A DNA stretch of 64,000 nucleotides from Macrostomum lignano (GCA_002269645.1 NIVC01003379.1:36865-100864); one strand, 5' to 3'. Counted from the stretch's first letter, positions 1-64,000 are shown. The notes: generated by a model not told the origin, from the sequence alone. A program made the numbers and translations.

Positions 1-2779
1 CACAAAATGCAAAATAAGCGAGTCAGCTTATTTAATGGAACGTAAGTCGCATTGATTGGGAACTGAAAAACACTAATTAAATGCCAAGAAAATTTTATTT
101 CAAATTAGCGACAGTAACTTATATCGGTATACAAACGAATAGTTCACATGTGCAAAAGCTTCTTAGTATATTTAACAAACATTGAAACACATGAGAAACA
201 AAAACAGATTTTTCGTGTTAATATACTTAGTTGTATGCTTTAGCTGTAACTTGTACGCCTGCGTCGTCCACGGCATCAGCGTCGTCTGCAGCACCGTCAC
301 TGTTATCCCGAAAATCGTCATCGAGCTGGCGACCTGTTGAGCGGGACTGGGACTTGTGCGGCATACGTTTGAGAATGCTGCCGAAAAATGACCTAGCAGT
401 CATGGTTTCAAGTTGCCGCTTCAAATTCTTTGAGTCGACAATTGCTCCTAAAGTTAGGAGATAGTTAGGGCGACATATAACAAATTTTTAAATTGGATCC
501 AGTTTCATGTTACTGCAGAAAGCCAGCCGCTCTAACAGAGACAATAAATAATAAATGTTGTTTACATTTTATGATTTTCATTTCGATAAAAAACAATGTC
601 GTGAAATAAAGTTTCAACTTTTTTCAAAAAATAAACAGCGCGCATGCGCACACGCTTATACATGTGAATACTCACTTGAAAAGCACTCAGCCACTGTCGA
701 TGGTAACTTGAGTTTTCCCTTCTGCCCCTCCATGCTAAATATACACAGCACTAAGGGATCCGCCATGGAGAGAAGTAGTATGTACACAGCCTGGGGCAGT
801 TTTGTTGAGCAGTCAAAATGACTATGGGAGAATTGTAGCTGCAAGAACTTAGGAGTTCAAAATTTTTAGTCCAAATTAGTTTTTAACAGAATTATTTATT
901 AGGCAAGCATTAGGCAAAGCCAAAACAAACAAGGAAAATATGTTTTCGTAGGTGCTTAGCAGCCTATATAGATAGTCTAGCAAGCTTGCCCTTTTTACAG
1001 ATACTATAGACTATAGTATAGCAGATCCAAGTCAGAACAGAATGCTCTGAATTTGCAAGTAAATTAAATGCAAAAAGGCACTTAACAATTAAGGCATAAA
1101 TTGTTGATTGTGAAATTTAGAATATAGCAGGCACAGTTGTGCAATAGTATTGCAGCAGTTACATATGAAAATGTAATATAAACTTGTCTGAGAATTTAGT
1201 ATTCTGCAACCTGCAATATCGAACATGAAGATTGAAGTTGATTTGCAAGTACAATGGCAACCTTTATATGCCATAATCTGATAATTTAACATGCTGTCAG
1301 ATGCGCAGGTTCATCTGAATTAATCTGGGGATAGATGTATCACTCCATACAATTTAGGTACAATTAAATTTAACGCGCACTTAACAAGAAGAGAAAATTA
1401 AGTAGGTCCACTTCCCAGCGAGTAGTTTTTTAATTTCGTTAATTTTTCATGCGTTTTAACAATAATGCGCGATACAAAGCAAAGTATTCTAAAATCACTT
1501 AACAATAAATTGTACAGTAATTTGATTAGGTTTTTTCTCAATTTATCAAACCGAATAAGGTGCGAAAAACGATAGGTACAAAGATTCAAATGATGTTAGC
1601 AGTTCTACCAAGCTCAACGTTTCACTGCGACGTAATTGTACGTATAATAGACGTCGCATATTTTTCCGAAATGTAAAATGCCGATTTTTAAGGTCATATT
1701 ACTTTTCTGATGTTATTCATAATGTATTACTTCATAAACAAGACAAAGTAAATGCTGCAGACCATTGGAATTTAATTTTTTCGAACTTCCCGCTTTGGGA
1801 CATTTGAGACCAAACAGTGGGACGTCCAATTGTTATACGGGTTAATAACTTTCTCGAAATTTCACTAGATTTTTAAAAGTCAAAAACATTTATATTTCCA
1901 GAAACTTCTTGAGTTAGCATCTTATCTATAACATACGCATACAAATAGTAAATACTTAATTATTACTTAACTGGTAATATTCTACTCGTATACAATTAAG
2001 TGTTTAATCGCTTTGTTAAGATGCGCTCAATCTTTCTAGAAATTTCCAGAAGACATTTAAAAATCTATAAATATACGGCGACGGGAGTGACACGAATCAC
2101 GCTCCCCTTGTTTTCTCTTCGATCTGATTTCCGTTGATAAACTACTAAATGAACCATCGCCTTGCTCTTATTCGATAACCAAATTAAAGAAAAACCTACA
2201 AATGGTCCGGTGAGGCGGATGAGCGACCTCTTTTAGAATGTGTGTGCATACGCACGCATGTTGTGCCCGCTTACCTTGCCATCATTTGCGATCAGCACCG
2301 CCGTCCCTACCAACGCCGAAACATCATAGCACAACCACTGTCTACTGCCCGCCGTCATCACTTCTCAGTGTGTCGTAGCCGTCAAATGTAATGTAAATGT
2401 AGCTGAATCGTCGTCAGCCTCCACTGTTTCCACATGCAAACGACACGATATCTCGTCGGTGACTGAACCACATTACGCCAACACGGGCTCACGAACGGCC
2501 ACCCGATCGAGTCATCCGCGCAGCTAAACATGATCTCCTGTACGTACAGCAGCATCACCCGCAGCACCGTGCAGACCGATTACTTGCAGCACAGCTGGGT
2601 CCCATCCATCGACAAACTCCATATGCAATCTACAATAACCGGCTGGCACTACTGGCGAGTCTACACATCGCAACCTTCCACGAGGTTCATTGGTAAGCCG
2701 GTGGTCAACCAGCTGGCCTAACCCGGTCGACATCCGAGAATCTTCTCGGTTCTGTTTCAGCCGCAGAGCGACTACCCGC

Positions 2780-3056
2780 CTTGATCCCTTGATCCCATCT
2801 GTGAAGAAGCACCTTCGAGGCTTTCGATTCGACAGCGTCGAGCACATCGAAGCTGCTTGCAATCAAGCTGTTCGCCAAACGGACGCGAGTGGTGTAAGTT
2901 CCGGAATCAGAGGCCTAGTGCATCGCTGGCAGAAGTGCAAAGACATTGGCGGTGAATATGTTGAGTGACAGAATCATGTTAAACAATTTAACAGTGTTTT
3001 CAAGTTCCAGTTGTTTTTTGTTCAGTTTTGTAGGGCACCGAAAAGAACTTTTTGAA
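2780..3056 (+). mobile_element. Tc1/mariner transposon 3' remnant (transposase C-terminus plus likely 3' end)
   Basis: ORF 2690-2968 ends with LIPSVKKHLRGFRFDSVEHIEAACNQAVRQ...GIRGLVHRWQKCKDIGGEYVE*, the typical mariner/SETMAR C-terminal signature (LF..LK..L.G.RF......RW.KC....G.Y.E). The catalytic core is absent. Confidence 0.7.
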
Positions 3057-3452
3057 TACGAGTAGCCTAGAAAATGAGGGGATATACCGGAGTAGACTAA
3101 AAGCCTTTGAGCGAGTAGCCTTTGATTGCGGGTGCTTTATATCTATACCTTTTTCATAAAACACTCCGGAAGAAAGAATTTTCTAGCTCGTAGAAAAAGT
3201 CGCGCTGGAATTGAAGTAACTATATTTATAATCGTATTTAGCGCGGAAATCTCAAGAATGAAATGTTCACTAAATAGATATTTCTTCGTAGTACGGTGTT
3301 TAGGGTTTGTTGCTGAAATTTCCTTATTTATTTTTATTTCAATTATTTGCTGCCAACAAAGGTTAACCAGTTCTGGCCAACAGAAAATATTTTACGGTAT
3401 ATACAGTATAGTAAGCATAATTTTAACGAGCAAACGTAAACGTAAACACGTA

Positions 3453-3600
3453 AACATGCCGGATCCCTCAGCGGTTCCGGATCAGGCGGAGGTTCCGAAT
3501 CACTCGGCAGTTCCGGATCAGGCGGAGGTGCCGGATCCATCGGCGGTTCCGGATCACACGGCGTTTCCTAATCACGCGGAGCTGCCGGATCAGTACGAAC
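3453..3600 (+). repeat. Short degenerate 18-bp tandem repeat (ccggatcc/ttccggatca modules)
   Basis: Translates as PDPSAV/PDQAEV hexapeptide repeats in ORF 3126-3686. Coding status is unknown. Confidence 0.6.
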
Positions 3601-5721
3601 TACGTGGAATGAAAATTCTGACGGCAATCGTGGTACACTTGGCCGGCCGAATTTGTACGTATGTTCTCAGTCACTTTCTTTTCTAATTTTTCTAATCTTG
3701 CTTGATGCTTCATCAGTCACCAAGTTCATGTCGTCATTTGCTCTCTAGGTTTTACGCTAGACTTGTGGAGTACCTGGTTATAGCAAAATATTTTAAATTT
3801 CTAGACTAAACTTGCTGTTTTTATGTTCAGTTTAGGGCATGTTTTTAATTTTTGCTACAAGCCAACGGGCGCAGACAGAGTGCTTGCAGTCAACGTCATA
3901 AAGACCGAGTATCATCAGACCCACTGCTTGATTTTGTTATCCAAGGTCAAAGCATGCAACCCGCGTATGCAAGAAACGCCTGTTTGCAGTTTGGTTCCTC
4001 AGAGCCTCAATAGGTGCCTTTGTGGTTGAGCAGCGCGTTCGAACTACTGCGTTATTTTCAGTCTAGCGGAGCGTCGATTTTCATGGGCAAGGACTTGAGT
4101 TGAGCGCTAAAGACTGAACGACTTCCAGGTGCTTTAACGCCTCTGTTACATGAAACACAGTCGATTGCTCGCATCGCTTTTTTCTCTAAAATCTTCCAAC
4201 CGTTTGCTTGAAGCCATAGTTTGGCGGAATTCGAGCTTTTCAAACGCTTTTCACACTTTTCATCTCGCCGTCAGTTAGGCACACAGGTTTCCAGATAAGT
4301 ACGTGTAAACTCTGAAAATTAAATATTTTTACTCAAGACAATTTGTCTATAAGCTGTTGGTATACCATATGATAAGGAAATCACTATACATGAGTTGTCT
4401 TTTTGGATAATACAGACTAGCCATAAAAGTCATAAAATTCATGGCATTCATGTCTATAAGCAGTTGTGTAGTGTGCGCACATTGCATAAATTTCTGTAGT
4501 ATGAATATCTATTAACTAGTTTTTATATATTGTTAATAACTGTTTTGCTTTATTTTACTCACGCGTTTTGAAAGTACTTTTTAGTTAGAGTTTATTATTA
4601 TTGTAAACAGGCCAGAACAACTAGATGGGTTCCAAAACAAAGTGACTCAGCGGAGGGTCGACAATTTTGCAATGTACCCTGGCTCTAAGCGGCCAGCCAA
4701 TCAGAATTGTTCTAGACCCCTGGCACGCGGCAAACCAGTTCTACCCGGCCTGAGAAGCGCGGTGGGTTCAGTGCAATCTGGATTATCGAGCGGCCAGCCA
4801 GACACCCACCACCCGGCTTGAGGGGGATTGAAGTGCCCACCACCCGGCTTGAGGGGGGGGGGGTTTGAAGTGACTATATATGAGTGTGTTTTGGCGGTCG
4901 GATCTCATCTCTTTTCTGGCTCCTCTGGTTTTTTTCATCTCCCAGCCGTTAAGCCATCTGCCGCGAGTTGAGTTTGTCACCGGCAAGCGCGGTCTAGCTG
5001 GGAACTGTCGGCTTGACGTAGTACGCGAACTCGATCCAGAGGGCCTCAGTGTTGCACTGAAGGGCAGATCTGGTAGAATTTGGCCAGAGATTCGCTGATC
5101 TGTTGAGTCGTCAGGGTCCTCGTCTGAGAGTAGGCTTTGGGAAACCCCTCGTCATTTAAAGTAATGATCACTCACATTTACTCAGACACTGAGATATAAC
5201 AGAATTGACACGGAGACACAGTAACGCTGACATTAAGACACATCAAACAGACAGTGAGACAAATCTTCTTCTATCTTGAGCTTGCAATTGTTATGCAATC
5301 GCAAATTTCAAGTTTTGTTAACTTGACTGACGGGTTATTGCTCGTTTTTTACGTAACGCCTAAACTAAAAAAGACATGACAGGACCGATACACGCATCAA
5401 GACAGACGAAGTCAAAACTGAAAATGCGATTATACGGAAGGACAGATATCCACAGTAAAAACACATCGATTGTAAAGGTGCGTGATTGATGCTGATTGTA
5501 AAGGTGCGTGATTGATGCTGATTGTAAAGAAGTGCTAAGATTATGTGCTTCAAGCTCTTAAAATAAAAAATACATGTGCCAACAAATTAATGAAACGTGA
5601 GTCTATAGAAAGGGAAAGTATTAGTAAAGTAGTCAGTCAAAGTAAAAACGCTGGAAGTAGCTCGTACAAATATATCGCGTCTTTATACCATTCGGAAATG
5701 ATTGGGCAAACAAAAACTAAA

Positions 5722-7445
5722 TTACATCAAGGCGTAAACTGCCAAATTGAGGCGACCAACACGCCTGGCAGTACAAGCATTTAGCCGACCGTCTGGTCGT
5801 CCCGTGACCCTCAGATCGTCGTAATAAACCTCTCGGCCACTGCTGGAGTGTACGGTTGCAACCCAGTGCGCACTCTCCGCGTAAAAATACGTCGAGCAGC
5901 AGAAACAATACCTAAAGTGCAATTAATTGGCCTGGCTGCAAAGAACGGAGTTTATATACATGCAGAAAAGAATTAAATTACAAAAAAAGAACGAATGCTA
6001 TATTGGCTGTTCGCCAATTCATGGCCATTATTAATTTAGTACGAAGCAAACTTAATGTACGCACAAATATACAGCAAAAAGTATATATAATGATATGTTT
6101 CTTAGTAACTTACTGAGCAGCGCTGTTCGGAAATGGAGAAATTTGTCGTTCACCCAATGAGATACACGCGGTTCTATCAACGGAATCTGGCACAGCAACA
6201 ACGAGAAGCGGCGGCAATCCATCAATGTACGTAGGTGGCAGGACATCCCGCAAGCTGCTGCAATGGCAACATTCTCGAATTCCAGCTTCTTGGAAGACAT
6301 TACACACAAAGTTGTATGGTGACTCAATTGGGCCTTGTTCATGTTGAATTACAAGCCCTGCAAAACCTTATTCTAATCGTTTATGACGACAATTATTATT
6401 AAGGCAGATGCTCCTAACCACAAAATCATGGCTGCTACCAAGTAGATCTAGAACTACGTCCAGTTCACTGCTCTCAAGATTGCCGTCAATGATGGTGCCA
6501 CCATTTCGCCGCCAACGCAAAAAGCCCTTGCGCCAGAATGATTCCGTCTGTACAATCAGTGTGGCACGAGCACGTCTAGCCTCCTGATCAGTTCGGCTAG
6601 TGGTAGCGTGCCTGCAAAAATCCGCTAGACGACGAAATTCGGGAATCTGGGACGCTGAAATAGTTTCACGGAATGTGATGCGATCTCTGTACGCAAATGA
6701 GACGCCAGTAAGGAAACCATCAGTGACATCGTCATTCTCCTGCCCATCGGAGTCAGCGGCTTCGTTAATTTGGGTTCTGTTGTGTCTCCGATTTGCTTCT
6801 GCAATTTCTTCCAGAAAGATCCGATGCAAGCCTTGCATAAACCTACTCTGCTTAGCTAAGAAATTTCTCATGGAGTTTTCGCGACCGAGATGGAGCTGGT
6901 TTTTAACCACGTGCATCCAGAGCTCGGTGTGGCCTTCAGTGAACCCTGAAGCATCACGGGAAACGCTTTGAAACTCGGCATCATCTGAGGCAGCATACCT
7001 TGCAGGATTCAGCATAATACCGCTCCACAGAGGCAGATAGGGCATTAAAACATTTGTGATTTTTCTAGCGAGACCAGGACACAAATATGGATTCGGAATT
7101 GTCATTTCGCCTTCTTCACTATGTGCAACTAGCGCTGAGCCCCTATTTTCTACATCTTTGTGCACTTCGGCTAGTTCATAAAATGGCGACGTTCGCATGA
7201 TTGTTGCATCCGGTCTTCCTTACATGAACTGTTCCGGTGGAATAAGAATTCCATCACCCAGTTGATCTGCAGCGGCAGCGTGCAGAAGAGCAAGAGACGA
7301 CTGAGCAGCTTCTAGGGTCGGGTAAAGCAGAAGCTCTAGAAAGCTTCTGTACACAGCCTGTACTTGGTGTAGACTAGTACAGCGAAGCAACGCACCGAAA
7401 AATGCTTCCATGCATTCTCGACTGACACATTAGGACAGTTTTTCA
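5722..7445 (-). pseudogene. MULE/NOF-like transposase C-terminal half fused to a USP (peptidase C19)-like domain; decayed
   Basis: ORFs 7220-7411, 6368-7198 and 6110-6307 share one frame, separated by single TAA stops. Motifs SPFYE, NPYLCP, MPYLPLWSGIML and TEGHTELWMHVVKN resemble NOF/MULE-type transposases. A GT-AG intron at 6113-5912 (phase 2) joins to exon 5911-5722, which has AHWVATV...YYDDL...AVYAL (USP His-box-like). LPPLLVVAV and Cys pairs lie upstream. Confidence 0.6.
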
Positions 7446-7799
7446 CTTCTGGCTACGAACAGAACTTTTGTACAATGTGGCTTCGGCCGAAGCCAACCAA
7501 CGTAAACTTTAGTAATTCCTGAGAGCTCAATTCAAAAGACAGAATGGCATAGCTGTTGAGCAAAGGCAGTTTTACGCCGAAATTAAAAGAAAAAAAATAA
7601 CAGACAAGAGTGGGGAAACATGGATTCATAGGTGGGACAAATTGAAGGAACAAAAATTGGGACAAAGGCAACATACGGGAAAGTGATAAACAACTATTGG
7701 AAAACAATACGCAAAAATTTCCGGGAGTTAGGGCACGTAATTATATTCATAGAAACTTAGTAAATTGAACGCAAAATTGTTAAAGTAATTACAAAAAAT

Positions 7800-7985
7800 C
7801 GAAGTGGCAACCCGACTGCCACACGGCCTACCACAGAATTTTTATAATCGAAGTGGCAACCCGACTGCCACACATCCCGCCTGCCACAAATGTTCCCGGT
7901 TGACGGTCGTTTCGTCTGCCGCCAGTTCGTCTGCCACCCTTTCGTCTGCAAGAATACGATACAGTCGTTTCGTCTGCCAACGAAT
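7800..7985. repeat. Transposon terminal/subterminal motifs (cctaccacac...ctgccacaaa block followed by tttcgtctgcc modules)
   Basis: ccacac-cccgcctgccacaaatgttcccggtt recurs at ~18815-18847, and a related block occurs at ~35880-35925. The tttcgtc modules resemble the TIR at 19194. Confidence 0.5.
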
Positions 7986-8662
7986 AGTAAAGTTTTAATA
8001 AGTGTAAGTATATGTCAGTTGTTGTCATTAATTTGAGATTTGAGATATTTGAGATAACAGTGATTAAGATATCGGGAACATTTCTTAGTAGTAATGACTT
8101 AAACGAGTAATTTCTGAATATTTTTGTTTATATTTAATAAACTAAGCAATTGGACGAATCCAATGCATTTTCGTCATGATATGGCATGACGCCATACCAT
8201 CTCTTAACCGTCTCAAAGCTTCAAAGCTCAAAAGCAATTAGTCGAGTTAGTATTATTTTACTTATTAGAATTCGTTTACTTTTTTTGGACAATACCGAAG
8301 ATTCAGTGTATTTAAATGCACAAAGTGTATAGCGGCAGCCCGTACAACAATCCGATGTCGGTCGACGTCTATCTGACCGTCCGATACCGACCAATAATAG
8401 ACGTCGGAGGACGTCCATAGCCAAAGGATACTTTACAGTACACCGACGTCGACTTCGACGTCGGATTGCGACGTTTCTGAACGTCTGAAACGGACGTACT
8501 CAGACGTTTAAATACCAGTAAGATTTGCGGCTTGTGCAAAAAAAGAACAAAAAAACATAGACTATTCACGAAAGTTTCCAAACCTTACTTACGAACGAGC
8601 AAGTGTGAAAAGAAAATGTAGAATAATAGGAGCGCAATTTTATTATAGTGATTGTTTGCAAC

Positions 8663-11195
8663 TTAATGGTGCAGTAGTTTTAAATATTCGCTATCCGCAT
8701 CAGCTTTAACTTCAGAATCACCCTGACCTCCAGCCGCAGGAACGCTAGCAGAGGACGGTTGTAACGGACGCTTGGGCTCACCGATATGCTTTAGCACATC
8801 ACCGATCACAGATGAGCATGATTGTTTGCTGCTCATTTGTCTTTTAAGCGTGTGCTTGGACACAATCGCGTCTGAAAGATTAAGGTTCATTTAAAATTAT
8901 TATTAAACGTTACAATTTAAAATTTAATCGATTCCCTTTTTTCTGTGTCTGCCTAAGTTTGCACATTTAATACAAAGTTTAGCAACGGTTACCTTCAATT
9001 GCAGCCAACATTTTCTTAGGAATCGCTTGCTTCCCTTTCCGTCCTCGTACATTAAAGGACCGCCAAACTTCAGACGGAGCAATTCGGATAAAAATGTCTT
9101 TGATTTAGCGGTGCCAATCAGTAGAGCTAGCATAGCGGGCCGTTCTTTTCTGAATGGAAACACAACAATATCCACTTATGTGACAGTGCCAAAATTATCC
9201 CCACTTAAAATCAAGCAATACTACATTGTAAATTTGTCAAAATACAAAACAGTGTACTCGAATGCACTATTTATGATCTGAGACTATTACGATACAAAAA
9301 TGTCAAGGATTTTGGTTTGTAAAGGTAATTTTAGCGAAAAATTAATTACCAGTTCCTCATAAAGAACGCTATCGTCGTCCAGGTCCTCTCCAAACTTGAT
9401 GACAGCATTAGATGTTTGAAATGGAATGCGTTTTGCCAAGACAGACTCCGCTACGCTACTACTGGATGTAGCATCTGTTATTCGCGAAGACAGGAGACTA
9501 TATAGTTCATTCTGTTTTTTTTTCAACGTCATTGATACGGAGCAGAACTTTCTGAAACCACTCTGAAAAAACAGGGTTTAGTTTGCATTTATTTTATTAA
9601 AATAAGCTAACTAGATAGTTTACAAGTTAAACCCCTCCCACCCTGCTACTATCTCCACAGCCCTCTCTAGTTTTTTACAATTTAGAAAAAAACAAACTTA
9701 ATTTTAATTGTAGCCATTTGATTGCCATTTTCTTGAATATCGCCATCAGCTAAGCTTAACGGATCATGTTGTTGGGTAGTTTCCCTCTGCTTTGTGTATT
9801 ACTTGCTACAAAGATCTCCGGGGAATCAAGGCCGGTGACACGTGAAGCTCCAGGCCGCGCAGAGTTGCCTGGTAGTGAGATCTCCGGGGAATCAAAGCCG
9901 GTGACACGTGAAGCTCCAGGCCGCGCAGAGTTGCCTGGTAGTGAGATCTCCGGGGAATCAAAGCCGGTGACACGTGAAGCTTCAGGCCGCGCAGAGTTGC
10001 CTGATAGTGAGATCTCTGGGAATCAAAGCCGGTGACACGTGAAGCTCCAGGCCGCGCAGAGTTGCCTGATAGTGAGATCTCCGGGGAATCAAAGCCGATG
10101 ACACGTGAAGCTCCAGGCCGCGCAGAGTTACGTGATAGTGAGATCTCCGGGGAATCAAAGCCGGTGACACGTGAAGCTCCAGGCCGCGCAGAGTTGCGTG
10201 ATAGTGAGATCTCCGGGGAATCAAAGCCGGTGACACGTGAAGCTCCAGGCCGCGCAGAGTTGCCTGATAGTGAGATCTCCGGGGAATCAAAGCCGATGAC
10301 ACGTGAAGCTCCAGGCCGCGCAGAGTTGCCTGATAGTGAGATCTCCGGAGAATCAAAGCCGGTGACACGTGAAGCTCCAGGCCGCGCAGAGTTGCCTGAT
10401 AGTGAGATCTCCTGGGAATCAAGGTCGGTGTCACGTGAGGCTCCAGGCCGCGCAGAGTTGCCTGATTGAGAGACCGCTGGAGATCTCAACTCTTCAGAAC
10501 AAGGGGCGACGATTTTCGCTCTCTGATCAGCGGCTGAAAAAAACGGGCCCATTGCAAAAATTATGCTTCAGAAAAGTGAACGATAGGTGAACGGTATGCA
10601 CAAAAATTAAATAGAATGTAAATGAAATCTAAATAGACAAACCGAGTTGCAATTTAAAATATCGCCATAGCTTAACAGAGTGGATCCCATTTCTGAAGAC
10701 GGTCGAACAACAGAATCCGAATTGGCTTTGTTAGGCTTCTTTTTCTTAGCTGGAGGTTGATATTCTTCAGCAAGTCGAATAGGACACCCGCGACGTCGAT
10801 TGCGTGTGTCACTTTCACTCTCGCTGAGAGATCCGATTCGAGCAAACTTTTTCTCTAGATGCCGCAGCTTGTCAAGGTCATCTAAAAGTAAAATCAGTAG
10901 ACTTTATTTTAGTGCAGCATCATAGGTTAAAAATATCGTTAGAGTTAGAAAAACAAATTAAATATTCGTAGAAAAGCATATTAGACAGTTAATTACCATC
11001 GGCAAGAAGCGCACTAATTTTAAATCTATCCCAATCAGAACTGGGTTGCACACCGTCGCGGCAGAAGTCGTAAAGCTTTTTATACAAGTGTCGAGGGGGG
11101 AAAAATGCGCTGCCTTCACAGATCCAAGATGTTGGCACAATGGCAGTAGGCTCGCCTTCTTCTTCGCAAAACTCGACGAGAGAAAACATCTGCAA
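8663..11195 (-). CDS. Multi-exon accessory gene of the EnSpm-type element: N-terminal F..VEF...IVP..W motif, Ser/acidic linker with 66-bp repeat, C-terminal DUF4806-like domain
   Basis: Exon-like ORFs 10989-11195 (FSLVEFCEEEGEPTAIVPTSWI), ~10700-10900 (LDDLDKLRHLEKKF...PPAKKKK), 9287-9532, 8924-9175 (LMYEDGKGSKRFLRKCWL) and 8663-8890. A 1-bp indel lies in the repeat near 10018. Confidence 0.55.
9788..10466. repeat. 66-bp minisatellite, ~10 copies
   Basis: Unit ctccggggaatcaaagccggtgacacgtgaagctccaggccgcgcagagttgcctgatagtgagat, giving a 22-aa period in the ORF track. Confidence 0.95.
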
Positions 11196-11275
11196 TTTTT
11201 TTTATTTTGTGTTATATTAAAATATATCAAAATAAATTATTAATTCAATAACTATAGAGCAAATGTAAGAGAATT

Positions 11276-12090
11276 TTAAAAAATGGTTTTCCATAAAGTA
11301 TGCAGCAAAGTACATGGATAGTAATCAGAGGTTTTCCTTGGTACAACGAACAGCTTGGACTTCACACGGCTAAAGTCAGAAATTTTAATACCTCTTTGCA
11401 AACTAGACAGCCGATAAATGCCTACTTTTGATGATTCAAAAGGCAGATGGTAAAAACTTTCACAAACTGAGAATTGGCGATAGACAAGCAGGGTTTCACA
11501 GCGTGCTGAATTATGAAGAATGTTTACTAGCTTACATGCTTTAGGCTTGCCAGCTTTATTATTGATAACAAAAAATGAATCGCATTGCCTGAGCAATAAA
11601 TTTATATTGATTGTAAGTCTGACTTGTCTAAACATGGAATAATCCCTGCAGAATTCAGGCAAATCATTGGATCGATAATAATGTTGACTTGACACAATAG
11701 GAAAAACTGGAGTCTCAATAATTAGCCTGCCAAGACATGGATCTGTTTCTGATAGCCTATTTGCAAGTTGCTCTAAAGGCAGATGTGGCGATCTCACAGC
11801 TTTTTTAATGTATCGGTTAAAATTTTCAAACATAAATGATGAGAATTTTTCAACAGTTCCATGGAGTTTATAGTCCTCTATTAGGTGCTGTAAGCCATGA
11901 ACAACTGGACTATAAAAGCTTATCCCAAAGAGATCATTGACACAAGAGTAAAAATCGTGTAGAACCTGGTCTAAGATAAGATCTTGATTTCCAAAAAAAA
12001 TATTTGTGTTGAGCAATACAGAAATCAAATGCAGACATAAAAACATATCCATTAAACGTGGCTTGTCGGCTGGAATAAAACTAAAACTAA
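11276..12090 (-). pseudogene. EnSpm-type transposase, C-terminal fragment
   Basis: VHGLQHL, GTVEKFSSFMFENFNRYIKKAVRSPHLPLEQLANRL match the YN.H.L.HL and F.FEN motifs of ORF 22680-24779. The N-terminal part is replaced by Gypsy sequence at ~12090. Confidence 0.8.
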
Positions 12091-14717
12091 AACTCGATGA
12101 TGAAAACTTCTTCCTGACCACGTTCCACACCCCGTTCGGCCGATATCGCTGGAAACGAGTTCCATACGGTCTCTCATCCATTCCCTAGGTCTTCCAGAAG
12201 AGAATGGAAGAAAACGTCACAAACAACGTGAGAAACTCTAAGAACTTCTTTGACGACATCATCGTGTGGGGAAGAACAGTCGAGGAGCACGACCAAGCTG
12301 TGCGAGAGCTCCTGGAGCAGTGCAAGCGTGCCAAGGTGACACTGAACCCACAGAAGATGCGAGTCGGTGTCCAAGAGCTCAACTACCTAGGCGATGTGCT
12401 CAGCTCGGAAGGGTTGCGAGCAGATCCAATGAAGGTCAAAGCCATCAAAGAAATGATCCGGCCGAATGATGTTGAAGCTCTCACTTCGAAGAAGGAGCAG
12501 CTAAGGCGATTTCTCGGCTGTGTGACGTACCTGGCCAAGTTTGTCCTCATCTTTCCGCTACTGCAGAGCCGCTTAGACACCTGCTCAAGAAAGACGTCAT
12601 TTCGAGCTGGACGCATCAGCACGACGAGGCGTACGACTCGATCATCACGGAGCTGTGTTCTAACAGGGTTTTGGCCACATTTGACGTCAGCAAGCCAGTC
12701 ACCGTGTCTGTGGATGCCAGCAAGAGCGGCATCGGTGCTGTGCTACTCCAAGAGGACCGTCCGGTTGAGTTCGCTTCATCAGCCATGACTAAAGCTCAGC
12801 AGGCATACGCGCAGATTGAGAAGGAGCTCCTGGCTATTGTGTACGGCTGCAAGAAATTTCACCGCTACCTCTGGGGCCGCACTGTTAATGTCCAGAGTGA
12901 CCAAAAGCAACTGGAGTCCATCTTAAAGAAGCAGCTCTGTGACACCACGCCGCGCATCCAGCGCTTGCTGCTGCAGCTGCAGCCCTACGACATTCGTGTG
13001 AAGTACACACCAGGAAAGGAGCTGTACGTCGCAGACACGCTAAGCCGAGCTCACGGAAAGACGGACAGCCTGACGCTTCTGCTGGAGAAAGCTTTGGACG
13101 GACAAGTGCTAGCTGTGGAGCGGTGCTTCAGTGGAGACCGCGAGATTCTGACAATGATCAATAAGGCCACGGCTGCAGACCAGACGAGCCAGCGTCTGCA
13201 GGAGGTCATTCAAGCCGGATGGCCCGAGCATCGAAACCGACTACCTGACGATTTGAAAGTATTTTGGGATCTTCGCTATGATCTGACTTTCGTCTCAGGA
13301 CTCCTGTGCCTGAAGGACCGCATCTACGTGCCAGCCGGCAGCGCCAGAAGCTCGATCCTAAGAATTTTGCACGCTGGACACCCTGGAATCGTCAAGATGG
13401 ACCTGAAAGCCAAAGATTATTTTTACTGGCCAGGAATGCGCACCTGCATCGAGCGAACTGTCAGCCAGTGCGAGGCCTGCCAGCGTAACATGAAGGCCCA
13501 GTCAAAGGAGATATGTGCAGACTGCCAAGAATATGATGAAGAAGTGCCAGGGGACTGGATAGAGCCTGGCACTGGCCCTTTTGCACTATCGCAACACGCC
13601 GGTCGGCAGCGGCTTCCCCAGCCCGGCGGAAATGGCGTTTGGCCGGAAACTGCGGTGCGACCTGCCGACAACGGTGCAAGATCTGCGGCCTCGGGAGACC
13701 TACGTGCATGCCAGCATCGAAGCATTCCAGAAGGAGCGGACCCGGGCAGCTCAGCTCTACAACCGCGGTGCGCACGCACTTCGACGCTTGGAGGTCGGCG
13801 AGCCGGTCTGGCTTCAGTGCGATCGTCGGAACTGGGTGGCTGCCGAGGTCGACAGCGAGGTGGACGGCAGCCCGCGGTCGTACTGGCTTCGCACGGAGTC
13901 GGGCCAGCTGCTCAGGCGCAACCGGCGGTTCATCATGCCACGTGAGATCGGCGTGCCATTCCATGAAAGCTACCCAGTGGCAGTGGCTGATGAGGATGTC
14001 AATCTGTCGGAGGCGGACGACCAGCAGGCACCCGTGCAACCGGCCGTGCAACCCACGACAGAGCAGCCTGCAGAGCCAGTGCAGCCAGCTGAGCAGCCGG
14101 CATCTGTGCAACCGTGCTCAAGCTCGGACGACTCTGGGTTCCGGACCAAGCGAGGTCGGCTTGTCCATCAGCCGCAAAGGTACCAGGCCTCGTGGTAAAC
14201 TTTTGAGTGAAAACTGACTGTTGACTGAATCTAAAGGAACTGAGCTCTTTTTAAATTTCTATAATTTTGGTGAAAGGAGGTATGGCAGAAGTTGATGTGT
14301 TGCCTTTGGTGCTCAAGCGTGCGATTTAAAAAGCGGTCTAAAATGATATTTTTCAACATTATTATTGTATTGTTCCATATGATCGTAAAATATTTCAATG
14401 TTTTTATTTTTCCCCATTCAACTGTTTTCGTGCGACTCTATTCGTGCTACTATATTCGTTCTACTATTTTCGTGCCATTATATTCGTACTTTTCAATGTA
14501 AGGAGGTGTTGTGTAATGATCGATGCTGGCTAGCCGACGTGCAGTCTTTCTCTTTCTCTCTCAGTGCACCTGCCCCCAGTCCCCCATTGACGCGTACAAT
14601 GTAAATTGCTCACTGCACTTGACTAAACAATAATATATATATCGGCTCTCTGCCCATCGCTGGCTTTAAGCGTTTCGTAGCTCGCACACACTCGCCTCAA
14701 CTCGCTCTAACATAACA
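12090..14717 (+). mobile_element. Gypsy/Ty3 LTR retrotransposon, 5'-truncated, defective pol (RT-RNaseH-integrase remnants) with 3' LTR
   Basis: RT: LTTFHTPFGRYRWKRVPYGLSS, FFDDIIVWG, YLGDVLS. RNase H: VSVDASKSGIGAVLLQ, YAQIEKELLAIVYG. Integrase HHCC (HAGHPG...CEACQ) and C-terminal HYRNTP...SPAEMAFGRKLR. Contains stops and frameshifts. Confidence 0.9.
14507..14717 (+). repeat. 3' LTR of the Gypsy element
   Basis: Preceded by the polypurine tract aaggagg. Termini tgttgtg...cataaca form a TG...CA imperfect inverted repeat. Confidence 0.65.
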
Positions 14718-15829
14718 AAATCTAGAGCTAAAAATGAGCAACAGCTAGTCTAATAGCTAGCTAAACAGCTTTTAGTTTGCTTTAAAATTAGATAGGGCCT
14801 ATTAGCTACCCATGAAGAATATAATATAAAAGCAGATTTGTTAGCTTTTTAATAATATTTTGAGTTTAAAATGTACCTAGCCTGCTCTGGCTGAACTAGC
14901 AATTTTTAAAATAGGTTTACATGAAAATGGCAAAATGAAGGAGATTATTTTCCTGGAGGGACGTTAGAAAAAAGTTTTTAGGATTACTTTTACCCTATAA
15001 TAATTTATTGTACTTTATGGTACTATAATAAGTTACTTAAAAAAATAACGACCAGTGCTTCCAGCATCAACAGCCTGGGCGACTCGTAAAGACACTGCAA
15101 ATTACAATGTTAATTGTCTGTTAACTTAACATGCTTAACATCTAACATGTAACGAAGAAAAATGAAATTGTGATTTGAATTTTTTATAAATATAACAACT
15201 GTGTCAATCTCTTTTGCAATTAACAGAACAAAACCTAACACTAATGATATTTTTCTTGTTTTTACTGCACAAGTATTAACAATATATGTTTTTTAGTAAT
15301 GAATATTTTTTGTGAATTTCGTCAGTAATTAGTCCGTCTGCAATTGGTTGCTCTCCGACGTCTGGAATTCGTCGGATATTGATAAACTTTTTAAAACTGG
15401 TTTTCTACCGGATAAAAATCGAAAAGCCAAAAAAAATTATATTTCAAGTAGCTGTTGAAAGACCATTCTTCAGAATCCATGAGAAAAAATGGACTGCAAC
15501 AAACTTTTTAGTTACGTCGGATAACGACGTCGCACCGACTTAAAGCCGACTTAAAGCCGAACTTTTCACCCGGAATTTTTTCCGGAATTTTGTGATCCGG
15601 GCCCTTTTAATTGATTTCCTGGTGAACGCCCGGATCAGCTTTTTTGGCCCGGAACAGCCCCTTTTTCCGGAAAAGATCCCGAAATATGATCCGGTAAAAT
15701 TTCGGGAAAAAGAAAGCTGTTCCGGTTGGATTTTCCGGAATTTTTCACCCGGAACACTATGGAATTCTGGGTGTACACCCGAATTTCAGTAGTGTTCCTG
15801 GTGAAATGGTTCCGGGTGAGATTTCGGGA

Positions 15830-16085
15830 CTTAAGTCGGAATTCCCCAGTGATCTGGACCCAATGATCCGGAAAATTCACCCGTATCAGCTCCCTTGACC
15901 CGAATTTCAGCCAAATTCCGGGCGAAGCTGATCCGGGAAAATTTCGGGACTTGAGTCGGAATTCCCCAGTGATCCGGACCAAATGATCCGGAAAATTCAC
16001 CCGGATCAGCTCCCTTGACCCAAATTTCAGCCAAATTCCGGGCGAAGCTGATCCGGGAAAATTTCGGGACTTGAGTCGGAATCAA
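15830..16085. repeat. 120-bp tandem repeat, ~2 copies, within a ccgg-rich tract
   Basis: gatccgggaaaatttcgggacttgagtcggaa at 15930 and 16050. Confidence 0.9.
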
Positions 16086-17884
16086 TCCGGCATCCATTAT
16101 ACAAGTACCATGGGGATTTTAAGAGGAAGCCTCCGATGGAAAACCGCTGAATACAGACCCCAGCAAATGGCTATCCCATCAGGCAATCCCTGGCATCCAT
16201 TTGGTCAACGGCGCTAATTCCTCTTGGAAAGCGAGGGGTAATAAAGCCTCGAAATTGCAATGTGAATTGATCTGCTTTACGGCGGCACTGTAGCGTCCGT
16301 AATGTGAGGCTGTGCCCATCCTCCGTACAGGTGACAATTGAAAAATTGTTGCGCCCTGATTGTGTGCGAGAGGTTTGACTTCCACTGGCATGTAGTCTAT
16401 CACAGCTGCTTAGTGTGTCAACGGGCTGAATGATTCTATCGTCATATTTGACGCTTAGAAGCATAAAATCAACCAACCATATTGTTTGGCACAGCTGGGT
16501 GTCTAGACGGAGACTGTGGCATGGTTCCAAATAGCTCTAACTGGCCCAGTATGCAAAGCAGCTTTCCTATTTTGATAGACGCTAATCCGATTTTTGTCGG
16601 TGCATGCTCCATTGGTTTGTCTAAGGCGTTTGCAGTTGCACCAGCCGTGAGCAGATCACGTTGTCACGGCTGCTAACAAGAGTACCGGATCCCGGTATTC
16701 CGCCACTCTCTGGAAGGGGCCTTTGGATAGAAAGGCCCAAGCGATTGAAGCGACTGCTTTGGCGCGTGTGCCGTCGCAGCAACCGCAGCCGTCACGATGC
16801 CCGTCATGCACTACAATGATGGATCAGATCAGATTCGGGCTTAAGGCGAAGCCAAGGACGAACTGTGTAAGTTTTTTATGCATATACTAGAAGACGTTAG
16901 CAGCCTCGTATATATATGAGTGTTGTCGATTCTTAAGTTTGAATCTGCTTTGCCACTCTCCTCATTTTTATGTACTTAATAGGCGGAGTTCGTGAAAAGC
17001 TGTCGGAGGCTCAAGCCGAAAATCGTCAGCTGAAAGCTGAAGTTCTTCGATTGGAAGCTATCTCCGCTACGAGCTCGTCGGAATCCGACACGACCGTGGC
17101 GAGAAGCCAGGCAGTGCTCTTTCAATCTCGGTCAGCTGCAGAGCGGCAAAAGAAGGCGGACCAGGTGAAGGCGCGACGAATCGAAACATATATTTCCAGA
17201 CGGCGAGCTACTCGAGGAGTGAAATGCGGGCGATGTCCAAGATCGAGTGCATAACACCACCACCGCATTTATTTGCAATTAATTTCTAGGTTTTTGTTAA
17301 GGCCAAATTCGCTGGATTTGATTTCATTAGAAACGCTCTTCGAGAAATTGGCTGTGTACATTTATGAGCCCTGATAGGTCCTGGAAAATGAGACAAAAGT
17401 CGTTCCTTAATTTTTGCGGAGATCTTTACAATTCTTAAGCAAGTGAATAGACAAGTCAGCTGACTTGAGTTAACTAGCTAATTAGCTGTATAGCGAGTGA
17501 CCCACCTGACAGATGCAATCAGAGGTAGGCGATGGGGATCCCTGAAGAGTAGCCAATGTCGCGATAAGGTAAATAAAACCGTATACGGCTTCAAAAAAAG
17601 TTAATGGTAGCATCGAAGTCCAGCTGCCCATCCGAGTGACATTCAGAAGGTCAGCATTTTTTGTTTCTGAAAGTACGTAGAAGTGCATAGAAATATACGA
17701 TTTACAGTTGTGTACAACTGAATTCAGTATTTCTGTTCGTGGACGGCTAAATCGAATTTGATTCAATTCGCAGTCGTGGAAAATGTATGGAACAATGACC
17801 CGTTCTTTATTTAATTTTCTGCTACTGTGATAAGCCCAAGATTTGGCTGCAAATCCGGTTCAATCATCCAGAATTCACCTGGAT

Positions 17885-18500
17885 TCGTGTGCTAATCCGG
17901 TTCACTCGCCTGGAATTGTGTGCTGATCCGGTTCACTCGCCCGGAATTGTGTGCTGATCCGGTTCACTCGCCCGAAATTGTGTGCTGATCCGGTTCACTT
18001 GCCCGGAATTGGGTGCTGATCCGGTTCACTCGCCCGGAATTGTGTGCTGATCCGGTTCACTCGCCCGAAATTGTGTGCTGATCCGGTTCACTCGCCCGAA
18101 ATTAGCCCGGATTTGTGTGCTGATCCGGTTCACTCGCCCGGAATTGTGTGCTGATCCGGTTCACTCGTCCGAAATTAGCCCGGATTTGTGTGCTGATCCG
18201 ATTTCACTCGCCCGGAATTAGCCCGGATTCGGCTGCAGATCCGGTTCACTCGCCCGGAATTGTGTGCTGATCCGGTTCACTCGTCCGAAATTAGCCCGGA
18301 TTTGTGTGCTGATCCGATTTCACTCGCCCGGAATTAGCCCGGATTCGGCTGCAGATCCGGTTCACTCGCCCGGAATTGTGTGCTGATCCGGTTCACTCGT
18401 CCGAAATTAGCCCGGATTTGTGTGCTGATCCGATTTCACTCGCCCGGAATTAGCCCGGATTCGGCTGCAGATCCGGTTCACTCGCCCGGAATTCGCCCGG
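17885..18500. repeat. 31-bp minisatellite with higher-order variants
   Basis: Unit ccggaattgtgtgctgatccggttcactcgc, with later composite units containing aaattagcccggatt. Confidence 0.95.
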
Positions 18501-20699
18501 AACTGTCACCGGAATTTTTTTATTGATCCGGGTCACTTTTCCGGAATTTTTCTTTTTGATCCGGAAAATTCGCCTGGATTCTGTAAAATTTCGTTACAGA
18601 TCCGGAATTTCCACCCGGATCGGATTGCACTACTTGATTGCACTTAAAAGAGGGAACAGGCGGGGGAACAAAGGCGGGGACAGCCGGGGGAACAACCAAG
18701 GGAACAATAGTTGAAAACAATGACGTCAGTCCGTCACTTGGGGTCCGGTCGTCCTGTCGTCGCCCGCGGGAGATCTGCCGCCGTCCACCCCAGTAGTCCA
18801 GTGGTAGATCGGCCTACCACACCCGCCTGCCACAAATGTTCCCGGTTTACAGGGACTTCCCAACACTTTAAATTAAATTTAAAGCAATTGAATTACATAG
18901 CATTGCCAAAGGTTATGTTGTGAAAAGGTATATTTTATTAATTGCAAAATTTTGTAAAGGTTTCGACAAAATTGAAATGCATTTTATAAAAGTAAAAGTA
19001 GAGTCCAAAAGTTTGAAGTTTACAAAGTCTATGAATCAAATAAATTTGATTAGGAAGCCTCATTTAGGTCTCATTAGGCGCTGTTTTGCAACAAAGCTGT
19101 TACAATATTATAATAGAGTTAACACAGTTAGCTTGTCATTGGCATATAATTCACATTGTCAAGCTTCTTGCAATATAGCTGCATAGTACTAGCGGGTCCT
19201 AGTCATTTCGTCAACTGGCGTTTCGTCAACTGGCCATTTCGTCAACTCGGTTTTATCACTGGTCGTTTCGTCAACTAGCCAATGAAGCGATCTCAAACCT
19301 CGGTCACTTCGTCAACTGGCCAACAGGAAGTGTTCCAACATTGGTCACTTCGTCAACTGCCAATAAACTACCCCCCGCAGCCGCAAAAAAGTAAAACTGA
19401 ACCTTGAAATGACTACCCAACTGGAAAAGTTACGCAAAATTTACGTTAAAATTACGTTAAATATCAACAAAACTTTGGTAGAATATACGTAGATATTTTA
19501 CGTAGATTTCACGTTGAAAGTGTCGCGTGAAAATGCTTTAAATCTACGTATCTGATTTTACGAATAATGTACGTATTATCTACGCAGGAGATTAACGTCC
19601 TAAAACAGCTTAATTAGCTCGTATAGTAATATAATCGTCAGGTTCTAATTAGATTTTAAGCCACAAACCATTGGTGCATATTTTTCTCACCACTTAACTT
19701 CTTCGGGCAAGCAATTTACAGTTTAATTTTTCTTAAATAGTAATTAAGTAATGGAACACAGAACGCGAAGATTAAAATATACTCTTAATTATATGTTTCT
19801 TCACTACATTTGACTGAATTAACGGTATTTTTTACCGTTCTGTTTCAAGTCGCACCCATAGTATGTTTTATTATTGGCATTATGAAATATATATATAACA
19901 CCCAAGTATACAAAACTATAGAACATGAAAAAGTAAAGACTGCAATGTTTGCACCTAATTTCAGCATGCAAAAAAGATTACTTAATTAAAAAATAGGAGC
20001 GAAAATAAATATTGAGAAAAGACACAAGAAAAAGTTAAAGGCTGAATTCAAATTTGCAAGATTCAAGGCAGGAAGAGAAACGGCACGCTTTTAGAGCAGG
20101 TGGCATCTGCAAGAATTAAGGTAGGAAGAGAAACGGAAGAGGCAAAAGTAACATTACGGGCTCGGCACGAGGATTCTATTTAGAAAATTGCCTTTCTACT
20201 CATATCTTGAATATATTTGTAACTGTTGTAGATTAGCTACCATTAGTAGTGGATTAGTCTAAAAAGCAAGTCAAATCTCAAAGGCAAAGGAGCAATCAAT
20301 TATTCCTAAAGTGCTCGTGAAAATTATTTTCCTAGATTGAAGATTTCTAGCATTGTAGTTTATTTCCCCCAAATAATTTTTTTAATGGGTAGAACTAATT
20401 TAGGAGTAGCTCTAGGTCTAGGTAATTGAGTTGGGTAGGGTAGGTAATAGGTGGAAAGTGACCTATCTTACGCTATTTTGTGATTTGGAGATGTTTTTTA
20501 TACTTTTAAGTAAATAAGTAACTACTAACTGCATGGATTGATTGTATACCACTGATTTCTTCACCATGTGTAGTTACTTCTGCAATATATAAGACTAAAA
20601 TGCAACTGACTGAAATAATTCCGTCGCGGATTGTGGATCTCTATAACTACTAGCTTTCAAGTTTCAACAAACAAATAAGAACTAGTGCAAGGGAGCCAG

Positions 20700-22532
20700 C
20701 TAGGTCGCCTTAAGGCGGGCAGGCGCCTGACGGAGCCAGTCGGCAATGGCTGTTTTAACTATATTTGATTCGCACTTGCCCGACTTGCTACCCTGGGCTA
20801 CCAGTCGCCTAACCAAGGAAATTGTGTTAGCAAAATCCTTGAAGACAGCCTTTCCACCTCTTTTGCCTTCGTAATTAAAAGACGCAGCCAATTGCGTAGT
20901 GATAAACTTTGGCATTAACATAAAAACGGCTTTGCGCTGAGAATCAGAAACCATGCAGCCGATATAGGAGGCCAGCATGGTTGATTGTTTAGGAATCCTT
21001 AAGTACTGTTCCAGCTGATCCAATTCGTCCTTTGTGCTTACTGGCAGCACAAAGGGCAAATTTAGCTTTGCAAGCTGGGGCATTTGACGACTAGCCGCCA
21101 GTTGTTTTAGCAGCTGGTTATTTTCCTTCGCTAAAGAAAATGTGGAGCAAACTAAACGCATTAAAGTCGTCTCGTCATCTCCCGTGTAACGAAAGTTTTC
21201 CTCTGCGCAAAATTGCGACAAAAAACTTGTACCCAATGGAGCAGCATTATCCGCCCGTCGCGATGGGCTTGGAGTCAAATGACTGTCCAGTGGGCCTGGT
21301 CCAATGGTGTCGTCATCATCACTGGTGTATTCAAGCGAGCAGCCAGCTGCCGATTGTACCGGTGTAGCAGGACTGAATGGATGAGGTTAAAGAGCATGAC
21401 AATTAAGCTTTCAAAAGCGAATATTTTAGTGGTTTGGATTATACATTGAAATCACCCAGGCCCGCACTTACACCGACCGACCAGAGAAATTCATGCTAGC
21501 GGCTGTTTCTTGTCGTTGAACCGAGCTGCAGGCGCTTGCAGACCGTCCAGCTGCTGAGTGATTTGAGCTAGCGACGCTAGCACTAGCAGCAGATGCTTGC
21601 TTCTGTCGTTGAACAGAGTTGTAGGCGCTTGCAGACCGTCCAGCTGCTGAGTGATTTGAGCTAGCGACGCTAGCACTAGCAGCAGATGCTTGCTTCTGTC
21701 GTTGAACCGAGTTGTAGGCGCTTGCAGACCGTCCAGCTGCTGAGTGATTTGAGCTAGCGACGCTAGCACTAGCAGCAGATGCTTGCTTCTGTCGTTGAAC
21801 CGAGTTGCAGGCGCTTGCAGACTGTCCAACTGCTGAGTGATTTGAGCTAGCGAAGCTAGCAGCAGATGCTTGCTTCTGTCGTTGAACCGAGTTGTAGGCG
21901 CTTGCAGACTGTCCAGCTGTTGATGGATTTGAGCTAGCGACGCTAGCAGCAGACGTCTCGTCATCTTGTCGATGCGAACTGGCACTGGCAGAACAACCAT
22001 GGAGCGAAAATAGCGAGCCAATATCACCAACGTCCTCTTGCTGCAGCATATCAGTTTCGGATTCAGTCTCCGAATCGGATTTAGACTTCGACGACTCGTC
22101 ATCACTTGATACATATTTATTCTTCTTACGCTTTTTCTGTGTTGGTTCCATATCGATAAGTCGATGAACTGGTTTTCTTTGCCTAGGTGCTTCTGAGTCA
22201 GTAGTCTCCAGACCAGGTGTATCCTCGCCCGCAGCAGCAGCAGCTTCTAGCTTCTTTAGCTTTTCGCGTGCTTTTCGTTCAGTTGATGCCATACCTAAGA
22301 CTCTAATAGAGCATGAACGCCATAGTGGCTCAAGTGTAGCTGTAGGCTTTTCCATTTTTGAACGTAAAGAGGCGACTCGACTAGTTGATTGCGAAGTGGG
22401 GTAGGCAACACTGTCCGAAGCTAATAGCCAAATCGATGGTACATAATCAACTGACTTGTCCTCCAGAAACTCGACTATTGTGAAAGCCTGGTTGCTCGAA
22501 TGCATCTGAAAGTGGTGTAATAAGAGTAACAA
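20700..22532 (-). CDS. Two-exon accessory protein with a C-terminal DUF4806-like domain
   Basis: ORF 21468-22532 (FTIVEFLEDKSVDYVPSIWL, NLS-like KKRKK, Ser/Ala repeat) ends at a gtaagt donor. ORF 20700-21278 has LPVSTKDELDQLEQYL...FNYEGKRGGKAVFK...IADWLRQAPARL. Confidence 0.75.
21510..21955 (-). repeat. In-frame 93/87-bp coding minisatellite, ~5 copies
   Basis: 31/29-aa unit QRQKQASAASASVASSNHSAAGRSASAYNSV. Confidence 0.95.
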
Positions 22533-22679
22533 TCTTTTTACTTGGGATTGGAATGATTATCGAAATCAGAGAAATCTTCAAGTATTTCAAGTATATTTCA
22601 GGAATTATATTTCAAATGAATTAATAATATATCTTGAAAAACATTTACCTAGTTAAGCTTGTAATCCTAGCTGTTCCAG

Positions 22680-24779
22680 CTAAATCATTGGAACAATGAG
22701 CACTGACTCCTCGTCATAATCCTCACCAAGAGGCATAGCAAAAAGCTTTGTAACTGGATCTGTAAGCTCAAACATTACAAAAGTATCTGAGAGCTTTGAG
22801 GCAATGAAAATTCCAAGTGACTTGCTATTGCATGGAAAATTAAAATAGTCTTCTTTTTGTTTGAAGCATATTGCAATGACATAGATGGATGAACAATCAG
22901 CTCGAGTAAAAATCTTTGATAGCTTAGTAGCTACACCATTAAAACTAAAATAGCTGTCTCTCTGATGTTTGACAGATAGTTGCAGTCCTTGAAATTTAGC
23001 TTGGGCAAAAAAAATTGGTTGGAAATCAATTTGCAGTGCAATGTTTCTTGGAAGGCAGTCACTCACTTTTTCAAAAAATTCAATGTTTTTCTGTTGAGAG
23101 CCTTGCAGATTTACAGTTGTAACTTGTGTTACTTCTCTAATTCGGTTTACAAGCTGCATGAATGGCAAGTTACCACTTCTAACACGCCGCCTCAAGAAGC
23201 CAAGAGCATTTTCAAACCGAAAAGCACTAAAAGAGTCAAGACAACCATATAACTCACAATCATCTGGAAGATGCAGCAGTGCATGCAAATTATAAACTAA
23301 GAAGATTCTAGAATAACTTTGCTTGCAACTTCGTAAATAAACTCTAATAAGACGAGCAACCATGTTCTTCCTATGCCCTTCAATACTACTAGAGCACATA
23401 ATTCGAGCAATAATGAAAAGTAGACAGAAGTTCCGAAAAATTTGACGTGGAATCCAGTTATTCTTTAATGCACATATTCCAGTGTACAACAAGAAAGTAC
23501 GAAACTCAGTTGCTTTCCATAATTTATACTGGGCAAGAGGTCTAGTCTTTCTGTTGAACTCAGAAGGCATAAATGTCCGTATTAACTCTAGCCTCTCTGA
23601 GATTGCTACTCGAGCCCTACTAGTCAGTCTAGAAATTCCAAGTGGACCACAATGCCAAAAAGAAATCATGCGCTTAACTACTCCAAGGCAAAGTAAATGC
23701 ATGAAGTCATAGGGAAGCTGAGATATCATGTTGAATGTTGCAAGAGCCAATAGTGGAGATGTTCCTGAATGATGATGATGATCAATCTTTGAACGAAAAG
23801 ACTGGTTACTTCTAAGTGGCACTACAGAAAAGTCATCAAACACAATTCGACCTTCAACTCTTTGTCCACGGATAACGCAACGATCACAGGAATAAAAAGC
23901 AGTATGTCCTTTAATACACTTGATAAGTGCTCGAGCAGGTGTATCAGCCAGAATATACTTCAAATTTAAACGTGTTTGACTTGGGTCTGACATAAGCTCA
24001 TTGATTTCATTAATTAAAGGTGACATCAATTCTGAAGCTGTTGGTTTTACATGTCCTTGATAGATAGCAATGACAAAAGGTGTTTCATTAGATCCTAATA
24101 GTCCTAAGACTGCCCAGCAAGATGAAGTTGAAGACTTAGCAAGTGAGAAACCATCAACAAAAACAACCAAATCAGCCTGATTACAGAAGGAAAAGTCCTT
24201 ATTGTTAAGAAAACACCTCAGACCAAAGTATGCTATTTGGCCAGTTGAAATAGCCTGGATAATTGGCTGAGGAAGATTTGCTTTCAAAAGTGTTTTACCA
24301 CACTTGGGTAAAGTAGGATATTTCTCTTGTAGCCGTGGTAGTAATACATCTAGACTATAGATAGGAATGTTGAATTTGATTACCCATTGTTTAATAAATT
24401 GATTTATGCTATCATCAGGAATACTATTTTCACTAGTAGAGCTTGCTTCTGGCCAAACATCAATAGATGTACTGCTTGCAATTGAACTTTGATCTATCTG
24501 ATCTATAATTTCAGAACTGTTAGATCTAGATTGAAGATTTGGTCCATCAGTTGAACAAGCCTCTAAGAACAAAGATGCCTCTAATTCAGTTGATGCTGAT
24601 TCCAAACAATTAGAATTAGACCTTGCTGTTCTTACTTGATATTTGCTATGAATAATCTTTTTCATAAGTTTTTTAACATTTCGTTCATGTTTTTTTTGGT
24701 TATTAGGAACCATAGATGTGATATTACTGAAAGAAAGAGAAATTGTAAAATAAATTAATAGGGTAAAAGTAAATATCAA
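22680..24779 (-). CDS. EnSpm/CACTA-type DDE transposase, intact ORF (first ATG at 24713)
   Basis: Motifs VFVDGFSLAKSS..CWAVLG, LADTPARALIKCIKGH..FYSCDRC, YDFMHLLCLGVVKR, WKATEFRTFLLY, YNLHALLHL, SAFRFENALG. No stops in 699 codons. Confidence 0.9.
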   Translation of the reverse strand: MIFTFTLLIYFTISLSFSNITSMVPNNQKKHERNVKKLMKKIIHSKYQVRTARSNSNCLESASTELEASLFLEACSTDGPNLQSRSNSSEIIDQIDQSSIASSTSIDVWPEASSTSENSIPDDSINQFIKQWVIKFNIPIYSLDVLLPRLQEKYPTLPKCGKTLLKANLPQPIIQAISTGQIAYFGLRCFLNNKDFSFCNQADLVVFVDGFSLAKSSTSSCWAVLGLLGSNETPFVIAIYQGHVKPTASELMSPLINEINELMSDPSQTRLNLKYILADTPARALIKCIKGHTAFYSCDRCVIRGQRVEGRIVFDDFSVVPLRSNQSFRSKIDHHHHSGTSPLLALATFNMISQLPYDFMHLLCLGVVKRMISFWHCGPLGISRLTSRARVAISERLELIRTFMPSEFNRKTRPLAQYKLWKATEFRTFLLYTGICALKNNWIPRQIFRNFCLLFIIARIMCSSSIEGHRKNMVARLIRVYLRSCKQSYSRIFLVYNLHALLHLPDDCELYGCLDSFSAFRFENALGFLRRRVRSGNLPFMQLVNRIREVTQVTTVNLQGSQQKNIEFFEKVSDCLPRNIALQIDFQPIFFAQAKFQGLQLSVKHQRDSYFSFNGVATKLSKIFTRADCSSIYVIAICFKQKEDYFNFPCNSKSLGIFIASKLSDTFVMFELTDPVTKLFAMPLGEDYDEESVLIVPMI

Positions 24780-26292
24780 AATTTAAAATATTCATAATTA
24801 AAGTTAAAATTATATTTCTCAGTACCACAGAATAACTATGGCAGATTAATGTGTTAGAGGATGCTCTAGTGCAATACGCAGCAATAGGTATTATTTATAT
24901 ATAAGACTTTTTTATTACTTTAGTTATAATATAAGAATAATCAGCAAGGCTATCTAGTCTTTGCCAATAAAGCAAAACTATAAGATATATTTATTTTAAA
25001 CTTTATTTAAAAATTTTGTTTATTTAGCCTATTAACATTGGTAGAATGGTAAATTTAATGATCTGGTTCATTATAAATTAGCAATAAATGTCAATTAGCA
25101 ATAAATTAGCAATAAATGTCGAACCTAGCAATAAATATCATTATAAAAAAGGAAAATATTTTGCTACCTACCAGTCTACCACCCACAACCAAATCTTGGC
25201 AAAAGCATAAAAAGTTATTATACTATAGTTAGCAACTAGCAAAAATAAAATATATAAGTACAATACAATTGACCAACAATTCTAGTTATTAGCTAAGCTA
25301 GTAGTCTGGTGAAACAATAGGTCAACAGCTACATATAGGCCAATAGACCTACTCAATAGCTAAATATTGACATTGTCAATGTCTAAGATTTCAGCATTTC
25401 AAGTAAAATTTGTAGGCCTGTGTAAATAGAAGGATAAGAAGGATGAGATGTAAGTAACCATCTGTTCTAGAACTTAATGCAATACAACAGATCTGCAGAT
25501 TCCAGTTTAAATTATTGGGGCCAAACGGTTTCACAATGTGTTTATGAGTATGACTAGCAATCAAAATCAGCCAGAGACAGTGAGACTTTTAACTGCATGT
25601 TATAGTCGTGAAATCAAACAACAGCGACAAGAAATCTTATCACCATTATACACTGTAACTATTAGAGTAATTCGCAATTGGAGTTACGTTTACATGTGTT
25701 AATTAATCCACCTCTCACTAACTAAACACTTCCATGTTTAGTCCAGTCCATGCATGTTTCCGGCCTGGGCGCGAACGCGAATGGAAGAGTAAATCAGTTT
25801 GAAATTTAGATTTTAAAACAACACGTTAAAACAAATATAACTCTAATTTTTTGTTGTATGCTCAGGAAAAAAATTGTGAATTATCCCATTAAAAGAAACA
25901 CTTAATCTAATTTAATAAAACACTAATTGCATAAGGCAAATCATTGACCACAATCGTTATTGCTGCCTTTACGCTTCTGCTCAAAGAGAAGACCTTCGCG
26001 AAAGTATATGATGAACCTGTTCAAATATGCAGGCAATATTCAAAAATAAAATACTGTGGAGCAAATTTTAGTTAAAAGTTGTTTGTTATATATATCCATG
26101 GAACACGAAAATTATACGTAATACCCACGAACAACATTCACGTAAAATTTACGTTAAAAAAATCTACGTATATTTACGTAGATAAACCAAGCTTTCCAAT
26201 TGGGTAAGTCGACAGGCTAATTAATATTCATACCCTCTGCAACATCTGCCGGCTTTCGATCGATGCGTCTCTGTTATACGCTTGTACATGTA

Positions 26293-26700
26293 CTAACAAA
26301 ATATAATGTGCTCATGTGTTTGAAACGTGTGCAGCACGACGGGGTTGACATGCCGTGTGCACATACATATAACATACATATAGAAAGCATTCCAAATCAA
26401 ACCATTGCATACATGAATGTGGTCATGTATGACTGCGCAGCAGGTCGCTTGGACGGAACAGGTCGGCGCGGTGATACAAAAGCCGTGTTGGTCACTCGCG
26501 TAGGCGATCTTGAAGGCGGCGCGCAGCAGGCCAGCGTGCGCCGCGTCAACTTGTTGCTCGAGCGACTTCATCAGCGTCCAGGTCTTGACAGTATACAGCA
26601 GGACGGTCTCGATCACCGCCTCGCCTGGAACAACGCTGCCCTCTAGCGGTCAGCTGTACATTAAGCTGGCCTCGGACTGCAGGACTCCCCAGACTACCAT
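26293..26700 (-). mobile_element. Non-LTR retrotransposon (RTE-like) fragment, region C-terminal to RT
   Basis: IETVLLYTVKTWTLMKSLEQQVDAAHAGLLRAAFKI resembles the VESVLLYG.E.WTL...LD.....LLR LINE motif. Confidence 0.55.
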
Positions 26701-27705
26701 GTAAATGTACTGTAGCTCAAGCCAGTAATGTCGGAAAATTTCAGAGTGGGGGGGGGGGCTAATGATGGGAGGGCACATTGCACATAATTTCTTCTAATCT
26801 AAGGGCACCCAAACTCCTGTTGTTAGTTTGTGGCATTATGACATAACCAGGCCAATTTTCAATTCTGTGTTGGAGTAGCCATCTCTTCTCCCTTCCCTCC
26901 TCTCTCAATCCTCTCCTCTCCTCTCTTCTCTATTTCGTCTCTCCTCTCCTCTCGATCGATCCTCTCCTATTTCATCTCTCCTCTCGATCGTAAACTCTCT
27001 TATCCTTATTCCTTCGCCTTTCCTTTCTTCTACGAGAGTACGCCAGCTCGTATTTCTCTTCTCTCTATTCCCTATCCTCTCTCCCTCCTTTGGCTTGCAA
27101 TCATCAGGGACTCCTGGGTGCATTTTGCTTAGGGGCCCAGCGAAGCGGACCCAGAAGGGCAGTAATTGCGCTAGGTTCTCAATCTGGCCCTTGAGGTAAA
27201 AAGTTTGCTGACCCTACACGTAAAAGCACTAGGCTTAGGCACATGGCCAAGTCTTGTGCAGCTACATGAGCAGGAATGCAAGAATCAAGAGCACGCCGCT
27301 GTGGTACTGCACCCAATATCGCCGATCGGTTTGCGCGTCTGCCTGTGCCTTTGCGTCTCTCTGCTCGTGTCTGCTTCTTGTGCCTTCTTACAGTGCATTG
27401 TACATTTTAGTGTTAGCATGACAGGGAGTGAAATACCTTATACGGCATGATCGATCGATGAGCGCGCGTGAATCGTGCGTAATTATATACTCCGATCAAG
27501 AGCATTACCGGATATCAAGATTCGCTGCGGGGGCTTCGGTTGACTGTGCACAGCGGGGTGGAGGGGTGGGAATTAGGCGCACGCAGTCCACCAATTTTCA
27601 CGACTCCATATATAGGGGACTTTATAGCAGTCCTCGACGCGTTTTGATAGAAGAAATACCCATGTTTTGTAGTCGCGTGTATGGTCGCATAACACACAAA
27701 TACTC

Positions 27706-30524
27706 CCCTAGTTGACAATGACTTGCCAAATCTTACAAAATCTGACTTACCAATTCCTTCAATAATTCCAAAGAAATTATAAGATCTTACTTAAGGTATC
27801 CTGTAAGATTTGACAAGAGTTGGGTAAGATCTGGCAAGAAATCGCAGGAAATTTTGCATATGTTTATCTATGCAGAATTCAATGGTCAGCATTTTTGGTT
27901 AATATTCGATTTGCTCGAATATTAATAAAAGGAAAAAGAATATAAACAATTAATTGCTTAAAAAGCTTTATATTTGTGTTTATGTACAGCAATAAATAAT
28001 TTAATATAAGGTTGGATTTATTAGAAAAAAGCATTTATTATTGTCATTTAATTATATTCAAGACAGACTGTAGGCATTAGAAAACCAAAAATCAACTTTG
28101 GCAATTTATTTAGGACAGAAAAATTGGCACAAAGAAACATGCAAACAAAATTCATCTGCAAATGCAGTCACAACTAAACCAAAAAGCAAGGTCTTTTAAG
28201 CACTGCATAACAATTTAATAACAATTAAAAGATGTTTAACTCACTATTATACCAGTACTTCTATTTAACTATTTAGCACTAAAACCAACAGCAAAAATTG
28301 TTTTAATTGACATCTTTATGAAGGAAACTTTTAAAATTCCTTCAAGTTTTACCTGCAATTAGTTAATTAATCAATCAAAAAGTTAAAAGCAACTGTAATT
28401 TTTTACCTTACTTTTTTAATTTTGTGTCTTAAGTGCATTACATAAAAAACAAACAAATCCGAAACTTTGAAGTTAAAGAAGAATTTTATAAAAACTGACA
28501 CACCAAGTCAAGCACCATTCATAGTGCCATCTGCTGCGGCCATTGGCAGATTGGCTTGCTGACACCTGTGCTTCTTGACACTTGTCCTGGCACAATATCT
28601 AGATGCTTGGTTGAGCAACAGCCAAGTAGCTCTCCAGTGTCTATCCATAGCAAGCCCGAAAAGCATCTTGAAATAAAAATAAAGTGGAGTATACATATAC
28701 AATAATTGAAATAATGATAATGAAATACACTAGTACTTTTCAGAGAAATATGCACAATACTTACTCAAGTTGCAGGTAGGTTAAAATCAATATTTTGCAT
28801 GATTTCTTGAAAGCATTTGTTTGCTTCTTTCTAAAATCTGATGATTTACCATATTAATCAAACTTGACAGCAGATTTGTTGGCTCTGTGGCTGCGGGTAT
28901 AAAAGAATTAATGGCTTGGACACTGGACAATGCCTTTATACACTACACATTTGGTTTAAAATATCTGTCCCAATGATTAAAAAGCATAAAGGTTTTGCCT
29001 TAATGTTTTTAAATATGCAAATTATACTTCACTGCTATATTTTTAGCCCAAATACTTTTAAAAAATTAGGTCTAGGTCAAAATTAGAAAAAAAATGTGAA
29101 AACCAAACTAGGATAGAATGACAATGGAAGGGCAACATGGCTTAGTGATACATGTAGGGTGTAAAACCAAGTCCAAGATGGCTACAGCATAGAATTTTTT
29201 AATCTCTGTATTATCAACTTTTTAATATTAATTCATAACTTAGGCCCCCCCCTAGTGCCATCATTATGTAAATTATGAAGTTTAATTATAATTGAATATA
29301 TAAATATCATGCAATAACAGATTTTTAGACTTTATTCACAATACAAAATTGTTTTTTTCAAGTTTTTGTTTGGTTAGGCCTAATCTAATTCCATTTTATA
29401 TATATATATATGCCCTAGTACTTATCTCCCTTACTTATCTCCATTATACTAATAATAGGAAATGAGGAAATATATAGACCTAGGCCTATGATCTATTTAG
29501 ATATTTAGAGCTGTGGCCATCTTCATCATGTGCCTACCTAGGGCTTGGCTTAGGCTAGGTAGGCTAGGGCTAGGCCAATGCTTATCATCATTTTTTCTCT
29601 AATTAACAATGTAGAGCTCCATACTTACAAAATCTCAACGCAGGCGTGCTTCTAAAGAACATGATGAAAATCGAGTGTCTGTTAGCTTGAAGATTTGTAA
29701 AAAATGCTACCACAGCACAGAATGCAGTACAAAGACACAAAGACTTTAGCTTCATTTCCTGGACTCGGGCAATTAATGGCTGCTCTTGTCACTTGCATTG
29801 CAAATAAAGTATTTACTGAAAAATTAAAATAGAAAGTAGCAAAAAACTTTTCATAGGCTTAGGCCTACAAATTAGCAGACGCGTTGGTAAATTTGTAGCC
29901 TAGATGAATATCCGATAAATCGATCTACGAAAGTAAATACAGCAGAAGCTTATTTAAAAGAAAACATAGTTAAAACAAACAGGGCACATTTTTTATTTAT
30001 AAACTTGCCTTTTTGCCCATTTAGATAAGTAAATACAACTATTATATATTACTTAAGTGTACAAATACGTTTTTATAGTTTCTTATACATTTAGCAAATA
30101 TTTTACGACAGTGTAAAAATGACTACATATGTGTACACATGTACATAGGAATATCAGTTTAAGATTACTAAACTGTAAAAATGAAACACATCATGCTGAA
30201 ATTTTATATGTAATACAATTCTGCTGTGCAGTACTCCTTTTACCTATTATAAATTTTCCCTTCGATACATATGCAATCGCAACTTGCATTATCACCTTGC
30301 GAAATCTGTTAGATCAACTAAACTGTGAATTAGTGAATTAAATTATCACATTATAAAAGCTTTTTCGACTTTTAAAGCAGGAAAATATTGTTTGCATACA
30401 AAACATACTAATCATAGATTTTTATCTGTCACTTACATTTTCTGAACAGATCTGAGAAGATTTAATAAGACTATTCAAGAGAAATCAGATCTGACAAGTC
30501 AGTTTGTAAGATTGTCAACTAGGG
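27706..30524. mobile_element. Non-autonomous CCC-terminal DNA element, 2.8 kb
   Basis: TIRs ccctagttgacaat / attgtcaactaggg, 2-bp TSD TC, subterminal aaatcttac/gtaagat motifs. AT-rich interior with only exon-like scraps (28508-28755). Confidence 0.8.
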
Positions 30525-31168
30525 TCAATATTCATTAATGCCCGGACGTATATGGGTATGAGTGCGCTTGGGGTGACGCATTTGCATAGAATATTTGCAT
30601 CGAAACATTTAACCTAATGGACATGCAGTCCAGGCGTATTGCAAAATTTGTTCGTTTTTAAAAATAAGGCAATTAATAAAACAAGTTATCGATATAACAA
30701 TAATTGTAAGCTATACAAGATATGAAGCTGTATCAGCTACATACGTTATCATTCATATAATGAAAATTTTAGTCATTTCGTCAAAAAGCAAATGGGAAGG
30801 ACCTAGGCATTGGTCACTTCGTTAACTACAAGTAAAGTGAGGTGGGGGTGGAGAAGTTTTCTTGGAAATTGGTGGGTTATTTTAAATTAGTTGCTGACAC
30901 CAGTGAGGTGGGGCGGATTCCTCGTATGAATTGCCGCCGGCGTTGTTGAAACACGAATAAAGCCGGAAAATCGCGCAGACGAATCACCACGAATTTCTTC
31001 TCCTTTTACTCCGACAGCCGGGATCCTCAAATTCCGGGGGGAGGGTAGTCGTAATCGTAGCAGAGCGGTCGTTAGAGCGGCACGGTCGTTCAGATGGTAG
31101 ACACCGGAGATTGACACCGTAAAGTAATGTGTCGATTTGCAGAGCTGATTACTGTCAGTAGGGTAGTT

Positions 31169-34100
31169 CCCAGTGGCAAAGCCGAGCTCGGTCCGAGCTC
31201 GGGCCGACGTCGGCCACTCGGCATTCGATCGGCCATACTAAAGTCGGCCAGCCGACGTCGGCCCGAACTCGGTAGAACCTCGGGGTGCCGCGCCGTTAAC
31301 CGATTAAAAGTTTTAATCAATTAAGCAGAATTTACCTACGCTAATGAATTCGATATGATTAAAAAAGAACACCGCATAAATATAGATGAATAATTTACAC
31401 TGAAAAAGTGACTCTTTTGCAATAAACAAAAACAACGCAATAATACAGCACTTTTGAACCACCAAAGTGGTGTAATGTGCTTTTTACACATACTAATTGT
31501 GTTTTTACTGAATTAGTTTCCTCGTTGAGTAGGTGATTTGACTTTTATGGATTTATTCTCCTTCGAGACGACCATGAAGTGCATGCGTTATAGGTACGGA
31601 AAATTCGAAGTACTGGATTTTAACAATTATATATATGAGTAATTTACCAGATAAAAAGAACATAGCTTCGTTAGTAAAAATATAAATAAATAATTAACTG
31701 CTTTAGAATTTACTTAAGGCGTAAATATTGCTCATTTTTTGCCATTCATTTGAATATATTGCTCCCGTGCAGGTCAAGCCAATTGTAAACAGTGTTTGGC
31801 TCTTTTTAACGTGGCAATTCATTTAGCTTCTTAGTTATTATTTTTATTACACGTTCTTTGGAAGCATTTAGATGTTTCGGCAAAAATTCCAGAGACATAC
31901 TTAGTCTTACAGTTAAGCCGTAACTAATTGAACTATAGCTACACTGTAATGCAATGTAAACTTGTTTTTTGGGGTTTAATGAAGATTTGCTTACAATTTA
32001 TGAATAGGCGTATGAAATATGTTTTCATTAATGATAATTAGACATATTACGATGGCAATTCACCAGCTATTTTCAGAATGGCCATCAAATAGTTATCTAG
32101 GAGTTAAAAGTGAATAAATATCTACAAAAAGCATATTTTCATGATAAAATGTTGAAAAGTATAGGATTGCAATAGGAGTTACCATAACTTAACTGTAGGA
32201 ATGATATCTAGCTTAGGTCATAAATCCTGTGATTTGAAAAGTCTAAAATGGCCTAAATAAAGCCAGATTTTTAGGCTCCTATGATATTTTTATCCCTACT
32301 ATATTAGGTCTAGCTTCTTATTTTTTATTTGTCTATGGCAATGCCATCATGAATTATATACAATCAGTTAATTTAAGACATTGTTTATGTACTATAGGCC
32401 AGGATATAATGCCAATTGTGCATTTTATGGCAGGCAATTTAATGTAATTTTGCTATATATGCCAATTTTTTACTCTTTTGAATAGATTCATAGTATTCAG
32501 TTTATACTATATTGTTTTTCTAATGACTTTTTAGTATAACTATAGTATACTTATTTTACTATTATAGGTTTTTACTTTATTTTTGCACCATAGACTAGAT
32601 ATTGATGCTATTTTTATATACTAGGGCCCTATGCCATATTTGGCATCAGTTTTGCACTGCAAAGTTTTGCACATCAATTTTTTTACTTTTTCATCATATG
32701 GCTTCAATTCTAACCCCCTTGATGTTCTAGATACAACACTTTGAGAAAATGGGGCGAGATTCTAAGCCTCCCACGAGCGATCCAGAAGCAGCAGCACGAC
32801 ACCCATGCCCATGACCACCACATTGAGATGGGCAACGCAGTCGTTGCGAGGGACTTTGCTGCTGATGGCAGCTGGAAGCCTGCTGTTCTGACCGACTGCT
32901 CCAGGGCTGTGTCTCTCTTGCCAGTTTGACGATGGTCGAGAGGTCCATCGGCAGATCAATCAAGTGTCTGCGCGGCGCCTTCCAAAGTTGAGCAACCGCT
33001 ATGTGCCGAGGTGCCTGACGATCAACCAGAGGCCCCTGCGGAGACGCCTGGCCAGGCGCCAGAGTTGAGCTCTGCGGCGCCACTTTGACGTTCGACCAGG
33101 GCAAGAGCTTAACCTGACCGGCTGCGCTACCAGTGACTATGGACTGTTCCTCTATGGACTGTGAACTGATTTGCGTCTTTTATTCCCGTTTTTATCTAAC
33201 GCTTAATCTTTGTGGGGAGGAGTGTGGTGACTTGACTGAGCAAATTGTTGTTTGTTTTGTTAGCTTGTTTTTACTCCGTGTTTTGAGGTGGTGTTTTACC
33301 AGTTTCGCTGCGTGCTCCCTTCTGCGATATTTCGCTGTACATTCTTATGTGCGCTCTGCATTCTGGCCGCTCTTGCTTTCCACCCTTAAGCCTCTTACAC
33401 CTAATATATCGTGCTCAATATTTACAATATAAATTGCAGTCGCTTTCCTCGTATCAAGCGTCTCGTTCTACAATCTAAAGTGAAGTCTTTACAGTTTATA
33501 ATGTTAATAAATGCTCAACCAAATCCGTATCGCAACCCTTAACTCAACCTCTGTTTTCAGCTGTTTAGCTACTTTTTCTCTTTGTTTTCTTGCTTATTGG
33601 TTTGAAAGTTAATCTTGTATCATTATTAGCATTTGATAATACACTAGTGTGCTTGTGGTGGATTTACTGTTGCGGTGTTCTTTTAATTCAATTATTTTAA
33701 GTTCTAAATCGTTGTCTTATTTCACAATCATTTAATCCTGAACATGGTTGTTGGTTGTATATTTGTTGGGTCAGAGAACTGAGTCTGGTGGATATGTATC
33801 TAATTCCGAGGGGAAATCAATTAACTAGTTATACTAGAGGCTCACCATAACTAGGCTCATATACGAGCGTACATTAACACTGCAATGCACTAACATGCTA
33901 GGAATGACATGGGATCTTTAACTCGATGGTTTCAATTCGTGTCATGTCATTTTCCCATTCACCTTTTCATGTAATACCGAATTGTACATGTACAGTAAAA
34001 TTATATAGAAAGTGAAAGTGGCACCTACATGTAGTCAATCTGTAAGAAGCAATATAAGCTTTATAATAAGCTAAATAAAGTATAGTGCAAAGCTACTCGG

Positions 34101-34224
34101 CATTACCGCGGTCAGCCGACCTCGGCCCGAGGTCGTCGGCCCGAGCTAGAACCGCCGTCAACCCGCCGAGCTCGGCCCGATCTCGGCGGACCGAGCTCGG
34201 GCCGAGCTCGGCTTTGCCACTGGG
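31169..34224. mobile_element. Non-autonomous CCCAG-terminal DNA element, 3.06 kb
   Basis: TIRs cccagtggcaaagccgagctcgg / ccgagctcggctttgccactggg, 2-bp TSD TT, and a paralogous empty site at ~35165-35200. Confidence 0.9.
32740..33472 (+). mobile_element. Gypsy pol 3' tail with PPT and LTR (33220-33472)
   Basis: GNAVVARDFAADGSWKPAVL...DDGREVHRQINQV resembles a Gypsy integrase C-terminal tail. PPT ggggaggag is followed by tgtggtgac...gttctaca. Confidence 0.55.
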
Positions 34225-34879
34225 TTGCTGCCACCACCGTAATTTACATATTACGGAACGTTTAGTGATCTCAGAGCTTTATTTGAGATGAGATTTCGGT
34301 TATTTTACGCCCCACGGGCAAAGGATTCAAGATAGGCTATGGCTTAAGTCAACGGAATAAATATTAAGCGTTAATTTGTTGTTATTTATTAAAGTAATTA
34401 TGGTTATTAATTTTAAAGCAGGTTATTTATGGATTAATGAGTAATATAATGACGATGATGAATACACGGGCGCCGGTGCGCTAATAAACTAATAAATTAA
34501 TGAACTGTAGAGATAAACAGACAAGATAGTGAGGGAGCGATCGCGCAAGAAGAAAGTTAGAAAAATTGGCAACTGAGCATGAGTAGTTTATATAAGCAAA
34601 AGTAGGGCAACGTCCAAAGCATGGGGGAAAGATTAGCCAACAAAGGGGCCATACAATGGTTAAAGGAGAAATTACACAGAAAATATATAATGAACCGCTT
34701 AATTCCAACTAATGAAAAGGCTGTTAGCCAACGATGGGAAACTGAAAAGCAACGGTGGGTCCACACACGGGGCCAACAAGAGGAGGGGGTGATGTCATAA
34801 CAATGGTTGGCCGCACGGGTTGGTATTCACGAAGAAAAACACGGGCGCGCATTTAAAATGAAAAATATTAAATGGTGGC

Positions 34880-35330
34880 AACTGAGGTGGGGCGGAGGAA
34901 GAAAGAAAATTTTCTTGATAGTTGGTGGGTTTGAAAAGTTGGGTTTCTTCGAAACCGAACAGCGTTGAGTTCGCACGAATAAAGCCGGAAATCGCGCAGA
35001 CGAATCACAACGAATTGTTTCCTCCTGTTTTACTCCGACTGCCGGGTTCTCAAATCCGGGGGGAGGGTAGTCGTAATCGTAGTCGAGCGGTCGTAAGCGG
35101 CACGGTCGTTCAGAACTTTAGACTCTATGGTCTAGACACCGAAAATATGTTTTCAATTGTCGTACTGATTACTGTCAGTAGAGTAGCGCTGCCACCACCG
35201 TAGTTTCGTATTACGGAACGTTGAGATCTCAGAGCTCGCTTAGAGTCGAGATAAATCGGGTTGTTTAACGCCCCACGGGCAAATAACTCAAGATAAACTG
35301 TTATGGGCTTCGATGATTGAACAACTTATT
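34880..35330. repeat. Diverged duplicate of 30835-31168 plus 34225-34400
   Basis: Shared blocks cacgaataaagccggaaa, cgcgcagacgaatcac, ggggagggtagtcgtaatcgtag, gctgccaccaccgta and attacggaacgtt. Confidence 0.85.
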
Positions 35331-37216
35331 TTAATTATTACTAGGTTTATTTATTGAGCCGGCTGGGTTACTGGTTAAATTAGAAAAGTTATTATTTGAA
35401 GAAAACCGACGGTGATCGCGGCCGGTGCCGGGTGCCAATTTCACTAACCAAAGAAAACTTAAAACACCAAACTAAGTTATGCTACGTTAAACCAACAAAA
35501 GAAACTAAGAACAAAACCAGAAAACGTAAGAAGTTAACAGCAGGAAGGAGAAGGGGAAGGGGGAGGAGGAAGGAAGGAAGGAAAAACAAAAAAAACATAA
35601 AAACAGGCGGCCCGAATTGGCCATATAAATAGAGGAAGTGTCGCCCGGACAGGGATGGGGCAACAGATGGGGCAACAAGGCAAGGGATGGGGCAGAGAAT
35701 GGGGCAAAAGATGGGGCAACGGACGACAACAAAGCCGGGAACGGAGAAAAAAACAAAACTTAGAGCATCGGCAAAGGATGGGGCATGGGACGGCGCACCG
35801 GGTGACAAAATACAACGAGTCATAGCGGTGATGTCACCCGTCGCCGTCTCACGAAACGTTCTTGCTCGGAGTGGTAGCTCGCCCTACCACACAACCCCAC
35901 TGCCACAAAAGTCGCCCCAACACTTTGGTCACTTCGTCAACCGAGTTGACGAAACGCCAGTTGACGAAATGACCATCACCCGTACTAGCTGACTGAGGAT
36001 AGTGTGTCATTGTACTAGCAGAAATGCAGTACCATATGCCACAACTACGTCAAGTCAAACAGTTGTCTATGCTATTAGCATGTTTAACAATAGGAAAAGA
36101 ATTGATATTGCTAACATATTGTTTTCCTATTTTCTTAACTCCATGTGCCAGGATTTGGCAGTGTTGCTAATCTAGTCATGTTGCATCTTGCATGAATGCA
36201 AATAGCTGTTGTTAGTACTCTAGACTACATTAGTCATTAGATAGCCATGTGGCCTCGATATAATTGTGCACCGCATGAATAGCTAGCAAGAATGCCTGCA
36301 TATACAATTTTGTTAGGGAAGTTAAGGCCTATAAAATATACCTAACTAGCTTATTATCACTCTTAGAAATTATTTTTTAAATTAGTTTTTTATTTGAAAA
36401 TTTTTCATTTTTAGAATTTTGTTACTTTATTTATCTACTTGTTTGAAATGAAAATGTTGTAATAGGCCTATGCTATGATAGAAAATAATAAAAATAAATC
36501 ACCAAGATCTTTCTAATACTACTTAGAAAAATATAATATTCAAATTGAATTAGGGCCTATGTTAGAAGTTATTAGGGCTTCTAAGTTCTATTCAATTAAG
36601 AGCAACTAATTGGTACTCTTTGTTTTGAGTGTCTGATTTGCAATGAAGAAACTTAGGCCCTATAGGGGCCTATGAAATTCTTAATGCATAGCAATTAGAT
36701 ATAGTTATACTCGTTGCTAAAACATATGGTATTTAATATCTAGCCTATTCCCTTTAGCAACCCTTTACCAACAGGCTTGGGTGCAACCTAGGGATTCACC
36801 CGGCCATTTCTATGTGCAACACACACTGACACACACATGTAAGTCACTATTGGATAGAATAGTAGTCACATGACTGCTCTCAGCCAATAGCGACTTACAT
36901 GTATGTGTTGCCAATAGAAACAGCCAAGTGATTCCCAAGGTTGTATATGTATGTTTACCAATAAGCTTATCTCTATTAAAAATGTATAAAATACCAAATG
37001 CCAATCTTACCCTTCTTGGTTTATAGGAATTAGAATTAGTGTCTCTATATCTATGTTCTTAAACTTATTTTTAATGCTCTACTTCTAAAGCCTTAAAGAA
37101 TCCTAAATCCTTAGTACTCAATCTAAGCTTATAATATGATTACTTAAGCACCCTCATTGTCTTTTGTTAAGATATACTATATTGTCCTATCTTTAATTCC
37201 TTCCCTTATTTATGAG

Positions 37217-37751
37217 TAGGGATTGCAATCCCGGTATTGGACCCAAATCCTGGGATTTCCAGTCCTGGGATTTGGGGTTCCAAATCCTAGGACTAATTTT
37301 GTTATTATTTTTACATAAAGTGTTGTAATATGAACATAATTGGGCCCATAACTAGGCCTAGTTTAATATACTGCGCTAATTTCTGTTAAATTTCCTCACG
37401 TTATGTGGCGTCTTTTTAAACCCTGTATTACAGATTTAAATGTGAAATTTATTCCTATATAAATTTTGATACATGATTAGCTTCTTTACTACTAATTAGT
37501 ACTTTTATACTACTTAAGTACATCATAAGATAATACTGTTTTTCATCTACAAAAAATCAGTATCTCTGTAACAAACTAAAATGGAATCAAAAATATTTTT
37601 AGCACATTTTTGCCTTAAAATTTCAACCCAGAAGCTTTAAAATCTGTATTTTTCTGATCCTGGGATTGAATCCTGGGATTGGCTAAATTTTGGGATTAAA
37701 TCCCAAGATCCCAAGATTGCAAAAAACAAAGTTATTTGCCTACAACCCCTA
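37217..37751. mobile_element. Possible hAT-like MITE remnant
   Basis: Starts tagggattgcaatcccgg, has atcctgggatt subterminal motifs at both ends, and an interrupted attgcaa...cccta right end. No TSD found. Confidence 0.35.
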
Positions 37752-39061
37752 ATACTCTAGACTACCAACTTTAATTGCAAACAACTTAGTCCTTAATTTT
37801 ATAATTCCTATTTATTTCTATTTTTTTTCCTTTTATATATGCATCACAATACCCATATTCAAGATTTCATCCAACATTCAAAATCATAATCCTACATCAA
37901 AGCAACCATTCAGTATTTGGATTATCAGCTTTTTAGTTCAAGTTTTAACCAAATTTTTGGTTGATTAAATTTAATTTTGAATATTCTTGATATCTATCCT
38001 ATCTTTGCATACATATAGGTACATTTTGGACAACCCATTTGTAAGCTAAACTTTTCTAATTAGTTTTTGCTAGATACCACTGTGCATTGAAATTTTTTCT
38101 AAGCTTTTGCTATATGCCATAGGTACCAATTTATATACAATTTTTTTATATATTAAAATTTTTTTTGCCATAATATACACATTCCTGAATATAGTCACCA
38201 AGTAAATCTAGTCTATTTGTATTTTTCATACTTTCTTTATAAGTACATCTTGCTATACAACCTTTACTAAGCAAAAGCTTATTGCTATCAAAGCCACTGT
38301 TTAAGTGTTACTATGAAAAAGTAACTTCTAGTTAAATAACTTTTGGTTCCAAGGAAAATAATTTCTAGTACTTTCATTATTAGTCCTTTTAGTCCTTTTA
38401 AATTTTAAAGAACTATCTATTAAAAAGTGCTTTAACATTTCTTAGTAGAAAACAAAAAATATATTGACTAAGAGTTAAACATATAGACTTATTAATTTTT
38501 TCTAAAATAAAAATGTTATATAATATTTTTCATAATTATTGCATTTAAAATTTAAGTTAATTAGCAAAATATTATAAACAAGAAGTAGCAGCATGCTATA
38601 ATAAAGGTTTTAACATTGTAAAATAAAGTGCTTTAATTGATATATAAATGTAGTTTTTTAGTTAATATTCTTGAAAAAATATTTTTATATATAACATTGT
38701 CAAGTCTCATTTAATAAATGTGATTTCTGATAATATTAGCAAAGCAAAATAATGTAATTTAGGAAAGTAACTGTCCTTACCTTTTAAGTAAATATTAATT
38801 GAATTGGCTATTACTATTAATTAGCTAAGAGCTACAACTTGAAAGATCAAGTTTAGAAGAGATTTAGTATATTGGATTTGTCTCAATATAGCCAATAGCC
38901 ATTAATAAATTGCTAAATTCCAGTTCTGAAGCAAGGATTCAAATTTTATTAGCTGGTGTAAAATATGGCTGCAAATTGTACACATACACTGCAAAAATGT
39001 TGGGTATCTGCAGAATTTAATAAATAACTGCATAAGTTACAAAAATGTTGCTGGTCAACTA

Positions 39062-39432
39062 GCCTCTCAGATCCTCAGTTGCTAGGCCAGCTTCTCAGAT
39101 CCCCAGTTGCTAGGCCAGCCTCTCAGATCCTCAGTTGCTGGGCCAGTCTCTCAGATCCTCAGTTGTTGGGCTACCAGCCTGCCAGATCCTCAGTTGCTGG
39201 GCCACCAGCCTCCCAGATCCTCAGTTGCTGGGCCAGCCTCGCAGATCCTCAGTTGCTGGGCCAGCCTCTCAGATCCTCAGTTGCTGGGCCAGCCTCCCAG
39301 ATCCCCAGTTGCTGTGCCAGCCTCCCAGATCCTCAGTTTCTGAGCCAGCCTCCCAGATCCTCAGTTGCTGTGCCAGCCTCCCAGATCCCCAGTTCCTGGG
39401 CCAGCCTCCCAGATCCTCAGCTACTGGGCCAG
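39062..39432 (+). repeat. 28/31-bp minisatellite (family also at 40183-40715 and 49500-49945)
   Basis: Unit cct(c)ccagatcc(t/c)cagttgctgggcca(cca)g. Confidence 0.95.
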
Positions 39433-39551
39433 CCATCAGAGATAACTGGAATACCTAAATTACACATCTACTTACCAAACACTTGCAGAAGGCATTCCCG
39501 ATGGTAAAACGAGTTTCCAAGCTGTAAAGTGGGGCTCAGCCCAGCCTCGTT

Positions 39552-40944
39552 ATGGCTGCTCCAGCTGCCCCTCAGCTGACAGTGGAGCATCGGCAAACGC
39601 TAGTAAAAGCTTCCACTGCCATTTCAAACAAACTTGGCGCCAGAATTAATCGATTAGCCAATAGTAATACGGTGCCAGATTTCTACGAAGCATTAAACGC
39701 AGTTGTCTACTTGACCTCGAGCGCCTGCTCTTTAAGTTATGTCTCTAGGGAAGCTCGGATGGCTTCATTTGTTCGCGTAGGCTGGGACAATCGTAGCGGT
39801 GTTAGTGGCGGAGGTCAAACAGCCGAGGACATGGCAGAGTGCGGTTTTTATAGCCTAGGCGACGCTGATCACGTCAAGTGCTTCTTCTGCGACTTGGGAC
39901 TGCGGGACTGGATCAGGGGGGACAGTCCCGAGCGGGAGCACGCCAAGTTCAGCCCGCTGTGCTTCTATTTGAAGAGCTGCCTGGGTCTTGACGGTCTGCA
40001 GGCGGTCACTCCGCAAACTACTAATTATCCGGCATCGTACACCAGGCAGGATCACAATCAGCTGATGCGCACCATTGGCGAAGACTTTTGTGGCCCTGTA
40101 GGCCGAGTCGCCTGCGGCGTTGGACTGGACGATACTAAAGTTCTGCTGGCTTTAGCTAGGAACTTCATCCGGTTTAGGTGACTGTCCTCAGTTGCTGGGA
40201 CACCAGCCTCCCAGATCCCCAGTTGCTGGGCCACCAGCCTCCCAGATCCCCAGTTGCTGGGCCACCAGCCTCCCAGATCCCCAGTTGCTGGGCCACCAGC
40301 CTCCCAGATCCCCAGTTGCTGGGCCACCAGCCTCCCAGATCCCCAGTTGCTGGGCCAGCCTCCCAGATCCCCAGTTGCTGGGCCAGCCTCCCAGATCCCC
40401 AGTTGCTGGGCCAGCCTCCCAGATCCCCAGTTGCTGGGCCACCAGCCTCCCAGATCCCCAGTTGCTGGGCCACCAGCCTCCCAGATCCCCAGTTGCTGGG
40501 CCACCAGCCTCCCAGATCCCCAGTTGCTGGGCCACCAGCCTCCCAGATCCCCAGTTGCTGGGCCACCAGCCTCCCAGATCCCCAGTTGCTGGGCCACCAG
40601 CCTCCCAGATCCCCAGTTGCTGGGCCACCAGCCTCCCAGATCCCCAGTTGCTGGGCCACCAGCCTCCCAGATCCCCAGTTGCTGGGCCAGCCTCCCAGAT
40701 CCCCAGTTGCTAGAGCAGTGTCAGTTGCTGGGCCACTCCCTCTGCAGTCCAGCCGAGTATCACAAGGCTCAGCCCCCTTCCCCGCATTGCCAGGAAGCGC
40801 TACTCAGCCAAGGAGCTCATCCTGAGTGCCCAGTCAGAGTGGCAGCGAGAGCTACTCAACAACCCTTCAGATCCGCCGCAGTTTTTGAGCGGCTTCAACC
40901 TGGCTGCCGTGTTTCGCGAGTTCTACAGAATAATAGCATCGTGA
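39552..40944 (+). CDS. Single-BIR IAP-family protein, 258 aa, exons 39552-40177 and 40794-40944, UBA-like segment, no RING
   Basis: BIR: EARMASF...MAECGFY..G..DHVKCFFC(x16)H(x6)C. The GT donor at 40178 and polypyrimidine AG at 40793 join in phase 2 to give LARNFIRFRKRYSAKELILSA...FYRIIAS*. Confidence 0.85.
40183..40715 (+). repeat. 31/28-bp minisatellite filling the IAP intron
   Basis: ~17 near-perfect units cctcccagatccccagttgctgggccaccag starting just after the donor. Confidence 0.97.
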
Positions 40945-41544
40945 ATTTCTATTAGTAAAATGTTTAGTTATAATTATAATAGCTTGTATATGGGATACTT
41001 CATTAATCATACTTTCGTAAGTAAAATTTTTAAGCAGAAAATCTATTTCATCAATATTTATGATTCAAACTTAAGCACAATATCTCTATTTAGCGTGTAT
41101 TATTTTAAATATTTATTGATTATTAAAAGTTTTAATACCAGTGACACGTTAATATAAACAATATATACTTTCTAACAAAAATTGTTGTACAGTTGCTTCT
41201 TTAACTTCTATTATGCAAAATTGATAAAGCATGTTTAAGAAGTTCTCTACCGTCATTTGCACTATTTTTTGTTGTAAACGGGTGTAAGCAATGTATATTG
41301 GATGTTAAGTATGCAACTGTAAAACGATTTTGTCTGAATAAAATTTCAAAATAATTTCTACAATTCTTCTTATTGTCCTTAGCACTCATTGTCCCTGTGA
41401 ACATTAAAAATATATTCTAAAAAATTTTTCTTGTCTCGTTTATTATTTTGCGTTTCTAGTATGTATAATTATCCTCAGCACCCCAATGCCCGATAAGATT
41501 ATTTCCTAATTCTTTAAGAATCTCCCACAATTCTGAAGTTTCTT

Positions 41545-42035
41545 TCCCCACTCCCTTTTTGATTCTCCCCCACCTCCTTCATGATTCTTCCCCAACTCCC
41601 CATAAGATTCTCCCCCATCCCCTCATGATTCTTCCCCAACTCCCCATAAGATTCTCCCCCATCCTTCTCATGATTCTTCCCCAACTCCCCATAAGATTCT
41701 CTCCCACCCCCTCATAATTCTTCCCAAACTCCCCATAAGATTCTCCTCCATCCCCCTCATAATTCTTCCCAAACTCCCCATAAGATTCTCCCCCATCCTT
41801 CTCATGATTCTTCCCAAACTCCCCATAAGATTCTCCCCCATCCTTCTCATGATTCTTCCCAAACTCCCCATAAGATTCTCCCCCATCCTCCTCATGATTC
41901 TTCCCAAATTCCCCATAAGATTCTCTCCCACCCCCTCATGATTCTTCCCAAACTCCCCATAAGATTCTCCTCCATCCCCCTCATGATTCTTCCCAAACTC
42001 CCCATAAGATTCTCTCCCAATTCCCCATAAGATTC
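41545..42035. repeat. 45-bp minisatellite upstream of the RGG gene
   Basis: Unit attcttcccaaactccccataagattctcccccatccttctcatg, a 15-aa period in the ORF track. Confidence 0.95.
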
Positions 42036-42282
42036 TCCAACCATTCCAGGTAAGAAGGTTTCCTAATTCCCCTCAATGATCTCATCCAATTCCCTTTAAA
42101 AATCGCCCCCCAATTCCCCTTTAAGAATCTCTCCTAATTCCCATAAGGAATGCCCTGATTCCCCTTAGGAATTTCCCCAACTTTGCATCTTTCATGGAGT
42201 TACCGATGGTGAAATTATATTATACTGTTATACATGTAATTGTGTATTCCAGCACTGAAGCAGGCCAGCCCAGCAGCCAAGC

Positions 42283-43136
42283 ATGGAGAAGATCAACATG
42301 TCCCTTGACGATATTATCAAGGCTAATAAAAAGCGTTCGAATTCGGCCAGAGGCAATTCCGCCGCTGGTCGGCGCGGCGGCGCCAGCGGGCGCGGCGGCG
42401 GCGGCGCCAGGGGTCGGGGAGGCGCCAATAGTCGCAGGCGCGGAGGTGGCGCCAATAACGCGCCTCCCCGCGCCGCAACACCGTAGCGCCAATTCGTAGC
42501 GGCGGCGGGGTGGCCAAAAGGTCGAGAAATATCCGCGGAAGAGGAGGCGGCGGCGCCGGTCGCGGTGGCAGCTCGGCCGTGGCGAAGCTCGCCGCCCAAT
42601 CGTTAAACCGGGCCAAGAAGCTTCAGCTCTTGCGTCGTCAGAGTCAGAGTCAGAGTGGCGCCGGCGTCAGAAGAGGCGCCAGTCGAGGTCGCGGTGGCGC
42701 CGCTGCCACCGCCGGAGCCTCCGCTACCCCGCGCCGCTCCTTCGGAGGCGTTGCAAAGCCCAATAAGACGTCGGCATCCTCAGTGAGCATGGTTCGGGTG
42801 CGAGTTTCAAATGACAGGTTCGACAACAATAACGGCGGCAACAAAGACCGGCGCAGTCTGGAGCGAACCTACCTGATGCAGGCCAGGGCGCTGATTCAGG
42901 CGCAGAAGGAGGCGGCTGCCGCCAACGCCTCTGCGGCGGCTGCTGGTGCCGCGACTGCGGCTGCGTTTCGCTCGTTAGCCGGAGGCAGCGGCCGCGGTGA
43001 CTACCAGTTTGCTAGTCGCGGCGGCAGGAATAATTCTCAGAATGGAGGATTCCGCCGAGCCAGAGGCTTCGGTAATGGCGGCCGCGGTGGAGGACGCCGC
43101 GGTGGTCGTCGCGGAGGCTGGGGCGGCTACCGCTGA
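42283..43136 (+). CDS. FYTTD1/UIF-like mRNA export adaptor (N-terminal UAP56-binding motif, RGG-rich, no RRM); single 1-bp frameshift
   Basis: Starts MEKINMSLDDIIK, the REF-N/UBM motif of ALYREF and FYTTD1. Adding one C to the C4 run at 42466-42469 joins ORFs 42283-42486 and 42510-43136 into one 284-aa ORF. Confidence 0.7.
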
Positions 43137-43204
43137 TGTTTGACTCGGTGGGGTGGGTTTGAATTTTACAAGTTTGGCGGAGTTCGTGTCCCTAGATGTA
43201 ATCT

Positions 43205-44430
43205 GAACCATAATTGGCCTCCCAATAATCCCCTCCGTAGTTAGTGTCCCAATAATCCCCTCCGTAATTAGTGTCCCAATAATCCCCTCCGTAATTAGTG
43301 TCCCAATAATCCCCTCCGTAATTAGTGTCCCAATAATCCCTCCGTAATTAGTGTCCCAATAATCTCCATCATAATTAGTGTCCCAAAAAGTCCCCATCAT
43401 AATTGGTGTCCCAATAATCCCCATCATAATTGGTGTCCCAATAATCCCCATCATAATTGGTGTCCCAATAATCCCCATCATAATTGGTGTCCCAATAATC
43501 CCCATCATAATTGGTGTCCCAATAATCCCCATCATAATTGGTGTCCCAATAATCCCCATCATAATTGGTGTCCCAATAATCCCCATCATAATTGGTGTCC
43601 CAATAATCCCCATCATAATTGGTGTCCCAATAATCCCCATCATAATTGGTGTCCCAATAATCTCCATCATAATTGGTGTCCCAATAATCCCCATCATAAT
43701 TAGTGTCCCAATAATCTCCATCATAATTAGTGTCCCAATAATCTCCATCATAATTAGTGTCCCAATAATCCATCATAATTAGTGTCCCAATAATCTCCAT
43801 CGTAATTAGTGTCCCAATAATCTCCATCATAATTAGTGTCCCAAAAAGTCCCCATCATAATTGGTGTCCCAATAATCCCCATCATAATTGGTGTCCCAAT
43901 AATCTCCATTATAATTAGTGTCCCAAAAAGTCCCCATCATAATTCGTGTCCCAATAATCCCCATCATAATTGGTGTCCCAATAATCCCCATCATAATTGG
44001 TGTCCCAATAATCCCCATCATAATTGGTGTCCCAATAATCCCCATCATAATTGGTGTCCCAATAATCCCCATCATAATTGGTGTCCCAATAATCCCCATC
44101 ATAATTGGTGTCCCAATAATCCCCATCATAATTGGTGTCCCAATAATCCCCATCATAATTGGTGTCCCAATAATCCCCATCATAATTGGTGTCCCAATAA
44201 TCCCCATCATAATTGGCGTCCCAATAATCCCCATCATAATTGGTGTCCCAATAATCCCCATCATAATTGGTGTCCCAATAGTCCCCATCATAATTAGTGT
44301 CCCAATAATCCCCATCATAATTAGTGTCCCAATAATCCCCATCATAATTAGTGTCCCAATAATCTCCATCATAATTAGTGTCCCAATAATCCCCATCATA
44401 ATTGGTGTCCCAATAATCCCCATCATAGTT
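43205..44430. repeat. 27-bp minisatellite, ~45 copies
   Basis: Unit cataattggtgtcccaataatccccat. Confidence 0.97.
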
Positions 44431-45357
44431 GGTGTAATCCACCTTCAAGAACGTCTCTCTTAACTAAATAACTCAACCTCAAGTTACCTGTCAACCTGTC
44501 AATTATAGGTTTAAAATTGTTTGTTAGTTTAAAAAACGTGAATCAAATTGGATTAACTCCATCACAGTCAGTCAGCATCAGCAACTATACTTACTTTATT
44601 TAATTGCCCGTAACGAATCGCTGTTTTTAGCTGCTTTTTTACTTTTACTTCTTTTGCCAATTAATTTTAACTGGGCATTGTGATTTTTCATCACGTTGTT
44701 TAATACGCGTCAAAATTGGAAAACTACTAACTAAGTAGTAAATCTGTGCCCAGTTAAATTAATTCGATATATATTTGTGTAAATGTGCACCCCGACCAGG
44801 CCAGGGCTTAAGGCAGCCTAGCTCATAAATAATTCATTTTCAAAGTACAAATTTTGATACTTCATATTGGTTGCTTGGGTTTCCTCGACGGGTTCGATTG
44901 AGTGATTGAATTATCATTATTTATGATTTATTGCTGTGTGCCATAGTTGCAGGTCATATATGTCTGTTTAATTTGCGTGTGTTACATGCACTGTTGTACA
45001 TAAACTGAGTTTGTTTCTTCATTTTTAGGTTAATTGATTGATTGATTTGTGTCACTTTTTTAGCTATCTGTTTTCTCGTCCATCTCATTTTCTGTAACTG
45101 CGCGCTGCACTGTCTGATAATAATATAATTCAGCTTTATAAACCCTTCGGCACTACTATGAGTAATTGGAGTCGCATCCAATCTTTCTGAAGTCTTTTAT
45201 TATCATTTCTTTAAGTTGCTGCCGCTGCTGCCAAACTGCCGTAAGGAATGCGGCAGGCATATATTATACCTGCTGTCAATATCCACAGCATACCGCAGGT
45301 TCGATGTATAATAACAGCTTCAGGTAGGCTTGTCTTCAGGTTTTTGTATTTGCACTG

Positions 45358-45517
45358 TCTGCCTGTCTGTCTGTCTGTCTGTCTCTATCTGTTTGTCTGT
45401 CTGTCTGTCTCTATCTGTTTGTCTGTCTGTCTGTCTCTATCTGTTTGTCTGTCTGTCTGTCTCTATCTGTTTGTCTGTCTGTCTGTCTCTATCTGTTTGT
45501 CTGTCTGTCTGTCTCTA

Positions 45518-45558
<41 letters not shown>

Positions 45559-45601
45559 ATCTGTTTGTCTGTCTGTCTGTCTGTGTGTCTGTCTCTCTGT
45601 G

Positions 45602-45640
<39 letters not shown>

Positions 45641-45702
45641 GTGTCTGTCTCTCTGTCTGTCTGCCTGTCTGCCTGTCTGTCTGCCTGTCTGTCTGTCTGT
45701 CT
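45358..45702. repeat. (TGTC)n-derived microsatellite with higher-order units
   Basis: tctgtctgtctg interspersed with tctctatctgtttg. Confidence 0.97.
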
Positions 45703-46344
45703 TCAGGCGAAATAAGTCACAGAGCGAGCAAAAGAGAGCAGCGTTTTAAAAAGAACAGACAGAAAAAAACAGATGGCTTTCGGTTTGAATTCACAAAAAG
45801 TTTTTATTTGGGGTCTTACGCATGCAAATCGTACTTATGCAAGAAATATTAAAAAGCTGAACAGCACCTGCCATGCTGTGTGCGAGTACATCGGTAAGGT
45901 CGGTACCGAAGATAAATAATAAAGACATGCAACGAGCTGACAGAAAATCAATGCAATTCGAAATGCAAAGCAGAAAAAGGCTTTAAAGAAATTGAAAAAA
46001 TGAGAGGCTACAAGCTGGTGGTAAGATGCCGAGCAACAAAAGAAGACCAGAAAAAAATGAAAAAAAAACTCTTGAAAACCCCAATTTCAACGCTTGGGAC
46101 CTGATGCTCTTCCGCGCCTTGAACGATATCTATAATGATCTTTGAAAAAGTCCTGGTTAATCCGTTGAATGCATCTTGGTGCAAGACTCATGGGATTCTC
46201 TCTAAACTGTTTAATGAACTATAATAAACTCTCACAACTTTCAAACAAACAGTTTCATAGTCCTCCAATAAACTATATACTCTTAAGCCACCCATAAACT
46301 GTTTAAACATACCTACATAAAATATTTAACCTACCTCTAAAAAA

Positions 46345-46785
46345 CTATTGAACCAACCTCTCATAAACTGTTTTAAACAACCTGTCATAAACTGTTTAAC
46401 CAACCTGTCATAAACAGTTTAAGCAACCTCTCATAAACTGTTTAACCAACCTCTCATAAACTGTTTTAAACAACCTGTCATAAACTGTTTAATCAACCTC
46501 TCATAAACTGTTTGAACAAACTCATAAACTGTTTAACCAACCTGTCATGAACTGTTTAACCAGTCTCATAAACTGTTTAACCAACCTCACATAAACTTTT
46601 TAACCAACCTGTCATAAACAGTTTAACCAACCTCTCATAAACTGTTTAACCAACCTCTCATAAACAGTTTAACTAACCTGTCATAAACTGTTTAACCAAC
46701 CTCTCATAAACTGTTTAACCAACCTCTCATAAACTGTTTAACCAACCTGTCATAAACTGTTTAACCAACCTGTCATAAACTCTTA
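46345..46785. repeat. 23-bp minisatellite
   Basis: Unit aaactgtttaaccaacctctcat. Confidence 0.95.
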
Positions 46786-47008
46786 TAAGAATTTTTAAGC
46801 ACTTCCATAAACAACTATTTTAACAAACTCTCAAAAAACTATTTATAAACCAATAAACACCCATTATAAACTTCGTAGGAAGTTGCCATAAACAATTTAG
46901 AAATCCCCAATGAACAGTCGATAGGAAATTCCTCACAAACAGTATTTAAGAATCCTCATTGTCAACACAAACAACACAGTTGTAAAGTCGGTCCATTTCT
47001 CACAGTCC

Positions 47009-50000
47009 CTAGTTGCCAGCGCTGGGACTCCTGGCCGCCAGCGACCTTCGCTTGGTCTTCACCAGATCAGCGATGGACACGTCTAGCGACGCTTGCGAAT
47101 CCCCGGCGCCCGCCGCCGCCGCCGCAGACGACCCGTCGAATCCGCCGTCGCCATCGGCGCCGACAATCGAATCTTGACTCCGACGCTTTCTCGAATTACC
47201 CACGCCGCTACAGCTACTACTGATGCTACTGTTAGTAGCAACCAGCGCTGCGTGCTCTTTATTGTCGCTAGACGAAGGAGTCGGCTGCTGCTGTTTCTTG
47301 AAGCCGATCGACCGACGCAAGCCCGGCTGTCGGACGCCGCTGCCGCCGGCAATCTGACGCGTCAATGTCGGACTATCGACAAATCTGTGCCGCTGCAGCA
47401 GGGATTGGTTTCTATTAGAAGAGGCTGGCGTGGTTGGCATGGCAACGGGCTCCAGGTCGGGCAGGCCGAGGCCCAGCTGGCCAGACAGAAACTCCCGAGC
47501 CCTGCTTATCAGAGTCGATGACGAGTTCAAAGCGGAGCGGAACGAGCTGGGCAGGTCGGCCGGGTTCAAGGCTGACAGGTCGCTCAGATCGGTGAAGTGC
47601 AGCAGCGGCAGGCCGGGCAGCACCTCGGTGCCTGTTGAGCGGCGCTGGAGGAGAAACATTGAGTTGCTGAGCTGACAGGGCATGGGAATGGCAGGCAGAG
47701 GGGAACAGAGGGAGAGACACCCAGTGCCCAGGAAATATTTGGGTAGATTGCCGATTTTCCATAGTCTATCGGTATACTTATTCATCAGGCCTGACAACAG
47801 GGAGAGGGGGAGAGGAAAGATGAGGAGAGGGGGAGAGGGGATAGGGCACAGAGACTAGAATAACTAGATTGGCCACTCAGGCATTTATACTTAGCAAAAC
47901 AGCTGTTTTTCTAAGAGTACTTCAGTCCTGTAGCAATGGAGAATACATAAGCTAGTCATATTTTATAAGAATAAAGGCAGCTGAAATGACTTTGATAAGC
48001 TTAGAAGCCCAAGCTTGCAGGCGCGTAAACAGCTTGCCAATTGGTTCAGTCATAATGTACATTGGCCACAGAAATGTACATGGCAGATTTAGGCTGGAAC
48101 AACCAAGGAAGGTAATAAAAAATTGGGTGGCGGGGCGGGGGTAGAGTTTATGTGTGGAGTTTGAGGGTTTTAAGCTTAGGGAAGGGGGTAAGAGCAAATG
48201 GGGAGAGGAGGGTGAGAGGGGGAGAGGAGCTGAGAGGGTTAGAGGAGGGTGAGAGGAGGAGAGGAGCTGAGAGGGTAAGAGGAGGGTGAGAGGAGGGTGA
48301 GGGGGTGAGGGGAGAGGGGAGAGAGGCAGTAGGAACCGCAGGCCCATCAGCAGCCCCACCTGCAGGTTGAAGGCGGCAAGCGGTCTGCCCGTGAGCGCCA
48401 GTCCCGCCAGCCCCAGACTGGCCAGGCCAGCCCAGACCCGGACACAGACGAGGCCGGCGCTGCCGCAGTCGCCGTCGCCGTCGCAACGCTCCGGATCGGC
48501 CAGCACCGCCATCATTCGGCCGTCGTCCCACACGGCGACAAGCAGGCCGCGGAGGTCTAATTCGTTGTCGATGATTGCGCCGGCGTGTTGTGCTGGCGGC
48601 AAGGGCAGGCGGAGGAAACTGCGAGGTCGGTGCCGCGTCAGGATGAGGTCGGCGCGCTGCCCGAGCTCCAGGGGTCGGATAAGGCCGCCGCGGCTGAGGT
48701 TCAGAGACATCTGCGTGTCCGGGTGATGGCAACGAATAAGAGATTTCCTGTTGGAGACTTAGCTGGGATCTGTGAGAGATAAACGACTCCCTATAACATC
48801 ATGGCCCTATGAGCGATTCTCTTATAACACCATGGCCCTATGAGCGATTCTCTTATAACACCATGGCCCTATGAGCGATTCTCTTATAACACCATGGCCC
48901 TATGAGCGATTCTCTTATAACACCATGACCCTATGAGCGATTCCTTTATAACATCATGACCCTATGAGGGATTTCATTATAAAACCATGACACTATGAGC
49001 GATTTCCTAAAAACACGATGACCCTATGAGCGATTTCCTAAAAACACGATGACCCTATGAGCGATTTCCTAGCAACCAACCCCCCCCCCCACCCGACAAA
49101 ATCGCACCCGATGCCCGCCGGAAGCAGCGGATCCCACATTCGCCCCGAGCACCAGCAGGCCGCAGCCCTCGCGCAGCCAGGACTCGGCGCCCTCCTCCGG
49201 GTTCCACACAGTCAGGGTGGCCACGGCGCCTTCGTCCAAGTCGGCGTCCTCGGTGCCGATGACCAGCAGGCGAACCAGCGGCGTCACCTGACGCTGCTGG
49301 ACGAGCGGCGGCAGCAGCTGCTCCCGGAGCCGAGTCAGAACGTCTCGCTGACGCTCCGTCAGCCAGGCCTGCAGTTCGTCCGCGTTCAGGGCGGAGCGCA
49401 GGGCGGCCTGAAGCTCCTCGCCGGTGCTCAGCTGGGACACTTCATCAGGCTGGTAGAGACGGCCGCGCTGCTGCGGGGGCTTGGAGCCCAGCTGAAATTG
49501 GGATGCGGTGTTGGGATCTGGGAGGCTGGCGGCCCAGCAACTGAGGATCTGGGAGTCTGGCCCAGCAACTGGGGATCTGGGAGTCTGGCCAAGCAACTGG
49601 GGATCTGGGAGGCTGGCGGCCCAGCAACTGGGGATCTGTGAGTCTGGCCCAGCAACTGGGGATCTGGGAGTCTGGCCCAGCAACTGGGGATCTGGGAGTC
49701 TGGCCCAGCAACTGGGGATCTGGGAGTCTGGTCCAGCAAATGAGGATCTGGGAGGCTGGCGGCCCAGCAACTGAGGATCTGGGAGGCTGGTCCAGCAACT
49801 GGGGATCTGGGAGGCTGGCGGCCCAGCAACTGGGGATCTGGGAGTCTGGCCCAGCAACTGGGGATCTGGGAGTCTGGCCCAGCAACTGGGGATCTGGGAG
49901 TCTGGTCCAGCAACTGGGGATCTGGGAGGCTAGCGGCCCAGCAACTGGAAGCAGCCACCAACCTGGTCCTCCACAGCTTCCTCCATTCGCCGGCGGGCCT

Positions 50001-51410
50001 CAGCCTCGAACTCCCTGGCCCGTCGGTCCTCGGCTCGAGCCCCGCGGAACACCCTGGCGTCGCTGCCAGGGCTGCGCTCCATGAACTGCCGGGGGTACCG
50101 CCGGCTGACGAACAGGTGCAGAGCGCCAGCCTTGCCGCCGTCGGGCCGCAGTGAGCTGAGCGACACCGGCATCGGCGAGGCGTCGGCGAAGCCCAGCCGG
50201 ACTCTTCGGTTGGCAACGCAGCGTCGGGTGCTGTTGCCATGGAGACGGAGAGCGGCGCTGGCCGGCGCTTCCAGCGGCTGGCAGGCCTCAGAGCAGCCAA
50301 TCAGTTCAGCCTGGCAGGTGAGCAGCCGGGTGCCCGGTTTGATGAGGCCGGCGGTGGCTGCGCGGCACAGCAGGGGATCCAGCTGTGCGCCGATGCAGTA
50401 CCAGCCGTCCGTGAGGGTCACCTAAATTGGGAAACTAATTAATGCGTCAAATGATCACACGCTGCTTATAAACTACTGACCAACAGTAGCAAGTGGTAAA
50501 TAGTATAGGCAGAGAAAAATGCTGGCGAGACAATTGTCAGACGGCCAGACACAGACAGGTAGAGGGGAGACACAGACAGGTAGAGGGGAGACACAGACAG
50601 GTAGAGGGGAGACACAGACAGGTAGAGGGGAGACACAGACAGGTAGAGGGGAGACACAGACAGGTAAAGGGGAGACACAGACAGGTAGAGGGGAGACACA
50701 GACAGGTAGAGTGGCGACACAGACAGGTAGAGTGAAGACAGACAGGTAGAGGGGAGACACAGACAGGTAGAGGGGAGACACAGACAGGTAGAGGGGAGAC
50801 ACAGACAGGTAGAGGGGAGACAAAGACAGGTAGAGGGGAGACACAGACAGGTAAAGGGGAGACACAGACAGGTAGAGGGGAGACACAGACAGGTAGAGTG
50901 GCGACACAGACAGGTAGAGTGAAGACAGACAGGTAGAGGGGAGACACAGGCAGGTAGAGGGGAGACACAGACAGGTAGAGGGGAGACACAGACAGGTAGA
51001 GTGGCGACACAGACAGGTAGAGGGGAGACACAGACAGGTAGAGGGAAGACAGACAGGTAGAGGGAAGACACAGACAGCTAGAGGGAAGACACAGACAGGT
51101 AGAGGGGAGACACAGACAGGTAGAGTGGCGACACAGACAGGTAGAGGGGAGACATAAACAGGTAGAGGGGAGGGGAGGATACACACAGTCTGACAGGGCA
51201 ATGGCAGCAAGGATTGAATAGAAGCCGGGAGTTTCCTAATAAAATGCAAAGCCAGCAAAGTGAACCTTGAGCTGCTGCTGCTGCTGTTGCGCTGGCTGCT
51301 TTCCAGTTTCTGTTCTGTCCGAGTTGCTGTTCCATTGCAGGCTGACCACCTGCAGTGCTAGACGCGAGCTGGGCGGAGAGTCGCGCTCGAGAATTCGACG
51401 AATGCAGGGT
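47009..51410 (-). CDS. BRCA2: BRCA2 homolog, DNA-binding domain (OB1-tower-OB2-OB3); exons 51410-51266, 50421-49963, 49491-~49108, 48710-48360, 47671-47009; 5' part not found
   Basis: Motifs PCIRRILERDSPPSSRLALQV, VTLTDGWYCIGAQLD, LRLHGNSTRR...LGF, LSSLRPDGG, SRRYPRQFMER, RQVTPLVRL, LTVWNP, ELDLRGLLV, AAFNLQ and LPLLHFTDLS match BRCA2 DBD landmarks in order. All GT-AG junctions keep frame. Confidence 0.9.
48185..48325. repeat. Purine-rich gaggagggtgagag repeat in a BRCA2 intron
   Basis: Degenerate gagggtgagaggag units. Confidence 0.85.
48790..49072. repeat. 31-bp minisatellite in a BRCA2 intron
   Basis: Unit ccctatgagcgattctcttataacaccatgg. Confidence 0.95.
49500..49945 (-). repeat. 28/31-bp family minisatellite filling BRCA2 intron 49492-49962
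   Basis: Reverse complement of the IAP-intron unit (gcccagcaactggggatctgggag). Confidence 0.95.
50545..51170. repeat. 21-bp minisatellite in a BRCA2 intron
   Basis: Unit acagacaggtagaggggagac. Confidence 0.97.
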
Positions 51411-51607
51411 CTGGTTGATGGAGGAATAAGCAGTAATATCTTGGTTCATTTTGTTGAGCCGAAATCGAATTTTTATCTTGTTCGAGCAAGACTCTGCTAA
51501 TTTGTCCCTAAGTACGAATTGTGCGCTAATAACATTTTCAGCTTTCAGACAATTATAAAGCACAATAATAAAACTATAATTGATTACACCTGCCCTAAAT
51601 GGGCAGA

Positions 51608-51870
51608 TGTGCAACCGACAGCTCAGCCTCAGATATTGCGCGGCGCATCTGAAGGCTGCGTACGGCTGTTCAGTCCAAGGACCTGGGGGGGGGGTCGCCA
51701 CACACAGCCTCAATTACCCCAGCTAGTGCTGGCACCCATTTTACAGCTGGGTGAACTGAAGAAACGCAGAGTTTAGTGTCTTGCTAAAGGACACAAATCG
51801 TTCCGGTGAGATCAGGAATCGAACCCCCGACCTTCAAGTCGTGAGTCCGACGCTCCAACCACTGGCTACA
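51608..51870 (-). mobile_element. tRNA-derived SINE, near full length
   Basis: Reverse strand has an A box (tgtagccagtgg), a B box (ggttcgattcc), and a core gtgtcct..agcaagacact...cagttcacccagctgtaaaatgggt. Three more copies lie in the window. Confidence 0.85.
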
Positions 51871-52514
51871 GAGTGCAAGTAGTATACAATAAATATATGC
51901 CACAGGAGACAAAGTGCAACAGAGGTTCAGTACATTGTACGTAGAAGTGTGTACGCGAGAGTGTGTTGCATCACCTTGGCAACAAAACTGAGTCTGTAAG
52001 ATAGAATAGACCCCCTCGTACACACGCAGGAGCATTTTTATTGCTCTACCATTTTGCGTCTTATAAGACAAACTACTCAGCGCAAAATGGTAGCAGAAGA
52101 AACACAGTAGACAGCCACATCTTTGCACACGCAGTAAATCTCTGCAGAGTAGAATGAAAATATTTGAGAACAGATGCATTCAAAGTACGCAACGCGCACC
52201 GCCTTTTAACAGCTTTCATGTCTCCAGCGCACAGAGCACAGAGCTATTCGAGTCTAACGGGGGTGTCGAGGGGCATAAGAGACGGACTAACAATAGAGCT
52301 CAGAGCTTTCCAGAGCTACTCAACAAGGAGGGCTGGGCTGCAAGTGCGCTTGAGCAGAAGAGCAAGAGAAAGAGATAAAAATTCTTAAATCTTCATGCTT
52401 TTTCACCTGCTAACAAAGATAGAAGTTTAGAGTAAAGACTAAAGCCCAATATCTGAGTAGTTGAAATCTGAGCTTAACAGAAGCTGACAGAAAACCTGCA
52501 GCTCACAGCTGAGG

Positions 52515-55500
52515 ATGCCAGAAGTTCGTCGAATGACCTTGGCCGCTCGGCCGAAAAATCAAGTGGTTGTGAGTTACTAACTGTCTAACTGTTGGATACT
52601 TTACTAAAATGTTGCATTTTAACATTGGTTAATGACACCCAAAATATTTCAGTTCGGCGTGGTAGACAACACGCCCAAGCTGCAGTTGGACATGACCGAC
52701 GAGAGGAGCGTAGAGAACCTATCCAGGGTGTGCCACTTTCTCATGCGAGAGGGCAAGGCGTGCTTGAGAAGCCTATTCGATTCCAAGCATCCAACGGACG
52801 AGCTAACGGAACACTTGGCCTCGCCGGACATTCACCGGACGCTGAGGCGACTTAAGATCAAAGACATGCTAACCGAAGACGACTGGCAGACGCTCTACCC
52901 GAAGGAGAAATCTTCCGTGTCCGCTGACAACTACGACCTGCGTCTGCTGCTCCTGTTAGTAAAATACACCTGCGATGTGACGAAGCCGCAGCCAAACGGC
53001 TGGATGGGAGATCCGGAACCTCGCGATGACAGCCAGGGCGCAGCGCTGCAACGCCTACTGGGCATTCAACGCGAGCTCGCCTCGCTGCAGACCTTAAAGG
53101 CGAGCGCAGCTAACAGACTGTTTAGCCGCATTGCCGAGCAGCTCCAGCGACTGGGACACTCGGGTGCAGCAGACTGTATGAACGCATACAAGCAGGACAC
53201 TAGCATGGACGAGACTGAATCGCGCTTCATTCTGGGCGAATTCCTCGTCTGGTACCGCCAAGAGGTCAGCCAGTTGAAGAGAGAAATCGAAAACCAAGAA
53301 CGAAAGAAGAAGCGCGAAGAGATTCCTATTCTGCAGAAACGGCTCAAGACGCGCGATTTGGACACGTCGGAAACGAAAAAACGCCAGTCGGTTGTTGGAA
53401 AGGCGACGATGGACATGAGCGACAAGTCGCGCTGTCAGAGATGGGCTCATATCAAAACTGGCATGGTATTAGCGGAGCGCCTCATTCTCGACAAGTACTA
53501 CGAACAGTTGCTCAACGATGTAAAAGCGGACACAGTGGTTGAGCATCTGATGAACAAGGAGATTATTACCCAAGACGAGAGCACGGAAATATTTTCTACT
53601 CTGCGCAACAACGAGCAGATGTCGACGTTGATCGACTTTCTAGTGCCAAAATCTGGCAATGTGTTGGATGAGTTCGTTGAATCGCTGAAACCCAAGAACG
53701 AACAGGTGTACCAGCAGATGCACCAGGACTACCAGGCCGCTAAGGCCGACATCCTTGCTAATAAACCACGTAAGTATTTATAGTAATTAATAAATCCTCT
53801 TTAAGAGTTGATCATAGGATTTTTCTGTTTCTTCTGTTTCTTCAGAGGGTCTGCCTTACTGTAACAACATTCTTCGAGAGCGGTACTCCACCGCGTACGC
53901 CAAATGGAATCCGATTCCATGGTACACTAAAGTTGAAACAGACATTGCCGAATTCTACTGTCAACAGCAGCTGCTCAATTTGAATGGGTAAGTAGCAGGA
54001 AAACAGATCAGATCATTAAGCCAGACATAATTTTCAACTTTGATTTCTCAATTTAAAATTGCAGAAAGTCAGTCAACGCCTTCCAAGTTTTTGATTATAA
54101 GGAAGGCGAAAAAGACCCGCATACAGTAGTCATTGAGGGTGACCCCGGAACAGGGAAGAGTACGCTGGCTAAGTATATGGCCTACAAATGGTCTTTGGAC
54201 GAAAACGTATTCGGACGGCCTTTCCAACTGCTAATCTTGCTTGATCTCAAAGTGACAGCGCCCACAGTGAAAGTGATGATGATGGAACAGCTTTTCGGAG
54301 GCGACTGCAAGCTGGCCGAACGCGAAATTTGGGAGGTGATGAACATGCACCAGGCGAGCACACTGCTCATCATAGATGGCTACGAAGACAATCTAAATGA
54401 TGAGATGAAGAGTTTGCTATTTGAGAACATCATGCCGGAACTGCACATTCTGGTATTTAGTCAGACTAACTTTACAGTCAGACTGATGCACCGCTACCAG
54501 CGAAAGGTAATTCTGACCGGATTCGCCAAATCCCAGGCAGAGGAGTACGTTCAGAAGTACGTCAAACTAGCTAAGAAGCCGTGGGAACACTTTTCCTCGT
54601 TTCTAAACAAGCTAGTAGTGGCAAAAAAATCAACTGAGCTTCAAAAGCTGCTGGATGCAGCGAAAAAGTCGCAGGAGCCGCAGAGGCGACGCGGGTCGTC
54701 AGAATCGGCGACATCTGTGACCTCGGCAAAGCCCAGAGACGAGCGACCTTTGGAGAGGGAAAACACGGACAAAGTCAGCACAAAACTAAGCCGCAGCTCT
54801 AGCAAGGGTCAAGGAAACGATCAGCAGCAACAACAGGATTCAAACGGTGAAAATTCAAATCAAAGCAAAATAGCGTCCCTGCGACATTACTCACAGGTGC
54901 CTTTGTACTGTTCGTTCTTCTGCCTGCTGACCGACATGCGCATGAGTATCGATCTGAACTCTCCGACAACAATTGTGGAACAGTTTGTCTCCTGCATCAA
55001 GTTGAAGCTGATCGAACGCGAAAAGGAGAGTCGCTTCGAAGCGAATCGCGCCTACGCAATGCTGTCCGAACGCGCTATGGACACCATAAAGAAAGGCAGC
55101 GCAACTTTCATTTTGGCCAAGGAGGACCACATGATGACTAAGTTCGGCCTGATTCAACTGGCTACAAACCTCACCGCAGAGGATAACCAGCGCTACATGT
55201 TTGGCAATCGTCTTATTCAAGAGTATCTCGCCGCGAAAAATCTAGACACTAGTGGAACAGATGAAGCTAGCCGCTTCTTCCAGAACATGAGTATGACTCC
55301 GATCTCCTACAATGTTGTTGTGTTCTACTGCAGCATCCGCAAGTCGGACAACGACACGCCGGCCACCCGGGAACTGTTTGCAAAGATACTGCAGTATAAC
55401 AAACGGCGAGGCAAAGCGAGTCGCATGAAAATGCCAGCGGCTACGTCGCCAGAAGACAGTCAACTGGTCGAGGGCAAGATCATGGACTACCAGCTCAGTC

Positions 55501-56603
55501 TGGAATGCGTGGCGGTCATGGACATGGCCCGCAGAGATCTTGGCAAGAAAATTGTTGAATCGCTGCCAGAGCGATTCACCGTGAAGCACGAGGGCATCAT
55601 TCCGAGATTGTCGCTTACAGGCCTGTCCAAGATGATCAAGTTTAACCACACGACCATCCAAGAGGTGGACTTGCGCCTAGATCTGCTAGCCAAAGAGACG
55701 CTTGAGGCATACAAAAGTCTGGCTACCGCAATGAAAACGAACGTTCACATCAAGACGCTCCGCATCTACTGGACAGAGAAGGATCTAATGGCAGACTTCC
55801 TTCAAACCGTGTGCTGTCCGGAGCCAGAGGACCCCGCCAATTCTACAGGCCAGATGGAAATCAGGCGTAAGAAGCCCGATCAGACCGGCTTTCATCTGAA
55901 GAATCTTGAGTGCATCGACGAGTCAGGAAAGAAGCTGGACCAGTTGTCGCCAAAAATGCTAAACAACATGCGCGAAGCCTGCTCGAACATGACTAAACTA
56001 GAAACGTTCGCATTTCAAAATTGTCACCACATGTCGCTGGTTGGAAGCATAATAAAAAATTTGCCAACTAAATTTGCGGACAACCTGCGCATTCTAGACT
56101 TTTCTGGCTGCCAGATGAGCATAGTGGCATCGCAGGATCTCAACGGAAAGCTGATGGAGAGCAAGAGTCTAGAAGGCCTGATCTTGGCTAACCTCAAGAT
56201 TGATGCGATGGCCTTTAACACTTTCATCGCCGCATTCTCTAGCAATCGGACCATTGTCCTGCTGGATTTGAGCGGAATCCGCCTGGACAATGTCTGCTTC
56301 TTCTCTCTATCCGAAGCGCTGAAAATTAATAACAAGCTTGAGAAGCTATTCTTACGCCAGGTGCCAATGGACACGAGAGCTTGCAAAGAGGTGGCTAGAA
56401 TTCTAAAGATTAATAAGATGCTGAAACTTCTCACGGTCACGCAGGAGATCGTCAGCGAGGAGGGTCGCCGGGTTCTGGGCGAGGAGAGCCAGACGGAGAC
56501 GCGCAAGAATCGGGCGGTCGTGGACGGCATCGGGGTGGAGTATCGGCAGAGACCGACGAACGAGAGGGCCAATACTAAGAGAAACCCGCTGTCAGTCAAG
56601 TGA
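52515..56603 (+). CDS. NLR protein, 1283 aa: DZIP3-type HEPN, coiled coil, CARD, NACHT, LRR; exons 52515-52568, 52653-53769, 53846-53987, 54065-56603
   Basis: Exon phases 0/1/2 are consistent (3852 nt). HEPN_DZIP3-like: LRSLFDSKHP..L...L...W..LYP...YDLRLLLLL..C....P.NGW...P...D.S. CARD-like: YYEQLLNDVKADTVVEHLMNKEIIT...LIDFL....LDEFVESL. Pre-NACHT PIPW, Walker A GDPGTGKS, Walker B LLIIDGYED, and 28-aa ribonuclease-inhibitor-type LRRs. Confidence 0.9.
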
Positions 56604-58099
56604 GGAAACCATGGCCGATGATGAAGACGCATCCTAACTATTATTATCAAATAACAGTGAATTTCAATAACTTTTTAAAAGTTGTGAATAGTTTTTGTTT
56701 AGCACTGCCCTCCTTCGTTAATACGGCCCACAAGAACTTTGTAACTGTTTGCACAGAACGAGAAATCCTAGAATTTAAGCGATATCTTACTGAGACAAAG
56801 ATGATTTTTTCTAAAGTAAAAACTGTACGTAAAACATACAGTATTGTTTTAAGTTTATTTATTCTCTATAATAACATTAAGCTAAATGATACAATATAAT
56901 TTTCAATTTTTTAACAGACAGCTTTGTAACAGACTAACAGGAAAAGTTCTTGTCAATTTTTCTAGAAAAAATATAAACAAGTGAATAATAGTTTTTACAC
57001 TTGGTTGGTTTTAAATGAAAATTTAAGACAGTGGGTACTTTAAACAAGATGATGATGAAGCGGCCCCAGTCGCTAAACACAGAATCCCAGCTCCAGTTCC
57101 ATATAAGACCGATCGTCCTTCTCTCTTGCCGTAGAGGGAGAAGATTAATTTGCCTGTCGATAAGAAGCCGAGCGACGAAGTTTGGGGTTGCTATGGGGGA
57201 GGGGGGGTTAATGAATCGAATGGAGGCAAAGTGTCAGACAGTAGTGAGATAGATAGGACCCATTCAATCGCGGCATCGATAGCGCTCACACTTATACTGT
57301 AAGAACTATATAGATTCTATATTCGAAAGTCTTGAGCGCATTGGCAGTTTGATTAAAATGCCCATAGCTATAGAGGTTGAAGCCACCAAACTCGCGCTGT
57401 CCCATCTTATCGTTGGGAGGGGGAGCCATAAATGGGAAAGAAAGAGAGAGAGAGACCAACAGGAGCTAGATCGGATAGAGAGAGAGCGAGTGAGCAATTA
57501 TAAGAAACTGGGGAATGTGAAGTTCCGAATGAGAATAAGGCGGAAATGAATAGGCCAGAGGCAAATGGTGAGGGGTGATATATAGGGATTCTGAGCAGTA
57601 TAGACTCAAATAGAATAGGAATGATAGAGATAGAAGAAAGTAAAATGCGGAGGCACCAAATTCCAGAGCTTCGACCGGTTCGAAGAGTTGATTGGTTGCA
57701 AAGAGGCACTGATTTATATACGAGCGTGTATATAATAATACATAGAAGGGAGAAGACTGCAGGGGCTTGGGATTGAATTTTGTTCGGTTTGCTTTTCAAT
57801 GGGAGATAATGACAGTGCATAAGAATGAGGAGGTGGTTGGGAGAGGGCAAGGAGACTCAGAACTTGGACTGACAACTCTTATTCAAGCCTTACATTTTTG
57901 GACAACTATAAAACTTGATTGTAGCTTAGTGTCTTTTAACTTCTCTTTTATTACTAGGTCGCATTTATATTGCTCAGAATGCAGTTAATTGTGTTTAAGG
58001 AATTAGCAATCTGCGCTCCTTCTGTTGGTGACGCAACAAAGAAAGGAATAACAGTTTTGAGTAAACTATATGTAAGTAACTACATGTAAGTCTTTTTAT

Positions 58100-58355
58100 A
58101 TGCAAACCGACAGCTCAGCCGCAGCTATTTCGCGGCGCATTTGAAGGTTGCGTACGGCTGTTCAGTCCAAGGACTGGGGGTCGCCACACACCCTCAATTA
58201 CCCCAGCTAATGCTGGCAACCATTTTACAGCTGGGTGAACTGAAGCAATGCAGAGTTAAGTGTCTTGCTCAAGGACGCAAATTGTTTCAGTGGGATCGGA
58301 AATCGAACCCCTGACCTTCAAATTGTGAGTCCGACGCTCTAACCACTAGGCTACA
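58100..58355 (-). mobile_element. tRNA-derived SINE copy
   Basis: Aligns along its length with 51608-51870. Confidence 0.85.
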
Positions 58356-58675
58356 ACAGCCGTAGTACAGTCAAGTCAGTATTGCTAATCTCTTCAGGAA
58401 AATGATGTTTAAAGGAAAGCAGCATCAGTCTTGAGAAACAGCTATCTAGCTGAAGATATGAGATTCCCTATGAGTTTTTTTGGCTCAAAACATCTGAGTA
58501 ACCACCAAGAGCCACAGAATTTCAGCAATTCCCCCCAATGAGCCTTGACATCTCAGCATTTCCCACACGAACCTTGGCATGTCCCAATTACCACACTGTC
58601 ATTTTAAAATGTTTTCTCTGTGTTTTTGGCATGATTTTCTACACACTTTAGTTCCTTATCTGAACCTTTCTGAAT

Positions 58676-58915
58676 TTAGGGCAATGGGAATCACACTTTA
58701 GGGCAATGAGAATCACACTTTAGGGCAATGGGAATCACACTTTAGGGCAATGAGAATCACACTTTAGGGCAATTAGAATCACACTTTAGGGCAATGAGAA
58801 TCACACTTTAGGGCAATGGGAATCACACTTTAGGGCAATGAGAATCACACTTTAGGGCAATGAGAATCACACTTTAGGGCAATGAGAATCATACTTTAGG
58901 GCAATGAGAATTACT
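58676..58915 (+). repeat. 22-bp satellite, ~10 copies
   Basis: Unit tagggcaatgagaatcacactt, the reverse complement of the array at 63345-64000. Confidence 0.97.
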
Positions 58916-59303
58916 TTATACTTAAAAGTTCAAACAAAATGACTCGAAACAGTCAGAAACTCGCAGACTGGGATAGAGGAAGGTTCTTGTTTTTTGCGTT
59001 TTTATTTGTTTACTCAATCCTAGCACGCCAAGTTCTAGCTGTGGGCCTCCTTGACACGAGGGAGAAAGGGGAAGAAAAGGAAAAAAGGAAGGACGAGGTG
59101 CGTCAGTCGAAGGTACACACAGTCGAGCACGGGCGAATAAAATCGAAAGCTGGTGTGATAGGCCTTGAGACGCAGCCAACAAATGGCCTTTAATATTTTA
59201 GCATTGCGGCAGGAAAATCCGCTGTAATCTGACACCGGCAATACAGTTTACAAACGAGAGCTGGCCAGCCCACTAAACCAGCTGTCGGATTTCCTCCGCA
59301 AAG

Positions 59304-62300
59304 ATGAGCGACAATGAGGAACGAATCTGCCTCGTACCAAAAGACGACGACGAATGGAAGCAGCAAAAGCCGACGGTGACACAAGGAGACACGATCGATG
59401 CTACCATAGTAGAGGAGGCTTCAACTTCTTCATCGACGGCTGCAGTCACTACGGCACTGTCAGCAACAGCATCGGCACCATCGGCAGCCTCAAACAGCAG
59501 CAGCAGCAACAACAAGCGAAGGAGAAAGCTAAGAAGAGCCGGTACAGTTATTGGTGGAAGCAAGAGATTTTCGAGCCATGGTGGCGGCGGGAGCGGCAGC
59601 GGCGGAGTGGCTGGAGGCAGACGGGTGCTGGCTAAGAAGGCCAGTCTGGTTGCTATCGCATCGTCCAAGAGGCACACAAGTAAAAAAGTGAGTAGATCGG
59701 AGGCCACAAGATGTTGCATCAAGCAGAGGGGGGGGGGTTGTAGCCTACTGGTTAGGGGGTTCGATTCTTGACCACCCAGAACAACTTGTGTCCTTGAGAA
59801 AGACACCTCAACTCTGCATTGCTTCAGTTCACCCAGCAGTAAAATGGGTGACAGCATTACCTGGGGTAATTGAGGGCTTGTGTGGCGATGGCAACCCCCA
59901 GATTTTAGACTCAACAGCCGCAAGCAGCCTTCAGATGCGCCACGCAATAGCCAGTTGTACGAGCTACATCTGCCTATTAAGGCAGGTGTAGTAAAAAAGC
60001 TGTCAGTGAAGATGCTATGATAGTGGAGATGAGATCTCACTGGAGATCAGATATTAGTAGATAACATGAGAAAGAAATAGGGTTAAGGTGAAGGTAAAGA
60101 TTATACATCCGTGAATATAAGAGCTCAGTGGAGATTCAATATCAATAAGGACGAGATTTCATTAGGGATGAAGGTTGAGATGTCAGTAGGGATAAGGGGA
60201 TAAGTTCTCAATATGTCATTTCATCACTCGTAGGTAGCTGTAGCCGACTGAAACTATAAATAATGATCAAATATGAATACAAGTCAATAAGATTGCAATC
60301 AAACAATTCTTTTTCAAAACTATCAATTGCTCGGCCGTATTAATTCCCCTATAGAACATTAGGGCGCCCAATTATGCTGAAGAAGAGATAAAGAAATTGA
60401 CTATGAAAAAAGGATGGGAAACGCGCATATTTTTATTTGCATATAACAACGCTTGTCCCCTAATTGCGATTGAAATTCAATTATCCAGTACTAAATTTTC
60501 TATTTTGAGTTATGGCACGCATTATAGCTATATTGGATTAGAAGATAAGCAAATATATATTGGAATAAATTCGGCAAGGGGTGCTTAGGAAAATGAGTAG
60601 TGGTTGGGAGTACCAACTAGTTTTCTCCTCTATTCTCCGATTCCAACAATCTATAGTGCGAAATGCCAAATTCAGTGTGTTAAGGAAATGATGACGGCTC
60701 GAGTTACGAGCCGGTTTCTGGAGAGGATTTAAAAAGCGCCAAACAGTCCTTCTCCCGTCAACTCACGTCTAGTTGGCAGATACCTGGGTACACGCAAGAG
60801 ACACCCGCTGAGGACTTAGAGAACTCTTATTCAACTCGCATCAAAACTTCTTACAGATATCGGATCATTTTAACAGCATCAACAAGCTGGCTCAGAAGAG
60901 GGCTCTGATGCGTTCGAAGCAAATTGACCAGCTGTTGCTGACTGACCAGGAAGCCAAGCGCAAGGAGATTCACCTGCTGCTGATTGGTTTGTTTTTTACT
61001 CTAGTACAAACGACACACGTTAAAACAGTTTCTTTCTTAAACATCTAATAATTCCAAATACCTCGACGTCTTAAGTGTGTCTACCATATCCTGAAGTGTG
61101 TCTACCACAGCCTGAAGTGTGACTACCACAGCCTGAAGTGTGTCTAACATAGCATGAAGTGTGTCTACCACAGCCTGAAGTGTGTCTCTCGACAGACTAA
61201 AGTGTTTTTACCTCAGACTAAAGTGTCTCACGGCCTCTGTAGTGTCTCGACAGGATAAAATATGTCTAGTACAGTCTACAAGTGTCTATCAATCAAAGTG
61301 TGTCTCACCATAAAGTTTAAGTATATTATGCACTTAAAACGATTACAGTATATATTAATTATTATCCGTTGTTCAGCGCTATTCCGTTAGATTAATTTTT
61401 TAACTGCCGATTTTTTTTCAACAAAAACGTATATTAACGTTAAATCCATGTTTCACTTTTTCACATTAACCTAGGCGGCAACGGATGCGGCAAGAGTACG
61501 TTAGTGAAACAGTTTCGAATTCACTACGGAGACGCATTCCCGGACGAGCAACGCAAGGCGCTGATCGGTCAGGTGCTGGAGAATCTAGCAGATGCGGTGC
61601 ACATTGTGCTGGAGAATATGCGCACTAGGGACATCTGGTTTCACGATCCCTACATCAAGGTAGGAAGGTAGCGGTTTTTATTCTACATCAAAGTTTGATT
61701 GCAGCTGTTGTTGGTCAAAGGGACTGTTTCGAAATTCTAGAAATTATCTATCAGAGGACTTGGGCCAGAAGGCTTTCGCTCGATTCCAGGCGTAGCTACA
61801 TCAAATTTGAATCCACATATTGGGATATTTTTGCTCGACCCATGGCAGACAAAGTCGGGGCTGCAGTGCATCTTTAGTGCGCCCCTCATGTCTCTGTACT
61901 TGTGTAGCTTTGGCTTTAGGGAACCGCAAAAATTCAAGGGTTCACTTCCTCAGTGCCAGGGTTTTGGAGTTGGTTTTCTTGAACAAGCCCCAGGCAAATA
62001 TTCATACACCAGACCCGAATTCTGTGGCCCGCATGGAATGCAACTCACACGGAGATTTAAGACCATTGTTAATCGCGCACCAACCAGGACATGGTTGAAG
62101 AATTCCAAGCCTACTGTCCGAAATTCAACAGTCTAATATTTCGCCACTCCGGCAAACAAGTGGACATTGAGAACAGCATTCACTACGCGCACCGTTGATT
62201 TTGTGGACGACGATACGCTGGCATCGGCGCCGACTGACACTGACCTGCCTAGCAGTTGCGGTCACGACAACGCGCATGAACTACTATTATTCGATGTTAG

Positions 62301-63245
62301 CTACCGAGAGGCCAGGCGAAACAACTTAGACTTGAACGGACTTGACGGACTGGCTTCGGGTGGGGACGGCAACGGAGGCGACACGGCGTCAGCTTCGTTA
62401 ATAATCTATTATAATACGCAGGTGAGAAAGACGCGTCTCACCGGATGAGTCTTTTTGGAGCATCGTATTAAATAGATAAAGAATAAGAAGTCCACGAGGA
62501 TTATAAAAAACCAGTTATTTTCTTCTTATCATGTTTTCTTCTACATGTAAAATGAAGTCATTCTACAAGCGCACATTAAGATCTTAGTACATTTTGGTCC
62601 TCATAAATGTGAATTAATGTAACTATAAGGTCATTTCAAGCATGTGAATGCACATTTTTGTCCTTGTTTAGCGCGGCCCGGCGCCTCTAAAGGCTGCGTA
62701 CGGCTGTTCAGTCCAAGGACTGGCACCCATTTTACAGCTGGGTGAACTGCAGCAATGCAGAGTAAAGTGTCTTGCTCAAGGACACAAATTTAAACTCAAG
62801 GTCCTTTCTATCCGATATATAAAAACACCGCAGGGCCTCGAGGACAGCCAGTCGCGAAGCGGACGACCGAGACCGTGAGCGAGAGACGCACACGGCCAGG
62901 ACCTACATTAGCAGTCTGGAATTTGGCAAATTCTCCAGACGTCAAAGACGCCAACAACTGCAAAACCTGAGCGGAGAGGATGCCGGACTGAACCAGCTGG
63001 ACGATGGCAGCTCCGACAGCAGCTGCGCCAGGCTGGTTGAGCACCTTCACCTAGGCGACGCGCACGACACCGACTCCTCGGGAGGTCGGCGCGCCTCGTC
63101 AACCCTGGACGGCTTGCCGCCTCACGACGAAATCGTGTTCTGCTTCGTGGCGACACATAAAGAACTGCATTGTGCAGCCGGAGTTCGAATTGTGCCTCGC
63201 TGATCACGAGTACTTCAAGCCGGAGATTACCTACGCCGAGATGTA
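59304..63245 (+). CDS. Divergent heterotrimeric G-protein alpha-like gene with long N-terminal extension; continues beyond the window
   Basis: Exons ~60877-60986 and 61475-61659 splice to RSKQIDQLL..DQEAKRKEIHLLLIGGNGCGKSTLVKQFRIHYGDAFPDEQRK...VLENL (alphaN, G1, alphaA). ~63150-63240 gives IKNCIVQPEFELCLADHEY (alphaD/E-like). Upstream exons 59304-~59680 and ~60685-60787 are proposed; helical-domain exons are uncertain. Confidence 0.75.
59739..59960 (+). mobile_element. tRNA-derived SINE copy with an internal deletion in the tRNA head
   Basis: tgtagcctactggttagggggttcgattc...gtgtccttgagaaagacacc...cagttcacccagcagtaaaatgggt...cagccttcagatgcgcc. Confidence 0.8.
61070..61200. repeat. 21-bp minisatellite in a G-alpha intron
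   Basis: Unit tgaagtgtgtctaccacagcc, degenerating downstream. Confidence 0.9.
62670..62790 (-). mobile_element. Truncated SINE copy (core and tail only)
   Basis: aaggctgcgtacggctgttcagtccaaggactggcacccattttacagctgggtgaactg...gtgtcttgctcaaggacac. Confidence 0.8.
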
Positions 63246-63344
63246 GTGAGTTACTTCGTTTCTTTTTTGAGGGTCTGACGCGACAGTCTAGCTGTCCTCT
63301 TGATTGTTAATCTGTTTTTTTATATTCAATAGTGACTAGTTCAG

Positions 63345-64000
63345 TAGGGCAGCGATTCTCATTGCCCTAAAGTGTGATTCTCATTGCCCTAAAGTGTGAT
63401 TCTCATTGCCCTAAAGTGTGATTCTCATTGCCCTAAAGTGTGATTCTCATTGCCCTAAAGTGTGATTCTCATTGCCCTAAAGTGTGATTCTCATTGCTAA
63501 AGTGTGATTCTCATTGTCCTAAAGTGTGATTCTCATTGCCCTAAAGTGTGATTCTCATTGCCCTAAAGTGTCATTCTCATTGCCCTAAAGTGTGATTCTC
63601 ATTGCCCTAAAGTGTCATTCTCATTGCCCTAAAGTGTCATTCTCATTGCCCTAAAGTGTGATTCTCATTGCCCTAAAGTGTGATTCTCATTGCCCTAAAG
63701 TGTGATTCTCATTGCCCTAAAGTGTGATTCTCATTGCCCTAAAGTGTGATTCTCATTGCCCTAAAGTGTGATTCTCATTGTCCTAAAGTGTGATTCTCAT
63801 TGCCCTAAAGTGTGATTCTCATTGCCCTAAAGTGTCATTCTCATTGCCCTAAAGTGTGATTCTCATTGCCCTAAAGTGTGATTCTCATTGCCCTAAAGTG
63901 TGATTCTCATTGCCCCTAAAGTGTGATTCTCATTGCCATAAAGTGTGATTCTCATTGCCCTAAAGTGTGATTTCTCATTGCCCTAAAGTGTGATTCTCAT
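63345..64000 (-). repeat. 22-bp satellite, ~30 copies, running off the window end
   Basis: Unit attctcattgccctaaagtgtg. Confidence 0.97.

What the first reader, a model, noticed from the sequence alone, without database searches (positions are those of the whole stretch)
52515..56603. Intact NLR with tandem effector modules: degenerate DZIP3-type HEPN plus CARD ahead of NACHT-LRR
Seen: a 4-exon, 1283-aa uninterrupted gene with the order HEPN-like (~52680-53110), coiled coil, CARD-like (~53480-53740), NACHT and LRR. Known: HEPN RNases use an R-x4-6-H motif, typically R..RN...H in DZIP3-type domains; HEPN-STAND fusions act in prokaryotic antiviral defence, and CARD-NLRs nucleate caspase platforms. 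Here the motif position reads QRLLGIQRELASL, lacking Asn and His. Inference: an invertebrate immune receptor joining a probably nuclease-dead HEPN (RNA-sensing or dimerising module) to a caspase-recruiting CARD. This is the best candidate for an undescribed system in this window.
Basis: partly seen in the sequence, partly recalled or inferred. Interest (0 to 1): 0.75.

Follow-up and report, generated by a model that had tools for sequence, protein, structure and literature searches.

The report
Flatworm NLR with dead HEPN and CARD
This is an intact flatworm (Macrostomum lignano) gene for an intracellular NLR-type sensor protein, the local copy of a receptor kept in many worms, snails, clams and lampshells; its architecture is already listed in published surveys, so it is a new member of a known, functionally untested kind and not a new system.

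Summary
Four GT-AG exons (52515-56603, +) give a 1283-aa protein. It is 100% identical to the deposited Macrostomum lignano hypothetical protein BOX15_Mlig026612g2.

- **Domains.** Pfam finds HEPN_DZIP3 (E 2.5e-17), CARD (6e-9) and NACHT (5e-15). The C-terminus matches ribonuclease-inhibitor-type LRRs of solved NLRs.
- **Motif.** At the family's R-N-x3-4-H position the protein reads Q157-R158...S162.
- **CARD.** A confident AlphaFold model superposes on Apaf-1/caspase-9 CARDs (TM 0.81-0.87).
- **HEPN fold.** The HEPN model (pLDDT 94) matched no solved structure, so the HEPN fold rests on sequence only.

The "undescribed system" reading is not supported.

- **Orthologues.** One protein each from Lingula, Tubulanus, Owenia, Capitella, Lottia, Haliotis and Mizuhopecten has the same HEPN-CARD-NACHT(-LRR) order and aligns end to end.
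- **Literature.** Published surveys already list HEPN-NLRs. One table records one HEPN_DZIP3 protein and one each of NACHT+HEPN, NACHT+LRR and NACHT+CARD in several spiralians, including the planarian Schmidtea.

Two points may be new. The catalytic Asn/His loss is shared by the whole clade (26 of 28 sequences). The "dead" HEPN is also the most conserved domain.

I rate it a new member of a known kind, of modest interest.

The parts
52515..52568 (+). Exon 1 (aa 1-18), start codon at 52515; unconserved N-terminal tail
   Evidence: GT donor at 52569; the joined CDS is identical to the deposited protein. An in-frame ATG at 52632 inside intron 1 would give an alternative unspliced start.
52653..53769 (+). 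Exon 2 (aa 19-390): HEPN_DZIP3 domain, long helix, linker, CARD
52701..53201 (+). HEPN_DZIP3-family domain (aa 35-201), all-alpha, eight helices
   Evidence: Pfam PF18738 E 2.5e-17, profile positions 3-140 of 144. AF2 pLDDT 94.3, pTM 0.88. Coordinates checked by translation.
53052..53084 (+). Degenerate catalytic-motif segment R152-LLGI-Q157-R158-ELA-S162. The family has R157-N158-x3-4-H here.
53211..53378 (+). Long E/R/K-rich helix (aa 205-260) between HEPN and CARD, followed by a disordered linker (aa ~262-276)
   Evidence: AF2 model helix 187-242 in model numbering; weak heptads.
53469..53759 (+). CARD (aa 291-387), six-helix death fold
   Evidence: Pfam PF00619 E 6.3e-9. Foldseek: the top 50 PDB hits are nearly all CARDs, the few others being designed proteins. 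Apaf-1/caspase-9 CARD TM 0.81-0.87, rmsd 1.4-1.8 A.
53846..53987 (+). Exon 3 (aa 391-438), pre-NACHT segment with invariant P413 and W416
54065..56603 (+). Exon 4 (aa 438-1283 plus stop): NACHT, helical/winged-helix region, LRR
54120..54566 (+). NACHT NTPase domain (aa 457-605). Walker A GDPGTGKS at 54138-54161; Walker B LLIIDGYED at 54363-54389.
   Evidence: Pfam PF05729 E 4.7e-15; motifs; coordinates.
54660..54902 (+). Low-complexity Ser/Gln/Lys-rich insert (aa 637-717), absent from all seven orthologues
   Evidence: Alignment A1. Its composition is coding-like: AT 0.48 against 0.69-0.74 in the three introns, with no strong in-frame donor.
55890..56501 (+). Ribonuclease-inhibitor-type LRR region (aa ~1047-1250)
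   Evidence: phmmer against PDB: NLRP14, NLRP5 and RNase inhibitor LRRs, E 1.7e-7 to 1e-5. Collinear with orthologues that hit Pfam LRR_6. Pfam itself gives no LRR hit here.

Best explanation
The gene encodes the Macrostomum lignano orthologue of an old spiralian NLR that appears to be single-copy in most spiralian genomes. Its domain order is HEPN_DZIP3, CARD, NACHT, LRR.

Shown here:
- The gene is intact.
- The four domains are present in that order.
- The whole protein is collinear with one protein each from a brachiopod, a nemertean, two annelids and three molluscs.
- The NTP-binding motifs are intact.
- The HEPN Arg-Asn...His triad is lost across the whole clade, yet the HEPN domain is the best conserved part of the protein.

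Inferred mechanism, by analogy with solved NLRs and apoptosomes:
1. The LRR holds the NACHT module closed.
2. A cytosolic ligand or danger signal releases it.
3. Nucleotide-dependent NACHT oligomerisation clusters the CARDs.
4. The clustered CARDs nucleate a CARD-bearing partner, either an initiator caspase or a CARD adaptor.

The HEPN domain is most likely a pseudo-RNase kept for a non-catalytic job. That job could be self-association or regulation of the N-terminal platform, or binding of an RNA. The CARD would then carry the output that an active HEPN RNase is presumed to carry in the CARD-less HEPN-NACHT-LRR relatives.
For: Identity and intactness:
- (100% match to BOX15_Mlig026612g2).
- the window is identical to NIVC01003379.1, and a second copy on NIVC01004146.1 is 99.85% identical.

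Domains.

Orthology:
- The best full-length hits of an exhaustive HMMER search with aa 19-390 are single proteins from Lingula, Tubulanus, Owenia, Lottia, Mizuhopecten, Capitella and Haliotis.
- All seven have HEPN_DZIP3 + CARD + NACHT in the same order and align end to end.
- The NACHT-LRR half alone ranks the same seven first, at 126-224 bits against 121 or less for other HEPN-NLRs.
- Their HEPN domains form one neighbour-joining clade.
- This CARD type occurs only in that group among the 150 best hits.

Single-copy status: PMC9646362 Table S18 lists exactly 1 HEPN_DZIP3 protein, 1 NACHT+HEPN, 1 NACHT+LRR and 1 NACHT+CARD in Lottia, Haliotis, Gigantopelta, Pomacea and Schmidtea mediterranea. 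[quoted passage not shown]

Motif loss:
- Clade: 26 of 28 sequences lack an anchored R-x4-6-H, and Asn158 is present in 2 of 28.
- Other relatives: 54 of 81 keep the motif, and Asn158 is present in 59 of 81.

Constraint: mean pairwise identity is HEPN 0.39, CARD 0.31, LRR 0.28 and NACHT 0.26.

Precedent: HEPN domains without the motif are predicted non-catalytic RNA binders (PMC3710099).
Against: - No experiment or expression datum was available for this gene; the literature search for the gene id found nothing.
- No CARD partner could be sought in the M. lignano proteome with these tools.
- The HEPN model matched no solved HEPN structure. Its HEPN fold, and hence the phrase 'dead nuclease', rests on Pfam and published sequence-profile classification.
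- Conservation without lineage-specific expansion is unusual for pathogen receptors, so it may point to an endogenous ligand.
- By eye, this clade lacks the Arg usually found at the NACHT sensor-1 position. NTP hydrolysis may therefore be atypical.
- The neighbour-joining tree has no support values.
Confidence: 0.6

Rival explanations
1. The protein is not a pathogen receptor. It is a conserved regulator of programmed cell death or stress (Apaf-1-like in logic) that senses an endogenous signal, with the conserved HEPN-like domain as the sensing or regulatory module.
For: - It is single-copy, or the only HEPN_DZIP3 gene, in many spiralian genomes. It shows none of the lineage-specific expansions seen for HEPN-NACHT genes in oysters and corals.
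- The HEPN domain is the most conserved part.
- The CARD is structurally closest to Apaf-1/caspase-9 CARDs.
Against: - The C-terminus is an RI-type LRR as in NLRs, not WD40 as in Apaf-1.
- The NACHT is closest to NLRP1 and NLRP14.
- Conserved single-copy NLRs that detect microbial ligands also exist (established knowledge: NOD1).
- The gene is absent from Schistosoma, so it is dispensable in at least one flatworm lineage.
Confidence: 0.25
2. The HEPN domain is still an RNase that uses alternative residues, so the protein has two active effector modules (RNase plus CARD).
For: - Arg152 just upstream is kept in 27 of 28 clade members.
- The clade has its own conserved polar signature: H126, Y131, N133 and R84.
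- PMC3710099 notes that some HEPN families use alternative active-site residues.
Against: - The window protein lacks even the clade signature (D126, Q131) as well as R157, N158 and H162.
- No His lies within reach of the motif helix.
- Arg152 is equally conserved in motif-bearing relatives (77 of 81), so it looks structural and not compensatory.
Confidence: 0.08
3. The CARD does not recruit a caspase. It recruits a CARD adaptor or kinase leading to NF-kB/MAPK-type transcriptional signalling, as in NOD1/NOD2-RIPK2 or CARD-CC/BCL10.
For: - Orthologues are auto-named NLRC3/NLRC4/NOD2-like.
- A BCL10/paracaspase module is reported in annelids and molluscs (abstract of bioRxiv 10.1101/046789, listed).
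- NOD1, RIP2 and CARD9 CARDs are also among the structural hits.
Against: - The best structural matches are Apaf-1, caspase-9 and NLRC4 CARDs, although CARD subtypes cannot be told apart at TM ~0.8.
- The presence of such adaptors in M. lignano was not tested.
Confidence: 0.25
4. The gene model is an annotation artefact or a decaying pseudogene.
For: - Two private inserts are absent from all orthologues (aa 637-717 and ~1019-1043).
- The HEPN deviates more from the clade consensus than any orthologue.
- The gene sits in a very repeat-rich region.
Against: - 1283 codons are open across four exons with canonical splice sites.
- Walker A and Walker B are intact.
- 49 alignment columns are invariant across the eight orthologues.
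- The insert has coding composition and no intron-like signals.
- Both assembly copies encode the identical protein.
- A related partial gene in another sample (L003) is 37-47% identical and open.
Confidence: 0.03

Closest known systems
Spiralian HEPN_DZIP3-CARD-NACHT-LRR proteins: Lingula XP_013410021 'NLRC3-like', Mizuhopecten XP_021374729 'NLRC4-like', Lottia XP_009051454, Capitella ELT89336, Owenia CAH1778043, Tubulanus XP_074650995, Haliotis XP_071116058. The single such protein tabulated for Schmidtea and the NLR described for Aplysia probably belong here too.
   Same: - Same four domains in the same order, collinear over the full length.
- Same loss of the HEPN Asn/His: Ser at the His position in 6 of the 7 orthologues, and in the query.
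- Same top ranking with either half of the protein as query.
   Different: - Only 21-26% identical.
- M. lignano has also lost Arg157 and the clade-specific H126/Y131.
- It carries two private inserts and no Pfam-detectable LRR_6 repeat.
- None of these proteins has been studied functionally in the literature I could search.
Expanded HEPN_DZIP3-NACHT(-LRR) 'HEPN-NLRs' of cnidarians and bivalves (PMC8260672, PMC9646362, PMC8662601)
   Same: An N-terminal HEPN_DZIP3 domain ahead of a NACHT STAND NTPase, often with RI-type LRRs.
   Different: - They lack the CARD between HEPN and NACHT.
- They mostly keep R-N-x3-4-H: 194 of 202 in pearl oyster, and 54 of 81 in my set.
- They occur in large, variable gene families and not as a single conserved gene.
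Vertebrate CARD-NLRs (NOD1/NOD2, NLRC4) and the Apaf-1 apoptosome
   Same: CARD + STAND NTPase + C-terminal repeat sensor. The CARD superposes on Apaf-1, caspase-9 and NLRC4 CARDs. The NACHT and LRR match NLRP1, NLRP14 and NLRC4 at the sequence level.
   Different: - They have no HEPN-family domain in front of the CARD.
- No orthology is shown.
- Apaf-1 uses NB-ARC and WD40, not NACHT and LRR.
Human DZIP3/hRUL138 (the founding member of Pfam PF18738)
   Same: Shares the HEPN_DZIP3 domain family.
   Different: DZIP3 is an RNA-binding RING ubiquitin ligase without CARD, NACHT or LRR (PMC3710099 table). Human has 1 HEPN_DZIP3 protein and 0 NACHT+HEPN.
Prokaryotic HEPN-STAND defence proteins
   Same: The general logic of a HEPN domain N-terminal to a STAND NTPase (PMC3710099).
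   Different: There is no specific similarity. PADLOC gives only a weak P-loop hit (mad8, E 1.4e-5) and nothing for the HEPN part. The HEPN_DZIP3 family is essentially restricted to animals.

Membership tests
Pfam PF18738 HEPN_DZIP3 (DZIP3/hRUL138-like HEPN) | Sequence match to the family profile above the curated threshold, over most of the profile | tested here: met
   63.4 bits against a cut-off of 27, E 2.5e-17, profile positions 3-140 of 144. 388 relatives at E<=1e-3 in an exhaustive search.
Pfam PF18738 HEPN_DZIP3 (DZIP3/hRUL138-like HEPN) | Conserved R-x4-6-H endoRNase motif, usually R-N-x3-4-H ('mostly conserved' in this family, PMC3710099) | tested here: not met
   Q157, R158 and S162 at the aligned positions. 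No His-containing match at the motif site.
HEPN superfamily (fold level) | Four-helix up-down HEPN core superposable on solved HEPN domains | tested here: inconclusive
   The model is confident (pLDDT 94.3, pTM 0.88) and all-alpha with eight helices. Foldseek found no PDB match (best E 3.1, TM <=0.27) and no BFVD match. Sequence and profile searches of the PDB found nothing. Foldseek is weak on helical bundles, and no HEPN_DZIP3 structure is solved.
CARD (Pfam PF00619; death-fold superfamily) | Profile match above threshold and a six-helix death fold superposable on solved CARDs | tested here: met
   36.2 bits against 23.9. Six helices at aa 291-387. The top 50 Foldseek PDB hits are nearly all CARDs, with TM 0.81-0.87 and rmsd 1.4-1.8 A to Apaf-1/caspase-9 CARD.
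CARD (functional) | Homotypic binding of a CARD-bearing caspase or adaptor | not testable with these tools
   The M. lignano proteome could not be searched, and there is no interaction assay.
NACHT STAND NTPase (Pfam PF05729) | Profile match above threshold; Walker A GxxxxGK[ST]; Walker B hhhhD[GAS]x[DE][DE] | tested here: met
   56.3 bits against 26.7. GDPGTGKS at aa 463-470 and LLIIDGYED at aa 538-546. The sensor-1 Arg appears absent in the whole clade, judged by eye only.
NLR (NACHT plus LRR) | C-terminal leucine-rich repeats of the ribonuclease-inhibitor type | tested here: met
   phmmer hits to the LRRs of NLRP14, NLRP5, NLRP1 and RNase inhibitor over aa 1107-1250, E 1.7e-7 to 1e-5. Collinear with orthologues that hit LRR_6. 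Caveat: no Pfam LRR hit on this protein.
Spiralian HEPN-CARD-NACHT-LRR orthologue group | Same domain order, full-length collinearity, mutual top ranking with either half of the protein, shared derived loss of Asn158/His162 | tested here: met
   The tree is neighbour-joining without support values. No reciprocal search from the orthologues' side was possible.
Prokaryotic HEPN-STAND anti-phage systems | Match to a defence-system protein model | tested here: not met
   PADLOC gives only mad8 at E 1.4e-5 over the P-loop region, and nothing for the HEPN part.

The most novel reading that the evidence does not exclude
In an NLR retained across much of Spiralia, and the only bona fide NLR in several of those genomes, a HEPN-family domain lost its RNase residues before flatworms, molluscs, annelids, brachiopods and nemerteans diverged. 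It has nevertheless been kept as the most constrained part of the protein, next to an inserted CARD. This would be a case of effector succession, in which the CARD takes over output. The pseudo-RNase would persist as an obligatory RNA-sensing or self-association module, giving a conserved RNA- or danger-sensing CARD platform in protostomes that lack vertebrate-type inflammasome NLRs.
Probability: 0.3. Interest if true: 0.55.

Novelty: new member of a known kind. Interest (0 to 1): 0.3.

Why it matters
NLRs are missing from the classical protostome models (fly, nematode), and flatworm innate immunity is poorly mapped. This gene shows that a free-living flatworm with good genetic tools (RNAi, transgenesis) keeps the single HEPN-CARD-NLR also tabulated for the planarian Schmidtea. 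The parasite Schistosoma has none.

No animal HEPN-NLR has been tested functionally in the literature I could search. M. lignano would therefore be a practical place to ask two questions: what this conserved receptor senses, and what a HEPN domain without catalytic residues is for.

The clade-wide loss of the catalytic residues, together with the top conservation of the domain, is a small and concrete comparative result. I did not find it stated in the papers I could read.

Tried and rejected
Searches that led nowhere:
1. Word-indexed protein searches with the N-terminal half and with an alignment of eight N-terminal halves returned nothing. The full-length search returned only the protein itself and two distant NLRs. 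The exhaustive representative search was needed instead.
2. Cluster look-up of ten short His-less HEPN fragments gave no names or taxa.
3. Fold comparison of the HEPN model gave no match in the PDB or BFVD, after two refusals of the tool. Sequence and profile searches of the PDB with the HEPN domain also found nothing.
4. The most relevant survey, Zhu et al. 2022, Gene 843:146807 (NLRs across lophotrochozoans), is not held. I cannot say whether it already notes the motif loss.
5. The gene id Mlig026612 is not mentioned in any searchable paper.
6. A Pfam scan of the C-terminal 343 aa gave no LRR family even at E<=10.

Ideas considered and rejected:
1. A paralogue cluster in the window: there is none.
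2. The aa 637-717 insert as a retained intron: rejected on composition and the lack of splice-like signals.
3. A two-stranded coiled coil between HEPN and CARD: the heptad signal is weak and the segment is ER/K-like.
4. A link to prokaryotic defence STANDs: not supported.
5. The R-x6-H match at aa 57-64 as a substitute active site: it is the family-wide LRxxFDxxHPP structural motif, present in active relatives too.
Full report
**1. What is in the sequence**

The region 52515-56603 (+) contains four open segments joined by three short AT-rich introns (84, 76 and 77 nt) with GT..AG ends. Splicing 52515-52568, 52653-53769, 53846-53987 and 54065-56603 gives a 3852-nt CDS encoding 1283 aa plus a stop.

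The product is 100% identical over its full length to a deposited protein: Macrostomum lignano hypothetical protein BOX15_Mlig026612g2, listed in UniRef as 'CARD domain-containing protein'. The window is therefore flatworm DNA (Platyhelminthes, Macrostomorpha).

The window is identical to contig NIVC01003379.1 of assembly GCA_002269645.1. A second contig carries a 99.85% identical copy that encodes the same protein. There is no paralogue elsewhere in the window.

**2. Domains**

| Domain | Residues | Evidence |
|---|---|---|
| HEPN_DZIP3 | 68-206 | Pfam 63 bits, cut-off 27 |
| CARD | 297-376 | Pfam 36 bits, cut-off 23.9 |
| NACHT | 457-605 | Pfam 56 bits, cut-off 26.7 |
| LRR | 1107-1250 | phmmer to LRRs of NLRP14, NLRP5, NLRP1 and ribonuclease inhibitor, E 1.7e-7 to 1e-5 |

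- Walker A (GDPGTGKS) and Walker B (LLIIDGYED) are intact.
- No Pfam LRR model hits the C-terminus.
- An AlphaFold2 model of aa 19-390, built on 127 aligned sequences, is confident (mean pLDDT 88). It shows an all-helical N-terminal domain (aa 35-199), one long helix (aa 205-260), a disordered linker and a six-helix bundle (aa 291-387).
- Foldseek against the PDB returned almost only CARDs in the top 50. Apaf-1 and caspase-9 CARDs score TM 0.81-0.87 at rmsd 1.4-1.8 A. The death fold is confirmed.
- The long helix is E/R/K-rich with weak heptad periodicity, so 'coiled coil' is not demonstrated.

**3. The HEPN motif**

I aligned 158 HEPN stretches from the 150 best relatives. The family consensus around the site is A-D-[IL]-x-R152-[LIV]-K-x-[YF]-R157-N158-x-[LV]-x(1-2)-H. 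This agrees with the published R-x4-6-H logo, in which Asn follows the Arg (PMC9646362).

The window protein reads R152-L-L-G-I-Q157-R158-E-L-A-S162, so Arg, Asn and His are all replaced. The only R-x4-6-H string in the N-terminal 260 aa (aa 57-64) is the family-wide LRxxFDxxHPP motif, which is not the catalytic site.

**4. A caveat on 'HEPN'**

A second model of the HEPN domain alone is very confident (pLDDT 94.3, pTM 0.88). Foldseek nevertheless found nothing similar in the PDB (best E 3.1, TM <=0.27) or in BFVD. Sequence and profile searches of the PDB also found nothing.

Membership of Pfam PF18738 is solid. That this family has the HEPN fold and an RNase site is a published sequence-profile prediction (PMC3710099). 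I could not verify it structurally.

**5. Relatives**

An exhaustive HMMER search with aa 19-390 found 388 relatives at E<=1e-3. The best full-length hits are one protein each from:

- Lingula anatina
- Tubulanus polymorphus
- Owenia fusiformis
- Lottia gigantea
- Mizuhopecten yessoensis
- Capitella teleta
- Haliotis species

Their automatic names include 'NLRC3-like', 'NLRC4-like' and 'CARD domain-containing protein'.

Evidence that this is a whole-gene orthologue group and not a chance domain shuffle:

- All seven have HEPN_DZIP3, CARD and NACHT in the same order, and two also hit LRR_6.
- They align with the window protein from HEPN to the C-terminus at 21-26% identity, with 49 invariant columns.
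- The NACHT-LRR half alone ranks the same seven first.
- Their HEPN domains form one neighbour-joining clade.
- This CARD type occurs only in this group among the 150 best hits.

More distant HEPN_DZIP3 proteins have other architectures: HEPN-NACHT-LRR without CARD, HEPN-NB-ARC-TPR, HEPN-NPHP3_N-WD40, HEPN-nSTAND3-ankyrin and HEPN-B-box-filamin-NHL.

A partial gene in a Logan assembly (ERR14224704, organism unknown to me) is much closer. It is 37% identical over HEPN-CARD and 47% over NACHT, and it also lacks the motif (LRRHLASL).

**6. The literature already has this kind**

- Anantharaman et al. 2013 list DZIP3/hRUL138 HEPN fusions to CARD, NACHT, DEATH and LRR in animals.
- Tassia et al. 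2021 describe HEPN-NLRs in nine invertebrate taxa and suggest RNA sensing.
- Emery et al. 2021 find HEPN_DZIP3 to be the commonest NACHT partner in many cnidarians.
- Takeuchi et al. 2022, Table S18, lists exactly one HEPN_DZIP3 protein, one NACHT+HEPN, one NACHT+LRR and one NACHT+CARD protein in Lottia, Haliotis, Gigantopelta, Pomacea and the planarian Schmidtea mediterranea. It lists none in Schistosoma.

I found no functional study of any animal HEPN-NLR. The architecture is therefore widespread and annotated, but uncharacterised.

**7. What may be new**

Within the clade that holds all the HEPN-CARD-NLRs, compared with the other relatives:

| Feature | Clade | Other relatives |
|---|---|---|
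| Lack an anchored R-x4-6-H | 26 of 28 | 27 of 81 |
| Asn158 present | 2 of 28 | 59 of 81 |
| Ser at the His position (162) | 16 of 28 | 19 of 81 |
| Arg152 kept | 27 of 28 | 77 of 81 |

- The upstream LLRN Arg122 is also largely lost in the clade. Meanwhile the clade gained its own signature, C-H-L-x-P-P-Y-P-N-G-W plus R84.
- Despite the loss, the HEPN domain is the most conserved part of the eight orthologues: mean pairwise identity 0.39, against CARD 0.31, LRR 0.28 and NACHT 0.26.
- The catalytic loss is therefore old and shared, and the domain remains under constraint.
- M. lignano is the most derived member. It has also lost R157, H126 and Y131, and it has two private inserts. The larger one (aa 637-717) looks coding and not intronic.

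**8. Mechanism**

Shown: an intact STAND NTPase with a CARD and an LRR; a motif-less but constrained HEPN-family domain; conservation across much of Spiralia.

Inferred by analogy with solved NLRs and apoptosomes: LRR-mediated autoinhibition, ligand-triggered and nucleotide-dependent oligomerisation, and CARD clustering that nucleates a CARD-bearing caspase or adaptor.

The HEPN domain most likely acts non-catalytically, in self-association or regulation, or in RNA binding as proposed for other motif-less HEPN domains. In several species this protein is the only HEPN_DZIP3 protein in the genome. Recruitment of other HEPN proteins is therefore unlikely there.

The rivals are an endogenous-signal or cell-death regulator instead of a pathogen receptor, CARD signalling to an NF-kB-type adaptor, residual RNase activity through other residues, and a pseudogene or annotation artefact. 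Each is weighed in its own section.

**9. Verdict**

The gene is a new (flatworm) member of a known, functionally untested kind of NLR, not an undescribed system. It merits modest interest, mainly as a tractable entry point in M. lignano and for the clade-wide pseudo-HEPN observation.

Noticed in passing
window 39552-40181 (+): A 209-aa ORF encodes a single BIR (inhibitor-of-apoptosis) domain with the Cx2C...H...C zinc site (Pfam E 4.5e-16). Its best PDB matches are NAIP5 and cIAP BIR domains (E 5e-21). It lies ~12 kb upstream of the NLR on the same strand and is bracketed by the same 28/31-bp minisatellite. No gene with exactly this product is on record.
   Followed up: partly
window 39061-40711 and 49513-49948; 58675-58914 and 63354-64000: Two pairs of minisatellite arrays in inverted orientation (28/31-bp unit; 22-bp unit, 96-97% complementary over 240 nt). 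The NLR gene sits between the two pairs. The 39-51 kb stretch is a patchwork of arrays (27 bp x45, 21 bp x30, 23 bp x21, 45 bp x10), which explains its GC and skew anomalies.
   Followed up: partly
window 12671-13945 (+): An ORF with RT_RNaseH, RT_RNaseH_2 and Integrase_H2C2 domains: a fragment of an LTR-retrotransposon pol gene.
   Followed up: no
window 22680-24779 (-) and 11276-12181 (-): Two ORFs (699 and 301 aa) share a C-terminal 'F-x-F-E-N...LP..QL.NR' motif. The shorter one has a weak DUF4218 hit, so they are probably two copies or fragments of one DNA-transposon transposase family. The long one has no Pfam hit.
   Followed up: partly
window 9812-10473 (-) and 21511-21948 (-): Long ORFs made largely of tandem repeats (66 bp x10 at 95% identity; 93 bp x4.8), giving repetitive Ser/Ala-rich peptides. 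There are no Pfam hits, and it is unclear whether they are genes.
   Followed up: no
window 54660-54902 (aa 637-717) and aa ~1019-1043: Two inserts are private to M. lignano relative to seven orthologues. The larger is a Ser/Gln/Lys-rich low-complexity stretch between the NACHT and the helical domains, with coding-like composition.
   Followed up: yes
window ~54450-54480 (aa ~567-577) and alignment A1: By eye, the whole HEPN-CARD-NLR clade lacks the Arg usually found at the NACHT sensor-1 position (FSQ, TTE, TTK and so on, instead of T-[ST]-R). The Haliotis orthologue also has Gln in place of the Walker A Lys (GAPGIGQT).
   Followed up: no
L003 (Logan ERR14224704, 2598 nt) 475-2594: A partial homologue much closer than any named orthologue (37% identity over HEPN-CARD, 47% over NACHT), also motif-less. 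It lacks the intron that M. lignano has after aa 390 but has a gap at the position of intron 3. It is probably from another flatworm, but the organism was not identified.
   Followed up: partly
L002 (NIVC01004146.1) 571-8654: A second copy of the whole gene region is 99.85% identical (1 mismatch, 11 gap openings over 8.1 kb) and encodes the identical protein. It is either a haplotype or a recent duplicate.
   Followed up: partly
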